This document shows, one piece after another, positions 1 to 64,000 of a stretch of DNA of 64,000 nucleotides. The notes below the pieces were generated by a model. It was not told the DNA's origin and did no database searches. It was given only the letters and a program-made list of their open reading frames with translations. The first letter of the stretch is position 1. Every line of letters begins with the position of its first letter. Source of the DNA: Candidatus Bathyarchaeota archaeon (GTDB lineage: Archaea; Thermoproteota; Bathyarchaeia; Bathyarchaeales; Bathycorpusculaceae); NCBI GenBank assembly GCA_963815095.1, contig CAWFFH010000004.1, positions 160,001-224,000 on the forward strand, given 5' to 3'. Position numbers and translations under genes: made by a program.

Positions 1-502
1 GCTGTCTTTTTTGGTTGAAGCAGCAAAAAAAATAGTCAAAGAAAAAGCCGAGACCAAGTTTTTAATTGCTGGTGAAGGACCTCTGAAAAACCAGTTGAAG
101 GGTTCTCTTCAAAGCGCTGGTCTTTTAGGTAACTTTAAGTTTTTGGGTAATCTCAGAGACGACGCTCTTGCAGCTGTGTACAATTGCGCTGATGTGTTTG
201 TTTTGCCTTCTATTCAGGAAGGGCAGGGAATCGTGTTGCTCGAAGCGCAGGCGTCAGGTAAGCCCGTTGTAGCTTTTGATTTAGGTGGAATCAACGAAGC
301 TATTCTCAGGGGCGAAACAGGTTTGCTTGTAAAGCGGGGCAGCAATGAGGAGTTGGCGGATGCGTTGCTTCGCCTTCTTTCAGACGAGCCTTTGAGAGAA
401 AAGATGGGTGCTAACGGTCGGGGGTTTGTTACTCAGAACTTTACATGGGATATTTGTGCTCAAAAGATGCTTAGAGTTTATCGTGAAGCGTTAACTGACT
501 GA
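1..502 (+). CDS. Glycosyltransferase family 4 (GT-B), C-terminal part; 5' end outside window
   Basis: ADVFVLPS..EGQGIVLLEAQASGKPVV (E-x7-E motif). Confidence 0.9.
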   Translation, partial: LSFLVEAAKKIVKEKAETKFLIAGEGPLKNQLKGSLQSAGLLGNFKFLGNLRDDALAAVYNCADVFVLPSIQEGQGIVLLEAQASGKPVVAFDLGGINEAILRGETGLLVKRGSNEELADALLRLLSDEPLREKMGANGRGFVTQNFTWDICAQKMLRVYREALTD

Positions 503-1018
503 GACTTTGACTGATTTTGCCAATCGCTTAAAATCGTCTTCATCCATCCACTCAGTCCAAAGGTAACATCGAATTCGTTCCTCGCTTAACCCCAACCGAC
601 GTGCCTCTTGAACAGCATAACGATAAGCTTCAATTTCAGTAGGTCTATCAACGTAGTCATAGCGAGGGTCAAAGAGCTCTTTGCCCTCCATAAACTGCTT
701 CACGTGATACAATTCATGGATTAAATCAAGGTAAATCTCTGTTTTGTCGCCAGTGTTCAAGTAACTTTTACTTATAACAAGATGTCCGTCAGAGCCATCG
801 ACATACATGTAGCCCATAATCCAGCTGAGCTCCACTTTGAGGTGACTTAGAACTTCATCGGTTTTTTCGCCAAAAATGCCTTTGACAGCATCAACTTTTT
901 CCAAATTCTTAAAGTATTCTTTGAAAATTACCTTCTGGTTTCCAACCCCAAGAATATTAAAAGGTAGTTTTCTAAACAAACGCAAGATTCTAAATATCGA
1001 GTACTCTATAGCCGTCAA
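491..1018 (-). CDS. Hypothetical protein with HExxH (putative zincin metallopeptidase)
   Basis: LIHELYH plus downstream EIEAY; start uncertain. Confidence 0.6.
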   Translation of the reverse strand: MTAIEYSIFRILRLFRKLPFNILGVGNQKVIFKEYFKNLEKVDAVKGIFGEKTDEVLSHLKVELSWIMGYMYVDGSDGHLVISKSYLNTGDKTEIYLDLIHELYHVKQFMEGKELFDPRYDYVDRPTEIEAYRYAVQEARRLGLSEERIRCYLWTEWMDEDDFKRLAKSVKVSVS

Positions 1019-1033
1019 ATTGAATATCTGCTC

Positions 1034-2395
1034 CTATTTGAAATCGGAAAGGTACTCAAGCTTCATTCCCCGACGACCTAAATCATCCATTTCCTCAACG
1101 CTGCCGATGCTGGCGTCCACGTTACGGTGGATTGGATGACTCCACAAGCCTTCGGGAGCGAGATTAAACTGCAAGGGTATCCTCACGTTAAGATGGTACT
1201 TCTGATTTAATTCCTTAAGTAATTTGCTCTCCCTACAGGCGGTGCGGGCGTTAGCGTAGCTTTGCAGTAGCTGTGAAGCACCCCATGCACCAACACCATG
1301 CCACATCGTCGCATCTTCAGGTGAAGCCATGGAGTAGAGGAAAAACTGCGGCGAAGAAGGCGTCTCCGCGTAACTGTAATCTGACAGTTTTTCGCCGGCC
1401 ACCGTGAATTTGTCGTCGCATACGGCGACGGCTATATCTTGGGGGTCCATTGCATTTGGGTAAAGCGCAGTAGTCTTGTATGTTACTGTGGCATCAAGGA
1501 ATTTTCCGTTTTCAAAATGCAATTTACCCCTTGCCGCCCGTTTGGAGCCATAGCCATTTTTTGAATGGGGTATAGTTAAGAGGGTAGTGCGTTTAGTCAT
1601 ACTGCGGCCCATGCAGGTGTAAGCTGACTCAACTGATGCGTAATCATGGTTGCTTTCGCTTATGATGTAGTGGAGTAAACCATCCTTATTCTCTACCTTT
1701 AGCGTGGATAAGGGCATACGCAATGAATACAACGATAAATCCATGCCGAAAAACGTCGACAGTTCAATGATTTGAGTGTATTTTATTGAATCCGAGAAGT
1801 CAAGATAGTTGCCATTACTCTCTTTTAGTGCATCTGTAATCAGTTCACATTCCTTTTTGGAAATCATGCTGCCATCATACTTTTTAGCATATGCTTCATC
1901 AATTTTAAGCCCATCAGTTGTGACGTTGACTGCTGGAAACGCGCTTTGGCCGCTATCCACTATAGATTGCTTGAGTGGATTCATAGAATACCTGTCTGCT
2001 TCCACGTCATCAGTGTTTAGCAGAAAGGGTACGATGTAGCCGCGTGTGGGCTTCTTTAACAACTCCATCAGCGCCGTTACGTCGTCGGCGGTTGGTTCTT
2101 GCAGACCCCGCTCAAGGTAATAGTTAGCGCATGTCTCAAGCAACCGAGTTCCAATGATGCCTTGCACCTCTTCCACGGTCAACTGCGGATTCGTATACTC
2201 AACAGAGCTACGTAGGTAAAATCGTTCATCCGCAAAGGGCACTGACATTTTCTTGCCGTTATTATATTGGAAAAGCGTTACTTTGCGGTTCGGTGTTTTT
2301 TCCTTTGCTGCAGCGACGCCTTCCAGTAGCACCTTAACTGTTGAAAAAGAGGTCTTCAAAAAGTCCTCTAGTAGTACCTTACAATAATTAACCAT
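1034..2395 (-). CDS. Hypothetical protein, 453 aa
   Basis: Long ORF, 3 bp downstream of GNAT gene; no family recognised. Confidence 0.75.
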   Translation of the reverse strand: MVNYCKVLLEDFLKTSFSTVKVLLEGVAAAKEKTPNRKVTLFQYNNGKKMSVPFADERFYLRSSVEYTNPQLTVEEVQGIIGTRLLETCANYYLERGLQEPTADDVTALMELLKKPTRGYIVPFLLNTDDVEADRYSMNPLKQSIVDSGQSAFPAVNVTTDGLKIDEAYAKKYDGSMISKKECELITDALKESNGNYLDFSDSIKYTQIIELSTFFGMDLSLYSLRMPLSTLKVENKDGLLHYIISESNHDYASVESAYTCMGRSMTKRTTLLTIPHSKNGYGSKRAARGKLHFENGKFLDATVTYKTTALYPNAMDPQDIAVAVCDDKFTVAGEKLSDYSYAETPSSPQFFLYSMASPEDATMWHGVGAWGASQLLQSYANARTACRESKLLKELNQKYHLNVRIPLQFNLAPEGLWSHPIHRNVDASIGSVEEMDDLGRRGMKLEYLSDFK

Positions 2396-2398
2396 AAA

Positions 2399-3238
2399 TT
2401 ATCCTCTTTCTAAAGATTCAGCCAAGTATATACAATTTTTCGAGACATTTGGCCCAAAGAACATTCGCACAACGGAAAAATCTTCCTTAAAACCTGCGGC
2501 AGAAAGAGTGACCGCTAGGGCAGTTTCTTTTTTTGGTAGCGCAACGTAAACGCTCCTGCCAGTTAATTTTGTAAGAACCGCTTTTAGCAACGAGACCGCA
2601 GCTTCAATATTATTCTCTTGGCAGGTTAAGGGTCCAACCCAAGCCATCGTCTCATAGACCGTAGCTGCCACATACCCAACAATGTTGTTCCCATTAGACT
2701 TGTAATAGCTCAAGTTACCTTCTTCGAGGATGATGGATTCGAGCAGTTTTTTTCTCTCGCCGCCGAAACATCGGCAGTCAAACTTTTCTATTTGTTGGAT
2801 ATTTTGGGTCTCGACTTTCGGCAAAGCTTCAGCTGACACCGAGCTAAGTTTAGGCGTATGCATTAAAGAAAAATCCTCATCAACCCGGAAACCCAAGTTG
2901 CCGTAGAATCGAGTGAGGTTAGGATAAGCGTACAACCCAATGGTTTCAACTCTCTTGCTGCGTAAATAGTTGATGGCATGTTTCACAAGAAGACTTCCCG
3001 CACCGTTGCCGCGGTATTCTTTTTTTACAATAAGGTTGCCAAACCAGCCTACTTTGCGATAATTGATGCATGTAGCAATACCTATAGGTGTTGAATCGTC
3101 AAAAAGAACCAAGCAGCCTTCTGGTTCAAGTTGAGCCATGAATTGGAAATCTTCTCGGGCCATGCTCCAATCCATAGTGTTGGCTAATTCGGTGGCGAAA
3201 AAAAAGTCTTCAGAGCGCATTTGTTTTACTTGGAGCAT
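2399..3238 (-). CDS. GNAT N-acetyltransferase (tandem GNAT, YitH-like)
   Basis: LIVKKEYRGNGAGSLL acetyl-CoA motif, FYGNLGF, C-terminal VGPL. Confidence 0.85.
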   Translation of the reverse strand: MLQVKQMRSEDFFFATELANTMDWSMAREDFQFMAQLEPEGCLVLFDDSTPIGIATCINYRKVGWFGNLIVKKEYRGNGAGSLLVKHAINYLRSKRVETIGLYAYPNLTRFYGNLGFRVDEDFSLMHTPKLSSVSAEALPKVETQNIQQIEKFDCRCFGGERKKLLESIILEEGNLSYYKSNGNNIVGYVAATVYETMAWVGPLTCQENNIEAAVSLLKAVLTKLTGRSVYVALPKKETALAVTLSAAGFKEDFSVVRMFFGPNVSKNCIYLAESLERG

Positions 3239-3373
3239 ACATGTTAAGGTGAAGGTAGGTCTTACAATTAAGTTTGCTTATTCAGAAGGCAACAACAAAA
3301 CCTTTATTTTCCAAGTTAACTCAAATAGAATGATAATTTTAGTCAACATAATTGCTTTGATGTTTAACGAAGG

Positions 3374-4165
3374 GTGAACAAATTAGTGGTTAAAACAATA
3401 GGAAAATTTAGAAGACGTATTATCGTTCTATCGGTAATCTGGTTAGTGTTACTGCTAGCCACCTTGCTCTTCTTATCTTCCCTTGCCGCCCTATTTAGCA
3501 GTAACCCTGAAGGCCGAACCCTTGGAAGCCTAAGTTGGGCTGGATATATTGTTTCTCAAGACTTTAATTCTCCATTCGGAGTCACGGCTATTGAAGCGTC
3601 TTGGATGGTGCCGCAGCTAAATGTTTCAGCTGAGGACGGTTACTCTTCGGTATGGATTGGAATTGGAGGTCAGAGAGAGAAAAGTTTAATTCAAGTTGGT
3701 ACAGAACAGGATTTATCAAATGGACAGGAAACCTACAATGCTTGGTATGAACTGCTTCCTGACTATTCAGTAGCAATAAACGGGTTAACAATCAGTCCTG
3801 GAGACACCATTGTTGCCTCGCTAACTTTGACTAATGCTAAGGCAAATATTTGGAATATTGAGTTAAGCGACTCAACAAACGGACAAACTTTCATTATAGG
3901 TGTCAGTTACAATTCGTCACTAACTTCAGGCGAGTGGATATTAGAAAGACCAAGTGTAAACAACCAAATTAGCAACCTGAGTGATTTTGGGAACGTTCCT
4001 TTCAGCAACTGTCGGGTAACAGTGAACAATGTTCAAGGCTCAATTGACAACTTTATATATTCTAAAATTCAGATGACAAATCAACTGAGTACGTCTTTAG
4101 CTTCCGTTTCAACGCTCACCTCAAAAGGATCTGGTTTCATAGTTAATTATTTAGCCAACAGCTAA
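3374..4165 (+). CDS. Glutamic peptidase family G1 (eqolisin-like), membrane-anchored/secreted
   Basis: SWAGY, WIGIGG, LIQVGT (catalytic Q), AWYE, EWILERP (catalytic E); N-terminal hydrophobic segment. Confidence 0.85.
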   Translation: MNKLVVKTIGKFRRRIIVLSVIWLVLLLATLLFLSSLAALFSSNPEGRTLGSLSWAGYIVSQDFNSPFGVTAIEASWMVPQLNVSAEDGYSSVWIGIGGQREKSLIQVGTEQDLSNGQETYNAWYELLPDYSVAINGLTISPGDTIVASLTLTNAKANIWNIELSDSTNGQTFIIGVSYNSSLTSGEWILERPSVNNQISNLSDFGNVPFSNCRVTVNNVQGSIDNFIYSKIQMTNQLSTSLASVSTLTSKGSGFIVNYLANS

Positions 4166-4452
4166 AAAATAAGCTACCTGCCAGAAGATGTAATCTCAGA
4201 ATTATCCTGTTATTTCTTTATTGATCTTGAGAGCAATTTTATCCTGTCTTTAGTTTGCACTTTTTCATACTGTTTAGGTTCTCGAATTTGGGAAAGCCGT
4301 CATTAATAACTGCCTAAAGTCGGATTTACCTTTTTTTAGTTTTTCTTTTTGTTAAAAGTTATGATCCAATAATTCCTTGGGATACATAACATACCTTTGT
4401 TGTTGTATGGTAGCAGTCACATCATTTCTTATCTTTCAAGATACTATACAAT

Positions 4453-4469
4453 GTATTGTGACACAATAC
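4453..4469. promoter_or_regulatory. Perfect inverted repeat GTATTGTG-A-CACAATAC, candidate operator
   Basis: 8-1-8 palindrome just upstream of AGGTG RBS and ATG 4485. Confidence 0.4.
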
Positions 4470-4484
4470 TTCAGGTGTTTTGAT

Positions 4485-5024
4485 ATGATTTGGAAACATC
4501 TAAAAAAACAACTAAACAAAAATAATGAACGACTAAAAAAACTAAAAACCTCATGCTTTATCCCAGCCCACAATCATGTCAAAAGAAAGACAATACTCGC
4601 CGCAATATGCATCTTAACCTTAATAGCGCTAATTGCCTCCATCGCGGATTTCGGTTCAATCAAAAGCGTGGTCAAAGCAGATTCTGTTATTGGAATAGGC
4701 GTTGGGGTTTACTGGGATAAGGATTGCTCAAATGCTACCAATTCCCTTAGTTGGGGGTCAATTGATCCAAATTCAAACAATAATTTAACTGTATATATGC
4801 GAAATGAAGGCAATTCAGCAGTTACACTAAAATTAAGTGCCTCAAACTGGATCCCATCAAATACATCAAGTTACATATCCCTCAATTGGAATTACACTGG
4901 ACAAGTCCTAAAAACAAATGAAGTAGTACCAATAAAATTAACACTAACGGTTAGCCCCGCAATATATGATATAATTGATTTTAGCCTTCAAACGACTATA
5001 ACATCAGTAAGCGAACAAAGTTAA
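4485..5024 (+). CDS. Hypothetical membrane-anchored protein with Ig-like beta-sandwich
   Basis: TM helix then GVGVYWD..C..L.WG..YMRNEGN; start moved to ATG 4485 behind AGGTG. Confidence 0.65.
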   Translation: MIWKHLKKQLNKNNERLKKLKTSCFIPAHNHVKRKTILAAICILTLIALIASIADFGSIKSVVKADSVIGIGVGVYWDKDCSNATNSLSWGSIDPNSNNNLTVYMRNEGNSAVTLKLSASNWIPSNTSSYISLNWNYTGQVLKTNEVVPIKLTLTVSPAIYDIIDFSLQTTITSVSEQS

Positions 5025-5263
5025 ACTGGATAAATTCGATTTTTATTGAGAAAAAGACTACGAATAAAGTTCAAAACAAAGCCAATAATCATAAAACCTA
5101 AAATGTAAAAAAAGGAAATTGCATTAATCAATAGGTTTCTTTTCTCTGAGAATATTTCAAAACGTCTAACCAAGTTAATTGTTCGACTAATGTGGCTCTA
5201 TAATTAAAATTAACAAAGCTTATATTAAGAGTTAAGTAACAATAGATGTGCAGGTGACGACTA

Positions 5264-5473
5264 ATGGTCAACAGAGGAAAACCAAACAAATTCAAAGTAA
5301 TTCTATTGGCACCAATCTGCGCAATTGTTTTCCTTGTCGGTTGGGTTCTTTATTGGATAGGGCAGTCAAACACAAAGCAACAACAAAAAACAATAAACAA
5401 AATGCAGGCAAAGCAAGATCGTGCCGAGTTAATCATGATTCCACTGGAAGAAAACAAACCCATAACAAACTAA
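5264..5473 (+). CDS. Small single-TM protein
   Basis: AGGTGA RBS; hydrophobic LLAPICAIVFLVGWVLYWIG. Confidence 0.6.
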   Translation: MVNRGKPNKFKVILLAPICAIVFLVGWVLYWIGQSNTKQQQKTINKMQAKQDRAELIMIPLEENKPITN

Positions 5474-5768
5474 ACCACAAACCTTTGATTTGTCCATTAT
5501 TTCTTTAACATTGGGCATATTCACCTATGCACCAAACTTAATTTCAAATGGTCCATAATGCAGGGTGAATATCGTCTTTTTCGACTTTGTATGTGAAAAT
5601 CATTTCACTATAGAGCGAGTTATAGAGTCTTCTAAATCGTTTAAACAGCCGAAAAGACCACTAATGGGTCTCTAGGCTAAAAAAAAACCAAGTGAGTACG
5701 CTTGTTGCCAAAAATTGAGATAAAAATGAAACAATAAAAAAGAAAAAAGTTTGAATTATAGTTTAGGT

Positions 5769-7685
5769 CTACTTTACTTTGTAGTCTTCTGAGTCGACCA
5801 CTTGCTCGCCTTCTGGGCCTACTTGTTGTTCTGGTCCGCCCTCTGGAGGCATTTCTGGACCTGGACCTTCCTGCGGTCCTTGTCCTGGCTGTGGTCCCTG
5901 CTGCTTTGCTGCCTCAGCTGCTGCTTGTTGATACACTTTTGTTCCCACTTCTTGCAGAACCTTCTGAAGCGCGTCTGATTTTGTCTTGACTTGTGTCATG
6001 TCATTGCTTGCTAAGGCATTTTTGAGTTCAGTTACGGCTGCGTCAAGCTTAGCGACTTCTTCGGGGCTGATTTTGCCTGAAAGGTCTGATTTGGTGCGTT
6101 CAGCGGTGTAGACGAGGCTGTCTGCGTTGTTGCGTGTTTCGGCTTCTTCTTTCTTCTTGCGGTCTTGCTCAGCGAACTGCTCAGCGTCTTTGATTAACCG
6201 TTCCTTCTCTTCTTTTGAGAGTTTTGTCGAGGCTGTGATGCGGATTTTGTTTTCTTTTCCTGTGGCTCGGTCTTTAGCAGATACGTTTAGGATGCCGTTG
6301 GCGTCTATGTCAAAGGTTACCTCAATTTGTGGAACACCTCTGGGTGCCGGGGGCAAGTCAACGAGGTTAAATTCGCCCAGTGAAACGTTGTCAGATGCCA
6401 TTGCGCGTTCGCCTTGAAGTACATGAATGGTGACTGCGGTTTGGAAGTCTGCGGCTGTGGTGAAGACTTGGCTGCGTTTGGTGGGGATTGTTGTGTTTTT
6501 CTCCATGACTTTTGTGAATACGCCGCCCATTGTTTCTAAGCCAAGGGTGAGTGGGGTGACATCTAGGAGTAGTAGGTCGGTAACTTCGCCTGTGATGACT
6601 CCTGCCTGGATAGCTGCACCAATAGCAACACACTCCATGGGGTCAAGTCCGCGTTCAGGTGCTTTGCCCAAAATCTGCTCCACGAACCGTTGCACAAGGG
6701 GCATTCTGGTCATGCCGCCGATAAGGATGATTTTGTCCACTTGCTGTGGTGTAAGTTTGGCATCTTCCAAGGCTTTTAGTAATGTTGGTCTTGTGCGTTC
6801 AACGATTGGTTGTGCGAGAGATTCAAGCTTTGTTCGAGTTAAGGTTAGTTTTAGGTGTTTTGGTCCTGAAGCGTCAGCAGTTAAGAATGGTAGGTCAATG
6901 TCGGTGCTCATAAGCGTGGAGAGCTCGATTTTGGCTTTTTCCGCAGCTTCTTTGAGCCTTGACATAGCCATTCGGTCGCCTGATACGTCAACGCCTGTTT
7001 GACGCTTAAACTCGGCTAAGATGTAATCCATTATTGCTTTGTCAACATCTGTTCCACCAAGCTGGGTATCGCCACTGGTGCTTAGAACTTGGAATACTCC
7101 TTTTCCGAAGTCCATCAATGTAACGTCGTGGGTGCCGCCGCCGAAGCTGAACACGAGAATTTTCATTTCGTGCTGGAGTTTGTCGATGCCATAGGCAAGA
7201 CATGCCGCGGTGGGTTCGTTGATGATTCGCATTACTTGGAACCCCGCGATTTCGCCTGCGTCTTTGGTGGCTTGCCGTTGGTTGTCGTTGAAATGGGCTG
7301 GGCAAGTGATGACTGCTTTGTTGATTGTACCGCCTAGGTAAGTTTCCGCGTCCTTCTTGATTTTCTGAAGAATGAACGCTGAGATTTGCTGAGGTGTATA
7401 ATCTTTGCCGTAGATGTTGATTTTGTAGTCGGTGCCCATCTTACGTTTTATTTCGAAGACTGTACCTTCTGCGTTTGTGGTTGCTTGGCGTTTCGCCGAT
7501 TCACCCACCAAAAGTTGGCCTTCTTTGGTAAAGGCTATCACTGACGGAAACATTTTGCCCGCCATTGTGGGTCCTTCTGCGCTTGGAATAACCGTTGAGT
7601 GTCCGCCTTCATAAATGGCGGCTGCTGAATTGGTTGTTCCTAAATCGATTCCTAATACTTTTTCGTTTGTTTTTGGATTACTCAT
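5769..7685 (-). CDS. dnaK: Chaperone DnaK (Hsp70), divergent phosphate-2 motif
   Basis: [41 protein letters not shown]. Confidence 0.97.
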
Positions 7686-8222
7686 TTATTTTTTTTCCTC
7701 CGTTTGGTTACTTTGATTTTGGTTTTTTGTTGGCTTAACAGCTACTTTTACTATGGTTGGTCTAATGACCTTACCCTTCATAATGTAGCCTTTTCTGATT
7801 TCTTCAAGCACCGTGCACTCCGGAACATCGTCCTTTTCTTCAGTGACGATGGCGTTGTGGCGGGCAGGATCAAAAATTTTGCCTTCGGGGCTCTCTATTG
7901 GTGTAACGCCTTCTTGCTCAAGAACCTTTCTGAGCTTCTTTAGGGTCATCTCGATGCCTTCGATAAGCGATTCAGGTTCCGTGGAGATTTCGCCGTTTTT
8001 GACAGCAAGTTCCAACTCATCCAGTACATCTAACAATGAAATGATTAAGCGTTCGTTCCCATAGTTTCTAATTTGCTCCGCTTCCCTATCATAGCGCTTC
8101 TTGAGATTTTCGAAATCTGCTTGTAAATACTTAAGCCTAGTCAGATAATCTTCGGAAAGCTTCTTTTCAGATTCCAGAAGCTCTTCAAAATTAACTGGCT
8201 GAGGCTGTTGTTCATCAACCAT
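7686..8222 (-). CDS. grpE: Nucleotide exchange factor GrpE
   Basis: LQADFENLKKR, FDPARHNA, KGY..G.VIRP; abuts dnaK. Confidence 0.95.
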   Translation of the reverse strand: MVDEQQPQPVNFEELLESEKKLSEDYLTRLKYLQADFENLKKRYDREAEQIRNYGNERLIISLLDVLDELELAVKNGEISTEPESLIEGIEMTLKKLRKVLEQEGVTPIESPEGKIFDPARHNAIVTEEKDDVPECTVLEEIRKGYIMKGKVIRPTIVKVAVKPTKNQNQSNQTEEKK

Positions 8223-8356
8223 TAGCTTGTCCTCCTCTTGCTAGATGAAGGCAAACTAATAAATGCAGTCTGTGGTTGAGAACGGCGGCATTTTGTTTTT
8301 GTAAGTAAATATGCTGATGTTGAAGTCGTTTTTTGAAATGCCATGAAGTTATCTCC

Positions 8357-8761
8357 TTAGCTGATGTATTTTGGTTTTTTGTTTTTTGCTATTTCGGTTT
8401 CTTGGGGTGGTAGGGCTGGAGTTTGGCTTTGGTTTATTTGTTCGCCTTGAGTGAGGCCTGCTTGTTCAACAAGTTTTTTGAAGATGATTTCAGCGACTTG
8501 GTCTCCGACAGATTCTTCTTTGAGTTCGTTGCTAAAGGCATGTTTTTTGAAGGATTCTACTATCTCATTTTTGTCTATTACAACGTTGGGTTTTGAGCTG
8601 TCGTTCCATGCTTGAGACATTACTTTGTGGCCTAATTCTATGAATATGTTGACCATTGTTGTGTAGTCTATGTCTAAGGGTGTGTCTCCAGTTAGGAATC
8701 GTCCCTTTGTGAGTAGGATTTTTTTGTCGTTTTCTGGGGTTACTGTTAAACTTCTACGCAT
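8357..8761 (-). CDS. Hypothetical protein, possible RHH-like regulator heading the grpE-dnaK operon
   Basis: ATG 8761 behind GGTGA RBS; N-terminal strand-helix-helix pattern MRRSLTV.PENDKKI..IDYTTMVNIFIELG. Confidence 0.55.
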   Translation of the reverse strand: MRRSLTVTPENDKKILLTKGRFLTGDTPLDIDYTTMVNIFIELGHKVMSQAWNDSSKPNVVIDKNEIVESFKKHAFSNELKEESVGDQVAEIIFKKLVEQAGLTQGEQINQSQTPALPPQETEIAKNKKPKYIS

Positions 8762-8953
8762 ATATTCACCAGTGTAAAAGTGCTTTATGCACCGCTTCAC
8801 CTGAAGCACACCTGTGCATGCTCGCTTATATGTTTTCTGGCAAAATAGAGGAAAAAGATATGCCTACAAGAACGAAATCGCAACCTCATTCATTTTATGA
8901 TTAACTTCAAATTGGAAGTTACGGATTATCCCAAAAGAATCTCTGCAAGCACT

Positions 8954-9295
8954 CTATGGTACTGGGGTAGGGGTAGGAATCAGGGTAGCATTTTCGATTA
9001 GGGTCATTTTGTTGTTGAAATCGATTCGGCAATCAAAAATGTAGCTTTGGTTTTCTTGGATGCGCTCGTATAGAGATGGATTATTCAGAATATACAGGGC
9101 TTGATTGTCTTGGAGATTAACGGTGTAGTTTGCTGGGTGGCTGTCTAAAATTGGTTCCTTTGAAACCACAAGTCCCCTTGTAACATCTGGTATTTTGGAA
9201 TTATCTATGGCATTCTCAGAAATGAAGATAATAGTTCCTAAAGTTGCAACAGAAACTAGTATGGCTACAACAACCACAATTTTGAATGCGTCCAT
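8954..9295 (-). CDS. Hypothetical membrane-anchored protein
   Basis: N-terminal TM helix, 113 aa. Confidence 0.6.
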   Translation of the reverse strand: MDAFKIVVVVAILVSVATLGTIIFISENAIDNSKIPDVTRGLVVSKEPILDSHPANYTVNLQDNQALYILNNPSLYERIQENQSYIFDCRIDFNNKMTLIENATLIPTPTPVP

Positions 9296-9402
9296 ACTAA
9301 TGCCCCAATAAATAAATGGTAAACGTTTGATTAGTATATAAAAATGGTGCCCTGCCCAATCAATCCTTCAGGCCGCTTAAATTGGAAGGATTTGCCAGGC
9401 CA

Positions 9403-12210
9403 CTAGTGCCTAAGCTGTTTCTTGATTGCTTCTTCAGCGGCTTGTACTGCTTGTGCGAGTTTGTCGGGTTTTGTCCCGCCGCCCTGCGCAAAATTGGGTC
9501 TTCCGCCGCCCCCGCCGCCAAAAATCGGCGCTGCTTCTTTCACTATGGCGCCTGCGTTGACTCCTTTTTGCACTGCGGCTTCTCCAGCCATAACCATTAG
9601 CTTACATGTTTTACCGTCTGATGCATAGAACAGAGTTACTGTGGTTTCATTTTTCTTTATGATTTCTGCTCCAGTTCGCAGCATGCGGTCTGCATCGATT
9701 ACCTCGCCAAAATCTCTTTTAACTATGGTAATTCCGTCGACTTCGGATGCGGCTTCACAGGATTGTGCATGTCCAACTGCACTTTCCTTCTCGGCCAACT
9801 CCTTGATTAGCTTGCGTTTTTCAGCATTAGCTTCTTTGAGTTCTTTAACCACCTTCTCGGCAGTTTTATCCAATTTATCAATGGGTGACGTTAGGGCTTC
9901 GGAGACTTTCAAAAGCAAACTCTCCTGCTCCTGCACAGCCTTCAAAGCTTTGAGCCCAACCGCATAGCCCAGCCGTTCCACACCATCCTGAACGCGTTCT
10001 GTGTAAATGATTTTTACAAAACCAACTTCACTGGTGCATCCAAGGTGTGTTCCTGCACAAGCTTCAACATCCCAATCGCCCGTTTTAACGACGCGGATGT
10101 CTTTGCCTGGAACTGCACCGCCCTGATACAGCCTGAAGCCGTAGCGTGATTCTGCTTCGTTGCGTGGGAGCCATGTGGTTTCTACTTTCATGTTGCTGCC
10201 AATGGCTTGGTTGGCGAGGGTTTCGATTTGGTGAATTTCCTCTTGACTTAACCTGCGGTAATGTGAAATGTCAAGGCGAGAGGTTTCTAAGCCTTTTTGG
10301 GTACCAGACTGCCAAACGTGTTCGCCCAGAACTCGTCTTGCGGCTCCGTTTATGAGGTGAGTCACTGTATGGGCTTTCATTAGAGCGTAGCGTCTTTCCC
10401 AATCGACTGTGCCGTGTACGATGACATTTTCCTTGAAGATTGCCAAGGTCTTGAGTTTGTGTACGATGACTTTGCCGATTTTCTGTACGTCAACAATTTC
10501 AAACTTTGAATCGCCAAAGGTTAGCCAGCCTTGGTCGGTTGGTTGTCCTCCGCCTTCAGGATACAAGCATGTCTTATCAAGTACCACGTAATTGCCATTG
10601 ATGATTTTGAGAACTTTAGAGTCAAACTCTTTTTGGTAAACGTCAGCATAATAGAGTTGCTCTGTTGCGGGTAGTTGTTCGGCCACTTTCTGTAGTGTCT
10701 GCTCAGCCTGCGTCTCTTCTTCCTCCGCTGGCTTTGGTGCCTGCATGTGACGGTTAGCAATTAGTGCATAAAAATTTTCAGGGACCTCAACTTCAATTCC
10801 TTCTTTTTCGGCGGCTTGCTTGACGATTTCTGGAGGGAGTCCATGTGAATCATAGAGCTCCGTGAGAGTGTCCATTGGTAGTTTGCCGGTGCCTTTGGTT
10901 TTGAGGTCTGCTGCAATGCGTTTAACCATGCCTTCGCCCCGCTTGAGAGTCTCCACGAACTTTTCTTCTTCGACTTTGAGCATTTCAATGATTTCGTTTT
11001 GCATTTCTTTTATCCGTGGGAAATCTTTGCCCCAGTACTCTGCTTGCATGTCGATGATGTCGTAGAGTTTGGCTGGTTCAATGTTGAGTGTGCGCATTAA
11101 TCGGTAAACTCGTCTGAATAGAAGTCTGGCGAGGTAGCCTTCTTGGATGTTGGATGGAACAACGCCTTCAGAGAGCATAAAACTGAGAGTTTTGGTATGG
11201 TCGGTTACCGCCCAAACGTTCTCGATCGGGATCAAGACTCTGTCGAGGGTTGCCATGTCGATGCCTGTTAACTCAGAAACTCGTTTGCGAGCGACAAGCC
11301 TGTTTGCACGTTTGTCAACGCTAACTAAACCTGAATATTTGGCTACACGTGCCAAAAAATCGTTGTCAACGTTGGTTATTCCCGCCATGCCCATTACCTT
11401 GTCGAGCAAATTGCCGTAAATAGCTTGGAACAAGCTTGGAACACCTTGGCTAATCCATGTGAAGCGGTCAATACCATATCCTGTATCTACGGTACGAATT
11501 GGCAACTCGATGAAGTCATCGCCGACAACCTTGTATTGCATGAAAACCAATGTGCCAACTTCTAAGCCACGGCAAATACATTCTACATCTGGACCAGCGT
11601 TTCCTCCGCCAACCCAAATGCCCTCCTTGTAGATAACTTCCTCAGACTTAATACCGAGGCATTCTGTAGCGAATCGGTGGTGGAAACGTACGGTGTCGTC
11701 TTTCCAGTAAATTTCTTTGTCAGGGTAGTTGAATGCGTGGGCGCCGCCCATTTCAAAGATGGTGAGGTGCCTGCCGAAGGTCGGCCCAGTGTTGGATATG
11801 TCTGTTAATCTGATGCATGGTTGGGAAATTACCAGTGGATTTGCTGGTGGAGGAGCAATTCCCTCAGTAACGTAGGGTTGAAAATCGATGATGCTTGCAT
11901 GAGTTAGGTAAATATCTTTTCTCCATCGTGCTACGACTGGGTATGGCTTAATCCGTGTATGACCATTCTTTTCGAAGAACGAGAGGAATGACTCCCGCAT
12001 TTCGGAGAGGCTGAACTTTTTGGTTGTTGCGGGGTTGCCAAGGAAAGTGTAACATCCGCATTCGTCTGAGCCAGATTCGCCGCAGGTTTCTTGCTCGGCG
12101 TTTTGGGTCCAGAAGTATTCGTCGCATTTTGGACAAAGTTTTCGGACAAAACCTTCTTGTTTGAAGAATGGAAGTGTGTAATCTTCTGCTGTGAACTTTT
12201 TTCCAACCAT
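9403..12210 (-). CDS. alaS: Alanine--tRNA ligase, archaeal type
   Basis: YPVVARWR, ASIIDFQP, QPCIR, DTGYG, editing HTVTH and CAGTH, GGGGGRPNFAQGGG. Confidence 0.98.
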   Translation of the reverse strand: MVGKKFTAEDYTLPFFKQEGFVRKLCPKCDEYFWTQNAEQETCGESGSDECGCYTFLGNPATTKKFSLSEMRESFLSFFEKNGHTRIKPYPVVARWRKDIYLTHASIIDFQPYVTEGIAPPPANPLVISQPCIRLTDISNTGPTFGRHLTIFEMGGAHAFNYPDKEIYWKDDTVRFHHRFATECLGIKSEEVIYKEGIWVGGGNAGPDVECICRGLEVGTLVFMQYKVVGDDFIELPIRTVDTGYGIDRFTWISQGVPSLFQAIYGNLLDKVMGMAGITNVDNDFLARVAKYSGLVSVDKRANRLVARKRVSELTGIDMATLDRVLIPIENVWAVTDHTKTLSFMLSEGVVPSNIQEGYLARLLFRRVYRLMRTLNIEPAKLYDIIDMQAEYWGKDFPRIKEMQNEIIEMLKVEEEKFVETLKRGEGMVKRIAADLKTKGTGKLPMDTLTELYDSHGLPPEIVKQAAEKEGIEVEVPENFYALIANRHMQAPKPAEEEETQAEQTLQKVAEQLPATEQLYYADVYQKEFDSKVLKIINGNYVVLDKTCLYPEGGGQPTDQGWLTFGDSKFEIVDVQKIGKVIVHKLKTLAIFKENVIVHGTVDWERRYALMKAHTVTHLINGAARRVLGEHVWQSGTQKGLETSRLDISHYRRLSQEEIHQIETLANQAIGSNMKVETTWLPRNEAESRYGFRLYQGGAVPGKDIRVVKTGDWDVEACAGTHLGCTSEVGFVKIIYTERVQDGVERLGYAVGLKALKAVQEQESLLLKVSEALTSPIDKLDKTAEKVVKELKEANAEKRKLIKELAEKESAVGHAQSCEAASEVDGITIVKRDFGEVIDADRMLRTGAEIIKKNETTVTLFYASDGKTCKLMVMAGEAAVQKGVNAGAIVKEAAPIFGGGGGGRPNFAQGGGTKPDKLAQAVQAAEEAIKKQLRH

Positions 12211-12604
12211 CGAGCCCGCCTCTTTTTCACCGTAAATTTTGGTTTGTTGTTAGAGGGGTTTATGAGTTTCGCGGATTTAAATGATTTCAATAGAATCAAC
12301 GTTTATTTACCTCAAAAGGGATAGGGTTTTCCCGATAAGCTATGAAATGAGATTGTAAACCATTAAAAATTTTTTGGTTTCTATTTTTTGATTATTTGTA
12401 TTGGAAAAAGTAATAGAATAGCCGAGGGCTGAGAATTTTTCTAATCTATAAGAATCGATAAAACATTAGAAGGGTCTATACCTATGCAACCACACAACTG
12501 ACCAACAGACAATAGAGTCAGCATAGGTTTTTCCCAAAACTGTCTTTAAACTTTTTTGAAATAAAAAAAGGAATCGCAAGGCAACCAACGGTTGCCAATT
12601 ACTG

Positions 12605-12973
12605 TTAAGCTTGACACACAATGACATGTTTAGGTTTCATGACTAATGAGGATTTGTCGGTTGTGGCTAACTCGTAAACTGCCGAGTTTCGGATTGCTTT
12701 TTTGGGACAACTGTCGGAACATTGGTAGCAGAAGAGGCATTTGTCAAGTCTGAATTGGGGGCGTTTTTTTCCATAAAAATCAACCATTTCAATGGCTCCT
12801 CCCGGGCAATCCCTGCTACATAAACCACAACCGATACATTGTTTCATGTCAAGTTGCATTTGACCTCGAAAATTATCTTGCACTTGAAGCTTGGTGAAAG
12901 GGTAACCAGCCGTTGCTGGCTTGCTAAAAACGAAAGATGCTACTTTTCTAAATATTGGAGATATTTTCGCCAT
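12605..12973 (-). CDS. 2[4Fe-4S] dicluster protein, NuoI/EchF/MbhN-like
   Basis: PAT..YPF..FRG and two CxxCxxCxxxCP motifs. Confidence 0.85.
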   Translation of the reverse strand: MAKISPIFRKVASFVFSKPATAGYPFTKLQVQDNFRGQMQLDMKQCIGCGLCSRDCPGGAIEMVDFYGKKRPQFRLDKCLFCYQCSDSCPKKAIRNSAVYELATTDKSSLVMKPKHVIVCQA

Positions 12974-13277
12974 TTTTTTACGCACTCCTTGCTTTTTGGC
13001 AAAAGCAATTGGAGTTTAACGAAGTTTAGCGCTGACGCTATTTTTAGTATACTTTGCTTAGAAGAGCCTGTGAGTCAATTGAATCCTTCCCATTGTTGGA
13101 AGGGTATTGCCCGTTTATCTCAAAGGTGAGATTTTAGGTTTGGGTTGATTTTGGTTTGCTTTTGCCTTGACATAACAATGTTATACGTACTTATTATTGC
13201 TTATGCTTTTCCACAAATTTAGAGACCATTTAAGCCTTATTTTAGAGATTTATGGCTAAATTTGGAGTAAAACATCG

Positions 13278-14621
13278 CTAAAGCGAATGCCACATGCCCC
13301 TTGCTGCAAAATTTGAGTCACAGGGTCTTTCTAGTCCATAGCGCCGAAGAGGTTTAGTTAAATGCCTTTGCGATCTACTCGAAGTAACATATAATCCTGT
13401 ATTAAGCGCCCGAGGAATGCATATTTTCTTCTTTTCCAAATCAGCGTATTTGCTGCCGCATTTTTCGCATCTGAAACCTTGGTTTTTGCCCATTGATTTC
13501 AAACGTTTCCCGCAGTTTGGACAGAGTGGATTTTCATAGGTTACTTTGGGCACAAGATTTAGGATATTAATTTTTTCTAAATTAATTGTTAACGGCTTGC
13601 ATGTGGTTGCTTTGTGAACTGCGCCATTAACTTCGACATGGTCGCCCACCGCAAGCTCTCTTGCAACCTTTCGTAGGTCCCCCGTGGGTTCGTAAGCTGC
13701 ACAATCCACTTCGGCAGAATCGTCCTTTATTGAGAAGATGACATGTCGGAGTGGAACTATCCGCGGATTCTTGGAAACAATGCCTTTGACGGTCACTGAG
13801 CTGTAAGGTTCAAGTTTGCTTAATAATTGAGCGGTTTTCAGGTGGGCATCCGTGCCTTGGTTGCTACGGAAAATAACCCAACGTTCCACAGGCTCTAACA
13901 ACTTAACTAGCCCGTACGCTTCTTTAACTATTTCAGCTGTTTCGCCTCTGATTCCAAAAAGAATTGGGTCAGGACCCCTCGGCGTAATAATAACCCTTCC
14001 CTTTTCTGAGTCAACGTTATTGAAGGTGTAAGGCTGCGTTAACTTGTCCATCTCAAAAATCGATTCTTCATCAACTCGTCTTTTAGTGCCCAAGTTTTCT
14101 GATTTGCGATAAGCAATCAATTCATAAGTGTAGTCGCAGTCAAGGGTTTCGCCAATTGCTGCTAGAGCGCCGATGATGCCGCGACAGGAGTTAAAGCCAA
14201 CTGCTTCCGCTCCCCACTTTTTGATAAGTGCCATAGCTTCTTTCAGAGTTACTATTGTCGTTTCAGTTTTTTTCGCGAAAGATTTCAATTCCGCGGGGAT
14301 TTCCTTATTTTTGTAGATTACGATTCCGGGATCGGTACCTTTCTCTTTGATAGATGAATACGTTTCCCACAATTCCATTGCAGTATCCGTTATTTGGTTT
14401 TCAAACTCGATGTCGTATCTGAAACGTATGCATAAGGCGCCGTTGCCTCTCGTTTTCCAGGGCACATTAGGATTAAGCCTGATTAAAGCTGGATAATCAA
14501 TAAATTGAACATTAAATTTTTCGAGTTTTTCTATAAGAACTGCAGCAAGATAAGTGGTGCAGCCTCCCTTTGTTGAGTCTGTATCATCCAACCCGATATG
14601 CATGGTCTGCTGCTTTTTCAA
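13278..14621 (-). CDS. tiaS: tRNA(Ile2) agmatinylcytidine synthetase TiaS
   Basis: IGLDDTDS..GGCTT, RLNPNVPWKTRGNG, GPDPILFGIRG, NQGTD, C-terminal Zn ribbon. Confidence 0.96.
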   Translation of the reverse strand: MKKQQTMHIGLDDTDSTKGGCTTYLAAVLIEKLEKFNVQFIDYPALIRLNPNVPWKTRGNGALCIRFRYDIEFENQITDTAMELWETYSSIKEKGTDPGIVIYKNKEIPAELKSFAKKTETTIVTLKEAMALIKKWGAEAVGFNSCRGIIGALAAIGETLDCDYTYELIAYRKSENLGTKRRVDEESIFEMDKLTQPYTFNNVDSEKGRVIITPRGPDPILFGIRGETAEIVKEAYGLVKLLEPVERWVIFRSNQGTDAHLKTAQLLSKLEPYSSVTVKGIVSKNPRIVPLRHVIFSIKDDSAEVDCAAYEPTGDLRKVARELAVGDHVEVNGAVHKATTCKPLTINLEKINILNLVPKVTYENPLCPNCGKRLKSMGKNQGFRCEKCGSKYADLEKKKICIPRALNTGLYVTSSRSQRHLTKPLRRYGLERPCDSNFAARGMWHSL

Positions 14622-14710
14622 TGCGGCTGCTCTCCAAGATAAAATAAGAAAGAGCTTAGAAGGTAAAAAATATTGTTAGCTTAAAATGTGCTTAGGTACG
14701 AATTACTGTA

Positions 14711-14986
14711 TTAGTGGGCTTTCAAAAAAACTTGCTGTTGGATTGTGTTTCGAGGTTTCTCGGAGATTATCATGGTTAATTTGGAGTTTATTTTGCGGAT
14801 TTTTTCAATTCGGTTAGTTATTATGTTCTTAAGTTCTTCCATGGTTTCGGCTTTGATATTTGCGATTAGGTCATAGATGCCCCAGAGATTGTGGACTTCT
14901 TCAACACCTTCAACCTTTCTTAGGGCCTGTAAGACTTTTTTTTCGGATCCAATTTCAGTATTTAATAGAATGTAAGCGGAGGGCAA
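14711..14986 (-). CDS. Stand-alone Lrp/AsnC ligand-binding (RAM) domain protein
   Basis: AYILLNTE.G.E...G.YDLIA; no HTH. Confidence 0.85.
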   Translation of the reverse strand: MPSAYILLNTEIGSEKKVLQALRKVEGVEEVHNLWGIYDLIANIKAETMEELKNIITNRIEKIRKINSKLTMIISEKPRNTIQQQVFLKAH

Positions 14987-15021
14987 TTTTTATTTCTCCT
15001 TTTTGGGTAGGGTGGTTGGCT

Positions 15022-15192
15022 TTAGAGGTTCGGAGGCTCTTTATTGTTTGAGGGAACACAAAAAAGATTCGATGCAGTTCCAAGCTTCTTCGTCCAAACG
15101 ATTAAAAAATTCATGCATCTGCCAGTAGTGCGAGCTGCTACTTCAATTTGGCTTTTCCCAGTTCTTCCCTGAGTGAGCGAATTTGTTTTCAC
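15022..15192 (-). CDS. Possible 56-aa small ORF (MKTNSLTQG...KEPPNL)
   Basis: GTG start behind AGGTAG, read by hand; below ORF-track cutoff. Confidence 0.3.
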   Translation of the reverse strand: MKTNSLTQGRTGKSQIEVAARTTGRCMNFLIVWTKKLGTASNLFCVPSNNKEPPNL

Positions 15193-15327
15193 TTTTTACT
15201 ACCTGATGCACAAGAATGATACTTAGGTCAAAAATCATTTAAAATTATGTGATTGTATCTTGCTAGTCACAACTGTAACATTGAATTTGGAAAAACTGTT
15301 GTCCCTAAAAGAAGGGGATTTGATTTT

Positions 15328-15564
15328 TTACTTGTCTTCTACTACAATCATTGTTAGGGTCGAACGGACTTTATCTAGTCGTCGAATTCGCCATGTTACA
15401 ATTTCTTTTAGTTTATCCATAGTATCAGCTTTGACTCTGGCTACTATGTCGTAGACCCCGTAAACAGCTGAGGCTTCTTCTACGCCCTCAACTTTTTTTA
15501 GCTCCTTTAAAACATCCGATTCAGAGCCTATTTCAGTATTTATTAATACGAACGCTGTAGGCAT
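15328..15564 (-). CDS. Stand-alone Lrp/AsnC ligand-binding domain protein
   Basis: MPTAFVLINTEIG..VYGVYDIVA..VRSTLT; start moved to ATG 15564. Confidence 0.88.
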   Translation of the reverse strand: MPTAFVLINTEIGSESDVLKELKKVEGVEEASAVYGVYDIVARVKADTMDKLKEIVTWRIRRLDKVRSTLTMIVVEDK

Positions 15565-15599
15565 AATAATCCCTAACAATAACTTAGGCACAGTTTGAA

Positions 15600-16643
15600 T
15601 TAAAATGTTTCCTTGTTGGCGTGCCCGAGAATTTTTATTCCAGCCCACTGCAGCGCTGAATAGGATACGATAAGTCTAAACCACAGATTTACAACTCTTG
15701 CCAACAAAGTTACCGATAGCGCAAGTGACACGGGTATCAAAAGAGCATTAAACGAAACGGTCATAATCAATTCGGGAAACCCAAAAAACGTCACACCAAC
15801 AGTCTGCAGCGTTCCCGTTAACGTAAACACAATCAGCACTTTATCAATTGGAACAGAGTAACCCAACGCCAAGAAACAGATAGAAACAACCGAAACTTCA
15901 CAAATAAAACTGGAAACTGCAAAAAGAGCAGGTTTAACTAAAGCTTTCGGATGCTCGGTCAATTGCTTGATTCCTGTATGGAATTTACCGAGTTCCTCTT
16001 CACCTTTTAACAGGAAGTTTTGAGGGTTCCACCGTCTTCGAAAGAACATTATGATTTTTATTGCCCATTTAAGTAAAGTCTTCGTAGTTGCTGGTTTAAT
16101 ACTGACATAGTAAACGATGGCTAAAGCCAAAATAGAGAGGGCTAGAACAAATCCAATTAGTATCGTTACTGTAAATGGAAGCGAATAATTTGCAAGTACT
16201 AAACCCAGGCCAGTGCTCAATGCAACAATGGTTATTGTCATTGTGAAAATTTTTTGTCCAACAACGGAAGCACCTACTTTTCCCGCGTCGACTTTTGAAT
16301 CTTTAGTTAACAAATATGTTTTTGATATTTCCCCTGACCAGCCAAGTTGAGGAACAGTTGCTTCAAAAAATAGTCCAACCCATGTTAATAGCAAAGTTTT
16401 GCGTTTGCTTACTTTTAAGAATAAAGAGTTGAGTAATCCTTGCCAGACTAATGAAGAGAAAAGCGCAAACAGGGAGTACGTTACAAACGCCGCCGCATAT
16501 ATGGCAAGGTTGGTTTTTGAAAGAATACCGATGACTTGTGCTGGATTTATGTAAAGGTAAACGTAGAGTGCGAAGGTAACGAAACCCACAAGTAAAACTG
16601 CCCAAATGGGGTTGATGCGGAAGGGTTTTTTGGCTGGGTTCAT
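15600..16643 (-). CDS. Flippase-like membrane protein (UPF0104/AglD2, LPG-synthase TM family)
   Basis: About 8 TM helices, P..G.SGE..K.YLL motif, C-terminal R...W. Confidence 0.8.
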   Translation of the reverse strand: MNPAKKPFRINPIWAVLLVGFVTFALYVYLYINPAQVIGILSKTNLAIYAAAFVTYSLFALFSSLVWQGLLNSLFLKVSKRKTLLLTWVGLFFEATVPQLGWSGEISKTYLLTKDSKVDAGKVGASVVGQKIFTMTITIVALSTGLGLVLANYSLPFTVTILIGFVLALSILALAIVYYVSIKPATTKTLLKWAIKIIMFFRRRWNPQNFLLKGEEELGKFHTGIKQLTEHPKALVKPALFAVSSFICEVSVVSICFLALGYSVPIDKVLIVFTLTGTLQTVGVTFFGFPELIMTVSFNALLIPVSLALSVTLLARVVNLWFRLIVSYSALQWAGIKILGHANKETF

Positions 16644-17367
16644 TTAGGATTCAAGTCTTCTGTAATTGTCGATGGCTTAACTTTTAAGGATTTTATCAAA
16701 CTGTTTAGTGCGCTACCTTTGTATTGGGGTGTTTTTCTTTTTCTGTACCTAAAAGCAACCAGAACTATTGTCACTATTACAACCACCGCTAAAACGGCAA
16801 CTAAAATCAAGCTTGCAACATTTAAGCCCTCTGAAGACTGCCACATGTTAGTATCTACAACAATAGTGTGCATCGTATAACTAGACTGTTGCGAATTTCC
16901 TTCGACGGGTACTCCAGTGGTTTGATCCCAAACGTAAGTATTCTGTCCTGTGGAGCCAATCAAAACCGTTCGTAAAGCTCCTGAATACGTGTGCAGTTCA
17001 GAACTGCTGATAGTTAAGTTTCCCAGATTTTGGTCGAGGAATATGTCGCCAGCATTAAGGTTGGCTGGAATGATATAGTCATCGATTAATTTTCCTGACC
17101 TTAAGTTTAAAGTAGAATTAAAGAGTTCGGTGGAGCCGTTTGGGTATCTTGAGTTTATGCTTACGGTGATGTTCGTGCCTTGTAAGTCTGTGACTTCCAT
17201 ATGTGTCTAGTTAATACCATGCCCCTAATTTGGCGAGCCTGTGTAAGTGACTGCATATTCTATCCAATCGCCCTTTTTAACGCCCACAGACAAATCCCCA
17301 ATGCGGCAGAGGCTAAACTTAAAACAAGAACGAATGCTATAGCTGCAATGACAAGCTTTCCGCGCAT
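16640..17367 (-). pseudogene. Disrupted secreted, C-terminally anchored protein
   Basis: Signal peptide from ATG 17367, frameshift near 17297, then VGVKKGDWIEY in frame with ORF 16640-17200 through two TAG codons (17225-27, 17207-09). Confidence 0.65.
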
Positions 17368-17457
17368 AATATTTGTTTTAAACGTTTATTGATATAAAAC
17401 TCACGGTTAACTCAGTCAAAAAGAAAAAATAACTTAGTAGCTTATTGGTAGAAGAGA

Positions 17458-17691
17458 TTACTCTTCCATCATTATCAACGTTAAAGTTGAGCGGACCCTG
17501 CTGAGTGCTCTTATCTTGCGTGTTACCATGTCTTTGAGTTTTTCCATTGATTCTGCTTTAACTTTAGCAATGATGTCGTAAACACCATATGAAAAGTAGG
17601 CTTCCTCTACGCCTTCAATCTTTTTGAGTTCCTTAACTAACTCTTCTTCTGCTCCTGATTCAACGTTTATCAATACAAAGGCTTGCGGCAT
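17458..17691 (-). CDS. Stand-alone Lrp/AsnC ligand-binding domain protein
   Basis: MPQAFVLINVESG..YGVYDIIA..VRSTLT. Confidence 0.88.
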   Translation of the reverse strand: MPQAFVLINVESGAEEELVKELKKIEGVEEAYFSYGVYDIIAKVKAESMEKLKDMVTRKIRALSRVRSTLTLIMMEE

Positions 17692-18127
17692 TGTGAGTCT
17701 CCAAGTAGTAATAAGAGCCTCTTAGTAATTAATATTTTATGCAGTAAAGTGCATACTTTCTAATCTACCAAAAATTTCATGAACATAATGCTCTATAAAA
17801 GATATTTGAGGAAACTTGACACTTTGGTTATTGCGCAAAATGTAGTCCCTCGAACCTCATAACACCCTGAATTGGATTCTGATTGGGATATTTGGATTTT
17901 TTGGTTTACAGCGTTCTGGAACTATCTGGCCATTGTGTTAAACCTCATCGACGTATGGATTCTGTTATTAGGATTAAGACACAACCACAAATACAAATAA
18001 ACGCATCACCCTAACCTATTCACCTATCCAGAAATCAACATGACTGATTGCACGTTTTTACAGATGGGCACACAAAAGAGTTATATTAATTCGCCATGAA
18101 AAGAGTAAGTTATTGCGGGGGAAAAGC

Positions 18128-19756
18128 ATGGTTAAGTACATCTTCGTAACAGGCGGCGTATTGAGTTCAGTAGGTAAAGGAATATTAACTTCTTCTATCG
18201 GCAAAATGCTTCAAGCAAGAGGACTAAAACCTACCGTAGTAAAAATCGACCCATACGTAAACATCGACGCGGGAACAATGAACCCATACATGCACGGCGA
18301 AGTTTTCGTCACCGATGACGGTGGCGAAACCGACTTGGACCTCGGCTGGTACGAACGCTTCTTGGATTTAAGCCTAAAACAAGAAAACAACTTAACCACT
18401 GGAACAATCTACCGCTCCGTAATCGAAAAAGAACGCCACGGCGACTTCCTCGGTCGTTGTGTCCAAATAGTTCCTCATGTAACTAATGAAATAAAAAACC
18501 GCATCCGAAACGCTGGAAAGATGGTAAATGCTGAAATTGTTTTAACAGAGGTCGGTGGCACTGTAGGTGACATCGAAGGTTTGCCGTTTCTAGAAGCCAT
18601 CCGTCAGATGCGGGTGGAAGAGGGGTATGAAAATACGCTTTATGTTCACGTGGCTTTGGTGCCAATTTTGGATGTAACAGGCGAAATGAAGACCAAACCC
18701 CTACAGCACAGCGTAAACGAACTAAGACGCATTGGTATTCAACCCGACACCATCGTCGCGCGAAGTCCACAAATGATTGATGCTGAAGCATTAAGGAAAA
18801 TCGCGTTATTTGGCACTATTCCTGAGAGCGCAGTTTTCTGCTCCTATAACGCTGAAACAGTCTATCAGGTCCCACTTATTTTGGACAAGCAAGGCATGGG
18901 AGACTTTATCTGTCAACGTTTAGGCCTAAAATGTGACGGCAAGGACTTCAGTTCTTGGCAAATCTTCGTTGACGGTATGGTTAATCCAGAACATGAAGTA
19001 AAAATTGCGTTGGTTGGCAAGTATGCTGGATTATCAGATAGTTACGTTAGCATGACTGAAGCGCTCCGTCATGGTGGGGCAGCATGCAAAACCAAAGTCT
19101 GCATCTCGTATTTGGAAGCAGAGAAATTCGAGCGTGAACCTGAGTGCATCAAAGAGTTAGCAAACTTTGACGGTGTTTTTGTTCCATACGGATTTGGGCC
19201 CCGAGGTACAGAAGGCAAAATAGCTGCAGCCAGATTTGCACGCGAAAATGACATTCCGTTCTTGGGAATTTGTTATGGTTTCCAGTTAGCAGTTATTGAG
19301 TTTGCCCGCAATGTTTGTGGTTTAACGGATGCTAACAGCACCGAAATCAATCCTGACACACCTTACCCTGTCATTGACCTTATGCCTGAACAACGCGGAA
19401 TCGAAATCAAAGGTGCAACCATGAGATTGGGCGCCCATAAAGTGGTTCTGCAAAAGGGCACGTTAGCTTTTAGCATGTTTGGGCAAGAAGAAATCCATGA
19501 ACGCCACCGCCACCGATTCGAAGTAAACCTTGACTACATTGATGCATTAAAGAACAATGGGTTATGCTTTACTGGCAAGAGCAGCGATGGCAGAAGAATG
19601 GAAGCCTTAGAGTTGTCTGACAAATACTTCTATTTTGCCAGCCAGTTCCACGGCGAATTCAAGAGTCGACCAGGACGACCCTCGCCTGAGTATGCGGGTT
19701 TTATTCAAGCTTGTATAAACCGCAAGTTGGGTAAGCCCAAAGCGCCCATTTCTTAG
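18128..19756 (+). CDS. pyrG: CTP synthase
   Basis: KYIFVTGGV.SS.GKG, KIDPY.N.DAGTM, GICYG, ERHRHRFE, QFHGEF. Confidence 0.98.
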   Translation: MVKYIFVTGGVLSSVGKGILTSSIGKMLQARGLKPTVVKIDPYVNIDAGTMNPYMHGEVFVTDDGGETDLDLGWYERFLDLSLKQENNLTTGTIYRSVIEKERHGDFLGRCVQIVPHVTNEIKNRIRNAGKMVNAEIVLTEVGGTVGDIEGLPFLEAIRQMRVEEGYENTLYVHVALVPILDVTGEMKTKPLQHSVNELRRIGIQPDTIVARSPQMIDAEALRKIALFGTIPESAVFCSYNAETVYQVPLILDKQGMGDFICQRLGLKCDGKDFSSWQIFVDGMVNPEHEVKIALVGKYAGLSDSYVSMTEALRHGGAACKTKVCISYLEAEKFEREPECIKELANFDGVFVPYGFGPRGTEGKIAAARFARENDIPFLGICYGFQLAVIEFARNVCGLTDANSTEINPDTPYPVIDLMPEQRGIEIKGATMRLGAHKVVLQKGTLAFSMFGQEEIHERHRHRFEVNLDYIDALKNNGLCFTGKSSDGRRMEALELSDKYFYFASQFHGEFKSRPGRPSPEYAGFIQACINRKLGKPKAPIS

Positions 19757-19871
19757 CCTCTTTTTAGGTAAACGGCGTTTATTCAGTGCATTGAAATATA
19801 GTTTGTTATGCTGTCTACCTGGTTCTGGCCTAATCACTCAGAATCAGCGCTGCACCCTAAAGCTGAATAAT

Positions 19872-19911
19872 AGAAGTAGTCGTCGCTAAGGGCTATAGGA
19901 CGACTACTTCT
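19872..19911. repeat. 13-bp perfect inverted repeat with 14-nt spacer, followed by T-rich tract
   Basis: AGAAGTAGTCGTC..GACGACTACTTCT. Confidence 0.7.
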
Positions 19912-20396
19912 TTCTTTGAACAGTTTCATATTCGTACACTTCAACTAAACTGGCCAAGTTTAAGGTCCAATCTACAAGACCGGTCTTCCTCGACCCATCC
20001 AAGAATGTTTAAGTAAAGAGACATCCCTAACCCGCAAATAATGAAGTCTTCAAAATTCACAGCCAAACACCTCAACGCCCAAAACTAGCTCCAAACTGTT
20101 TCTTCAAGCTCTGCTGAGTAAAAAGTTAGCATGTGTAAAACCGCAGTGCAGGAAAAGATGGTGAGTCGTCTTCCAGCTTCAACGATGTCGAGGCTAGCGT
20201 AGAGGTTGTTTTGTGCTGATTGATGCTGGAGGTGTTGGTTTAGTATGTTGGCAGTGAACTTGAAGGCTTTGCTGGATATTCGTCGTTCTTTTGATTACGC
20301 TTTGCTGTTTTAACCCTTAAGGTACATTTCCATTCTACTTTATTAGAAAAGGCTATAATGCGCCGTTGACACTTCTGCTTAAAGGATCGATTAAAA

Positions 20397-20687
20397 ATGG
20401 AACCTACTGGAAAAAGAGATTCGATTGCTTATAGCAAAAAGATGGTTGAAAGCAAGGATGAACTTACCGTATTACAAGAAGAACTCAACAATGTGATGGT
20501 TCGATTTGTTCTGCGTGCGCTGCGTATCTATCAGTCAACAAGACCTGAGCCATTGCGGGTCAATGAAATTGCATTGCTAGTCCGAAATGAAATCAAAAAT
20601 GTTTTGCAAGATTTAAATGATCAAACGAACACTGACAACATTGCTAAACTGGCCAAAGAAGCTTGGGCAAAAGAAGCTAAACATTAA
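20397..20687 (+). CDS. Hypothetical protein, 96 aa
   Basis: ORF with upstream TATA-like element and downstream oligo-T. Confidence 0.65.
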   Translation: MEPTGKRDSIAYSKKMVESKDELTVLQEELNNVMVRFVLRALRIYQSTRPEPLRVNEIALLVRNEIKNVLQDLNDQTNTDNIAKLAKEAWAKEAKH

Positions 20688-20791
20688 TTTTTCTTTCTTT
20701 TTCTTGTTTATTTCTATATAGAAGAGTCTGTTTTTGGTTTAGGCTTTTTGGAAAAATGGTTGGTAAATAAGAAACTAAAGTTGGGAAGAAA

Positions 20792-21214
20792 TTATTTTCG
20801 GCGGCAGAATTCTTCCATTATCGACATCAATTTTGGAACCGCGTAGACTATAGCTCTATCATCGAGCAAGCCAACGAGTGCTCCAGCTTTGTCGACAACT
20901 GGTAAGTGCTTTATATTCCAGTGTTTCATGAGTTTAGCTGCTTCTTCAACAGTAGCGTTTTCATCAATGACTACGAGTGGGTTTGTGTAGACCATTCTTG
21001 CAATGACTGTTTTGAGTGGAACGTTTGCTTCTACTGCTCTGATCAGAACGTCTTTGACTGTGATGATGCCTGTTGGTTTGCCGCTTTGGACTACGAGGAT
21101 TGCGTCTTTGTCGAATTTGTTCATTATTGCAACTACTTCTTGCATAACAGTGTTGTTGTTTACGACTTTAACGTCTTTTTGCATGATGTCTTTTACGACG
21201 ACATTACTTGCCAT
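20792..21214 (-). CDS. Tandem CBS domain protein
   Basis: VKDIM, GIIT.KD, IKHLPVVD..LVG. Confidence 0.9.
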   Translation of the reverse strand: MASNVVVKDIMQKDVKVVNNNTVMQEVVAIMNKFDKDAILVVQSGKPTGIITVKDVLIRAVEANVPLKTVIARMVYTNPLVVIDENATVEEAAKLMKHWNIKHLPVVDKAGALVGLLDDRAIVYAVPKLMSIMEEFCRRK

Positions 21215-21340
21215 GTTTAATTTTCACCTATAACGCTATGACAAAAGCGTTAGTCATTTATCAATTTTACGTTTATTTCCCGCTTTAGTGTAACGCTTAA
21301 AGGCTTGATTACTTAATTTTATTTTTGGAGACAACTGCTT

Positions 21341-21847
21341 TTGAGCATTAACTCTAAAGGCACCGAACGGTATTGCGCCAGCTTGGATAAAGCTAAAAAC
21401 TACGCTGAGGTCTGGAAAATCGTCAAGGAAACTGCAGAATATGCTTTAGGTAAACGCCGAGATAGTATGATGCTTTTTTTGGATGATTTGCCTCTTCAGT
21501 TGGGCGCTTATTACCCTGTTGGAACCAACAATATTGTCCTTAACCGCGCTTTGGTGGAGATCGTTGAGGCGTCGATGAGTGATAAACCTACAGTAAATGC
21601 TTTAATTTACAATCTTTTGCTGCATGAGTACCTGCATGCACTCGGCGATCTTACAGAGACTGGTGTTAGACGCGAAGTCGTTGAGGTAGCAAAGAAAAGC
21701 TTTGGCGAAGAGTACATTGCTACGGTTGTTGCGTGTAAGTCGCCTTGGGTTTTGCTTAAAGATATCCCGCTTGGACCGTACAATGCCCCTAAGCGTGTAA
21801 TGGAGATTGTTCGGGATTTTGAGAGAACAGGCAAATATATAGTCTAA
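21341..21847 (+). CDS. HExxH-containing putative metallopeptidase
   Basis: LGAYYP...IVLN...LLHEYLHALG. Confidence 0.65.
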   Translation: MSINSKGTERYCASLDKAKNYAEVWKIVKETAEYALGKRRDSMMLFLDDLPLQLGAYYPVGTNNIVLNRALVEIVEASMSDKPTVNALIYNLLLHEYLHALGDLTETGVRREVVEVAKKSFGEEYIATVVACKSPWVLLKDIPLGPYNAPKRVMEIVRDFERTGKYIV

Positions 21848-22025
21848 ATAATAAAAAACCTTAATGTGCAGCTTAAAAGACGATTTTTCTTATCACAATT
21901 TTGTAAGTTGCACCACAAATTTTGTTTTTTGACTTCTTGGTTTTTTATCGTCTTCTTTCTAAGCCCTCATAGATTCAAAGCTTAAATGGAACAACCTCGT
22001 TTCTCTTCCAAAAGAGGTAAAGTTT

Positions 22026-22928
22026 GTGGTTAACGAAAGAATTCAAGATGGCGATTACGTCCTAATCTATTTGGATGCACGCCGAACTTACATGATAAAG
22101 ATGCAGGCAGGACAAACCTTTCACACACACAAAGGATACCTCAAACTTGACGAGCTCATCGGTAAAGAATACGGTGAACCAATCAAAAGCAGCATGGGTA
22201 TCTACTTTACTACTCTAAAACCCAGCTTAACTGATTATATTATGAAGTCTAGCCGTAACACACAGATTATTTACCCCAAAGACGCTGCTCTAATTATTAT
22301 GTTCAGCGGCATTGGACCTGGAAGCCGTGTGGTAGAATCTGGCACCGGAACAGGCTCATTAACTACGGCATTGGCGCATTATGTTGGTCCAACGGGTAAA
22401 GTTTACACTTACGAGTTGCGTTCTGAATTCCAGAAAAATGCCAAGAAAAATCTTGAGCGTTCAAAACTAATTAACCATGTTGAAATGAAAAGCGGTGATG
22501 TCACTTTGGGTTACGAAGAGCGGGATGTGGATGCGGTGATTTTGGATTTGGCGGTTCCATGGCTTGTGGTTCCGCATGCTTACACTGCTCTAAAACCTTC
22601 AGGAGTCTTAGTTTCGTTCAGTCCAACCATAGACCAAGTTGTAAAAACCACTGAAGCCCTAAGAGAAAACGGATTTGTCTTTATCGAAACCATCGAGTGT
22701 TTGATGCGTACCATGCAGGTGGAGCGTGGAAAAACCCGACCTAACACAATGATGACAGGGCACTCTGGGTACATTACTCACGCAAGAAAAATCCTCAAAC
22801 TTCCAACACAAGAAACCACGCAGGTACAGGCGCTTTCCCAAGAAGCAATGCCCGAAGTAACTGTAGAAGAATCCACTGTTGAAGAAATGGATAATAGTGA
22901 AGAATTAGCAGAAGAAGAAAATGCCTAG
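22026..22928 (+). CDS. trmI: tRNA (adenine-57/58-N1)-methyltransferase
   Basis: TQIIYPKD, ESGTGTGSLT, AVILDL..PW, FSP..DQV, RP...GHSGY. Confidence 0.93.
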   Translation: MVNERIQDGDYVLIYLDARRTYMIKMQAGQTFHTHKGYLKLDELIGKEYGEPIKSSMGIYFTTLKPSLTDYIMKSSRNTQIIYPKDAALIIMFSGIGPGSRVVESGTGTGSLTTALAHYVGPTGKVYTYELRSEFQKNAKKNLERSKLINHVEMKSGDVTLGYEERDVDAVILDLAVPWLVVPHAYTALKPSGVLVSFSPTIDQVVKTTEALRENGFVFIETIECLMRTMQVERGKTRPNTMMTGHSGYITHARKILKLPTQETTQVQALSQEAMPEVTVEESTVEEMDNSEELAEEENA

Positions 22929-24547
22929 GTCTTCTCTTTCATTTTGCGTTTTGTCGACTCAGGCATTGGCATACTAAGCTGCCAAACAGCCTGTTTTAAT
23001 TGTTCGCTTTTTATGCCGCGGGTTAAGCCATAGTATGTGCCTAAGATTTTACCAAAGTAAGGAATGATAAAGTTGTCGAATGTCTTGTAGAGCAATGGGT
23101 TGGGTATTCGGTTTTCGAGGAAGGTTGGTTTCCAAATTTTTATGTTATATTCCCAGCATTTGATAAAGAAGTCCCAACGCGCTTTGGAGAGTGAATCCAT
23201 TTCTGCGCCTTTCTTGTTCATTAAAACGCAGTTTTCAAGAGGCACGAAGAAGAGTGGCACATAGAAAGCGTTGAAGTCTTTAAGTTTATCCATCAACTCC
23301 AGCGTCTGCAACATGTCTTCTTCTTTTTCGTCAGGCAAACCGATGATTAAGGTTGCAAGTGGGTACCAATCATTATCGTTTAAGATGCCGAAAGCGTTAG
23401 TTACTACGTCTTGCCATTCTTCAGGCTTAAACGGCAACATTTTACCCGCCATATACTTCTTCATGAGACGTGGACTGCCCGTTTCGACGCCTGTTTCCGC
23501 GGTAATAATCGGCTTTTTACCGAAAGAATACCAGCTTTTCTCAATGAGGATTTCCGCAAGTTGCTTAATCATCAAAGGATCATGCCAAACAGGAGCCAAC
23601 GACATATGTGAAGCTTGAATGCTCTTAACACCGGGGTAATCTGCGACACTTTTGACCAATTTGACGACTGCTTCACGGTTGGGAATGAATGTTTTGTTTG
23701 TTGCTCCATAAATAAAAAGATCCTCAGTGATTAGGGTTATATGGTCGCTGCCTTGAGCCGTGCTGAGAGCAACTTCCCGCATGACTTTTTCAATTGGCAC
23801 ATCAACTTTGTTCTGCATTGTAGGAGTGCAGAATTGGCAGTTTCTGCCACAGCCCTTTGAGATTTCCACGGCACCGTGAATAGCTACATGATTGGTTATG
23901 GGCATTTCCTGGTTGTAATTCCAGTTGTTTAGGGATTCATCCGCTTTTGCGATGCGGGGAATGGGGTCGTCGTTTAATGCTTTCTTGAAAAGCTCTACGA
24001 TTGGCCCAGGTCTACCACCGATTAAGACGCAATCAATGCCATATTGGTCGGAAACATGATTGCGTTCCAGTTGCCATGAACCGAAGCCACCAACGATGAT
24101 TTTTGGTTTGTACTTTTTGATGCTAGGGTGCATGACAAGTTTGCGGAATTCTATAGCATTCATAGGTTCTCCTCCACCAACAATGGACGAGTACGTTTTG
24201 CTGACGTATCCCATGCCCGTAGGGTCCATGGAGGATATGCCGACCACCTTGGTTTCTGGACCGATGAAGTTTTGTAAGTCGTCAGGGTGCACAACTGAGA
24301 TGTCCTTCGGTGAAAAACCGTTTTGTAATAGTATCGACTCTACTTTTCGCAGTCCGTATGGTGCAAATTTTGCTTGTCCATCAGGTTTGCGGGCTGTTGC
24401 CGGATACAACGTTTTTCTAACGTATGAAAGTGGGATGGGACCTTTACCAAAGCCTCCCACAAATGCTATGAAGGGATTATTATAAAAATCGCTCATTTCA
24501 GTAGCTGATGCAGTGAGAACGATTTTTTTCCCCAATACTGTTGCCAA
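22925..24547 (-). CDS. Radical SAM protein with N-terminal B12-binding-like domain, Grs/Gms (tetraether-lipid modifying) family-like
   Basis: CGRNCQFC; APYGLRKVES, TKVVGI..DP.G, KIIVGG.GSW.L, GVETGS. Confidence 0.8.
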   Translation of the reverse strand: MATVLGKKIVLTASATEMSDFYNNPFIAFVGGFGKGPIPLSYVRKTLYPATARKPDGQAKFAPYGLRKVESILLQNGFSPKDISVVHPDDLQNFIGPETKVVGISSMDPTGMGYVSKTYSSIVGGGEPMNAIEFRKLVMHPSIKKYKPKIIVGGFGSWQLERNHVSDQYGIDCVLIGGRPGPIVELFKKALNDDPIPRIAKADESLNNWNYNQEMPITNHVAIHGAVEISKGCGRNCQFCTPTMQNKVDVPIEKVMREVALSTAQGSDHITLITEDLFIYGATNKTFIPNREAVVKLVKSVADYPGVKSIQASHMSLAPVWHDPLMIKQLAEILIEKSWYSFGKKPIITAETGVETGSPRLMKKYMAGKMLPFKPEEWQDVVTNAFGILNDNDWYPLATLIIGLPDEKEEDMLQTLELMDKLKDFNAFYVPLFFVPLENCVLMNKKGAEMDSLSKARWDFFIKCWEYNIKIWKPTFLENRIPNPLLYKTFDNFIIPYFGKILGTYYGLTRGIKSEQLKQAVWQLSMPMPESTKRKMKEKT

Positions 24548-24930
24548 GCCTCTCTAATCCTCACGAATAGACTTAATGATTGTCCATACTCCTTTTAAGA
24601 ATTACTATCGTTCGTATGGTGATGATAAAGAGAAATAGCAAATCTGCCCATACTTGATCGATGAGCAAACGATTGTCTAACTTAAAAATTATTTATCTTA
24701 CGTAAAAATATGTAAAATTTGGTCACTCAAGAAAAAATAAAAAAGTTTGATACTTCTTTTTGTTACCACAAGTCCTTTTATTAAATCAAGCGTTCCCCAT
24801 ATAGTAATCTCAATTTATTGAGGCTTATTTATGAAGAAACTAATACTCTATTTTAACAAAAATATTGGTATTTCAGCGGAATTGCAATCAAATTCTTTCG
24901 TGTTTGTTTTAGACGGGCGGTTGATATAGA

Positions 24931-27042
24931 GTGCTAAAGAACAGAATAGGCGTAAACATCTTAATCACTATACTTATCGTCGGGATAATACCGGGAATTT
25001 CAATCAATGCGTTTCCTATTTCCTTAAACGATGAGTCTTCTCTTGTCAACGCTGCGACCAATGTTCCAGTTCCAGGCGCTTCAGTGTCAGCTTCGGGCAC
25101 TTCGGGTAACATCGGAAACGGTTTTGCTGTAGCAGATGCTCAAGGTCAATACACTATAACTAGCTTCCTTGAAACTGGAAATTATTCAGTGACGGCATCC
25201 GCACCGGGTTTCATCGACCAACAAGTGAACAACGTAGCTGTAAATGCTGCTGCTCAAACCTCAAATGTGAACATAATCATGAACGTTTCAGGTGGGATCT
25301 CTGGAAAAGTAACTGACGCAGTATCTGGTTTGCCTGTTTATTTGGCAGTAGTCAGTGTCGAAAGTGCGGATGGCTCAAGTAATGGGGCTACGATCACAGA
25401 TGCAAACGGCAACTATCAAATTATTCAAAACCTTCAAACAGGAACATACAATGCAACCGCAGAATACTTTTCGGGTACAGCAGGATACTTATCTCAAACA
25501 CAAACAAGCATTTCCATCACAGCCGGTTTAATGACAAGCAACAAGAACTTCGCCCTTATGCATTCGGGCATGATCACAGGAACGGTAATAGATGCTAATA
25601 CTCATGCTCCTCTACAAGGCATAGTTGTCGTAGGAGAAAGTGTCAATGGCGCCTTTTCTGATTACGCAGTGACGAATTCTTCTGGACAATACACCTTGAA
25701 AAACAACTTGCCTACATCTACTTATAACGTAACAGAGTTGCTTCCTAAAGGTTATATAGTAAACACAATTTCGGGAATAGCAGTCACAACTGGACAAACA
25801 ACCACCCAAAACATTGCACTTATCCCCTCGGGAGTCATTACTGGAAAGGTAACAAATATTGCGAATGGGCAACCTATTGCAGGAGTTTCAATCACTGTTA
25901 CTTCCGGCACCTTCTTTGGCTTTGCTTCTACAGACGCCTTCGGGAATTACAATGTTTCAACCGGGTTAGAAACTGGAACCTATACCGTGATAGCCGCTTT
26001 AGGATCTTCTTTCGTCACTAATCCCAGCGTAAGCGTCACTGAAGGACAGACAACATCTAACGTTAACTTTCAACTAACCGTTACTGTTACACCGTCAGGA
26101 ACTATAACTGGACGTGTTACCAGTTCAGGCACTCTAATTAGCGGTGCATATGTTATCGTGCAAGGAACAGGTGGCTCAAACTCAAATTATACCGACAGTA
26201 ATGGCAATTACATAATATCTTCTGGTCTGGGCAGTGGATCCTACACTGTTAATGTTACAGCAACGGGATATGTATCGCAACAGCAAACTGGAGTTTCGGC
26301 AACTCTTAATCAAATAACAGCTAACATCAACTTCGTACTGGCTAACGCGCCTTCAGGAATAATTTCTGGTCAAATCCTCTCTTCCCAAACCTCGCCTTTC
26401 CCAACTCCTACGCCTCTCCCTACTGCGACTCCAACGCCATCTCCAACTTCAGTACCTACTCCGACTCCATCACCGTCACCCACTCCAACCCCGACTTCAG
26501 TACCAACAGCGGTACCTACGGCCGTGCCGACAGCTAACCCGACTACATCGCCCACTTCAGCTCCAACATCGACGAATAAACCTTCACCAACGCCTTCACC
26601 AACAACTATAGTTGCCACTACAGAAACAGGTACAAAGGTTAATCTTGAAATCAGCGGCAGCATAACGAGTTCCCAAATCTCTAACATCACAATCACAACA
26701 GGAACTAATGGAACAACAGTATCTTTAACCGCAACCGGACCAAGTGGCACAACAGGATTTAGCAACATGACCATTCCAAAAAGCGCAATCGAACAAGGAA
26801 CAACACCAAAAATCTACATTGATAATAAAATTGCACCAAACCAAGGATACACACAAGACACTAACAACTATTACGTCTGGTACACAACCCAATTCACCAC
26901 ACACCAAATTTCAATAATATTCCCAACATCTCCGATTCCAGAATTTCCATCAACAATAATTTTGTCGCTGCTAGTCGCATTAGTAGTCGTGACTTTAACT
27001 CTAACGTTGCTGAGAAAACGAGGAACAACAATAAGCAATTAA
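24931..27042 (+). CDS. Cell-surface protein: about 5 carboxypeptidase-regulatory-like (CnaB/SdrD-type) repeats, Pro/Thr linker, PEF-type C-terminal anchor
   Basis: Repeated SG.I.G.VT..TD..G.Y; IPEFP + TM + RKR tail. Confidence 0.85.
26395..26606 (+). repeat. Low-complexity Pro/Thr/Ser linker
   Basis: PTPTPSP/VPTA repeats. Confidence 0.85.
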
Positions 27043-27462
27043 AACCATCTTTCAACGAATCTCTATTATCTTCTTTTCTTTTATTAACAATAAATTGAAT
27101 CTGCAATTAGCTTCTCTTGATTAATAATCCTAACTAAAAGCTATATAATTCCAGATACCAACTAAATTAACTTATAAAATAATTTGCATATCGCATTTTG
27201 AAATATAGGCAGAATTAAAGGAAAGAATCCTTTCAATTAAACTCGTTTAACTTGTTGAAGCAAAAATTCTCTAGAATTGAACATAAGTGCCGTCTGAGTA
27301 ACTCTGATCCGTCATCCAAATTAATGTCAAGCTAATGCCTTCTCATCATTCGGCAAAAAACAATAAGCGTTGTGAGAGATAAAAGCATTGATATGTTTAG
27401 TTCGTTTGTCAGGGAACACTTTTATTTTCGGCTACAAATGTTCATGGTAGGAGTCGAATCTT

Positions 27463-28035
27463 ATGGATTTTATTGGAAGTCAAACTGAAAAGAATCTTTT
27501 AGCTGCATTTGCAGGAGAATCCCAAGCACGTAACCGGTACACTTTTTTTGCTAGCGTAGCCAAAAAAGCAGGTTATGAGCAAATTGGCGCGATTTTTGAA
27601 GAAACCGCAGGAAACGAGAAGGAGCATGCGGAATTATTCTTCAAACATCTTAAAGGCGGAATGGTTGAGATTAAAGCGTCTTACCCAGCAGGGGTTATTG
27701 CTTCAACTGCTGACCACCTTAAAGCGGCTGCGGAAGGTGAAAAATTCGAATGGGGAACTCTCTACCCAAACTTTGGAGATGTTGCTGAAAATGAAGGGTT
27801 CCCAGAAGTTGCCCGAACTTTCCGCATGATTGCAAAAGTAGAAGTCTATCATGAACGCAGATATAATAAACTTCTAGAAAGTTTGCAACAAGGAAAAGTG
27901 TTCAAGAAGGATGCACCTGTAAAATGGAAATGCCGAAACTGTGGTTTGGTTATTGAAGGACCAAATGCGCCAGATATTTGTCCAACCTGCAATCATCCAA
28001 AAGCATACTTCGAAGTCTGGACTGAAAACTACTAA
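27463..28035 (+). CDS. rbr: Rubrerythrin
   Basis: AFAGESQARNRY, EKEH, E..HE.RY, CRNCG..CPTC. Confidence 0.95.
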   Translation: MDFIGSQTEKNLLAAFAGESQARNRYTFFASVAKKAGYEQIGAIFEETAGNEKEHAELFFKHLKGGMVEIKASYPAGVIASTADHLKAAAEGEKFEWGTLYPNFGDVAENEGFPEVARTFRMIAKVEVYHERRYNKLLESLQQGKVFKKDAPVKWKCRNCGLVIEGPNAPDICPTCNHPKAYFEVWTENY

Positions 28036-28193
28036 CCTTTTTTTCTTGGTTTTTTCTAAAATTATGGCTCTAAAGAGCCATTTACAGACTTATCCATTCT
28101 ATAGTTCTGCAGTGAATAAAAATCTGTGTCCAAATATGTCGTTTCCGCGTCTTTAACCTGTAATTTTTTTTTCTGATACTCTCAAAATTGGAT

Positions 28194-28787
28194 TTATGCT
28201 AAGGTGTTAAGGTTTATGCTTATGAAGACCGATATGTACACAAGGAAGAATATGGAGAAGAATTTGTGGTAAGTTTGATTCCTCGTTTTGGCTGCAACGA
28301 TGGCTAAAACCGTAATTAGAGATATGGTGACAAAGTAGATTGGACCTTGCGCCAGCAAATGCGGCACGCCCTTGAGCAGCGTGTCAACAAAATCTAATGG
28401 GGGAAGCACAGCGGCAAGAGCAAAGAACCAGCGGCGGTCTTCGTAGAAATGCTGTTTAAAGTCCATTTTTTCGTCAAATGGGTCAGGATACAAAATTACT
28501 GCCAGTAGGAAGCATACCGTTGGCGTCAAAAGGAGAAATATAAAAAGCGGAAAACTCCATGTTGACCAGGGTTCCCATCTAAACATTACCCACCAATTCA
28601 AAGCCATATACATGAAGACATTAACAGACCAAAGCATGTGGACCCAGTAATTTTGGACCTTGTCGCGTCGCTCAACTATCTTGCCTACACCTGTAAGGAG
28701 CCTTGTTATGCCTAACGCAATAATTATTGATGGAACGATGGAAATGTATGAGAAGGCATCCATTCCAAACTCAGCCAACATAGGCAA
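28194..28787 (-). CDS. Hypothetical multi-pass membrane protein
   Basis: About 6 TM helices. Confidence 0.75.
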   Translation of the reverse strand: MPMLAEFGMDAFSYISIVPSIIIALGITRLLTGVGKIVERRDKVQNYWVHMLWSVNVFMYMALNWWVMFRWEPWSTWSFPLFIFLLLTPTVCFLLAVILYPDPFDEKMDFKQHFYEDRRWFFALAAVLPPLDFVDTLLKGVPHLLAQGPIYFVTISLITVLAIVAAKTRNQTYHKFFSIFFLVYISVFISINLNTLA

Positions 28788-28834
28788 AGCTGCATTTTAA
28801 TTATTTAAAAATTGCTACAAAGTAGGGTAAGACA

Positions 28835-29116
28835 CTATTTTTTAGAATTATTTTCTTTCTCGTATTCTTCAACCATGCGCTTAACTTTCTTCTCCAGCTT
28901 AAGCTCGTACTCATGCTCCTGAACCATAGGCTTCAAATCTTCTTTCTTGACTAAATCCGTCGGCTGCACAATCCGCCTTTCGCCCGCTTTAACCGGAACT
29001 TTTTCGCCCTCAATGCAATCTTTAAAATCTTCCAGCGCCTCTACGATCCAGTAGCCTTCACTTTCTGTGACAACTTTAACTTTGTATAAACCTTTGTAGA
29101 AGTAAAATTCACTCAT
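28835..29116 (-). CDS. Hypothetical protein, 93 aa
   Basis: Clean ORF. Confidence 0.65.
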   Translation of the reverse strand: MSEFYFYKGLYKVKVVTESEGYWIVEALEDFKDCIEGEKVPVKAGERRIVQPTDLVKKEDLKPMVQEHEYELKLEKKVKRMVEEYEKENNSKK

Positions 29117-29784
29117 AAGAACCGCAATACTATTGTGATTTTAAAGTAAATAACTCTTACTTGAGTTCCGACTGGTAGTCTGTTTTTCTCTACCGACGTA
29201 ACTTGCCGTCTAAATTGATATGAACTTCTTGAATAACTCCATTCTCCGCGTGGACGAGAAAAAACTCGGCTCTGCCGCTGACAAAACTGAGCAGCTGACT
29301 GCCGAGAGTTGAAAATAACAATTGAGCTCTCCAAAATTATAGAAAGTTACAGCTAAAATTATCAATCGCTACCGCTTCGAAACCTCGAACACAACCAAAA
29401 ATCTTGACATTCCCGTAATACCGTTCGTTACCTTGTTTTCTCTCTTGTTTTAGAGCTTCTTCGACCTTCGAAAAATCAATATCCCATCATTATCGAGCGT
29501 TTGAACCTACACGTGTTTATTGTCTCGAAGTAACATCCAGCTAATGGCAGTTGTTTTAGTGAAACACTAAGAACCGATTGTTTGTCTTGGCAATTTTGCA
29601 AAACGTGTTGAAGAGTTCAATATCAAGGGACAAGCTCCGCCAACATGATATCATCAATCCGTGGTGTATTCTTGTCAAGTTTCGCTTCAACTCTTTTTTC
29701 ATTGGATATAGTTGCGCTCGCATTGGTAGGTTCAGTCACAATTGCCACTTGTTCATATTCCTTGAATTCTACACAAATTCATGC

Positions 29785-31500
29785 TTAACCCTTCACTTGC
29801 TTCTCTTCTTCTTTTGTTTTTTTGCAAATGTCGGAAATAGCTCGAAGCATTGGTGGCGGGGTGAAGATGCTGAAAACCCTTGTGTATTTAGGCGCCCCAG
29901 CCTTCCTTACATCAGCTGTGTTGCCGCCATCTTTAAGGTACCCGTTTATGAAAGCTTTGGCAACTGATTCAGCTTTTAAATTATTGTGAAATGGTTGAAG
30001 ATAATAACCACTATAATAAAGAAACACAGCTATGTCCCAGGCTTTGTCGCCGTTTTGGGTGCCCTGCTCAAAATCAATCAGGAAAATGGTGTTATCCTGC
30101 TTAATGAGCACGTTATCTGGTTTGGTATCGCCTAAGGTGACGTTTTGAGCATGGATCTGCGCAAATATCTCGCCAACTCTGTATGCCTTGGTAAGCAAAT
30201 CTTCGAGTATTGCCGGGTCGGTTGTTGTTGCGGCGCGTTTAATGAATTCGCTGAGGTTTTCTCCTTCAATGTACTCCATAAAGACTATACGTTCAGCATT
30301 GCTAAAATGCAAAATCTTTGGAACATTGAACCCTTCGCTGCGCAAAACCTCATTTATCGCACATTCTTTTGATAGCCGCGCTTGTCCCGAAACTGCAAAC
30401 GAGCGGGCTCCAAAAGACCACAACGTTAGGGGGAACCATTTTAAACCTGACCAATCCTTAAAGCGCTTAGCCAAAACTTTGGTTTCGCCACCGCTGCCAT
30501 GGGCGCGGATTAAGTAAACGTCGTTTAGCATGCCGCCTAGAGGTTCAACCTCTATGTTCTGTTTCTGTCCTTTGGGAAGCATTTTTTGAGCAAAACTTTT
30601 AATGTCAAGTTTGTCGGATAATGAAACTAGCCCTTCTGAGGTTGGGAAGAATATGTATTTTTTCGGGTCGATGAACCTGCTGGTGGGGTTTGGTTGTCTT
30701 GTCCAATTGATTTTTTGGGTTTTTAGGAAGGCGTCAGTGTTTTGTGAAACGATGTTCATCAGTTGCGGAAGGACGCCGAATATGGATGTGAAGAGTGTTC
30801 GAGGCATGTTCTTTGATAAGTTGATTATTTTGAGCTTGGGGTCTTGGCATTTCGCTATGAATTTTTTTGAGATTGTAATGTAACCATTTAGACTTTTTAT
30901 CTTCTCTTCTGTTTCAAGTTGACTTAGTGCTATGTTGTAGCTGGTAAGTTCTTGCTCTTCATCTTGTTGAAGCCAATTTGTCAAGTTTGCGATGTCATAA
31001 GCTATTAGGGGGAAAACTCGAAAGCGATTAGAAAATACTTCATACATAAAATATTGGGGCTGTATTTGAATGCGGTGTGCAAGCTCAGGAAAATTTACTA
31101 TTAAATTCTCAAGCAATTCAAGAATCAAACGTTTCTTTAAGGCAACTTCTTTTTCCTGCAAATAATTCTGGCCGCGAAGCTCTAAGTGGGGAAAAATAAG
31201 TTTGCTTGCAATAGCCTCCCCCAAAAAGCCTCTGTCTATGTCACGCTCAAAAATCCATTGATCAACGGCAAAAATAAAAATCGTCTTGTTATTGACTGTT
31301 TTAAAGTAGCGCATTAGTCTGGGCTGAAAATCATGAATAACTAATATTACCTCATGGTTTGAACGCTCGTTTGAGGCTTTTATAGAATAATTATCTATAA
31401 GTGCGACCGCGGCGATTTTTGATGCCCCAGCGACGTGCCTGCAGAAGTCGAGTATTTGATTTGTTAATTCGAAAGGTTCGCTGTTGTTAGCTTTTTTCAC
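29785..31500 (-). CDS. Atypical kinase (Bud32/RIO/Kdo-like) with N-terminal degenerate nucleotidyltransferase-like domain
   Basis: VLAKRF, MEYIEG, H..GDTKPDN, IDFEQ. Confidence 0.8.
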   Translation of the reverse strand: MKKANNSEPFELTNQILDFCRHVAGASKIAAVALIDNYSIKASNERSNHEVILVIHDFQPRLMRYFKTVNNKTIFIFAVDQWIFERDIDRGFLGEAIASKLIFPHLELRGQNYLQEKEVALKKRLILELLENLIVNFPELAHRIQIQPQYFMYEVFSNRFRVFPLIAYDIANLTNWLQQDEEQELTSYNIALSQLETEEKIKSLNGYITISKKFIAKCQDPKLKIINLSKNMPRTLFTSIFGVLPQLMNIVSQNTDAFLKTQKINWTRQPNPTSRFIDPKKYIFFPTSEGLVSLSDKLDIKSFAQKMLPKGQKQNIEVEPLGGMLNDVYLIRAHGSGGETKVLAKRFKDWSGLKWFPLTLWSFGARSFAVSGQARLSKECAINEVLRSEGFNVPKILHFSNAERIVFMEYIEGENLSEFIKRAATTTDPAILEDLLTKAYRVGEIFAQIHAQNVTLGDTKPDNVLIKQDNTIFLIDFEQGTQNGDKAWDIAVFLYYSGYYLQPFHNNLKAESVAKAFINGYLKDGGNTADVRKAGAPKYTRVFSIFTPPPMLRAISDICKKTKEEEKQVKG

Positions 31501-31659
31501 GTTGTCACCCTGACGTTACATAGCAATTGATCTTAGATGTATTTAAAACAGGTTTATGCATCTAAAGAGAATACGCTAGTAGGCTGAAGACGAGAGCGGA
31601 TGCAAAAATTCAACTGTTGAAGTTAAAATTGGTGGCAAGTGATTAGAAACTTGCTGTTT

Positions 31660-32064
31660 TTAGGGGATTTCTAATGTTGCGTGGTTTCTGCTTTTGGTTG
31701 TTATTATGCCGACTGAGGGTTGCTCTACTTCTGGGTTTGTGTTTGTTAGTTTCTTGCAAATTAAATTCAGTGAGTCTTCGGTGAAGTTCAGCATGTTTTG
31801 TCCGTCGGTTGTTAGGCTGTAGACTTTTCTTGGGCGCTCAAAATTCATGTTCCAGTTACTGTTTACGTATCCTTTCTTTTCAAGGGTGCATAGAAGCGGG
31901 TATATGGTACTTGGTCCGAAGTATACGCCGAAGTTTTTGCGAATTTTAGTGATGACTTGGTAGCCGTGCATAGGCTCATTGCTTAGGAATTGCAGAATTA
32001 TCATGTCTAGTAGGCCTTTCATTAGTTTTGTTGAGACTTGTTTTTGTGAGCTTGCCTTAAACAT
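31660..32064 (-). CDS. PadR family regulator
   Basis: HGYQV..GPSTIYPLL..LE.KG..RPRKVYSLT. Confidence 0.92.
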   Translation of the reverse strand: MFKASSQKQVSTKLMKGLLDMIILQFLSNEPMHGYQVITKIRKNFGVYFGPSTIYPLLCTLEKKGYVNSNWNMNFERPRKVYSLTTDGQNMLNFTEDSLNLICKKLTNTNPEVEQPSVGIITTKSRNHATLEIP

Positions 32065-32120
32065 TTTTTTCTCCCTGACTTGTATTTTTGTTGAACAGTT
32101 TTTCTGTTGTACCTGTATAC

Positions 32121-32144
32121 AATATGTCCTTATACGGACATATT
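32121..32144. promoter_or_regulatory. Candidate PadR operator AATATGTCC-N6-GGACATATT
   Basis: Perfect 9-bp inverted repeat between divergent padR genes; contains ATGT/ACAT half-sites. Confidence 0.65.
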
Positions 32145-32302
32145 ACAATTACATAGATACCCCAAACCCCGATATAAACCCTCAGACATAACCCAAGCAT
32201 ACCACAACATAACTCCGCAATACATCAATCTAAAAAATTAACATAAACCTAATTAATCCAAACATCAACCCATACACAAACGACACCCTGCAAGGAAACC
32301 CT

Positions 32303-32620
32303 ATGTCTGAAACCTACAAAGAAGAAATTGTACAACACATAATCAGAAACCTACTAGACATCCAACTCCTCCGCATTGTCCAAGCAGAGCCAACATGGGG
32401 ATACAAAATAAAAAAACAAGTAGAAACTGATTTCAATATAAAACTAAGACACGGTGCACTCTACCCTACGCTGAACAGTCTTGAACAGAAGGGTTTTGTA
32501 GAAAGCACAAAACAAAAAAAAGATGGTCGAGCTAGAAAAGTATACAAAATAACGGACAAAGGTAAAATCTACTTGCAAACATACTATAGCATTCTGCGGG
32601 GACAACTAGAAAGCACTTAG
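32303..32620 (+). CDS. PadR family regulator (divergent partner)
   Basis: WGYKI..HGALYP.L..LE.KG..RARKVYKIT. Confidence 0.92.
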   Translation: MSETYKEEIVQHIIRNLLDIQLLRIVQAEPTWGYKIKKQVETDFNIKLRHGALYPTLNSLEQKGFVESTKQKKDGRARKVYKITDKGKIYLQTYYSILRGQLEST

Positions 32621-32727
32621 CGCAACCCAATTCGATTCATATTTTTTCTGAGAATTTTTCTGTGATTATGAACCTGCATGAAAAAGCTTTTATCTTAAGT
32701 ACTGTGACAGAACCTTGAGGAAAAAAG

Positions 32728-33369
32728 ATGACTTTAGAGTCAAGCAAAACTTTAGGCGGCATAGGCGCATTACTGATGTTCATAGGCGTTTTTCCATACA
32801 TCAATTACTTCGGTGTCTTAGAGATAATAGGCGTTATACTCGTTCTGTTTGCTTTGCACGGTTTATCTGATTACTACAAAGAAAAAGGCATATTCAATCA
32901 CGCACTTTACGGTGCCTTAACAGTATTAGTTGGCGGTATTTTAGCTGGAGCCCTAGTAGTTATAACTGTTCTTACATCCCTTACCGATCTGCTAAAACAA
33001 GTCTATCCAGGTTGGAACGGTAACTGGTCAACACTTCAAGGTATGACCCCCGACACAAGCAACCTTAACTTATCAACATTAGGTCCACTAATAGCCGGAA
33101 TAGTAGCTTTCTTGGTCCTGATTTGGTTTGTTGCCATAATCGCATCCCTCTTCATTTGGCGTTCACTAAAACAGGTCTCAAATAAATCAGGAACTGGCTT
33201 ATTTGGAACTACCGGACTGATACTGCTGATAGGAGCTATAATTCCTATTGTAGGGTTAATTCTGATGTGGGTAGCTGCACTATTACTAGCCATCGCTTTT
33301 TTCACACTAAAGCCTTCTGAACAATCCATAGCAACGACATATTCGTCTCCTCCACCGCCAACAATCTAA
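32728..33369 (+). CDS. DUF996-like membrane protein
   Basis: KTLGGIGALL, LS.YY....IF, F...G...LIGA, LLAIAFF. Confidence 0.75.
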   Translation: MTLESSKTLGGIGALLMFIGVFPYINYFGVLEIIGVILVLFALHGLSDYYKEKGIFNHALYGALTVLVGGILAGALVVITVLTSLTDLLKQVYPGWNGNWSTLQGMTPDTSNLNLSTLGPLIAGIVAFLVLIWFVAIIASLFIWRSLKQVSNKSGTGLFGTTGLILLIGAIIPIVGLILMWVAALLLAIAFFTLKPSEQSIATTYSSPPPPTI

Positions 33370-33446
33370 AAATCCAACAAAATTTTTCTATTTTTTCTTT
33401 TTTTTTAAACCACATTGAATAAATTTCAGAATTACCAATAACTGTT

Positions 33447-33944
33447 GTGAGCAAAATTTTTATGAAGTTAAAGTTACCTAAGGATCCTAGTAAATTTAGT
33501 TTTGGCGCCACATCGTCCACAGTAACTAGCCTAGGCATAATTTTTGGGCTGCTAACCTCAGGTAACCCTCAAGCCAGCGTTATTGGGTCTTTGCTGGTTA
33601 TAGCGGTTGCAGATAACATCGCTGATTCTTTGGGCATACATATCTACAGGGAATCAACAAGAACACAAAAAGAAAACACTCGAATGTTCACCATAAGCAA
33701 CTTCCTCACCCGATTTGGCATAACTTTGACTTTTGTAGTGTTGTTTGCATTTTTACCCATAGATTATGCTGCAGTTGCCTGCACGATAATAGGCATGAGT
33801 ATACTGGTCTTCTTAAGCTACCTCATCGGGGTCCAAACCAAAACCAGTACCCTAAGGGAAATCCTCATCCACATAGGCATCGCCATCCCCGTAATAATAA
33901 TCAGCCACTTCCTGGGACAACTAATATTCAGCATATTTGGGTGA
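33447..33944 (+). CDS. VIT1/CCC1-like membrane protein
   Basis: FG.TS, IAVADNIADSLGIH..ES; 5 TM helices. Confidence 0.6.
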   Translation: MSKIFMKLKLPKDPSKFSFGATSSTVTSLGIIFGLLTSGNPQASVIGSLLVIAVADNIADSLGIHIYRESTRTQKENTRMFTISNFLTRFGITLTFVVLFAFLPIDYAAVACTIIGMSILVFLSYLIGVQTKTSTLREILIHIGIAIPVIIISHFLGQLIFSIFG

Positions 33945-34083
33945 ATCTGATTGCAAGATTACTTTATTTGTGGGAGGCACGAAGCCAAATGATGTTGGGG
34001 CATCTTTAGGACCCGATTTGGAAGCTTGCAAGCGACAAAAGAGCCATTATTATAGTACTGCATGCATTAAGTTTGTTATCTCA

Positions 34084-34362
34084 ATGTCTGGTGCACCAAA
34101 AAGAATGGGTAAAATCCGAAAAAGTTCAGTTCAAATTCGTTTTGAGATCTTAGAGTACCTGTTCTTCAACTCAAAAAATCAGTTGCGAACAGGGGTTTGG
34201 CGGAAATCAACAAACCTCTCCTACGATGACTTCCTGAAGCATCTGCTTTTTCTTGAAGAGAGGAAACTAGTTAGAGAAACAAGTGAAGGTTATTGTTCCT
34301 TGACGGATGAGGGCAGAAAACTCTACCTTGAACTTAGTAAGTCGTTGCCGTCAATACTTTGA
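34084..34362 (+). CDS. Small winged-helix DNA-binding protein
   Basis: EILE..NLSY.....L..L....LV....LT.EG; start moved downstream. Confidence 0.65.
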   Translation: MSGAPKRMGKIRKSSVQIRFEILEYLFFNSKNQLRTGVWRKSTNLSYDDFLKHLLFLEERKLVRETSEGYCSLTDEGRKLYLELSKSLPSIL

Positions 34363-34426
34363 ATGAATTCACCTTTGGTGCATCACGTATAAAAAACATC
34401 AAATTTGTAGTAAAGGAGGAAACAAA

Positions 34427-34792
34427 ATGACCCGGGAATCTAACGAGGAAAAAATCTACCCAGTAAAATCCCTACATGACTTCCTATTCGAACTTGACAA
34501 AGAATGGACCAAATTTCGAAACGGCACCATAATAGGGTTGGCATCATCGGGTATACTGTTTCTGCTTGTTGTTTGGCTTCTGATTAGAATCAGGCATTTT
34601 GGATTGGGCTTGATTGATTTTGTTCTTTTATTTATTGCTGGTATCCTTTTGGGCTACAGTATATACGCAATGTACTCACAGTATCGTTTCTTCAGCAAGT
34701 GGGAAAGAAGAGTTGGCCTGCTTTTGCATATGGAAGAAGAAATCTTCGCCCAAAAACTAGATGAAACTAAATCCGACGAAAAGTCTGCTTAG
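34427..34792 (+). CDS. Hypothetical 2-TM protein
   Basis: AGGAGG RBS, two hydrophobic helices. Confidence 0.7.
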   Translation: MTRESNEEKIYPVKSLHDFLFELDKEWTKFRNGTIIGLASSGILFLLVVWLLIRIRHFGLGLIDFVLLFIAGILLGYSIYAMYSQYRFFSKWERRVGLLLHMEEEIFAQKLDETKSDEKSA

Positions 34793-34885
34793 TATTCATT
34801 TGTGGTGCATATCCCACGTGCGTCTTTTTTTTAAAGACGACAACTAAGTCGTCTATATCCAACGAGGGTTGGAGGTGAAAAAAAT

Positions 34886-35389
34886 ATGGTTACTCTAACT
34901 AAGAGAAACAAAATCGCTATTGCGGCAATATTTAGCGTTGCCATCGTTTTGGTGATTGTTGTGCCTCTTGCAAGCGCCCAGATTGTTGCGGACAACGCTG
35001 CCTCAAACATAAGAACCTTTAACGCCAAAGGCAACATTTACCAAACAGTCGACAGCAGCACAATAAAATATTACCAAGCAAACTTAACTCTCACGGTTCA
35101 GCCGACAACAATCAACGGAACAGTTAGGCTTTTTGACGTTACAAGCGGAACATTAGTAGCAAACGGCGTTACATACACCTTCACAAGCGGAAACGGAGGA
35201 GTATTAACACGCAGACACGATATCCTGCTGCAAGCACAAGGCATATACCAAAACGGGCAATCAGTGACACTTAAACTTGCAGGACAATACAGCTACTCTT
35301 GGACTGCTGGACACGTGATTTTAAAAATCGCTGCCAAACTGCAAACGGACAGCGGCAACTACACACTGCTGATGGCTACTGGAATATAG
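34886..35389 (+). CDS. Hypothetical secreted beta-rich protein
   Basis: GGAGGTGA RBS, signal peptide ending ASA. Confidence 0.75.
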   Translation: MVTLTKRNKIAIAAIFSVAIVLVIVVPLASAQIVADNAASNIRTFNAKGNIYQTVDSSTIKYYQANLTLTVQPTTINGTVRLFDVTSGTLVANGVTYTFTSGNGGVLTRRHDILLQAQGIYQNGQSVTLKLAGQYSYSWTAGHVILKIAAKLQTDSGNYTLLMATGI

Positions 35390-35777
35390 GCACAATCATT
35401 TAACAAAAGCGAATTTTTCTCGAGTTTCTTTTCAAAATTTTCGTCATTTTTAAGTTGTTAATTGAGGTTTTTGCCAAAGCGTTCTGCTTCATATAGAAGT
35501 CGCCTTGATAATGTAAATGAGTGGCGATGCTGAATTTTCAGCGGAATATGTCACTTTCCCTGCCTTAGTGCAAAATAATTTTTAGTTGAGTCGGCGGCAA
35601 CCTTTGTAGTTGTTCGCTTCCAACATTTCTCTCTAATTTTCGGCTAGTTCCCACTTACTTGTAGTGTCACCTTTTAATGAGAATTTTTATTAGTTCTGTA
35701 AAATAACTCAGCTATCGTCTCACTTAAAAAAAAGATGTAGATTGAACTTTATTTGGTCAATTCAACAGATTTATCTC

Positions 35778-36911
35778 TCAACGTTTCTCTATTGGAACAA
35801 ACTGTTTTCCAAATTCTCCAACATAATCTGCAGATGGACGCAGAAGAACAGCATCTTCATATTGCTCTAGCACATGAGCCACCCATCCAGAAATTCTGCT
35901 TGAAGCAAAGAATAACGGGAAAAACTCTTTTGAAACACCTAATGCATCCATAGCTACAGCAGCATAGAAGTCAACGTTTGGATAAATTTTCTTCTTCTCA
36001 AAAACCATATTTTCAATCTTCATACACCTGTTATAAAGAGCCAGAGAACGCTCGCGATGACAATAGTCTTCGACTATGCCTCTGAGATGCTTAGTGCGAG
36101 GGTCTTGTGTTTTGTACATTCGGTGACCAAAACCCATAATCTTCTTCTTTTCATCTAACAAACCTTGAATGTATTCATTCACATCTTTTTCAGGGTGTAT
36201 TTCTTCCAACATATCCATTACTTTTTCGCTAGCGCCACCATGTAGCGGTCCTTTGAGTGTCCCAATTGCTGAAGTTACAGCTGAATACACGTCTGAATTG
36301 GTGCTTGCTGTTACGCGTGCAGCGAAGGTGGATGCATTAAACCCGTGGTCAGCATGAAGCGTCATATAACGATTGATAACGTTAGTCTCTTTCTCATCGG
36401 GAATATCCCCCTTAAACATATACAAGAAGTTTTGAGCAAATCCGAATTCCTTTTTTGGTGTTAGAAGTGGTTTGTTCAGTCTGATTCTATTGATGGTAGC
36501 TACAATCGAAGGTACTTGTGCAATTAATCGTGTTGCTCTTCTAAAGTTTGCTGCGTCAGAGAAATCTCCGTTGTCAGGGTCGTATTCTCCGAGGTGTGAG
36601 ACTTCGGTTCGCAGGATATGCATTGGATGGCATCTTTTTGGAGCATTCTTTATGCTCTCAATAATTGGGTCAGGTAGGTTCATTTCGATGACAAGTTGAT
36701 TTGAAAAGTCATCCAACTCTTGTTTGTTGGGAAGTCTCTTATGAATCAATAGATACGCAATTTCTGAATAAATTACTCTCCCTATAAGATCATCGATGTT
36801 ATACCCTAAGTAGTAAAGCGAACCATTGGGGTCTACATAGCTGATCTTTGTTTCAGCTGCAGCTACATCTCTTAATCCACGAACCACTGATTTTTCGGTA
36901 TTTTCGCTCAT
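35778..36911 (-). CDS. Citrate (or 2-methylcitrate) synthase
   Basis: HADHGFNASTF, GPLHGGA, MGFGHR.Y..DPR, YPNVDFY. Confidence 0.93.
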   Translation of the reverse strand: MSENTEKSVVRGLRDVAAAETKISYVDPNGSLYYLGYNIDDLIGRVIYSEIAYLLIHKRLPNKQELDDFSNQLVIEMNLPDPIIESIKNAPKRCHPMHILRTEVSHLGEYDPDNGDFSDAANFRRATRLIAQVPSIVATINRIRLNKPLLTPKKEFGFAQNFLYMFKGDIPDEKETNVINRYMTLHADHGFNASTFAARVTASTNSDVYSAVTSAIGTLKGPLHGGASEKVMDMLEEIHPEKDVNEYIQGLLDEKKKIMGFGHRMYKTQDPRTKHLRGIVEDYCHRERSLALYNRCMKIENMVFEKKKIYPNVDFYAAVAMDALGVSKEFFPLFFASSRISGWVAHVLEQYEDAVLLRPSADYVGEFGKQFVPIEKR

Positions 36912-37107
36912 CGGCAGTCACTTACCCTATCATCAATTCAACTATATTTAAAGCCCACGCAAAAACAAATTCAATCATTATTGTTTGTCTGGTTTCAATC
37001 AAGGTTCCTTTACTAAGGATTATTTATACAAAAACAATGCCCTTATGTGTGAAGTGATTGTGTCCCAAAGAGTGACCTTTTGTTAAATCTTCTTTTTCTT
37101 AGCAGCA

Positions 37108-37644
37108 TTAGCTTTGTTGATAGTGTAGAGACAAATCTAAATAAGTTACTGCATCTGCCACTGAACAATCTATATTTTTCAAACCCATATCAAATGGCAC
37201 CGTGGAATTGGTTATTGATGGAATAATACCCAAATGTATTGTTGATGTTTGCAGTAAAGTCTCGTTACTGCCGTAGAATCTAACTGTAAGTTCCACATTA
37301 TTAGCAGGGAGATTTCCAATATTGTATATTGTTCCATAGATAGTGAAGGTATTTCTTGATGATGAAACGGGGTCATTGCTTTTGTGTAGATACCAACCCA
37401 TGCTAGTTATGACGTATGGTTGAGAAAGATTTGTCAATTGAGAATTTTCTGCGTTCAATTGTTTATTTTGCTCTGTGAGGCTATCTACTTTTTGCTGTAG
37501 GTCTTTTTCCTTGGTTACGTGTGTATCAATTACGGAGTTATATGAATTTGTAAGGTTTGAGAATGTAATTAGCGGAGCCAAGACCGCTGTAAATACCAAG
37601 ATTAAAACTACACTTGTGACGAAACGTCTGTTAAAGCTTGTCAT
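37108..37644 (-). CDS. Membrane-anchored protein: TM, coiled coil, Ig-like domain
   Basis: N-terminal TM, heptads, GTIYN.G..A.NV. Confidence 0.7.
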   Translation of the reverse strand: MTSFNRRFVTSVVLILVFTAVLAPLITFSNLTNSYNSVIDTHVTKEKDLQQKVDSLTEQNKQLNAENSQLTNLSQPYVITSMGWYLHKSNDPVSSSRNTFTIYGTIYNIGNLPANNVELTVRFYGSNETLLQTSTIHLGIIPSITNSTVPFDMGLKNIDCSVADAVTYLDLSLHYQQS

Positions 37645-37885
37645 GAGTGTTGTTTTGATTAATTTCTTTTTTAAGTCTTTTTGTATAGATTTCTTGACTA
37701 AGGTTAGTTCACATTTCTTTACTTGATTCGCTTATCGTTTAAAAAAGAGTTCTTAGTGCGAGGAGAGAGATCTGGGGAACTTACTATCAAATCGTGCTAA
37801 GTAGGGGTTCTTGGGTTTGTTTCTTCATTTTCTTTTCCTCCTTTAACCCCAAGGCTTTATAGTCGGGGACGGTGCATTTTCCATC

Positions 37886-37949
37886 GGGGGATGATGTCGC
37901 CGTCCCAGTCTGATTGGGAAAGATGACGAACAAAATATTGACAGACCCC
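37886..37949 (+). ncRNA. Candidate box C/D guide sRNA
   Basis: GGGGG-ATGATGT(C)-12 nt-CTGA(D')-9 nt-ATGACGA(C')-12 nt-CAGA(D-like)-CCCC; TTTATA at 37856-61. Confidence 0.55.
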
Positions 37950-38059
37950 ATTAGTCATGTTGCCGCTTTCTTCTGCAGCTGGTGTTCCGCTAAAAGAACA
38001 AGGTGTTCTTTAGGGAGAGTAATATTTTAGTGTTGCCACTTCTTTCTCAGGTGACTGAA

Positions 38060-39886
38060 ATGAACTTTAAAGTCAAATTGGTTCCGGCTTGGAATAATAG
38101 GGAAATTGTCAGTGTTTTCGTGTTAATTGTGATTTTATTGTCGGCAGTTTGGATGTTTAGTTTACCGATCAGTCACGCATTCCAAACGCTGACGGTTCCG
38201 CAGGATTACCCCACAATTGCTCAAGCAATCAGCCACGCCTCTTCGGGCGACACTATAGAGGTGAAACAAGGGGTTTACCATGAAAACATACAAATCACCA
38301 AATCCATCGCCCTCATCGGTGAGGGCAAAGAAAACACCCTGATAATCGGCGAAGGAGGTCCAAATCAACCCGCCGTTCTCACCTTGGCAGCCTCGGATAT
38401 CAAAGTTTCAGGATTCACTATCCAAAGCGCCAACAGTTCAAAACCCGCGCAAAACGCGTTTGGTATAAACATCCAAGGTGACAATTGCACAATCAGCGGC
38501 AACCTCATTAAGAATAACTATATCGGAATTTTCTGCTCCCTGCAATCACACACAACCATAATCAACAACATCATCTCACTAAGCGTAAAAGATGGCATTC
38601 GCTTCTTTGCTGGTTCATCAAATACCGTTTCAAACAACAGTATCGTCTCAAACTCAGTTTCAGGTATTGCTCTGGGAGGTTACTCAAACACGGTTAAAGG
38701 AAATACCGTTCAAAACAACTTCCGCGGCTTAGGTTTAGGCGCATCCAATTCAGTGGTTTTTGATAATACAATAATTTCTAATACTGAATCAGGCATTTTC
38801 TTATCAGGCTCCAAAAACGTCATCGCAGCCAATGAGATTGACAAAAACAAGTACGGGGTCTACATTACAACTCAGGGTGCTGCCCCACGTGAAAATGAAA
38901 TTTACCATAACAATTTTGTAGACAACCTGTATAGTGCCTTCGGCAACTCTTCTTATCTTGTTGAGTCCTGGGATAATGGCTCTAATTCTGGCGGAAACTA
39001 CTGGAGCGATTACCAATCTTCACATTACGTGATTAACTCCAATAACACCGACAACTATCCACTCACCGTGCCCTATAATATCTCAAACCCCGGCAACATA
39101 CCTTCTGCGATTCCATCATCACCAGTAACATCAAACGGCATTGTTGCTTCCTGGACATTTGACGACATTGCATCGGACGGCGTCATACCTGATTCAACCG
39201 GTAACAACCCCGCCATCTTAGCTTCAACGGTAGGAAACATCTCATTCATTCCAGCACATGTACAAGGTAAGTTTGGCCAAGCCCTAAGCTTTGATGGTGC
39301 AGCCTACGCATTTGTCCCCCCCTCTCCTAGCCTGCAAACCCCTCAAGAGGTAACAATAGATGCATGGGTTAATGTGCAACAAATCAAAGACGTAGCTTAC
39401 AACAACATCATAGTTGAATGCGTAAGAACTACATTGCCACTGCCAACTAGAACTCTTGGAGTTGCAGTTAACGGAGAAACGCCACAAAACGCAAGCTCGC
39501 CTCCAGTAGCGGCTATTCGCGGTTACGTTATGACTCAAGATGGGATCCTAAACGAAATAGACACCAAAGAGCCAGTTCCACTAAACCAATGGCTTCATGT
39601 GGTTTTTACCCGCAGCTTAATCACGGGTATGCATATTTACGTAAATGGTCAGGAACAAGCTGTTATAGTGTCCTCCGGAGTAGCTAATCCAGTTGGTTAT
39701 ATTGCGGCTCAAAACGAACTCTACATTGGCCATGACTCAATGACTCAGATAGATCAACTGCAAATAACTAACAAAGTTGAGACACTGACTCAGTCTTTGT
39801 GGATGCAATGGTGGCTTTGGGCTGGAATCATATTTGCTGCGGTGGCAGGAAGTGGAACAATACTATACTTCAAGAAACGCAGTTAA
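38060..39886 (+). CDS. Surface protein: NosD/CASH beta-helix + LamG-like domain + C-terminal TM
   Basis: VPQDYPTI..AI, PbH1-like N..GI repeats, GGNYWSDY, W.FD..G..G.AL.FDG, W.HV. Confidence 0.85.
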   Translation: MNFKVKLVPAWNNREIVSVFVLIVILLSAVWMFSLPISHAFQTLTVPQDYPTIAQAISHASSGDTIEVKQGVYHENIQITKSIALIGEGKENTLIIGEGGPNQPAVLTLAASDIKVSGFTIQSANSSKPAQNAFGINIQGDNCTISGNLIKNNYIGIFCSLQSHTTIINNIISLSVKDGIRFFAGSSNTVSNNSIVSNSVSGIALGGYSNTVKGNTVQNNFRGLGLGASNSVVFDNTIISNTESGIFLSGSKNVIAANEIDKNKYGVYITTQGAAPRENEIYHNNFVDNLYSAFGNSSYLVESWDNGSNSGGNYWSDYQSSHYVINSNNTDNYPLTVPYNISNPGNIPSAIPSSPVTSNGIVASWTFDDIASDGVIPDSTGNNPAILASTVGNISFIPAHVQGKFGQALSFDGAAYAFVPPSPSLQTPQEVTIDAWVNVQQIKDVAYNNIIVECVRTTLPLPTRTLGVAVNGETPQNASSPPVAAIRGYVMTQDGILNEIDTKEPVPLNQWLHVVFTRSLITGMHIYVNGQEQAVIVSSGVANPVGYIAAQNELYIGHDSMTQIDQLQITNKVETLTQSLWMQWWLWAGIIFAAVAGSGTILYFKKRS

Positions 39887-40023
39887 TAATACCCAGAAAA
39901 TCAACGCTAACCTAATTTAAACCCGATCTTATTGCGAGCTTCTCTTCTTTTTTTATTAATGCATAAAATTTTTTTAGTTATAACCGTAAAAAATGGATTA
40001 ATGATAACACGTAGATTAGAAGG

Positions 40024-40155
40024 CTATTTTTTGCCTTTGCTTGCGTGTTTGGCTGGAAGTGAAACTTGTTTTCTTTCTTTGCGTTTCTGCTCTTTTTCAC
40101 GTACCATTAGCTTATGCTTTTCTAATCCTTCAGCTTTCTTTGCTTTTTTAGACAA
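40024..40155 (-). CDS. 43-aa Lys/Arg-rich microprotein (MSKKAKKAEGLEKHKLMVREKEQKRKERKQVSLPAKHASKGKK)
   Basis: TTG start behind AGGTTGA, read by hand. Confidence 0.5.
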   Translation of the reverse strand: MSKKAKKAEGLEKHKLMVREKEQKRKERKQVSLPAKHASKGKK

Positions 40156-40274
40156 AATCTTCAACCTTAGCACGCAATAGAAAACGGCGGCACTCAAAAA
40201 CTTTGCCCCATATCTTGACGCTTGTCGTAATATTTAATAGCAAAACGGTTCAAACTAGAATGGGGAAATAGAAA

Positions 40275-40436
40275 ACGCCTAACGTTGAAATTATTTGTCC
40301 AAAATGTGGATCACCAGCTGTTGAGCGAAACAAAAACCAGGAGTGTCGTTGCTCCAAGTGTGGGGAGGTTTTTTATTTTGTTACTCCAAAGTGTGGTTCT
40401 CAGGCTGAAGATGATTTGGGTAGGTACGACCTTTAA
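40275..40436 (+). CDS. CPxCG zinc-ribbon microprotein lacking a canonical start (ACG at 40275)
   Basis: CPKCG..CSKCG in an open frame of 53 codons. Confidence 0.55.
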   Translation, partial: TPNVEIICPKCGSPAVERNKNQECRCSKCGEVFYFVTPKCGSQAEDDLGRYDL

Positions 40437-40494
40437 ACTACTCGTTTTTCTGAAGTAGTTTGTATTTATCTTAATTTTTAACCGTCAAGTTTAA

Positions 40495-40526
40495 ATGAAT
40501 AAGTATTCATATGAATTATTATTCAT
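40495..40526. promoter_or_regulatory. Tandem ArsR/SmtB-type operator: ATGAAT-N4-ATTCAT twice
   Basis: Directly after TTTAAA box (40490-95) and before the arsR-family gene. Confidence 0.75.
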
Positions 40527-40535
40527 TCAATTAAG

Positions 40536-40871
40536 GTGTGGATGGAAACAATGAAAAAAGGACTAACAAAAATCTGCTACCACTTCTTCACTAACCTATC
40601 AAACCCCACAAGACTCGCCACCATCGAACAACTAATGGACAAACCCATGAGCGTAAACGAACTCGCAACTGCACTCGGACAAGAACAAAGCATGATATCC
40701 CACAACCTAAAACCACTCCTCGAATGCAACCTTATCACAATCGAAAAACAAGGCAAAAAACACATCTACACTGCCAACCAAGAAACCCTCCAACCCATCT
40801 TTGAAGCCATCCAAAACCACGCACAAAAATTCTGCCCAACAGGCGGACAATGCCTAAAAGGAGAAAACTAA
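40536..40871 (+). CDS. ArsR/SmtB family regulator
   Basis: L.NPTRL.I...PMSVNELA..QS.ISH.L; C-terminal H..C..C. Confidence 0.92.
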   Translation: MWMETMKKGLTKICYHFFTNLSNPTRLATIEQLMDKPMSVNELATALGQEQSMISHNLKPLLECNLITIEKQGKKHIYTANQETLQPIFEAIQNHAQKFCPTGGQCLKGEN

Positions 40872-40872
40872 C

Positions 40873-41520
40873 ATGAAAAGAAAAATCGTAAACATAAACG
40901 AAAACCTATGCAATGGATGCGGAAGTTGCATCCCCAAATGTGCAGAAGGCGCTCTACAAATAGTAAACGGGAAAGCAAAAATTATCAAGGAAACCTACTG
41001 CGACGGACTCGGCGCCTGCTTAGGACAATGCCCTCAAGGAGCAATAACTATTACGGAACGAGATGCCCCAGCCTTTAGTGAGGCAGAAGTTCACGAACAC
41101 CTCAAAACCAAGGAACCCCAAATTCCGGCAACAACCCACCCAACTAGTACTGCAATACAGAAGCCCCAGTGGCCAATAAAACTGGATCTAGTCCCGCCCA
41201 AAGCACCGTTCTTCGAAAACGCCGACCTCCTCTTCGCCGCAGACTGTGCCCCTGTTGCTTTAAAAAACTTCCACAGCCTTATAGCTGGAAAACGCGTTAT
41301 CATTGGCTGCCCTAAATTCAACGATGCACGAGCATACGCCCAAAAACTAACAGAAATTTTCCAGCAAAACAACATCGCTTCGGTGACCGTGGTCCACATG
41401 GAAGTGCCCTGCTGCACGGGCTTAAAGTGGGCAGTAAACAAGGCACTAGAAGGCTCAGGAAAAAACATTCCCACTAAAGAGTTAGAGGTTAAAATTGGAG
41501 GTGAAATAGTTGAGCTCTAA
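40873..41520 (+). CDS. 4Fe-4S dicluster domain protein with Cys-rich C-terminal domain
   Basis: CNGCGSC..C, CDGLGAC..CP, QWP, AADC, GCPK, MEVPCC. Confidence 0.88.
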   Translation: MKRKIVNINENLCNGCGSCIPKCAEGALQIVNGKAKIIKETYCDGLGACLGQCPQGAITITERDAPAFSEAEVHEHLKTKEPQIPATTHPTSTAIQKPQWPIKLDLVPPKAPFFENADLLFAADCAPVALKNFHSLIAGKRVIIGCPKFNDARAYAQKLTEIFQQNNIASVTVVHMEVPCCTGLKWAVNKALEGSGKNIPTKELEVKIGGEIVEL

Positions 41521-41764
41521 AGACAAACCCATACAAAAAAACCCAGACACCTGCCCTGGACTCCGCGACCTCTTGCAGCCAAAACCAGCTTACATCAAAT
41601 GCCATGTATGTGGAGGCGACCTTGAAATCTGGACCGACGAAGACAAAACCACATGCCCCAGTTGCGGAGCTGAATGGAAACGCCCCGCCAGTAACGCTGC
41701 CTGCCTCGAATACTGCCAATACGCCGACAAATGCAGAGGCATCATTGAATCACGAAAAAAGTGA
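41510..41764 (+). CDS. Small Cys-rich zinc-ribbon protein
   Basis: CPG, CHVCG..EIWTDE..CPSCG, C..YC.YA..C. Confidence 0.8.
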   Translation: MSSKDKPIQKNPDTCPGLRDLLQPKPAYIKCHVCGGDLEIWTDEDKTTCPSCGAEWKRPASNAACLEYCQYADKCRGIIESRKK

Positions 41765-42124
41765 TAAAAACTGAGCTATCTTATTTTCTCTTAACATTTT
41801 TGGAAAGCTACAAACCCAAATTTATTTGATGTAAAAGGTTTCTCCAACAACATAAGTTGGTCCTTTTTCCAAAGTAACAGTATCCAGCGCTTTAGTAGGA
41901 TTATTGTTTTAAATGAGAAACCGCTATGCCCGAAAAACTTTCTCAAACAATTGGAATACTCATTCTTATAAAATTTTGAGCCTATGGTAAGCTGGACTGG
42001 GCTTATTCCAAATAGATCTGGTCTTAATATCTTGTTATTTTTTGGTGTTTTGTTGACTCAATTGTTACTCAAACAAAAGTTTACTTATTTTGGAAAAATC
42101 CCAATAGATCACGTGACATTAATT

Positions 42125-42529
42125 TTAGACTAAGGTGCTTTCTTCCTCTTGCTTAATTGACTCTTTGAGTTCGCTTATGCGTTCAGTAACAAGCTTCAAT
42201 AGTTCCTCTCTAAGTTGCTCCCAATGCAGACCACTCTTTATCAGGCACATTCTGTTGCCTAGGACTTCATCTCCAAGAGTCTTAGTTATCCAAAACTGGA
42301 AGTCTCCTCGTGGATAATGAAACTCAACAGAAACAACATCAACGACATCCAATTTCTCAGCAAAATCCGTCAAACTTGCAGCAAACACATTTGTGTACAC
42401 CCCTACGTTGGTGCAGAATTGAAAGCTGTTTTCATAAGGCACTGTGCGCAGAATTTTTGAGACATCAACGCTTTCTAAAACCCGACTCATGACATTTATC
42501 GCCCAAATACTACAATCATCAAAAGCCAT
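42125..42529 (-). CDS. DUF5752-like protein
   Basis: F.F....G......A.SL..F...L......S..FH..RGDF..WI...LGD..L. Confidence 0.7.
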   Translation of the reverse strand: MAFDDCSIWAINVMSRVLESVDVSKILRTVPYENSFQFCTNVGVYTNVFAASLTDFAEKLDVVDVVSVEFHYPRGDFQFWITKTLGDEVLGNRMCLIKSGLHWEQLREELLKLVTERISELKESIKQEEESTLV

Positions 42530-42733
42530 AAACTTTTGTTACAGTATTATATCAGTCACATTGTCTTATATTCGATCTAATTTTTTCTATCGTATTTGTT
42601 TGTTTCATCCCTCAAATGACATAACAATTTGTTTGAAAAAATATTCTCCTAGGAACGGAAGTGTCAGTGCTTTTCAGCGGTCTTGCCTATTCTGCATTGA
42701 AGTAATTGAAGCAAAGAATACTGTGCAAAAGCC

Positions 42734-43894
42734 CTAAATTTGATGGATTTTTCCCTTGAAGCCGTTTGCAGTCCTATGAACTAAAAGTGGACTAAACTCC
42801 ATATGGGTAAGCCATCGATACCACGCTATTTCTCGCCCCGAGGAAGAAACGAATCTGTTCGCGATATGTCTAGCCTGCGCTTGGCGGTTAGCAATTTCTG
42901 GCTTCAAAATGGATTCGTAAAGTTCAAGACTTTCTTGTATATCGCTGCTCTTTTTCAATTGATTAGCAAGAATAAAGGCTTCTAGCATTGCCATTGAGGC
43001 CCCTTGTCCGGCAAGAGGGCTCAGACATGCGCATGCATCGCCAATAAGGGCCACTCGTTTTTTGGTCCACTTTGGCATTTGAATTTGTTTCATTATATCA
43101 AAAAAACCTATGCTTTCGTTAGCTGTGCTTTGAATTACTTCTTGGTTTATCCATTTTGAGCTGACGTAAGTGTCTAATAAAATACTTTTGTAGTCTTCTT
43201 TGGGAACCCTCTCAATTTTGTTGTAGGGGAACAGAAAAACGCAGTCCATTGTCTTTTCGGAAACGGGATAATAAATCGCTGAGCGGTTGGGTTCCTGATA
43301 GATCTTTATACTGTTGCCAATTTCATGTCGATATGTAGTTTGAAATGCAGCCACACCATAACCTAAATAGTGGCTGAATTGATGTTCCTCGCCAAAAACT
43401 ATTTTTCTGACACCCGAATGAATGCCATCTGCACCTACAACCAGATCGTACGAGTTTACATCGCCATTTTGAAATGAAACACTTACAGAAGCGGGTGTTT
43501 CATTGATCTCAGCAACTTGTGTTTGGTATCTAACATTAACTGCGAGTTCATTTGAGCGTTCAAGCAGAACATGTTCGAGGTCAGGTCTTCTAAGGTAAGT
43601 ATATTCGTGTTCAAAACCTTTTTTGACAACTTCAAGTTTCACATTGAAGTATGATTTTCCTGAGCTGTCAACATATTGAACTTCTTGAGCAGGGTATCGA
43701 ACTTCTTTGAGCACATTCAAAATTTTCATTTTTTCGGCAACTTTCCAGCCATTTCCAAAAAAAGTGATCATATAACCGCTTTTACGTTCGCCCTCTGACT
43801 TCTCAACAACATCTACGTGCCAACCAGAATCCGCAAGACAACAAGCTAAGGTTAAACCCGCTATACCCGCGCCAGAAATCAAAACCCGTTTCAT
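42734..43894 (-). CDS. FAD-dependent monooxygenase (UbiH/FAD_binding_3 family)
   Basis: GAGIAG, VVGADGIHS.VR, LIGDA....PLAGQGAS.A. Confidence 0.92.
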   Translation of the reverse strand: MKRVLISGAGIAGLTLACCLADSGWHVDVVEKSEGERKSGYMITFFGNGWKVAEKMKILNVLKEVRYPAQEVQYVDSSGKSYFNVKLEVVKKGFEHEYTYLRRPDLEHVLLERSNELAVNVRYQTQVAEINETPASVSVSFQNGDVNSYDLVVGADGIHSGVRKIVFGEEHQFSHYLGYGVAAFQTTYRHEIGNSIKIYQEPNRSAIYYPVSEKTMDCVFLFPYNKIERVPKEDYKSILLDTYVSSKWINQEVIQSTANESIGFFDIMKQIQMPKWTKKRVALIGDACACLSPLAGQGASMAMLEAFILANQLKKSSDIQESLELYESILKPEIANRQAQARHIANRFVSSSGREIAWYRWLTHMEFSPLLVHRTANGFKGKIHQI

Positions 43895-44025
43895 GGTTAA
43901 TGCTTAATTTAACCATCATATAAAAGCGAATTTATGAAAAGTCTTTGTTAAAAGTTGTCTTAGAATTACTTGTATCTGAAAGTCACAAAACATAAAAACA
44001 TCTTTCATTAAGAAAGCCTCTATAG

Positions 44026-44370
44026 GTGGCCAAAATGAACTTCTGTCCACAATGCGGTGCGTTGCTCCAAGTAGTCAAGAAGGGAACTCCTTTACTTAGG
44101 TGTACTAAATGTAAATACCAAAAACCTCTAGACAAGGAAAAAACAAAACAAAAAATGAACATCCACTGTGGGAAATCAGCGGAAATCGCGGTTATCGACA
44201 AAAAAGCCGCATTGTTAAGACAACTTCCAGTAATTAACGTGGTCTGTCAAACATGCGGCCATACCAAAAGTGAAACTTGGAACGTGGAAGTAGCAGACGA
44301 AACAATCCATTCAACGGTTACCTTCTTTAGATGCACAAAATGTGGAACCACAAAAAGAGAAACCGGATGA
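44026..44370 (+). CDS. Transcription factor S / RpoM-like paralogue
   Basis: FCPQCG..CTKC and CQTCG..ADE..FFRCTKCG Zn ribbons. Confidence 0.85.
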   Translation: MAKMNFCPQCGALLQVVKKGTPLLRCTKCKYQKPLDKEKTKQKMNIHCGKSAEIAVIDKKAALLRQLPVINVVCQTCGHTKSETWNVEVADETIHSTVTFFRCTKCGTTKRETG

Positions 44371-45091
44371 CACAAATATTAAACTTGGAAGAACAACAGT
44401 AAACCATTTTGCGACGTTCTTGTTCTTTCACCTCTAACTATCTTTCAAGAGAAGAAGAAGGTTGGTGCAGGGCGCTTCTTCTTCTATCAATAGAAAGTTG
44501 CTGTTCATTACTCTAAGATGCCATCATATGGTTTTGTAAGATTCAGGTTTGTTGATCACTCAGTTAGAATTCGTCAATAAAATTTTGAAAGTATGGGGTA
44601 AGAATTTTTTCTGTATAGACGATCTTTGCAGTCTAGGTTTATTTCTGGTTGTTGCAACCGTTGTGCAGAATTTAGTTGCAGCAACAACAACAACGTCTCT
44701 TGCACCAAGAGGCTCAGACTAATGCTTTAATTTGGGTTAGTTTTGATAGATGATGCTGCTGTTGTGCAAAATCGTTGTCATATCATCATCATTATCATCA
44801 TCTTCTCTAGCTCCTGATATCAATAATTAACTGTTAACTCTGAGTTCTAGAAGTCTTTGAAAGAAGAAGGAGACTTTCCGTAATAACAGCCGTTCTTCTT
44901 CTAGCAAATAGTGGGCATGAAATAGAAGAGCCCCTAATCATTTTGTCGCCCTACGAATTCATCAGAGAGCGAATGTCTGAAACAAAAATAATGTTAGATT
45001 GTATTCGTACTAAATATTTTAGTAAAACTTTTAAGCATCTGTATATATCAAGACATACTATACAATACAAAAATAAGGAAGTGACAAGATC

Positions 45092-45214
45092 ATGGATCGA
45101 GCTTATACAATACCATGCCAGAAAACAAACTTTAGCAGCTGTGAAGGATGCCCAAAAGAAGACTGCCACGCAAAGCATTATCTAAGCATGGAACCTCAAC
45201 AAATTCACGCTTAA
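45092..45214 (+). CDS. 40-aa Cys/His microprotein (MDRAYTIPCQKTNFSSCEGCPKEDCHAKHY...)
   Basis: ATG behind AAGGAAGTGA with upstream TATATA; C-x7-CxxC-x4-CH. Confidence 0.5.
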   Translation: MDRAYTIPCQKTNFSSCEGCPKEDCHAKHYLSMEPQQIHA

Positions 45215-45501
45215 ATCAAAAAAAGATTAATTGAATTCCAAAATAACCCAAAGAAATTATGGCTTTTAATGCTTTAACTTAAAGTCATATGATCTTATTT
45301 TTTTCTTGACTCAATTTTAGATTACGGAAGTAATTCGTTGATAAGTTTAGCAGCTAATTTTGGGATAAGGGTTCTCTCTTCCAATTTTTCTTTATCAAGT
45401 TTAGCTCAAAGCAAAATCCCGCTCAAATCTAATTTTTCTATTAAAAATAGAGCAAAGACACAAAGTAAGTGAAAATTTAGAATAAGTGACTCCTTTTGCG
45501 A

Positions 45502-46152
45502 CTACAAGCATTTAAGGTAATTAATCAGTTGTTGAAATTCTCCGGTCTTTTTCATCTGTTTCTTCTGAAGCATTTCTACTATGTTGGACTTGATGTAGAG
45601 TCCACCGGGAGGATACAGCTGACGGGCAACTAAGGTAAAGACTTTGCAATTTTTTTTTCCTATTACTTCTTCTTTAAATCGCCATTTGAAAGGGGTACGA
45701 GGTGGAAGCAACGTTTCAGAAAGAACGATAACAGCAAAATTCTTCACGTAGGCAGTTGCTTCAATTTCATTGAACTTAAGACGAAGTACTTTGTTTGGGT
45801 CTTCTCGCTTTCCGTTTTCCAAAGTTTTGCCCGCGACGGCGTTGTTTTTAATCTCAATTACCATCTTCACATTGTCAGAAGTGAAAGTTTTTTGGTTTGG
45901 GTCAACACCGTCTTTTAAAACAAGAAGGTCATTTTTGATTTTAGATCCCTGAATCGTGACGTCAGGAATCAACGAAAGGTTGAGATTTCTTTTAATGAGG
46001 TGATTGCGAATGATTATTTCCGTTGGATTTCCGGATTTCTCACGGGCTGTTTTGTCGATTTTTTGTTTCTCAAATTCTTCACAGACCTCGATTAACATTA
46101 CATATTCTTCTTCGCTCTCTGCTAAGAGTGGGTTCGTGGAATAATTGGGCAT
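45502..46152 (-). CDS. Putative PD-(D/E)xK restriction-endonuclease-like protein
   Basis: E..IR..L helix, NDLLV..VIEIK. Confidence 0.55.
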   Translation of the reverse strand: MPNYSTNPLLAESEEEYVMLIEVCEEFEKQKIDKTAREKSGNPTEIIIRNHLIKRNLNLSLIPDVTIQGSKIKNDLLVLKDGVDPNQKTFTSDNVKMVIEIKNNAVAGKTLENGKREDPNKVLRLKFNEIEATAYVKNFAVIVLSETLLPPRTPFKWRFKEEVIGKKNCKVFTLVARQLYPPGGLYIKSNIVEMLQKKQMKKTGEFQQLINYLKCL

Positions 46153-46521
46153 GAATAGAATATTGTGTCTGTAACCTAAAAAACTAATGACCCTCTTCTT
46201 TGCAAATTTCACAATAACGATTCTGGAAGTTTTCCTACTAGCTAAAGGCAAAAAGGGATAAGCATGTAAACACATTTGTTAGTGAAGGAGGGAATAAAAA
46301 TAAAAAGCAAGACTAAAAACAAGCCGAAAAACGAAAAGGTAACAAACCAAACTAAAAACAAAGGCAAGAAGGAATGGAAGCAGAGATAAAAAATTGGCAA
46401 TGTTACCCCTAATCTTTAGGGGATTTGAACCGTGTGGGTTCAAGCCACAATTTTTAAAGAGTAAGAAATTGTCAATAAGAAATTATAGAATTTTGTATTT
46501 TTCTAAAACTTGAATATGATG

Positions 46522-46599
46522 TGGTGGACCGGGCCGGATTCGGACCGGCGACCTTCTGCACGTCAAGCAGATGTCCTAACCAGGCTAGACGACCGGTCC
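46522..46599 (-). tRNA. tRNA-Val(GAC), CCA encoded
   Basis: GGACCGG acceptor stem, TCTGC-TTGACGT-GCAGA anticodon arm, GCCGG-TCCGAAT-CCGGC T arm, ACCA end. Confidence 0.95.
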
Positions 46600-46721
46600 A
46601 CACATTTGCATTGCATTATTTGATTTTCCAGCTGGTATTAAACCATTTCCTAACTGCTTGCTTATTATGACAGCAGTTTTAAGGCGCCTCTCACATATTG
46701 CATGGGATTGGGTAAGAGGCT

Positions 46722-47972
46722 ATGGCTGCAACGGACGAAGTGCTTGCGTTACTAGTAGAATTCATAAACAAAAACAGTAATGTTGTTGACGCCCAATGGG
46801 ATCGACGCATGAGCCCACGGCTACTCTTTAATCCATATTCGGAAAAGTTCGAAGAAAGAAAAATGGCCGCCCATTACTTCCTGCTTGCATCTTCAATCCT
46901 CGACGACACAATTGTTGGGTACCCAGAAAACGCACGTATGCTCCTAGTTTACTTGCATGAAGCGTTTGGTAGCACGTTCTTCGAAATCAAAAAGGCTCAT
47001 CTTTTCGAAGAAGAAATTGTAAAAGCCGACTTTTACCACGACCTTGGTCCCAACAAAAAAGCTGCCTCAGAAATCTTGGCCCAAATCAATCTGTTCGTTA
47101 AAGAAAAAGCAGAAAGAAACCTCCTAAAATACGCTCAAGAATTCACTAAACCCAAAGACTTCATCGAAAACATAGCACATAACATTACTGCCCTTAGCGG
47201 ACCCCACAAGGACCGTGCATGGATTTACATGCGATGGATGGTTCGTCCCCAACCTGACCTCCAAATCTACGACCATCTGCTGCCCGAAGACCTCTATGTA
47301 CCCCTAACAAAGGAGAACGCTAACGTCGCCGCAAGTTTAGGTTTGATAAATTCGGCTTCGCCCTCACTTTGGAGGGACGAAAAAACCGCTGCTGAAGCCC
47401 GCCAAAAGCTAACTGGTTTTGCTAAGCGCCTTTTCCCTCAGGATCCTGCTAAGGTTGATTACCCCTTTTTCCTGTTGGGAAAATGGCTTAAACAAAAAAC
47501 CCTCAACCGATACACCCTCAAAACCGCCCTCGATTTCCTTGAGCGGATGCAAAAAATTACCGGTCAATCCCAAGCGGACTATCATAAGATGAGCCGCTAC
47601 AAAAGCGGATGGGAAAAGAAAACCGCTCTTACTCTTTTGCGGATGCACATTCCTTACGGTTACGAAACGATCAGTTTTCCTTTGCCTGATGAAGTTTATA
47701 CCCCTGACTTTATTTTAGAAAAGACGGTTAATGGACGAAAGATAGTTCTTGAACCCCACTTTGAAATGACTAAAAAACAAGCACGCAAGTACTCGCTCTT
47801 CAAAAGAACTTACGGGCATAAATTCCTCCTGATCCTTATTTTGAAAAACGATTTAATACCTCTCTACCATCAACGCAAAATCTTAACCGACGACGTCTGT
47901 GATGATTTTTGGCCGATTGAGTTTATTCATTTGTTGGCGGAGAAGATTAGACGTGGAACCTACGGGCAATAA
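46722..47972 (+). CDS. DUF2400/TIGR02757-like (HhH-GPD-related) domain fused to T7 endonuclease I-like nuclease
   Basis: YMRWMVR..DL..L.VPL..A..LGL..P.DPAK.DY.FF.LG; then YKSGWE..L....Y.YE..YTPDFIL..LE. Confidence 0.75.
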   Translation: MAATDEVLALLVEFINKNSNVVDAQWDRRMSPRLLFNPYSEKFEERKMAAHYFLLASSILDDTIVGYPENARMLLVYLHEAFGSTFFEIKKAHLFEEEIVKADFYHDLGPNKKAASEILAQINLFVKEKAERNLLKYAQEFTKPKDFIENIAHNITALSGPHKDRAWIYMRWMVRPQPDLQIYDHLLPEDLYVPLTKENANVAASLGLINSASPSLWRDEKTAAEARQKLTGFAKRLFPQDPAKVDYPFFLLGKWLKQKTLNRYTLKTALDFLERMQKITGQSQADYHKMSRYKSGWEKKTALTLLRMHIPYGYETISFPLPDEVYTPDFILEKTVNGRKIVLEPHFEMTKKQARKYSLFKRTYGHKFLLILILKNDLIPLYHQRKILTDDVCDDFWPIEFIHLLAEKIRRGTYGQ

Positions 47973-48011
47973 ATTTGTTAATTAAGTTGCAAACCCTCTT
48001 AGAAGTGATTT

Positions 48012-48383
48012 GTGATGGCGCAGGACAACTTTAAACCCTATGTGGTTTGGCTTATTCTAAGTGGTAAACCCGAACAAGCCATAGATTTGTTAGCGAAAAA
48101 CTACAAGGTAACCGTTCCTGACCTAAAAGTTGGGTTGCCTAAAGGACACAAAATAACTGCATACGGCTGCTACATTTCAAAAAACCAGACTATCACTGTC
48201 CAAAACAGCGACGTGTTAATCAACCCATTTGTAATCCTTCATGAATTCTATCATCATTTACGAAGTAAATCTGTGGATAGACTGCATAAAGGCACCGAGC
48301 GAGGTGCTGACAAATTCGCTTTAGATTTCATCATGGAATATCAATTAGCCGCCGCCAAAAAAGCCTTGGATCACATTCAATAA
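48012..48383 (+). CDS. Small HExxH protein (zincin-like)
   Basis: GCY..I..VILHEFYHHL..E..ADKFA. Confidence 0.7.
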   Translation: MMAQDNFKPYVVWLILSGKPEQAIDLLAKNYKVTVPDLKVGLPKGHKITAYGCYISKNQTITVQNSDVLINPFVILHEFYHHLRSKSVDRLHKGTERGADKFALDFIMEYQLAAAKKALDHIQ

Positions 48384-48814
48384 AAATCTTCATCATCTTT
48401 GCATTTGATGGGCTCAGTTATTTCTATAGGTAACCTGTCGCCGTTTGAATCGTAAGCTGCAATGCAGCCTTTCCCCTCATAAGGAGGACCCACAATCAAT
48501 AAGACTCGCCCAAAAAAGTAGTTCAAATCTACGTGACTTGGCGAAATGTTGCCAGACGGATGGGAATGCACTGTTCCAACCAACGTATAATCACCCGAAA
48601 ACATGTAAGGGTTAAAATGGACAGCGCTTTCTTCGTGATTGGCAAATGGCGCTAAAACTAAATCGGTGATGCTAATGATGCATTTCTTTTTTTTGCCTCG
48701 CAGCAGCAAGAAACTTTCGCGTGGATAGAGTTCCTTGGCGCCTGCGTAGACAGCGTCTAATATGTTGCTCGGAATATGTATAGTTACTTCTGCGTTCATG
48801 CAATCAACGGTCAT
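48377..48814 (-). CDS. JAMM/MPN+ (Mov34) metalloprotease
   Basis: YPRE..HSHP....SPS..D. Confidence 0.9.
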   Translation of the reverse strand: MTVDCMNAEVTIHIPSNILDAVYAGAKELYPRESFLLLRGKKKKCIISITDLVLAPFANHEESAVHFNPYMFSGDYTLVGTVHSHPSGNISPSHVDLNYFFGRVLLIVGPPYEGKGCIAAYDSNGDRLPIEITEPIKCKDDEDFY

Positions 48815-49054
48815 GTTTGAGAGTTAAGTACTTTATCATTATCACCCTTCTGCATCTCCCGCATAATATCCCCTTTTCTTTTTTTTCTAATAACAATAAG
48901 GAGGACTTTCTGTGAAGCAGAAAGAAATTGAGGCTGCCTCCATAACGATGCAAATTTTCCTTACAGGCATGGCTCTCAATTTTAACGCTACCTATCATGA
49001 ACTTGAAGAAATCACTAAAAGAGCTTTACTTGAAATCCAAACGGAGGCCTAATA

Positions 49055-49342
49055 ATGGCTGAAGAATTTCCTCTCTTTAATTTTTGTTCAAACAGACAAA
49101 ATGATGGGTTGCCATTTTGGAAACCTAAAGAAAATACGACAGAAAGAAAGGCAAATGATTTTGTGAGTACTTCTTTAACGGCTGGTTGCTGTGAGTTTAT
49201 CGGTGAATTAATAACAACTGGCAGTGATGGCAGATATTGTTCTGATGGCACTTTCTGTCCAGCAAGAATCTATACTGACGCCAAAGTTTTCGAAGATTGC
49301 CCAACCCGAAAAGATAAACTGAAAACAAAACAGGGAACTTAG
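49055..49342 (+). CDS. Small Cys-rich hypothetical protein
   Basis: GGAGG RBS, six Cys. Confidence 0.55.
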   Translation: MAEEFPLFNFCSNRQNDGLPFWKPKENTTERKANDFVSTSLTAGCCEFIGELITTGSDGRYCSDGTFCPARIYTDAKVFEDCPTRKDKLKTKQGT

Positions 49343-49355
49343 GAGATCATGTTTT

Positions 49356-50380
49356 TTGGCTGCCTCACCTGATAACAACGCAAACACCTCTAGCAACACC
49401 AGTTTAAACAGTTTAGCGGATAAGCACTGGGGCATCGAAGCGCGGGTCTTTCATGCTATTGATGAATCAGAAATTGAGCTACGACCCATAGAGATTGCCC
49501 GCAAAATCCATGCGCCACACAAACCAACACGTGCCCAATGCACAACGGTTCGTGTGGTCCTAAGAAAACTCTTAGCGAAAGGGCTTAATCCTGCAGCCCT
49601 ATGTTGGAAGTTACTGCAACAAAATCACCTACGGGCTGCGGTTCGTACCACTATGCGTACACAACATAAGCTTACGCAGCTTTGTTTGTCAGGATGTGAA
49701 GTCTTGGGAAAAAGACGAGTTTGTGGGCGGCGTGAAGATTCATGTTTGCTTTGGAGCTGAGAGGCGTAAGATTTCTGGGTATATCGCTTGTGACGTTGGC
49801 GGTATGAGTCATGATGCTTGTCTATTGGCGCTTAACCGTTGGTTTGATATTGTCCAGGATCATCTTGGGCTGGCAACTAAACGACTTGCAGATTTTAACT
49901 TTTGAATGCAACAAAGACTACCACGGCGTACGCATCGATGGCGTTCAATGTGTAACTAAAACGGATCTCTTTGGAATGGTTGAGCGGGTGTACCAGAAAG
50001 AAGAGAACTTGGTTCGCAAAGAACGCAAGACTGTTCGCCCGGTGAGCGTGAATAAGTTTGAAGAGGCCATCGCAATGGGTTTTGCTGGCGTTGACAAGAC
50101 TCAGGAGCATTTTGAGTTAAAGGAAGAAGTTAAGCGAGTTAGTGAAGCTTTGAAGTTTAATAATTCTCGATCGCTGTCGATGGAGCGTTTGCTCGAGGCA
50201 ATTTACAAAAGCAAGGTCGCTGACGTCGAGAAAGTGAAAGGTCTTGAGGGTGAAGTTGCAGCCCTTAGAAGCGACATAGGCAAGCTGACTGCGGCGTTAA
50301 CTCAGGTTTTCAATTTTGAAGGTGAGCCCGATCGGGATCAAGCGGATGCGGGTGCGGGAGGTAAAGAGTATGTCTCTTAA
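49356..50380 (+). CDS. wHTH + putative replication-initiator-like domain + coiled coil (two frameshifts, about 49583 and 49869)
   Basis: Joins ORFs 49356-49760, 49696-49905 and 49811-50380 into one coherent protein. Confidence 0.55.
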
Positions 50381-50646
50381 GGTTACTGCGAACATTCATG
50401 CGGTGCAGTTAGAGCTGCTGGTGGGGCGAGTAATGCTAAGCCTACATTCTAGCCTTTGCATTGGGCTGTGTCCAGAGCTTCTGTACAACCGTCATAGTGT
50501 TCGCAGTAACTGGTTTTTGGAAGTTAAAAGGTGTTCAAAGGCACTTTTGGCACCTATTGGAAGGTATGGTAAAAGTCCATGCTTTTCAGAAGTTGCTTTT
50601 CTAAGGTTGCTTGGTCCTGATTACCCATTGTTAGTTTTACCATCTG

Positions 50647-51168
50647 TTGATGGACGAAAAAACATGGAGTGTGCACTCTGAAATGGAAGAAACGAAAAAC
50701 CCTGTTCAAAACCAGAAAAAGAGGCGAACTCAAAGTGATAAGATAGGCCGTTTGAAGTATAACCAGCAGCTCCTCAAACAGACTTTAGCCGAAGTTGAAG
50801 AGGTCAAGCTTATGCTTCGTACGATTTTTGCTGGTTTGAAGGGGTCTTTCAATTTTGAGCAATCCCTCATTGAGCGTGTTGCTTGCGTAGATGAGGTAGA
50901 TCGGGAGATTCTTCATGCTCTTTTTGAGGCTGGTTCTTCTGGGTTACTGCCTAAGGATTTGGCTGCTAAGCTTGAAAGATTTAAGGTTAACAGGCATAAG
51001 GTAAGCAGGAGACTTCTAAGAATGAATAAGCATCTGGAAGAAGAGTTTGGTGAAAATGTAGTAGAAAAACGAGGGTGGCATTGGGCGCTTACAAGCTTTG
51101 CTTCTGAAGCCTGGGGCAAAAGCAAAAGAGAAGTTGAAGAAGACCTAACTAAGTGTTGGAATGAATAA
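50647..51168 (+). CDS. Coiled-coil + winged-helix DNA-binding protein
   Basis: DEVDREIL..L..G..G.LPKDLA..VSRRL..VEKRGWHWALT. Confidence 0.7.
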   Translation: MMDEKTWSVHSEMEETKNPVQNQKKRRTQSDKIGRLKYNQQLLKQTLAEVEEVKLMLRTIFAGLKGSFNFEQSLIERVACVDEVDREILHALFEAGSSGLLPKDLAAKLERFKVNRHKVSRRLLRMNKHLEEEFGENVVEKRGWHWALTSFASEAWGKSKREVEEDLTKCWNE

Positions 51169-51295
51169 TCAAGATAGAATATTCCTTTTTGCATTAATAT
51201 CTATTTTTTTTCTGTGCAGTTGGTCACGTTTACTCCGAAATAACTTTAAACCATACTTGTATTAAATAACCAAAGATTTACTCAATTTATTTGCT

Positions 51296-54200
51296 ATGGG
51301 TTTGTGTGTGAAGTTAAAAAAAGTCGGTTCGAACCTGCAAATTTCTTCTGATATCAAAGTTGCAAATGTGTTTCCAATTGTTGGGATTGGCGCTTCTGCA
51401 GGCGGATTAGACCCCATCAGGAAGTTTCTGGAGAATTTGCCTATTGATATGGGCATGTCTTTTGTTGTAGTCCAGCATTTGGCTCCGGGACAAGAAAGCC
51501 TTCTTCCTGAAATCCTTTCAAGATCCACTAAAATGAAGGTTTTGCAAGTTCAAGATGGCATGCAAATTGAACAGGATAAGGTCTACGTAATTACTCCAGC
51601 AACAACCATGACGTTGAAAAACGGACAACTCAGACTTGTTCCCAAAGGTTTGGCTCTCAAGCCCATCAACGACTTTATGATCTCCTTAGCATCCGAGCGA
51701 AAAACCAAAGCAATCGGAATTGTTTTGTCAGGAACTGGCAATGACGGAACCGAAGGATTAAAAGCAATCAAAGCCGAAGGCGGATTAACCTTTGCACAAG
51801 ACCCGGAAACAGCACAATATCCCGACATGCCCAAGAACGCCATAGCTGCAGAAGAACCGGATTTTGTCCTTTCACCAGAACAGATAGCCCAAGAAATAGT
51901 TAAGATCGGCAATCACCCTCAACTCAAACATTCCGAAATGTCGGCCAAACAAGAAAAAACCGAGACCGACTTGAAGAAAATTATCATGCTGCTAAAGTCT
52001 TCTTTTGGCGTTGATTTTACCCATTACAGAGACACAACAATTGACCGACGCATTACACGACGCATGGTCATTAACAAGTCAGAAAACATGACGGCATATG
52101 TCGAGTATTTGCGGAAGAATCCGAGTGAGCTGCAGTTATTGTTTGACGACCTGTTAATTGGCGTAACAAGCTTCTTTAGGGAACCGGACACTTTCGTGGC
52201 ATTGAAAGAAAAAGTTTTTCCAGAACTCATCAAGAACAAGTCACCCAACGAATCCATACGAGCTTGGATTCCAGGCTGTTCCACAGGAGAAGAAGTCTAT
52301 TCTTTTGCCATAACAATTCAAGACTTCCTAGAAGAAAAAGGCATACCCGAGATAAGGGTTCAAATTTTTGGAACGGATGCAAATGAGAAAAACATTGAGA
52401 AATCTCGACAAGGAACCTATCCAAAAAACATAGAAGACAACGTCTCCGAAAACAGGCTAAAACGATTCTTCACTTTCTCCAACGAACATTATCGGATAAC
52501 AAAAACTATTCGTGACATTTGCATTTTTGCAAAACAGGACATTACAACTGATCCTCCTTTCTCCAACATAGATCTCATTATGTGCAGAAATGTGCTTATT
52601 TATTTTGATTCTTACCTTCATGAAAAAATATTGCACATTTTCCATTATGGCCTAAAAACGAATGGTTTTCTAGTTCTGGGCGAGGCTGAAAGTGTTGGCA
52701 AGTTTCAGTATCTGTTTCAACCAATTATTCCAGGAAGCCTAATTTTCCGGAAGAAACAAGCCCAACCACAGGTATTGTTAGGTGAAGAAGTCTTTGTTCC
52801 TCACTCTATGAAGAAAACTGCTGAACCGCTTGAAAAAGCAGACTTGATATCGGTTTTGAGCGAGAAAGTTGATCATCTTATAACATCGGAGTATGGACCG
52901 GCGACTTTGTTGTTGAACAACAACTTGGATATACTGGTGTTTCGCGGAGATGTTGCTCCTTTTCTTTCGCCCGAATCGGGAGTCGCGAGCTTTAACGTAA
53001 CCAAGATTGTTCGCAAAGAGTTGAGGTCGCAAGTTCAGACTGCTTTGTATAGGGCAAGAAAAGAAAAGAGAGCTATTAAAGAAACGGTGGGTTTCAAACA
53101 AAAAGGGCAATCAAAGACAGTTAACATCGAGATAAGACCATTAGAAACAGCACAGTTCGAAGAACCGTTCTACCTTGCATTATTTACTGAAGGACCCACG
53201 CGCGATGCTTCTTTAGCTAAAGAAGTTGAATCTGTTGTTTTGCAAGGTGAGGCGGAGAGCCTTAAGGATCGTCAGATTCGTGAACTCGGAGAGGATTTGG
53301 ATGCAACTAAGCGATCTTTGCAGAGTCTTATGGAGGGGCAGCAGGCGACTAATGAGGAGTTGCGGTCGTCTATGGAGGAGGTTCAGTCGAGCAATGAAGA
53401 ATTGCAGAGTACAAATGAAGAGTTGGAAACCGCAAAGGAGGAGCTGCAGTCAGGCAATGAGGAGCTGCAGACTCTTAACGAGGAGCTTAAGAACCGCAAT
53501 CAGGCTCTTGGTCGCCTAAACGATGACCTAACTAACTTGCAAACGAACATTGACCTTCCCGTGGTTATTGTCGATAATGAGCTTAAGATTAGGCGTTTTA
53601 CTGTTTCAGCTCAAAAACTTTTGAAGATTTCGCCATCCGATGTTGGGCGGCCTATTACCGATTTCAATCTGGGCGTTTATGCTGTTGATTTAGGAAAGAC
53701 AATCTTGGATGTTACCACTAAGTTAGCTGGTGTTATTCAAGAAGTTGCTTGCGCCGAAGACCGGTCGTGTGAGATGAGTGTTCGACCGTACTTGACTGAG
53801 GAGAAAAAGATTGACGGGGCAGTTCTATCCTTCACGGACATAACCGAACGCAAGAAAATGGCGCAAGAGTTATCTGTCTCTCTCGAAGATTCACAGCGGC
53901 GTGAGTCTGAGATTTCAGCCTTATTGAAATCATCAAAAGTAGTTTTGCAAAACAAAGAATTTCCGGATTCGGCGCGAGCAATATTTGACGCTGCCAAAGA
54001 ATTAATTGGAGCCACAGCTGGCTATGTCGCCCTCTTAAGTGATAACGGAAGAGAAAACGAAGTCTTGTTCTTGGATGCTGGAGGGCTTCCTTGTACGGTT
54101 GATCCTTCGCTTCCGATGCCTATTCGTGGACTCCGTTCTGAAGCGTACAACTCTGGGAAAGTGGCAGTTGAAAATGATTTTAACAAAAGTGAATGGAAGA

Positions 54201-55180
54201 AATTTATGCCTGATGGTCATGTGCAACTCAAGAGTGTATTGTTTGCACCATTGATGATTGAACAGAGAGCTGTCGGGGTAATCGGGTTAGCTAATAAACA
54301 GGGTGGATTCACCAAACGTGATCGCGAAATGGCAATGGCGTTTGGAGAAATTGCCTCGGTTGCCTTAGCCAACAGTAAAATGCTTGAGATGCTGGAAGAA
54401 AATGAAAAAGAGTTAAAGAAGCACTCTGAGCATTTGGAGGGGCTTGTTGAGGAGCGAACCAAGCAGCTTAAAGATTCTGAACGCTTGGCGGCTATTGGTG
54501 CAAACTGCAGGCATGGTTGGGCATGATATTCGAAATCCTCTGCAAGCTATAACTGGCGATGTATATTTGGCTAAAACAGAATTAGCTTCAACGCCTGAGA
54601 GCGAAGAGAAAAAGAGTGCATTAGAAAGTCTTACAAGAGATTGAGAAGAACATTGATTACATTAACAAGATTGTGGCTGATCTACAAGATTTTGCAAGAC
54701 CACTTAAGCCAAATGCAGAAGAAACCGACCTAAAACCGTAATTGATGAACTTACTATCGAAAAATGGTTTACCCGAGAACGTTAAAGTAAGCGTTAAAGT
54801 TGAAGCTGAAGCTAGAAAAATTGTGGCTGACTCTACTTTCATTAACCGCATTATGTACAATTTGGTTAATAATGCTGTTCAAGCGATGCCAAAAGGCGGC
54901 AAACTAACTATACACGTCTACAAAGAAGCAAAAGATGTCTTAATAACTGTCAAGGATACAGGCGTTGGCATTCCTGAAGTATGTAAAAAGCAAATTGTTT
55001 ACGCCTATGTTCACGACTAAAGCTAAAGGTCAAGGCTTCGGCTTAGCTGTGATTAAACGTATGACTGAAGCATTAGGCGGCACCGTAACTTTTGAGAGCC
55101 AAGAAGGCAAAGGAACAACTTTCAAAGTACGTTTGCCCCCCCCCAAAGAGCTAAACGGTAAATTGGTCTACAAGCATTGA
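51296..55180 (+). CDS. CheB-CheR-PAS-GAF-histidine kinase hybrid (3' part frameshifted)
   Basis: GASAGG/QHL/GTGNDG (CheB); VTSFFRE, GCSTGEE, CRNVLIYF (CheR); NEELQS coil; GHDIRNPL, NNAVQAM, DTGVG, GQGFGL in successive frames. Confidence 0.88.
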
Positions 55181-55229
55181 AATAAGCTTAAAGGAACTCA
55201 AATTCTTAATTCTGAAATTTCTTAATTTA

Positions 55230-55469
55230 TTAGATATTCTGAATTACCACAAACCCTTCCAATTCTTTTAGGAATAGTTTATGTTTTTTCAGAATTGGTG
55301 CAATACTTTGTTTTGAAGTGCTATCGACAGAGCAGTTTATTTTTATCTCGAACTCTTTTGATGAGATGGAAGTTTCCGGGTTATCTAAAGAAACGCTGTT
55401 CATTGTCACGGATTCTTTGAACGCTTCTAGGATTTCGTGAAGCACAGCGAGGGCTTCTGCTCTATCCAT
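55230..55469 (-). CDS. Hypothetical protein, 79 aa
   Basis: Clean ORF. Confidence 0.6.
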   Translation of the reverse strand: MDRAEALAVLHEILEAFKESVTMNSVSLDNPETSISSKEFEIKINCSVDSTSKQSIAPILKKHKLFLKELEGFVVIQNI

Positions 55470-55608
55470 ACTCGCCAGTCCCAGTTGTGATTATTGATTC
55501 AATTTGTATTTATGTTTTGTGCGTACCCACTTGAACCTATTAGATAGTTAAAAATGAGAATCCAATTCTATGTCAACTCTCAGTTTAAATGTTACCTTAA
55601 AATCGTCT

Positions 55609-56149
55609 CTAAATGTGAATGTTTTTTAGACGTTTGATACTCGATTTTAGAGAATTCCTAAAGCAGTAAGAACATGAAAAATTATCACTAAGAAAAACAC
55701 CATAACTAAAGCTGGCGTGAATAAATTGGTTAGTCTTATGGTCTATTTGCTTTACTAAAGGGAATCTTTCTGCGAAACCTGTTGTCACTTCCAAAGTTAA
55801 TGCAATGTACAGGATTAAGCCTGTTCCTAACGCTGGGTAGAATGCTATTGGTCTTCCCAGTTGAGCTGCAAAATGAATTGAGATTAGTGAAAAGAAGAGA
55901 AGGTTTCCAAAGATGTGGTACCTAAGGAGCCCCTTAAACTTTTAAGGGGTAAAAACGCTTTAAGACCACGAATGCTGGAGTATCGATTGCAATGTAGCTT
56001 GTGCCAATTATGGAGAGCCAATGGCTAAAACGAAGAGGACCAACAAAGAAAAGCACGTTTAGAAAATGTAGGTATGCAGAAACCATAAGCGAACCTGCTA
56101 CTAAGACAATTAACAGTGCCAGCAAGAACTCAGAATCTTTGAAATTCAC
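55609..56149 (-). CDS. Multi-TM His-containing protein, ferric-reductase/cytochrome-b-like (frameshifted)
   Basis: ORFs 55934-56149 and 55609-55794 joined via LLRYHIFGNL..SIHF; several TM His. Confidence 0.5.
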
Positions 56150-56250
56150 TAAAATCCACTAACTTAACTGATGAACAACCGAATATAAAAGTTACTTGAA
56201 GAGCAGCGCCTTGAGATGTCAACTCAACTCGCTCCTTGCAATTTAGCGCT

Positions 56251-56391
56251 CTAATTCTTTTGTTCAGACAAAACGTTCTCAAAATGTAGCTCTATGTATT
56301 CGCTTCTTGATCTTTTCTGCTTGGAAGCTTCTTTGTCTATCTTCTCTAAAACGCGGTTAGAGAGGGCTATGCTTACTGGGTGTTTACGCAT
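56251..56391 (-). CDS. Ribbon-helix-helix (CopG/Arc-like) regulator
   Basis: MRKHPVSIALSNRVLEKIDKEASKQKRSRSEYIE. Confidence 0.85.
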   Translation of the reverse strand: MRKHPVSIALSNRVLEKIDKEASKQKRSRSEYIELHFENVLSEQKN

Positions 56392-56420
56392 AAATCCTGA
56401 CCCTTTGAATATTTGCCGCT

Positions 56421-56455
56421 TGTTAATATTTAACAATTGCTGTTAAGGCTTAACA
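56421..56455. promoter_or_regulatory. Two TGTTAA-N3-TTAACA operators, 20 bp apart
   Basis: 56421-35 and 56441-55, between the divergent RHH and protease genes. Confidence 0.75.
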
Positions 56456-56492
56456 ACAGCCTTTTTCAGCAAAATAAGCCTAATTCTGCCTT

Positions 56493-57244
56493 ATGACCCA
56501 GGATAACTGTAACGGTTGCAAGCATGTTCGAGAACATGTAGCTTCCCTTTTACCCTTCAAAGTTTTAGAATCAATCGCAGACAAACCCTTGCGTATTGGT
56601 GGAGTTGCAATGGCTCCGGGCTGTCTCGAAATTTCAATGTTTACACGCCTGAGGAACTTGGGATTTTCGCAGAGAAGCTAGTTAATGCTCCAGTGTATAT
56701 TGAGCATGTTGCTGTTGAAACTGCCTCTGGAAAAGTCACGAAATGCACATACGATGCGGCAACTCGCAGTCTGCTTTATGAAGCTGAGATTTACGATCAA
56801 GCGATTGCGGATAAAATTCGCAACGGTCTCATCCAGCACGTTAGTGTCGGCGCCGACTATGACTCACTTGATGTAGTTGACGCCAAAGTTCCTCATGGGC
56901 TTTTCAATCCTGAACTGTCCCTTGTAGCTGTTCCGGGCATTCCTGAGACAAACGTGCATGTGATAGAGCGGGTTGAGGAGAAACAGCTTCAGGAAAAGCT
57001 CGCTCAAAGAGAATGCAAGTTAACTGAAGCGCAAACAACAATTGAGGATTTACGCAAGCAATTGCCCAGTGCCAGTTTGCTTAAGAATCCGCCTAAAATG
57101 ATGCCTGTTTCTGAGCATGTTTCTGAGGTAAAGGGCTTGCTGTCACCTTTGATGGTTGAGCGCAGTTCCATGTTTGCCATGCGGAAACAGCAAGAGATTA
57201 GAGCTGTTCTGTTTCGTGCTAAAGAAAAGTATGGAGTGGACTAG
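56493..57244 (+). CDS. HK97-type prohead protease with C-terminal scaffold-like coil (frameshift about 56620)
   Basis: I.GVA..SRN..Y..EEL, PV.IEH, VSVG, ELSLVAVPG. Confidence 0.8.
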
Positions 57245-57327
57245 CTGTGTTTTTGCTCACTTTTGTGGGGAAGAGTACCAAAGGACGAACTTTGGGAAAT
57301 TCAAAAAATTTAATCGATTTGATTTGA

Positions 57328-57756
57328 ATGGCCGATAAAACAGGCAAAGCTTGGATGGCTGCAGGAGAAACAGACGACCCAAACGCTATCATAGAATCTT
57401 TTGAAGCAGCAGTCGGCGTCACTAAAGGCTCACCGGTTTACTTGAGCGCTGACGATAAGGTCTCGCCAAGTCCAGGCGGAGACGACGCAATTGGCATAGC
57501 AACTAAAACTGTTCTGGCAACCGAAATATGCCCAGTTCTAAAGCGTGGACGAGTCAAAGTCACTGTAGATGGAGCTATAACACGTGGAAAAGCGGTGTGT
57601 GGTGCAGCTAACGGGAAAGTTACTCAATTCGTTGACCAAGCGGTGAACGAAGGCGGAGCAGCAACTTTAACCATCTTCTACAATCGCAAATTAGGCACAG
57701 CGCTTGAATCTGCAACAACTGACGGCGATTTCATCTTCATCAATGTGGAGAAGTGA
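57328..57756 (+). CDS. Capsid cement/decoration protein (DUF2190-like)
   Basis: A...VTKG.PV..AIGIA..GRVKV...GAI..G..V..G.V..G.ALE.A..GD.I. Confidence 0.7.
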   Translation: MADKTGKAWMAAGETDDPNAIIESFEAAVGVTKGSPVYLSADDKVSPSPGGDDAIGIATKTVLATEICPVLKRGRVKVTVDGAITRGKAVCGAANGKVTQFVDQAVNEGGAATLTIFYNRKLGTALESATTDGDFIFINVEK

Positions 57757-57760
57757 TTGC

Positions 57761-58724
57761 ATGAAACCTAAACTATTCGAAGCTCTACAGATAGCACGAT
57801 TCTGAACAGAAGCGCGTCTATGAAGACCTAAAACGCAAACTTGAGGTGAACCCGTTTCTTAAGCGCTATGTTGCTGTGGGCGTAAAAGAAGGATTCTTTA
57901 GCGACTCGGCAAATGCGCTTGGACGCGTGCATGACACTATGGTTGAAGCTGCTTGGCCCGAACTAATAGGTAGAAGCATAATCAACGTTATGCCGACCAA
58001 TGAAGCAATGGAGCGTTTCCCACTCGACGAAGACGCAGTTGCTTATCAATATGCTGAAGGCGCAGTCGTACGCTTAAGCGGCAAAAAACCCAGCAAGGTT
58101 GACATATACACAAATATCACCGTAGAGTCAGGCGATGAATGGACCAAAGAGTTCGATGAAGACGCAACCTGGAACGTTATGGACCGCATGGTGAGCAACG
58201 TTGGCAGAGCAGTCGGAGTCAAGGAAACCCAGAAAATTCATATCCCTCTATGCTGCTATCGCTGATGCTGATTTGGCGACTGGTGCAGTACTTGCCGGCG
58301 GCGGTGCAGTGTTAAGTTGGGCGTCAACTTTTATCGTTACATTATGCGGTGCGCAGTCAGAATTGGAAGCCAAATGTTTTGGCAATCAATGAGATGCAAC
58401 TGCATCAGTTGCTAAACGATGAGAACTTTATGAAACGGAGTTATGCTGCCAAGTACGCAAACTGACATTGACCAAGGATCCATCGGTACGATATTGGGTA
58501 TGAAGGTTCAAGCCAGCACTGGAGATTCCAAACGGAACAGCCTACGCAATTAGACACACGAGTTGCTACTGTGATGCTTCTACGAAGAGACGTCACTGTG
58601 GAAGACTGGGAAGACGTCAAAAACAGGCAAGTACGGCATCCGAGGCACCACCCGCTTTGGGTTAGGCATTTTGCGCTCCAAAGCTATTGCCAAGATGACC
58701 AACATCAAAGCAACACTAACCTAA
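57761..58724 (+). CDS. Major capsid protein, HK97-like fold (several frameshifts)
   Basis: AEGA E-loop region, EFDEDATWNVM helix, G.ILGMKV, C-terminal YGIRGTTRFGLGILRSKAI; position after protease and cement. Confidence 0.75.
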
Positions 58725-58794
58725 AAGCGCTTCAAAAACCATCAACATTTCCCTCTTTTTTTGGGATTGAATAAAAATCAAGGTAATCTACGTC

Positions 58795-60042
58795 ATGAGT
58801 AAAGTCATCAGAAAAATCCGTGAGGTCCTCTCTTATGCGCCTGCTTCTGGCGTGGCAACTCCAAATGGCAGAGTGTTCTTTGACACTTCCTGCATTCCCT
58901 TAGCAGATGTTATGAAGCTCTATGACCGAGACCCAACCTGCAAGAGCAGCGTGGATTTATTGGCTGCTTCAACAGTTGGCATGGGCTTCTACACCACTGT
59001 AGATGAGAAATACGAGAAGGCAGAAGCGAAGCCAAAGCCGCCGTTGATAAGTTCTGTGAAGACGTCAACTTGATGGCTTACTAAATGATATGGCTAAGCC
59101 TTTGATTGGCTGCGGCAACGATTTTTGGCTTAAACTCACGCCTGAACAAGCTAACGGATACTCTGCGTATGCCCATCGATGCAGTGCAACGCATTGGACT
59201 AAGCTCTGTTCCCAACTTGAAATTCCCTACAAAGTTACGGGTTACCAACTTCAAAGCACCTATGGCGGCAATGCTGGAAATGAGCTTAAGCCTGAAGCGG
59301 TTATCCATTGGCGCCTTAACGGTGATGTTCCTTCGGGTTTTGGTGTTGGACTTGCTGCAGGTGCTCTTGCACACCTTAACCATTGACACCGATAAGCGCC
59401 CTTCTGACGCTTGGATGAAAGCCAAGATAGAGAAAATTCTGCCCAACATATTCACAAAGTACGCTGGACCGGACGTTGTGGTGCAACTGGAAGGCCAGAA
59501 AGAGGACACCATCAAAAAGTATGAAACGGCAATCAAGAATCGACCTGAAGAGGGGCAGTGGCTTTTCAGTGGCGCCAAAACCGTCGGCGTAAATCCAGTA
59601 ACTATTGACCCAAGAGCACGCTTCGAGTACTACATCGACCACATGGTTAACCAATTCTATCTCGGATGCGAAACGCCATTGCCACGGTTGTTTAGCACTC
59701 CAGGCTTTACCGAAGCAAGCGCAAAAGCTGCGCTAGAACTTCAAGATATGCTCATAAAACCCGTCCAGCGCTACATCAAGCGCCAAGTCGAAAAAGAACT
59801 TTTCGCCCTTGTTGTTGCTCAAGGCGGGTTTGATGCCGCCAAAGCTAAGGTAAGATTGAATTTTGGCTAGTCCCAAAACACCTGAACTAGTCCTAACCGA
59901 TCTCATCAAAGCAGCTGAACTTGGGTTAGTTCGAGCGGAAGAATTCCGAAAGAACGCAGTAAAATTCGGTTGGGAACTCTGGGACGATACTTCACAGAAA
60001 CGTAGTCAAAGTAACACATCAGATAGCAAGGGAGGTGATTGA
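58795..60042 (+). CDS. Portal protein (several frameshifts)
   Basis: Y..DP..KS.VD.LA..VG.GF, LIGCGNDFW, VIHW..GFG.GL, IKPVQR..KR.VE. Confidence 0.7.
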
Positions 60043-60235
60043 CACGGCAATCTTATCGAACAATGAAGAAGGGTTTATTCTTGGAATCGCAGAAGCAAGC
60101 GGAGCAGGAGCAGCGTTCTTAGCAACACAGCCAGTTGACCCAGCCCTCAAAGTTGCAGCATGCGGCATTTTGGGCTTTATCAGCGTAACGCTCAACGCTT
60201 TCTGGTTCAAATACGTAAAACCAGCTTCTTCTTAG
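60035..60235 (+). CDS. Small 2-TM protein (holin-like)
   Basis: Two hydrophobic segments, 66 aa, within the virion module. Confidence 0.45.
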   Translation: MIDTAILSNNEEGFILGIAEASGAGAAFLATQPVDPALKVAACGILGFISVTLNAFWFKYVKPASS

Positions 60236-60398
60236 GCTTTTTTGGCTTGACACGGCTCACTTGAGGGGCTGTGCAAGAATCCAAACAAGAGGGAACAAGC
60301 AAGATGACGAGAGAATCAAAAGTTGCAGATGTGGCATTTAGCGGAGCGTTTGGACTTAGCAATCAGTTCATTATTGTTCCTTTGGGGGCATTCATAAC

Positions 60399-60752
60399 TT
60401 GGCTTCTGTTTCAGTTGATGACGTTCGGGATGTCCTTTACATATTAGCGATTCCGATATTCCCGACGCTAAAATCTTAAAAATGATTAAACGCGCATCTG
60501 TGACCTTGGCACTTGAGCTATCTGAAAACATCGATTATTCAAATTGTTCAGACTCTCAAAAGGAAGGCATAACGCTTCTGGCAGCTATCTATGCGGTCTG
60601 CTACTTAACTGGCGGCTCAGCAATCGGCTTAAACTTTCAGCGTCGGCGACCTAACAAGCTCAACATCATCTTTACCAAGCTTAACAGTTTTGCAAACGGA
60701 GTTCGAACGGATTCTTGCTAGCCTCAAAGAGCCTTATGTGGGGAGCGTGTAG
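60399..60752 (+). CDS. Head-tail adaptor-like protein (frameshifted)
   Basis: VS.DDVR..L.I..DIPD..I..MIKRA..AA..S.S.GD pattern, about 115 aa helical. Confidence 0.6.
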
Positions 60753-60754
60753 AG

Positions 60755-62150
60755 ATGGGAACCGTTCCTGAAGCCTATTATCAGTTTATAATGGACTATG
60801 CGCCCATACGTTTACATTATTCCGCCAAACACACCAGACCCAGCATATGGAAAAGGCGTTTTAGCAGCTAGCTTCGCTATCGACTTTTTATGTGAAGCGT
60901 ATTCTGCCAATCAGTTTGAGGACAGAAAAGAAAGAGGTCTATGACAAAATCGTAAGTTTAGCTGATTGGGTTCTAACCCAGCAATGCATCGACCCAGCAA
61001 GGAAGGCTTATGGCGGTTTCAAAAGCGCAGAAAACAGCACTTACTATTACAGCGTGGATGCTTGCAGAGTTATTCCTTCACTTCTAAGAGCCTATGAACT
61101 CACAAACTGATAGCCGATATTTAGACACTGCAAAGCTTGCTGGTGGAACTTTTCTTAAAACCATGCAGGACCAGCAATCATACGGCGGCTTCGCTAGAGC
61201 AGTAACTATCGGCGATGCTTGGCTTTTGCAGATGGACGTCGAATGCCTCTATGGATTAATCGGTTTGAATATGTTGGCGGAAAAGCACGATGTCCCAAAC
61301 TCTGTAGTCTACCAGGATATTATGAGTAAAGCGATCGGTTTTCTAGGGAACGGCTTTGAGAACCTTTGGCTAAGCTATGACCCTTCAGATGGAAAATGGC
61401 ACCGGGTTGGCTTAAATGAGAACGAGGTTTATGATGACCCGTTCGCCTATGCTTTGCTTGGATTATATGATTTTGAAGGCTGGAGCGCAAGCTGCCAAAG
61501 AGTCTACAATTGCCTAAACAGCATAAGAGCAAACGCAAAATATCCAGCTTATAATCCTGCAGTTTGCTGGGCAGGATACATAGATATCATTAGCCGATTC
61601 TCAGCATGCGATTATTACGATGCCGTCACAAGCGGAATTTTATGGAAAATCCGCAGCAACCACGACAAACCAAGTCTTGAATTTAGCATCAAAGTCCTCG
61701 AGAAGCATAGCGAGGAATTCATGTTCTGGGGCGCCAAACACGCAGACTACAGTTATGTTGAAAACAAGCAGGCTATGGTTACCGTTTGCTGGCTTGCGCA
61801 CTTATTCCTCAACTATGAAGAACCCTCAACCCACATTCACAAGGATTTTAAAAAGCAAGGGTGAGACAATTCAGCTTTATCCGATCAGGCAAGCTGCCGA
61901 CACTTTGGATTATGGTGAGCCACTGGATTTGTTAGCTACTGTTTCTGCTTTGAAAGAAGAGCAAGTAATGCTTGAAGCAGGCTACTACCTAAACGACTAC
62001 ATCGCATTCTACACGTTTCTTCCAGTTCGGGTTCATGACAAAATAAGGCGCCAAGGCGAAGACTACGAAATCCAAACAGTAACACCCTACATTTTTGCGA
62101 ACCAGCGGATTTACTTCAAAAGCGTAGCAAGGAGGCTGATTGGCAATTGA
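60755..62150 (+). CDS. Alpha/alpha-barrel domain fused to head-closure-like domain (frameshifted)
   Basis: LADWVLTQQ..GGF and FLKTMQ..GGF repeats; C-terminal GETIQLY..V..HDKIRRQGEDYEIQTV. Confidence 0.6.
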
Positions 62151-63168
62151 GCGTGGTCGAAGTTGAGAATCCCGTCGTAACTGTTCTGCGCTTAATTGAA
62201 TCCCGAATTAGGGTTGTTAAAGACGATGGCGGATTAGCAAACATCCGGTGTTCGCAAGCAAACTATGACCGCGAACTCCTAAAAGACGTAGACGCCCAAA
62301 TTACACTCTCCAAAACCACTGACCCATGCCTACCCCAAAAACACACCTTGGATGGAAAGTTAAGGCGCCGCATCTATTCGCTAAGAGCAACAATCTTTGC
62401 AATCGATAAGCCAACTCCAAGCGCCGATGTTGGCAGAGTTATGCGAGACAAAATTCTTGAACAGCTGCTTTTGATTGTTCCTGAAAACCGCAACCTACCC
62501 TACAGAACCATCTACAACTTTTACCCACTAAACTCAACGTCTACAACTCACAAAGCCTACACTGCAGCAGCTTTGGCGGAACTTGAACCCTCAAGCGCGT
62601 CTTGGGTAGAACTGTCTGATTTGGAATATCCAAACCTTTGGAGCAGTGACGACGTTAGGCACTCTAAAAGCGCAAGCGGCATCAATGAATTTGCGTTTAT
62701 GCTATTCCGCTTCAAAATCGGTTCTAAAGCTGGAGAAACCCGCAATGAACCCCGAAAACAGTGCTTAAAGCGCGTAGTCTTGTCCTTTGAAGGCTACGGG
62801 ACTGCACCCATGGGAAACGGTTTAACCTGCAAAGTCTGGGATAACGTGGCGGGCGCATGGACTAATCCCCAAAGTAGCGTTTCAGAAACAGATGAAACCA
62901 CAACCATCACACTTAACGTCAAATCTAACCAACTACGTCAATGATGACGGCTACCTCTACTTATTGGCACAGACAACCCATTCAAGCGATGGAAACACAC
63001 CGCCGTTTTGTACTGCGATTTTATCCAAGCAACCGTTGACGTGCGAGGCATAACGTTTTGTGACGTGCACAGTTACCGAGACATCGACGTTGTTGATGTC
63101 AAACCCTTCCTCTACAAAGAAGAAATCATCTCATGGCATGGCTCTTCGAGTCCATAGCCATCTCATAG
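62147..63168 (+). CDS. Tail terminator-like protein with inserted beta-sandwich domain (frameshifted)
   Basis: Position before tail tube; alpha/beta N-part, beta-rich insert, C-terminal strands to TAG 63168. Confidence 0.5.
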
Positions 63169-63184
63169 TCATAGGTGAAACCGA

Positions 63185-64000
63185 ATGGTTGACACATATC
63201 ACTCCGACCAAGAAAAATTCTATTACGTGACCGAAGGCTCCTTCGGCGTTGTTCCAGCGACTCCAGCGATGCTTGGGCACTCCTGCAGCAACATTGACCC
63301 GGACATAAACCCAAACAACATCAGAGTTCCAGGAACAGGTTCAGTGGATGCGGTAGCGCTTAAACAAGGCTTAAGACAGCCCACGCTGCAATTGAAGTAT
63401 CCGATTCCTTCAGATGCACCAATTAATCTTTTGCAGTATGTTAAGCAGGAGCTAAACAACAGCCTCACCCTCCAGGTGCTCTACTACAAAGACATTTTCG
63501 CCACAGCAACCGACATCATAAGCCTACTCTATAAGGGCGCACGCTTCAACAATGCAACGCTCACATGCGACATAGACGGTCTTTTGGAGTGCGAAGCAGA
63601 ATTTCTAGCCCAAGACATCGAAGTAACCACAGCTAAAATCGCAGATGCAACCTACACCGATTATGCTGGCGCCGTTTCAGGCAGTGAAAGCTACGTCAAA
63701 ATAGGCGGTGTATCTTGTGAGCGGGTTACTTCTTGGAAACTTTCAGATTGACAACTCTTGCAAACCTGTCCCAGTCATCAGATCAGTCAATGGGCACTTA
63801 GCCAAGTACATCCCATGGGGCAAGCGTCTTCTAACTGGAGAATTGAACTTTGAGTTTGAAAGCAAACAAGAAGCCGACGACATTTTAGCCGACACAGAGC
63901 AATCCAGCTTAGAGTTTGGGCTTGGCGGAGCCAACAAAGTTAATGTTGCTTACGCAAAGTGGGATGATTTTTCTTTGAGCGGTAAATCTGAGGATTTGAT
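63185..64000 (+). CDS. Major tail tube protein, siphovirus-like (frameshift about 63740; truncated by window)
   Basis: YY.TE.SFG..P; two similar beta-rich halves (..LQLKY.. and ..SWKL.IDN..G.R.LTGELNFEF). Confidence 0.7.

Follow-up and report, generated by a model that had tools for sequence, protein, structure and literature searches.

The head-tail gene set that runs on the plus strand from 56.5 kb through the window end and onward along its contig, as far as about 66.0 kb, is very probably what remains, in defective form, of a temperate head-tailed virus with an HK97-fold capsid (Caudoviricetes type), one of a family common in Bathyarchaeia; it lies beside a tRNA-Ser gene. The window is the whole 64,000-nucleotide stretch analysed (G000:C4:160001-224000, G000 being the source genome); window coordinates, which equal C4 positions minus 160000, are also used for features past its end. 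The G000 copy retains module genes from the left arm, through the sensor-kinase slot and the head genes, to the proximal tail genes:

49811..51168, plus strand: left-arm genes common to relatives (regulator-like 189-aa ORF, 121-aa ORF, and a 179-aa family member at 50647-51168)
51296..55180, plus strand: CheB-CheR-PAS-GAF sensor kinase, in a variable (cargo) slot between left arm and head genes
56484..57244, plus strand: prohead-protease-like gene whose C-terminal part is a coiled coil; relatives have collinear ORFs of 250-362 aa
57328..57756, plus strand: cement/decoration- or scaffold-like protein, 142 aa, open
57795..58730, plus strand: HK97-fold major capsid protein gene, family assigned through an intact homologue
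58795..60042, plus strand: portal candidate, spread over at least three frames here, with private indels (416 aa in relatives)
60043..60480, plus strand: variable slot with two small hydrophobic frames
60400..60758, plus strand: homologue of a 116-aa protein, 79-87% identical to L029:11143-11493, in two frames
60749..62150, plus strand: homologue of a 467-aa protein, modelled as an (alpha/alpha)6 toroid with a C-terminal beta domain
62147..63174, plus strand: homologue of a 338-aa protein, 72% identical to L029:12884-13900, with 3 one-base events
63179..64000, continuing to about 64049 past the window, plus strand: tail tube gene (PF18906), one-base insertion at 63741
64077-64536, beyond the window: 175-aa homologue with 5 one-base insertions
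64576-64953, beyond the window: HK97-gp10-like gene (PF04883), open
64950-65534, beyond the window: 195-aa homologue, open
65535-66077, beyond the window: start of a 531-aa tail gene (codons 1-175); homology to relatives stops here
65960-66379, beyond the window: what is left of a tyrosine integrase, its C-terminal part (equivalent to residues 318-405 of 421)
66522-66607, beyond the window: tRNA-Ser (TGA), found by ARAGORN on L008:14522-14607, the probable integration target

The stretch from 56.5 to 66.0 kb is collinear with 64 IMG/VR loci and with proviruses of related genomes at 75-78% nucleotide identity. Against locus L027 the identity is 74.9% over 56508-60284 and 78.3% over 60413-66001, and 11 further loci are alike. 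A relative is encoded in 65 of the 72 matches of an IMG/VR pattern search, which come from 64 loci, and 72 among the best 80 genome-contig loci matching the capsid carry Bathyarchae* in their titles. The original prediction, which offered an unusual virus of Bathyarchaeia as one of two readings of this tailed-particle module, is borne out in that part, with the tail tube recognised by a profile and the HK97 capsid by profiles of an intact homologue. The capsid gene of G000 is broken by 7 one-base insertions into at least three frames and aligns over residues 14-317; its intact homologue, L029:8668-9621, matches PF05065 (29.4 bits, cut-off 24.2) and the PHROG major head protein (9.6e-15), confirming the capsid that had been proposed. 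The proposed tail tube also holds, with a PF18906 match above cut-off on window 63185-63751 (31.1 bits, cut-off 27) and 83-91% identity, in two frames, to L029:13907-14782. Tail completion is represented past the window end by the PF04883 gene, and 'tail protein' matches to phrog_400 and phrog_1887 occur among the genes there.

The remaining head genes carry names of more varied standing. The protein called a protease has Peptidase_S78 clusters as its language-model neighbours (score 0.92, 184 features in common), a lead towards a prohead protease; the first ~60 codons of its gene lie in a different frame, and the gene carries one extra base at 56494 and lacks one at 56615, both changes private to this copy. 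The name 'portal' is likewise a lead, from language-model neighbours in Portal_Mu/Phage_portal clusters (0.97, 179-181 features in common). This candidate has 59 full-length homologues among the viral loci, no sequence match in Pfam, PHROG or PDB, and an AlphaFold model with a pLDDT of only 41; its open frames reach 401-444 aa in relatives versus 254 aa in G000. The predicted 'cement' protein, 82% identical to L029:8233-8661 and free of private indels, stays under the cut-offs (24-27) of the three Pfam cement families that it matches (22.4-22.9 bits), and matches PHROG 673 'head scaffolding' at 5e-12.

In the neck region, the supposed '2-TM protein' proved hydrophobic but consists of two adjacent small frames with one stretch each (KD19 1.8-1.96), in a slot 1.3 kb shorter than in the nearest relatives, L027 and L025. 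The names 'adaptor' and 'terminator' found support in no search: for the 116-aa homologue, profile searches of the relatives, including PHROG and Pfam, gave no family match, and PDB and Pfam searches of the 338-aa homologue were without match. The 467-aa homologue, previously read as a barrel-closure fusion, gave a model (pLDDT 74.8, pTM 0.79) of the toroid and beta-domain architecture listed above, for which Foldseek returned GH76, GH8 and epimerase toroids at E values of 6e-6 to 5e-4, sequence matches being weak; in G000 the gene is in 4 pieces, with 4 one-base insertions. By this model, the virus family carries a glycan-enzyme-like toroid protein among its neck genes.

The module's relationship to its relatives extends leftwards. 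By tblastn against relatives, 49808-50377 corresponds to the C-terminus of the 321-aa wHTH protein of the provirus in genome G013, and 50635-51165 matches 28 loci (best 73%), with 69% identity to L029:249-788. Pfam recognises CheB_methylest, CheR, PAS_10 and GAF_2 in the sensor kinase, and HATPase_c on fragments; the HATPase_c end (54.5-55.2 kb) is spread over frames, with 3 one-base insertions relative to 3 intact paralogues.

Intact relatives show what the G000 copy would once have contained. Their genes run from protease-like, cement-like, HK97 capsid and portal-like through several unknowns to the tail tube and tail genes, with the terminase downstream; L029 combines the PF05065 capsid and PF18906 tube with a PF03237 terminase (PHROG terminase large subunit, phrog_2, 4e-37). 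Of the 30 viral loci whose sequence extends 9.5 kb or more past the portal gene, 17 have the large terminase 3' of the tail genes; in none of 64 is it upstream. The gene order is unusual, as the original prediction held in calling the module re-ordered. The G013 provirus (32.8 kb) keeps the same order through the terminase and has an integrase (PF00589) beside tRNA-Ala at its end, a 25-nt direct repeat 32.8 kb apart flanking the element; other relatives adjoin tRNA-Arg, tRNA-Lys, tRNA-Lys and tRNA-Arg.

Set against these, the G000 copy stops short. In comparisons with 34 relatives, homology breaks off somewhere from 65646 to 66020, most commonly at 65986, with the protein match covering residues 1-175 of 531. 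Across the joint is the integrase remnant, the last ~90 residues of a tyrosine integrase, with 36% identity (E 1e-16) to the G013 provirus integrase; alone, the fragment matches nothing in Pfam. Since the identity is only 36%, and G013 supplied the single intact integrase of the family in this comparison, the remnant could derive from another element. The remnant and the tRNA-Ser sit 2-2.6 kb past the window end. No attL copy of the tRNA was found: no 20-mer of the tRNA ± 40 nt occurs at up to 3 mismatches in 44-57 kb of the plus strand, and genome-wide short BLAST gave 13-nt matches only. Because of this, integration at tRNA-Ser, which we consider probable, is judged from adjacency only.

The intact virus, as relatives show, inserts itself into a tRNA gene by means of a tyrosine integrase, and its late operon encodes in turn the protease-like, cement-like, capsid and portal-like proteins, neck and unknown genes, tube, tail genes, small proteins and large terminase. 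In the G000 copy, as we read it, a single deletion has fused codon ~175 of the 531-aa tail gene with about codon 300 of the integrase gene. Lost with it were the distal tail part, the terminase, an ABC-type ATPase, cargo genes and also the N-terminal part of the integrase, an interval that measures about 18 kb in G013. Lacking a terminase and with its integrase truncated, the element would be expected neither to package DNA nor to excise. The large terminase is thus missing from the G000 locus because the copy is truncated and not because the lineage is without one. It had been correctly noted that no terminase precedes the module and that no integrase or tRNA stands at its left edge; truncation and the window end, rather than domestication, account for this. 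Some of the genes suspected to lie beyond 64 kb are indeed there (tail genes, integrase remnant, tRNA-Ser), although the downstream scan recovered no terminase.

The joint could also be an assembly join, a full provirus being present in the cell and collapsed or made chimeric by the assembler at about 66.0 kb. The assembly has local consensus problems in precisely this tract, and related genomes hold several copies of the family, a situation prone to collapse. In the 98.45%-complete genome, however, neither the capsid nor the portal occurs a second time and a complete terminase arm is absent throughout, and the final 1.5 kb ahead of the joint is indel-free; we regard a mis-assembled complete provirus as improbable.

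The original prediction had leaned towards a GTA-like or domesticated particle system, that is, a host-run, replication-less head-tail cluster drawing its terminase from elsewhere in the genome. The locus does have neither terminase, replication gene nor complete integrase, and a terminase homologue exists at C3:853490-854920. That homologue, the only one in G000 besides a 47-residue piece, falls into two ORFs of 293 and 154 aa in the same frame, and one small upstream homologue is the sole virus gene nearby, which speaks against a terminase for host DNA. An integrase remnant abutting a tRNA gene counts against a system free of integrase and att sites, as does collinearity with a virus family that owns terminase, integrase and att repeats, and the tail gene breaks off after 175 of its 531 codons. 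Inheritance at a fixed position is contradicted by a patchy distribution: the portal has a match in 9 of 24 same-genus genomes and, for the order's other families, in 7 of 16, with many copies in several and up to 8 matches per genome. At the orthologous flank in G011, G013, G002 and G015 a proteasome gene alone is in common, and the module is beside it in none of the four. The original prediction had itself named a downstream integrase and a patchy distribution as signs of an ordinary provirus, and an integrase remnant and such a distribution are what the analysis found. Even granting that the retained genes may be open, with change of a purifying type (N/S 0.39), we give the GTA-like reading almost no credence.

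The defective-remnant interpretation leaves the state of the surviving genes to be considered, since 8 of the 11 module genes are frame-broken in the G000 assembly, a point absent from the original prediction. If these breaks were real mutations, the whole module would be pseudogenes of a long-dead provirus. Several observations suit such decay: 31 frameshifting events fall in the module; stop-free frames of at least 120 aa cover 0.47-0.49 of 54-62 kb versus a contig median of 0.80; other same-family remnants in G000 are broken as well; and the ratio of private nonsynonymous to synonymous changes (47/122 = 0.39) exceeds the 0.16-0.28 of four intact relatives, which fits some real relaxation of selection. 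The nature of the breaks points the other way. Among the events in the 11 genes, 23 insert and 6 delete a single base, 2 others are not divisible by three and 3 are multiples of three; the insertions sit at non-homopolymer sites, and a frame-projected reading of about 2,800 codons meets no more than 2 internal stops. This copy matches L029 in amino-acid sequence as closely as the intact G013 copy does (for the tube, for example, 83-91% versus 88%). Furthermore, the broken tract extends from 54.5 kb, within the host-type sensor-kinase gene, to 64.5 kb, whereas virus DNA continues to 66.0 kb with no indels in the last 1.5 kb before the joint. Elsewhere in the genome, 4 host genes, a GHMP kinase and a CODH-like gene among them, were set against their G013 counterparts, and all 9 one-base events are insertions in G000. 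Contigs from run X1 are without the added base at 5 insertion sites and have an extra one at 2 deletion sites, but decide nothing, because they are relatives of G000 (2 of 22 at ≥99% identity).

We infer that most frame breaks are probably one-base insertion errors of the consensus rather than mutations. Frame breakage therefore does not prove decay, and a long-dead provirus seems to us unlikely, if still deserving some weight; the retained genes may still be open in the cell. A more distant prospect, to which we attach very little probability, is that an open head and proximal-tail module, terminase-less and integrase-dead, is locked beside tRNA-Ser and kept for its own use. Were the insertions errors, it might form particles or capsid-like compartments with a superinfecting virus from its own family helping in trans, as a satellite would, or mark an early GTA-like step. 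More generally, since the assembly holds tracts of one-base insertions, its broken frames should not be called pseudogenes unless reads support them.

The analysis strikes one candidate archaeal GTA off the list. It also describes a virus family, widespread in Bathyarchaeia, whose late operon keeps a fixed and unusual order in which the capsid gene comes ahead of the portal-like gene and the terminase follows the tail genes. GTAs such as RcGTA of Rhodobacter capsulatus have a terminase in the cluster, a conserved position and vertical inheritance. The present module resembles RcGTA as a head-tail cluster with an HK97-type capsid, a putative protease and a putative portal and without replication genes, but differs from GTAs in its missing terminase, its integrase remnant, and its patchy, multi-copy, att-flanked relatives. 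Defective (cryptic) prophages, such as the remnants in Escherichia coli K-12, exist in bacteria, and the G000 element is like them in being a partial virus set beside a tRNA site after internal deletion of packaging and recombination functions; unlike those of K-12, it has an archaeal host and belongs to a different virus family.

Among archaeal viruses, the proposed 'Fuxiviridae' and 'Kunpengviridae' are described as head-tailed viruses of Bathyarchaeia (PMC10848311), and eight Bathyarchaeia proviruses are described as found through the combination of capsid, integrase, tRNA and direct repeat (PMC11705971). The G000 copy differs from these in being truncated, and the portions of the two papers drawn on here make no mention of a terminase after the tail genes. 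By the descriptions given there, the family nonetheless shares with those viruses the class of host, an HK97-type capsid, a large terminase, a tail tube and, putatively, a portal, and its G013 member, like the published proviruses, is integrated at a tRNA via an integrase with direct repeats.

The window covers C4:160001-224000. Contig C4 extends 71 kb past it, and the sequence beyond the window end was therefore read as well, with coordinates above 64000 given as the C4 position minus 160000. From 56.5 kb onward the plus strand carries a virion gene set. This part of the original prediction stands, but it overlooked that most of these genes are not open. In a stop-free map the capsid, portal candidate, 467-aa, 338-aa and tube genes each occupy two to four frames, and between 54 and 62 kb stop-free frames of at least 120 aa cover only 0.47-0.49 of the sequence, against a C4 median of 0.80 and a 5th percentile of 0.51. 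Direct family support within the window is confined to two gene calls: the tail tube (PF18906, 31.1 bits against a cut-off of 27, searched with the window sequence), and a 142-aa protein that matches three cement families, all under cut-off, and PHROG 673 'head scaffolding' at 5e-12. The remaining window genes have no family match because most of them are not open.

The intact gene order and assignments were drawn from the relative locus L029 and the provirus of a related genome, G013.

Gene order in the intact virus
1, protease-like, 250-362 aa
2, cement-like, 142 aa
3, HK97 capsid, 317 aa (PF05065, phrog_267)
4, portal candidate, ~416 aa
5, unnamed gene, 116 aa
6, unnamed gene, 467 aa
7, unnamed gene, 338 aa
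8, tube, 291 aa (PF18906)
9, unnamed gene, 175 aa
10, HK97-gp10-like, 104 aa
11, unnamed gene, 195 aa
12, tail protein, 531 aa (phrog_400 + phrog_1887)
13, unnamed gene, 137 aa
14, unnamed gene, 152 aa
15, large terminase, 481 aa (PF03237; phrog_2 at 4e-37)
16, ABC-type ATPase, directly after the terminase

The portal and protease calls are leads only. PDB profile searches with the portal candidate, the protease-like protein and the 338-aa protein returned nothing significant, and the structure model of the portal candidate was unusable (pLDDT 41). Nothing was found to support the earlier labels 'adaptor' and 'terminator', the latter given to the 338-aa protein. The ATPase, which has a GNAT-like part, lies directly 3' of the terminase in both sources (L085:10473-11912, part of the G013 provirus, and L029:20374-20763; phrog_293, 1.5e-35).

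At its right end the G013 provirus has type I restriction-modification genes, followed by an integrase (PF00589) and tRNA-Ala; 25 nt of the tRNA end recur 32.8 kb further left. A tRNA-Arg or tRNA-Lys adjoins four viral loci. Of the viral loci, 30 extend 9.5 kb or more beyond the portal gene, and 17 of these have the terminase downstream on that strand; none of 64 has it upstream. Inserts or tail genes are longer in the 13 loci where it is not seen, so it may sit past the stored flank. The re-ordered operon is therefore characteristic of an ordinary family of temperate viruses. The order is indeed unusual, as first noted.

These relatives are widespread. A 254-aa piece of the portal candidate, used as query, recovered 64 loci in IMG/VR with identities of 49-74%, 65 of the 72 pattern matches being confirmed. 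Matches also occur in 17 of 41 related genomes, the one under study (G000) included: 9/24 in the genus and 7/16 in other families of the order. The candidate's open frames in related genomes are 401-444 aa long, with up to 8 matches in some genomes. The module is collinear with its relatives at the DNA level, reaching 74.9% identity over 56508-60284 and 78.3% over 60413-66001 in one locus (L027). With an intact-relative capsid as query, 138 stretches were confirmed in genome_contigs; among the best 80, which were kept, 72 have Bathyarchae* in their titles and the other eight comprise four 'uncultured archaeon', two Methanocella MAG, one Thermoproteota and one Pirellulales MAG.

The 467-aa protein gave a model of fair confidence (pLDDT 74.8, pTM 0.79), which predicts a beta domain joined to an (alpha/alpha)6 toroid of the kind seen in GH76/GH8 hydrolases and sugar epimerases.

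Predicted toroid and beta-domain fusion, between the portal and tube genes
L029:11484-12884, fusion gene in the intact relative
60749-62150, + strand, window homologue

This position is conserved in the virus family, with 42 full-length homologues in viral loci. An enzyme-like glycoside-hydrolase/epimerase fold is unusual at that place in the operon.

On the left side of this copy, two to three genes common to the left arm of relatives lie at 49.8-51.2 kb, followed by one large gene and scraps in the slot that holds methylases or other cargo in relatives.

Cargo of the left arm
51296-55180, CheB-CheR-PAS-GAF-histidine-kinase gene, in the variable cargo slot of the provirus

The kinase end of this gene belongs to a family of ~20 copies in the genome. 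Directly left of the head genes, 55650-56260 is an 88% identical duplicate of C1:19690-20300 and has no long plus-strand frames.

On the right, homology to relatives stops at 65646-66020, mostly at 65986, which falls at residue 175 of 531 in the tail protein. From ~66026 a different frame aligns with the G013 integrase (421 aa) at residues 318-405, with 36% identity and E 1e-16; the aligned part includes the region where the C-terminal catalytic residues of the integrase family lie. One deletion thus accounts for the loss of the remaining tail-gene part, the terminase and all that lay between it and the integrase's last quarter. A tRNA-Ser (TGA) at 66522-66607 follows, and the next host genes encode proteasome alpha and a family B polymerase. 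No attL repeat turned up when tRNA-Ser with 60 nt on either side was searched genome-wide by short BLAST, when 44-57 kb was scanned with 20-mers, or in a repeat search. The tRNA-Val at 46.5 kb was considered as an integration site and rejected, the adjoining 416-aa ORF suspected of being an integrase proving to be DUF2400.

The frame breaks could reflect decay of the provirus or errors in the assembly. Comparing 11 module genes with four intact relatives gave the following counts of events unique to this copy; three of the 11 had none.

Private length changes in the module
One-base insertions, 23
One-base deletions, 6
Other non-3n events, 2
Multiples of three, 3

The insertion sites are not in homopolymers, and reading along the relatives' columns reveals at most two internal stops in ~2,800 codons. 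Private changes number 47 nonsynonymous and 122 synonymous (0.39, compared with 0.16-0.28 in intact relatives). The frame-break tract starts inside the sensor-kinase gene at ~54500, where three one-base insertions are seen against three open paralogues after 1,076 open codons, and ends at about 64510, while virus DNA continues unbroken to 66.0 kb. The scarcity of stops, the non-homopolymer sites, the substitution ratio and the tract limits argue against ordinary decay.

As a genome-wide control, 138 ORFs of at least 300 aa were taken from twenty 20-kb pieces of G013. A top match of at least 60% identity was found in G000 for 95 (14 had no match and 29 weaker ones were dropped), in one piece for 90 and split for five. 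One split case, left out of the count, probably represents a prefoldin gene and a separate gene for an SRP54-type GTPase. All one-base events in the four that remain (CODH-like, AIR-synthase-like, GHMP kinase and helicase-nuclease) are insertions in G000.

Host-gene insertion tracts in G000
C3:779582-780629
C3:795275-796367
C3:121281-122259
C3:1025158-1029165

Insertions thus make up 23 of 29 one-base events in the module and 9/9 in the four host genes, with three more in the kinase domain. Given this insertion-only signature, its occurrence in tracts and the metabolic genes that it also hits, the one-base insertions are probably best explained as assembly consensus error; were they real, they would imply a very odd mutational bias. 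Public data comprise one DNA run with a 0.06 share and no RNA run; the contigs of the DNA run are relatives only, and so weigh neither for nor against the insertions being real. An exact 40-nt stretch between two insertion sites had 0 matches in viral_contigs and 0 in metagenome_contigs.

Elsewhere the genome holds only further remnants of the virus family. A tail-only paralogue at C4:29113-35745 (L010; 44-70% amino-acid identity), also split, contains a 537-aa toroid protein, a 286-aa protein, a tube, a gp10-like protein and a split homologue of the 531-aa protein; head genes and terminase are absent from it. A DUF7380/DUF4209 protein comes next after it. Scraps of the family lie at C3:1.18 Mb. 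At C3:852772-854923 stands a large-terminase homologue, 65% identical to the family terminase and divided into two same-frame ORFs, with one small family gene upstream and no further virus gene nearby. We considered whether it might complete a dispersed GTA-like set and rejected the idea, since the gene is an isolated remnant and is interrupted.

The GTA-like reading originally proposed fails on distribution, chromosomal position, the remnant of an integrase and the lack of a terminase. The locus is an ordinary provirus, now defective, from a virus family that is common in Bathyarchaeia. Published work describes head-tailed viruses of Bathyarchaeia, among them one with an integrase (PMC10848311), as well as eight Bathyarchaeia proviruses delimited by an integrase, a tRNA and direct repeats (PMC11705971).

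Follow-up and report, generated by a model that had tools for sequence, protein, structure and literature searches.

Stoppers, the head-closure proteins of tailed phages, are hexamers under a dodecameric adaptor (PMC12886913). Ordinary stoppers are about 100-130 aa long, whereas in the archaeal provirus gene described here 350-440 aa of helical toroid come before the barrel. Like SPP1 gp16 and other phage stoppers, the product of this gene has the same predicted beta-barrel in its C-terminal ~100 aa, and the gene likewise follows that of the adaptor; unlike them, it matches no stopper sequence family. The stopper gp97 of Staphylococcus phage 812 (8qgr, 8q01) shares the core barrel (Z 9.9-10.0) and bears an extra domain on the outside of the neck (PMC12886913), a small beta-sandwich without enzyme likeness; the protein studied here has instead an N-terminal (alpha/alpha)6 barrel of 330 aa with, in the model, a conserved polar pocket. 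A preliminary description of this DNA had claimed that no such neck architecture was known. The external beta-sandwich of phage 812 narrows that claim, and what is left of it is that our literature searches, including searches for terms within papers, found no description of an enzyme-like toroid fused to a stopper. PMC5797428 was set aside as irrelevant, since it concerns YyaL in a conjugative element.

The large N-terminal part shares its twelve-helix barrel with (alpha/alpha)6 sugar enzymes over 290-335 aligned residues (rmsd 3.0-3.9, Z 28-23), a set made up of AGE-superfamily epimerases and isomerases, the GH8-like CPF_2247 and PssZ, the GH88/GH105 unsaturated glycuronyl hydrolases and the GH76 mannanases. 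In sequence, weak echoes lead from the toroid to GH76 and D-glucuronyl C5-epimerase. Unlike these enzymes, the toroid stands at 6-14% identity, carries no conserved histidine and is fused to a putative virion protein. Glycan-binding or glycan-degrading modules away from the tail tip are known from the neck appendages of phi29, the neck passage structures of lactococcal phages and the head spikes of RcGTA, all of them separate proteins on the collar or head. The module described here lies, in contrast, in the stopper polypeptide itself.

The gene was found in a stretch of 64,000 nucleotides from a Candidatus Bathyarchaeota archaeon, hereafter the window. Two tailed proviruses of Bathyarchaeia, BATPV1 and BATPV2, have been published (PMC11705971), and the window gene has its orthologue in gene 14 of BATPV1 (8642-10033, 463 aa), with 380 of 463 residues identical after re-threading. 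The published BATPV1 table names gene 14 only 'N-acetylglucosamine-2-epimerase', that is, by its enzyme-like part, and the terms 'stopper' and 'head closure' are absent from the main text (PMC11705971). The parts of the window gene, with frame changes placed by frameshift-aware alignment, are as follows.

60755, + strand: start codon ATG
60755..60802, + strand: piece 1, frame 2, start codon and N-terminal helix MGTVPEAYYQFIMDYA
60803, + strand: frame change 1, +1 (one extra base)
60804..60926, + strand: piece 2, frame 0, first toroid hairpin
60927, + strand: frame change 2, +1 (one extra base)
60928..61107, + strand: piece 3, frame 1, toroid including the LTQQ..AYGGF motif
61108, + strand: frame change 3, +1 (one extra base)
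61109..61834, + strand: piece 4, frame 2, remaining toroid
61835, + strand: frame change 4, +1 (one extra base)
61836..62150, + strand: piece 5, frame 0, linker helix and predicted stopper (head-closure) beta-barrel, from the model and fold matches
62148-62150, + strand: stop codon TGA

The region 60755-62150 (+) is a single gene split over five frame pieces by four +1 shifts, each located against the BATPV1 protein. The preliminary description had placed one frameshift near 61830; a change does lie there, at 61835, as the last of the four (60803, 60927, 61108 and 61835). The motifs it quoted are present (LADWVLTQQ..AYGGF in frame 1; FLKTMQ..YGGF, VYDD and DYYD in frame 2), as are the helical repeats, about 350 aa in all, that lead into a domain of some 105 aa. 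The helix of piece 1, kept in all family members with the same N-terminus in the family alignment, probably opens the series of 12 barrel helices. Piece 4 carries W-x-R, YDD, CW.GY, YYD and W residues that are conserved family-wide. Being of the short form, the window copy has no beta insertion of ~70 aa as found in the long form; single 463-aa ORFs of other genomes match its pieces at 75-93% identity. Judged from the sequence, the feature is far beyond chance.

Whether the toroid and the C-terminal domain form one protein is answered by unbroken relatives. The same genome encodes an uninterrupted paralogue of 537 aa (G000:C4:29134-30747), and among 80 loci from Bathyarchaeia MAGs, 67 have both parts in one frame. 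The remaining 13 loci comprise six cut at or near contig ends, two frame-shifted, three truncated or interrupted and two divergent at the C-terminus; two separate genes for the toroid and the C-terminal domain were found in 0 of the 80. The window's 256-aa piece matches 703 proteins of 449-2000 aa, the best of those listed being 81% identical, and all 120 listed of the 703 are 450-470 aa long. P0005 has 662 matches, mostly of 525-547 aa. The single ORF (short form 463 aa, long form about 540 aa) is kept in hundreds of viral or proviral sequences, in the order barrel helix 1, optional beta insertion, toroid, linker helix and stopper beta-barrel. Relatives are encoded on 221 IMG/VR stretches or contigs, retrieved with the family alignment; in the search for related loci a single-protein query retrieved none and the family-alignment query retrieved relatives. 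Among 50,697 GenBank phage records, tblastn with P0005 gave no match at E<=0.01. The distribution is patchy, with a match at E<=1e-10 in 10 of 151 sampled genomes of the class and in none of the five other genomes from the same genus.

On the window alone a separate start is possible, because an in-frame ATG lies at 61815 in the last frame, ahead of the stopper domain. The preliminary description saw no convincing separate start or RBS; in our reading of the sequence, no RBS-like motif precedes the ATG at 61815. The gene might then yield two products, a soluble enzyme and an ordinary 111-aa stopper, and stand-alone proteins of 97-111 aa that start at the domain border do exist (P0181, P0203, P0204, P0218, P0223, P0224 and P0245). 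Against this, no stop separates the two parts in 67 of the 80 loci, the 463-aa length is almost exactly retained among the 120 listed relatives, and an additional internal start would supplement the fusion protein, not substitute for it. We regard two separate products as highly improbable. Since unbroken relatives have both parts in one ORF, the question is settled for the fusion, which in these homologues is real.

The neighbouring genes place the fusion among those for joining head and tail.

60399..60752, + strand: head-tail adaptor gene, frame-shifted, recognised by phrog_541 (weak) and by the published annotation of its orthologue
62147..63130, + strand: downstream gene of 340 aa, frame-shifted in the window, of the AF_1625_C-type family
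56493..64000 and on to ~66047 in window-equivalent coordinates (L004:1-2047), + strand: truncated provirus remnant

The adaptor gene ends 2 nt ahead of the ATG at 60755, and the downstream gene, whose 340-aa length is taken from relatives, overlaps the stop of the toroid-stopper gene. For this 340-aa neighbour the Atlas returns AF_1625_C clusters alone. Its orthologue was published as 'phosphodiesterase' (PMC11705971 supplement), a label that was not reproduced by our PHROGs hmmscan, which gave phrog_5793 alone (E 2.8e-4). Within the window the remnant holds genes for a protease, a scaffold or cement protein, an HK97-type capsid protein, the portal, the adaptor, the toroid-stopper, the 340-aa protein and the tube; past the window end follow a chaperone, an HK97 gp10-like tail completion protein, a short tape measure and, as the final gene, a gpP-like tail protein of which only the first ~171 residues remain. 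No terminase or integrase gene was found between the gpP-like gene and the host proteasome gene. With its gene broken four times and the element lacking terminase and integrase, the window copy makes no virion.

The locus L021, which is the published provirus BATPV1, has the order adaptor, toroid-stopper, 340-aa gene, tube, chaperone, gp10-like tail completion protein, 193-aa tape measure, gpP-like protein and TerL, and the toroid-stopper gene lies between the adaptor and the tail genes in L021, L040 and the window alike. In the BATPV1 gene table the adaptor is followed by the toroid-stopper gene, and no other closure protein is listed (PMC11705971 supplement). The region is most likely a gene of a head-tailed (Caudoviricetes) provirus of Bathyarchaeia whose product is a virion stopper enlarged by an N-terminal (alpha/alpha)6 toroid. 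A domesticated GTA-like element was considered because the window element measures only ~10 kb and relatives are multi-copy; it was rejected, as intact relatives carry terminase and integrase and the distribution is patchy.

The C-terminal ~100 residues, in a model (m319a8cbd8ba6) with a pLDDT of 88.8, form the small beta-barrel of the stopper fold. The best match by VIA is the Pam3 neck protein 8hdr_A (Z 12.6, rmsd 3.1, 97 aligned), followed among others by the phage 812 stopper (8qgr, Z 9.9), the T1 stopper entry 9l0e (Z 9.8), the GTA chain 6tba_3A (Z 9.2) and the SPP1 connector 7z4w_1 (Z 8.4). At Z of at least 8 there are 30 chains, with SPP1 gp6/gp15/gp16 among the entry titles, all from phage or GTA neck assemblies except 2kz4, 3f3b (PBSX XkdH) and 2pp6, which are structural-genomics singletons. 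Dit-like tail-tip proteins share the beta-barrel fold at lower Z (6-7). The names of the BFVD matches in this region (head-tail joining protein, closure knob, SPP1 head-tail adaptor and COG5614) agree with these VIA matches, and the likeness to SPP1 gp16 that had been read from the sequence holds at the level of fold. At the level of sequence family, the C-terminal piece P0002 found no Pfam model at E<=1, PHROGs gave phrog_939 'head protein' alone (E 0.012), and a profile of 20 stopper-domain sequences retrieved no neck protein from the PDB sequences, only chance matches at E 0.28 and above. The top BFVD match, F9VHN7 (585 aa, 520 aligned columns, TM 0.44), is without a name in the tables, and a literature search with its accession found nothing; it could have a similar two-part build.

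The full AlphaFold model has a pLDDT of 87.3 and a pTM of 0.88. DSSP finds 11 helices in residues 98-425 in addition to the N-terminal helix at 3-12, which in the model make up a twelve-helix (alpha/alpha)6 barrel, and the VIA alignments of the toroid begin at model residue 1. The best VIA match is 3ren_B (Z 28.2, rmsd 3.2, 301 aligned), with cellobiose 2-epimerase 5zig_C close behind (Z 27.7, 325 aligned); over the best 50, Z falls to 22.7, with 286-336 residues aligned, and all of these solved structures are (alpha/alpha)6 sugar enzymes or uncharacterised toroids. The top Foldseek matches (best E 6.5e-7) are of the same kind, barring four complement C3/C5 chains. No GH, PL or epimerase Pfam model reaches its cut-off, the nearest being C5-epim_C at 17.8 and 21.6 bits against 23.3, and the window pieces found nothing in Pfam. 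PF06662 occurs as a precomputed annotation on a minority of relatives, and a search of PDB sequences gave GH76 and C5-epimerase at E 0.009-0.07. The toroid is 6-14% identical to solved toroids and many families tie in their Z values, so a catalytic mechanism is not assignable.

Eight positions (G270, W288, Y324, Y360, Y361, D362, G367 and L369 in P0005 numbering) are invariant in 26 sequences, a set that includes toroid-only homologues at 22-30% identity, and the window copy retains all eight. A further seven (R290, D301, E314, Y339, G347, Y348 and W398) are conserved in at least 90% of the 26. The same family alignment holds no conserved histidine in the toroid. AGE enzymes use a histidine pair, GH8 enzymes Glu/Asp, GH76 enzymes Asp-Asp and GH88 enzymes Asp as catalytic residues. 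In our reading of the alignment, the distant toroid-only homologues begin with hydrophobic, signal-peptide-like N-termini, which suggests from sequence that the toroid family is extracellular. Laminin_G_3, DUF2341 and heparinase II/III domains accompany relatives of the N-terminal insertion in large proteins. The K1-lyase 'Rider' insertion domain (PF24149) scored 25.6 bits on the long-form protein P0124, under the cut-off of 27; it is also present on P0124 as a precomputed annotation.

We propose, at somewhat better than even odds (about 0.55), that the protein is a stopper with a toroid of the sugar-enzyme type and that six toroids form a neck collar directed at a host glycan. Display on the neck and the hexameric state are read from the predicted fold and from gene order. 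As in other tailed viruses, six stopper barrels would form a ring beneath the adaptor and shut the portal channel once packaging is complete, and the six toroids would stick out from the neck as a collar. The conserved face of each toroid (W288, R290, D301, Y360, Y361, D362 and W398 in P0005 numbering) would bind, and perhaps cleave or epimerise, a host surface glycan, such as an S-layer glycan or an extracellular polysaccharide. The collar may thereby help a short-tailed virion, with a tape measure of only 193 aa, to adsorb to or cross the glycan layer. How a toroid on the neck would contribute to adsorption is not obvious, since roughly the length of the tail would separate it from the tail tip. 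A bolder version, which we think doubtful, is that a large group among the tailed viruses of Bathyarchaeia carries its glycan-active enzyme or primary adhesin on the head-closure ring, that in these short-tailed virions a catalytic collar of six toroids takes the part played by tailspikes or tail fibres in bacterial phages, and that the toroid is a carbohydrate-active family new to science, with members in secreted bacterial proteins and a substrate in the Bathyarchaeia cell envelope.

Other roles for the toroid can be weighed against the same evidence. It may be a non-catalytic structural collar or docking platform that reinforces the neck or holds fibres or whiskers and has no part in glycan recognition. 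PMC12886913 gives this some ground, with the external beta-sandwich of the phage 812 stopper and the proposal that neck decoration proteins reinforce interfaces, and the toroid is assigned to no catalytic family, all enzyme Pfam models scoring below cut-off. We nevertheless consider it unlikely: the residues common to the viral proteins and the 22-30%-identical toroid-only proteins are the polar and aromatic ones of the proposed face, they lie in the model at helix starts and in loops, a pattern expected of a ligand site and not of a spacer, and the structural neighbours among the best 50 listed by VIA are sugar enzymes or uncharacterised toroids. The published annotations point instead to a cytoplasmic auxiliary metabolic enzyme, an N-acetylglucosamine 2-epimerase that is no part of the virion. 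HHpred-type searches gave '6F04_A 99.65' for the BATPV1 orthologue and 'Glycoside hydrolase family 4MU9_A 99.64' for BATPV2 (PMC11705971 supplement), and AGE-family epimerases are among our best structural matches. Those matches, however, are tied with GH8-like, GH88, GH76, GH63 and GH105 structures, the absence of a conserved histidine argues against the AGE-type chemistry of the published table, and the protein ends in a predicted stopper domain amid genes for head-tail joining, which together leave this reading with very little probability.

The preliminary description had offered six-hairpin glycosidases and prenyltransferases or terpene cyclases side by side as likenesses of the helical repeats, and of these the six-hairpin glycosidase or epimerase kind is upheld. 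Prenyltransferases and terpene cyclases do share the fold class, and one Atlas cluster is auto-named 'prenyltransferase/squalene oxidase repeat' (score 0.89), a lead only, its Pfam content being Pec_lyase. No such enzyme is found, however, among the 50 listed rows of either Foldseek or VIA, and no Pfam prenyltransferase repeat in scans at E<=1 and at E<=0.01. As the best 50 matches are carbohydrate-active or uncharacterised, glycans are favoured over isoprenoid lipids, and action of the toroid on such lipids is the least credible of the roles considered.

The state of the window copy is a separate matter, on which the surrounding sequence bears.

54444..64000 and on to ~64497 in window-equivalent coordinates (L004:497), + strand: indel-rich zone of ~10 kb

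This zone holds 29 frame changes in virus genes and three in the 3' part of a host sensor kinase, the HisKA domain and two HATPase_c halves of which are spread over three further frames. If the copy were a truly decayed pseudogene, all 29 shifts of the element, the four in this gene included, would be real mutations. In keeping with decay, the alignment of the gpP-like gene breaks off near residue 171 (66047 window-equivalent) and neither terminase nor integrase lies between it and the host proteasome gene, the protease is poorly aligned over its C-terminal half, and the rest of the 2.69-Mb assembly is mostly of normal coding density, 43 of 2643 6-kb windows being low and merging into 12 stretches; in other genomes two of the 80 loci are likewise frame-shifted and three truncated. 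The indel sites also show no homopolymer enrichment over background, and the idea of homopolymer errors, with all four shifts in C or A runs, was dropped because around the 29 sites (±8 nt) the longest runs are distributed as in the background.

Against decay, 29 indels in ~8 kb are accompanied by no in-frame stop within the aligned gene bodies, the only three stop symbols falling among the initial 20 positions of the alignments, no later than the likely starts. By our estimate, any usual ratio of substitutions to indels would lead one to expect several nonsense codons. Identity to BATPV1 is 70-89% for the capsid, portal, toroid-stopper, 340-aa protein, tube and chaperone, and lower for the adaptor (about 63%) and the protease (57%); the invariant toroid residues are all retained. 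The shifts are biased, 22 being '+1' and seven '+2'. The borders of the zone differ from those of the element: it begins within the host sensor kinase and stops short of the last three virus genes. Without deciding between the two readings, one public read run (X1) contained 0.06 of sampled words; the four contig pieces from it span 11 of 30 bins and cross none of the four shift sites, and a piece of a related copy stops at 61833, with a loose end that continues in frame past the 61835 site. Real decay remains a serious minority view, and consensus errors of the assembly are the explanation of the four shifts to which we lean. On either reading, the element around the window copy is a truncated remnant. 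As the window illustrates, clustered indels in one part of an assembly can give a provirus the look of decay.

Bathyarchaeia belong to the most abundant archaea of sediments. The published names, a metabolic epimerase and a glycoside hydrolase, hide what appears to be the only stopper of BATPV-type viruses. A conserved and readily recognised predicted virion protein with a pocket like that of sugar enzymes would give a direct handle on the Bathyarchaeia envelope and on how viruses attach to it, and the protein expressed alone could serve to fish for the envelope glycan it recognises. If the proposed collar is true, these virions would be armed by way of the head-closure ring and not the tail tip, a way that we have not found described.

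The fusion of toroid and C-terminal domain, proposed in the preliminary description, is genuine, and unbroken relatives of the window gene confirm it. The genome holding the window, G000, encodes an intact 537-aa paralogue (P0005, whose residue numbering we use) on its contig C4 at 29134-30747, with about 45% identity to the window pieces. The paralogue matches 662 proteins at E<=0.001 (word-indexed search, 8000 scored candidates), most of them 525-547 aa long and the few named ones labelled 'hypothetical protein' of Bathyarchaeota. The window's own 256-aa piece has 703 matches among proteins of 449-2000 aa; the 120 listed all fall within 450-470 aa, most being 463 aa long, and identity reaches 81%. 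A long form of about 540 aa has a beta insertion of ~70 aa following its first helix, and a short form of 463 aa, which includes the window copy, is without it. Relatives are encoded in 86 stretches of genome_contigs, and in 67 of the 80 loci retained both parts lie in one uninterrupted frame. Six of the remaining 13 break off at a contig end or no more than 60 nt from it, two are frame-shifted (L018, L074), three are truncated or interrupted (L067, L069, L071), and two (L054, L066) diverge past residue ~500 within longer ORFs; none of the 13 consists of two complete adjoining genes. IMG/VR holds 221 such stretches, and in 74 of the 80 retained the match spans residue 1 to at least 534, a figure that describes extent of match and not frame. 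Stand-alone proteins of 97-111 aa starting at the C-terminal domain border are also present in the 50%-identity library, which argues that this domain is a module fused in this lineage.

In locus L067 (11000-11600) only about 20 residues of the stopper domain remain before integrase-like N-terminal sequence takes over in another frame, possibly reflecting insertion of another element into the gene. Contigs of about 1.5 to 24 kb that carry the gene under the labels Gallionella, Bipolaricaulis, Dehalococcoidia, Methanocella or Chloroflexi (L005, L006, L017, L051, L054 and that of protein P0283) are most likely mis-binned.

A separate model of the C-terminal domain was built from the last window piece and 19 relatives (alignment A2; pLDDT 88.8). 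Foldseek gave weak E-values, 1e-3 and above, and its rows were neck proteins; thirty chains reached Z>=8 in VIA.

VIA matches of the modelled C-terminal domain
Pam3 neck chain 8hdr_A: Z 12.6, rmsd 3.1, 97/110 aligned
Pa193: Z 10.7
XM1: Z 10.6
Crystal structure titled stopper protein of phage 812: Z 9.9
T1 stopper-terminator entry: Z 9.8
RcGTA virion chain 6tba_3A: Z 9.2
SPP1 gp6/gp15/gp16 connector chain 7z4w_1: Z 8.4
gp16 NMR model: Z 6.0

The last two rows bear out the likeness to SPP1 gp16 recognised from the sequence. Matches of ~110-130 aa to this part in BFVD have names that include head-tail joining protein, closure knob, SPP1 head-tail adaptor and COG5614. Pfam has no match in the domain, PHROGs offers only phrog_939 'head protein' (E 0.012), and a profile search against PDB sequences returned chance matches only. 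Given these results, the domain has, by its model, a predicted stopper fold at the stopper gene position, outside curated sequence families.

The closest intact relatives of the window element, loci L021, L040 and L065 (75-81% protein identity), share one gene order.

Gene order in L021, L040 and L065
1-3: head maturation protease, scaffold/cement protein, HK97-type capsid
4-6: 411-aa protein, adaptor, toroid-stopper
7-9: 340-aa gene, tube (Phage_tube_2), chaperone
10-12: HK97 gp10-like tail completion, 193-aa protein, 531-aa tail protein
13-14: HTH protein, TerL

L021 is the published Bathyarchaeia tailed provirus 1 (BATPV1; 33,358 bp), whose supplementary table has portal, TMP, Mu gpP-like and 'phosphodiesterase' for the 411-, 193-, 531- and 340-aa proteins, in that order (PMC11705971). 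The same table lists the toroid-stopper orthologue (8642-10033) as 'N-acetylglucosamine-2-epimerase, 6F04_A, 99.65' and that of BATPV2, a second such provirus, as 'Glycoside hydrolase family, 4MU9_A, 99.64, C5-epim_C'; it contains no head-closure or stopper gene for BATPV1, and neither 'stopper' nor 'head closure' occurs in the main text (PMC11705971). The virus group is thus already published, and the enzyme-like part is named in that supplementary table. The accessible text of Duan et al. (PMC10848311) and of PMC13573593 does not mention the protein, full-text literature searches turned up no account of a stopper-toroid fusion, and P0005 has no tblastn match in 50,697 GenBank phage records (E<=0.01). 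We found no recognition in print that the 'epimerase' is the stopper itself. The 340-aa gene (window 62147-63130 (+); L021:11317-12339) overlaps the toroid-stopper stop, falls in mostly viral clusters that have PF27237 AF_1625_C, and occupies the place expected for a tail terminator.

In the window, no single open frame crosses the toroid-stopper gene.

60755-62150 (+), toroid-stopper gene
60755, its ATG, 2 bases past the stop of the upstream gene
about 60803, 60927, 61108 and 61835, four '+1' shifts, each adding one base
61815, in-frame ATG within the last piece
62148-62150, terminal TGA

The coding sequence consists of five frame pieces, on whose order (2, 0, 1, 2, 0) tblastn threading with the intact paralogue and frameshift-aware alignment to the BATPV1 orthologue agree, and the threaded protein is identical to that orthologue at 380 of 463 residues. 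All motifs named in the preliminary description are found in the sequence; the single frameshift it reported proves to be the last of four. It also saw no convincing separate start for the stopper part. The ATG at 61815 makes such a start possible from the window alone; in unbroken relatives the two parts share one frame.

The window element is a remnant. Its virus genes begin at 56493 and extend to about window-equivalent 66047 (in locus L004, 2047 bases beyond the end of the window), where the gpP-like gene alignment ends at residue ~171. The host proteasome alpha gene comes next, and neither terminase nor integrase is present. A tRNA-Val (GAC) gene at 46522-46599 (-), adjoining a 416-aa gene with DUF2400 and endonuclease-like matches, lies outside the remnant, whose start is 10 kb further on. 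Relative to BATPV1 proteins there are 29 frame changes (22 '+1', 7 '+2') between 56613 and window-equivalent 64497 (L004:497): capsid 7, portal 6, adaptor 3, toroid-stopper 4, 340-aa gene 3, tube 1, chaperone 4 and protease 1, leaving out one further change in a badly aligned part of the protease. The scaffold, gp10-like and tape-measure genes have none. Aligned gene bodies contain no in-frame stops, the three '*' all occurring among the first 20 aligned positions, no later than the likely starts, and frame-change sites show no homopolymer enrichment. The indel zone extends into the host CheB/CheR-PAS-GAF sensor gene (51296-54526), whose 3' part lies in three other frames.

54444-54641 (+), HisKA, further frame, +1 step
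54742-55017 and 54965-55177 (+), HATPase_c halves, two further frames, each a +1 step

The zone therefore begins in a cellular gene and does not track the element's borders. We put at about 65% the reading that the four shifts are consensus errors in a poorly polished stretch of the assembly, because the pattern is indel-only and insertion-biased, contains no nonsense codons, keeps the invariant toroid residues in the window copy and ignores those borders. The same features weigh against real decay of the window copy, a less probable but serious explanation that would suit the shortened element and the fact that coding density is normal across most of G000. Low density (<45% of bases in frames open for >=120 codons) affects 43 of 2643 6-kb segments of that genome, merging into 12 stretches; the eleven others are C3:323001-335000, C3:1487001-1519000 and nine more.

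At E<=1e-10, matches occur in ten of the 151 genomes sampled from the class, with the toroid-stopper among them in G000, G082 (two copies), G086, G090 and G103; none of five other genomes of the window's genus matches. Several MAGs hold 3-7 copies; single MAGs with 4 to 7 separate copies, often long and short forms together (L008/L014/L028/L059; L015/L016/L046/L056; L013/L021/L030/L031/L041/L042/L057), suggest repeated integration of related viruses. A domesticated element was considered and rejected, since patchy distribution with multiple copies is what a mobile virus group that integrates often would show. The second, long-form copy in G000 (C4:28763-36000; L002, L003) comprises the intact toroid-stopper with 340-aa-type, tube, chaperone, gp10-like, TMP and gpP-like genes; tblastn found no capsid, portal or protease beside it. 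A TerL relative lies elsewhere, at C3:853502-854920.

An AlphaFold2 model of the paralogue from 31 aligned sequences (mean pLDDT 87.3, pTM 0.88) has the following layout.

Residues 3-12, helix
Residues 17-90, beta domain
Residues 98 to 425, eleven helices
Residues 433-441, linker helix
Residues 443-533, beta-barrel

Foldseek against the PDB matched it to (alpha/alpha)6 sugar enzymes (best E 6.5e-7).

VIA matches of the modelled toroid
3ren_B: Z 28.2, rmsd 3.2, 301 aligned
Cellobiose 2-epimerase 5zig_C: Z 27.7
Many AGE-superfamily members: Z about 26
GH88: Z 24.7
GH76: Z 23.8
PssZ: Z 23.4
YteR and 4mu9: Z 23.1

The VIA ranges begin at residue 1, which would make the conserved N-terminal helix the twelfth barrel helix and the long-form beta domain an insertion. 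Identity to solved structures is 6-14% and no family stands out by its Z value, so the model makes the fold class clear but not the enzyme family. C5-epim_C falls below its cut-off (17.8 and 21.6 bits against 23.3), comparison with PDB sequences gave sub-threshold GH76 (E 0.0088) and D-glucuronyl C5-epimerase (E 0.05), and Atlas leads, all below 0.9, are Pec_lyase, GH127, GH88, GlcNAc 2-epimerase and GH47 clusters. Of the two kinds of fold suggested earlier, the six-hairpin glycosidase type is supported; no prenyltransferase or terpene cyclase is among the Foldseek and VIA matches listed. An unnamed 585-aa viral protein in BFVD, F9VHN7, aligns over 520 columns across the whole model (TM 0.44, rmsd 14) and may have a similar two-domain build.

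Across 26 sequences, including toroid-only homologues at 22-30% identity, G270, W288, Y324, Y360, Y361, D362, G367 and L369 are invariant, and conservation is 90% or more at R290, D301, E314, Y339, G347, Y348 and W398. In the model these residues sit at inner-helix starts and long loops on one barrel face, where (alpha/alpha)6 glycosidases have their active sites. Conservation thus points to a putative ligand site. AGE-type epimerases use a mechanism that needs histidine; the alignments contain no conserved histidine in the toroid, which disfavours such chemistry. The long-form insertion scores 25.6 bits against the 'Rider' domain of a capsule lyase (cut-off 27), and its relatives are parts of large proteins that also contain Laminin_G_3, DUF2341 and heparinase II/III domains. 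Distant homologues consisting of the toroid alone (P0147-P0209; 380-460 aa) have the W-x-R, D and YYD residues in common; many have N-termini that read in the alignment as signal-peptide-like or lipoprotein-like (lipobox-like). They make up an uncharacterised family that is probably secreted and has no Pfam model.

According to PMC12886913, stoppers form a hexamer beneath a dodecamer of adaptors and hold packaged DNA until the tail joins; the phage 812 stopper displays a beta-sandwich domain on the neck exterior, and separate neck decoration proteins also occur. The toroid-stopper varies this plan of a stopper plus external domain, and by analogy its C-terminal barrels, six in number, would form a ring from which six toroids would stick out as a collar. 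We favour a collar that may bind, and possibly cleave, a glycan through the putative toroid site, in view of the conservation of that site and the large proteins in which relatives of the long-form insertion occur; the chief alternative is a collar with a structural role alone. A glycan-directed collar could aid adsorption or passage through a glycan layer in a virion whose tape measure has only 193 aa. Should the toroid turn out to be enzymatically active on the Bathyarchaeia envelope, the protein would gain in interest.
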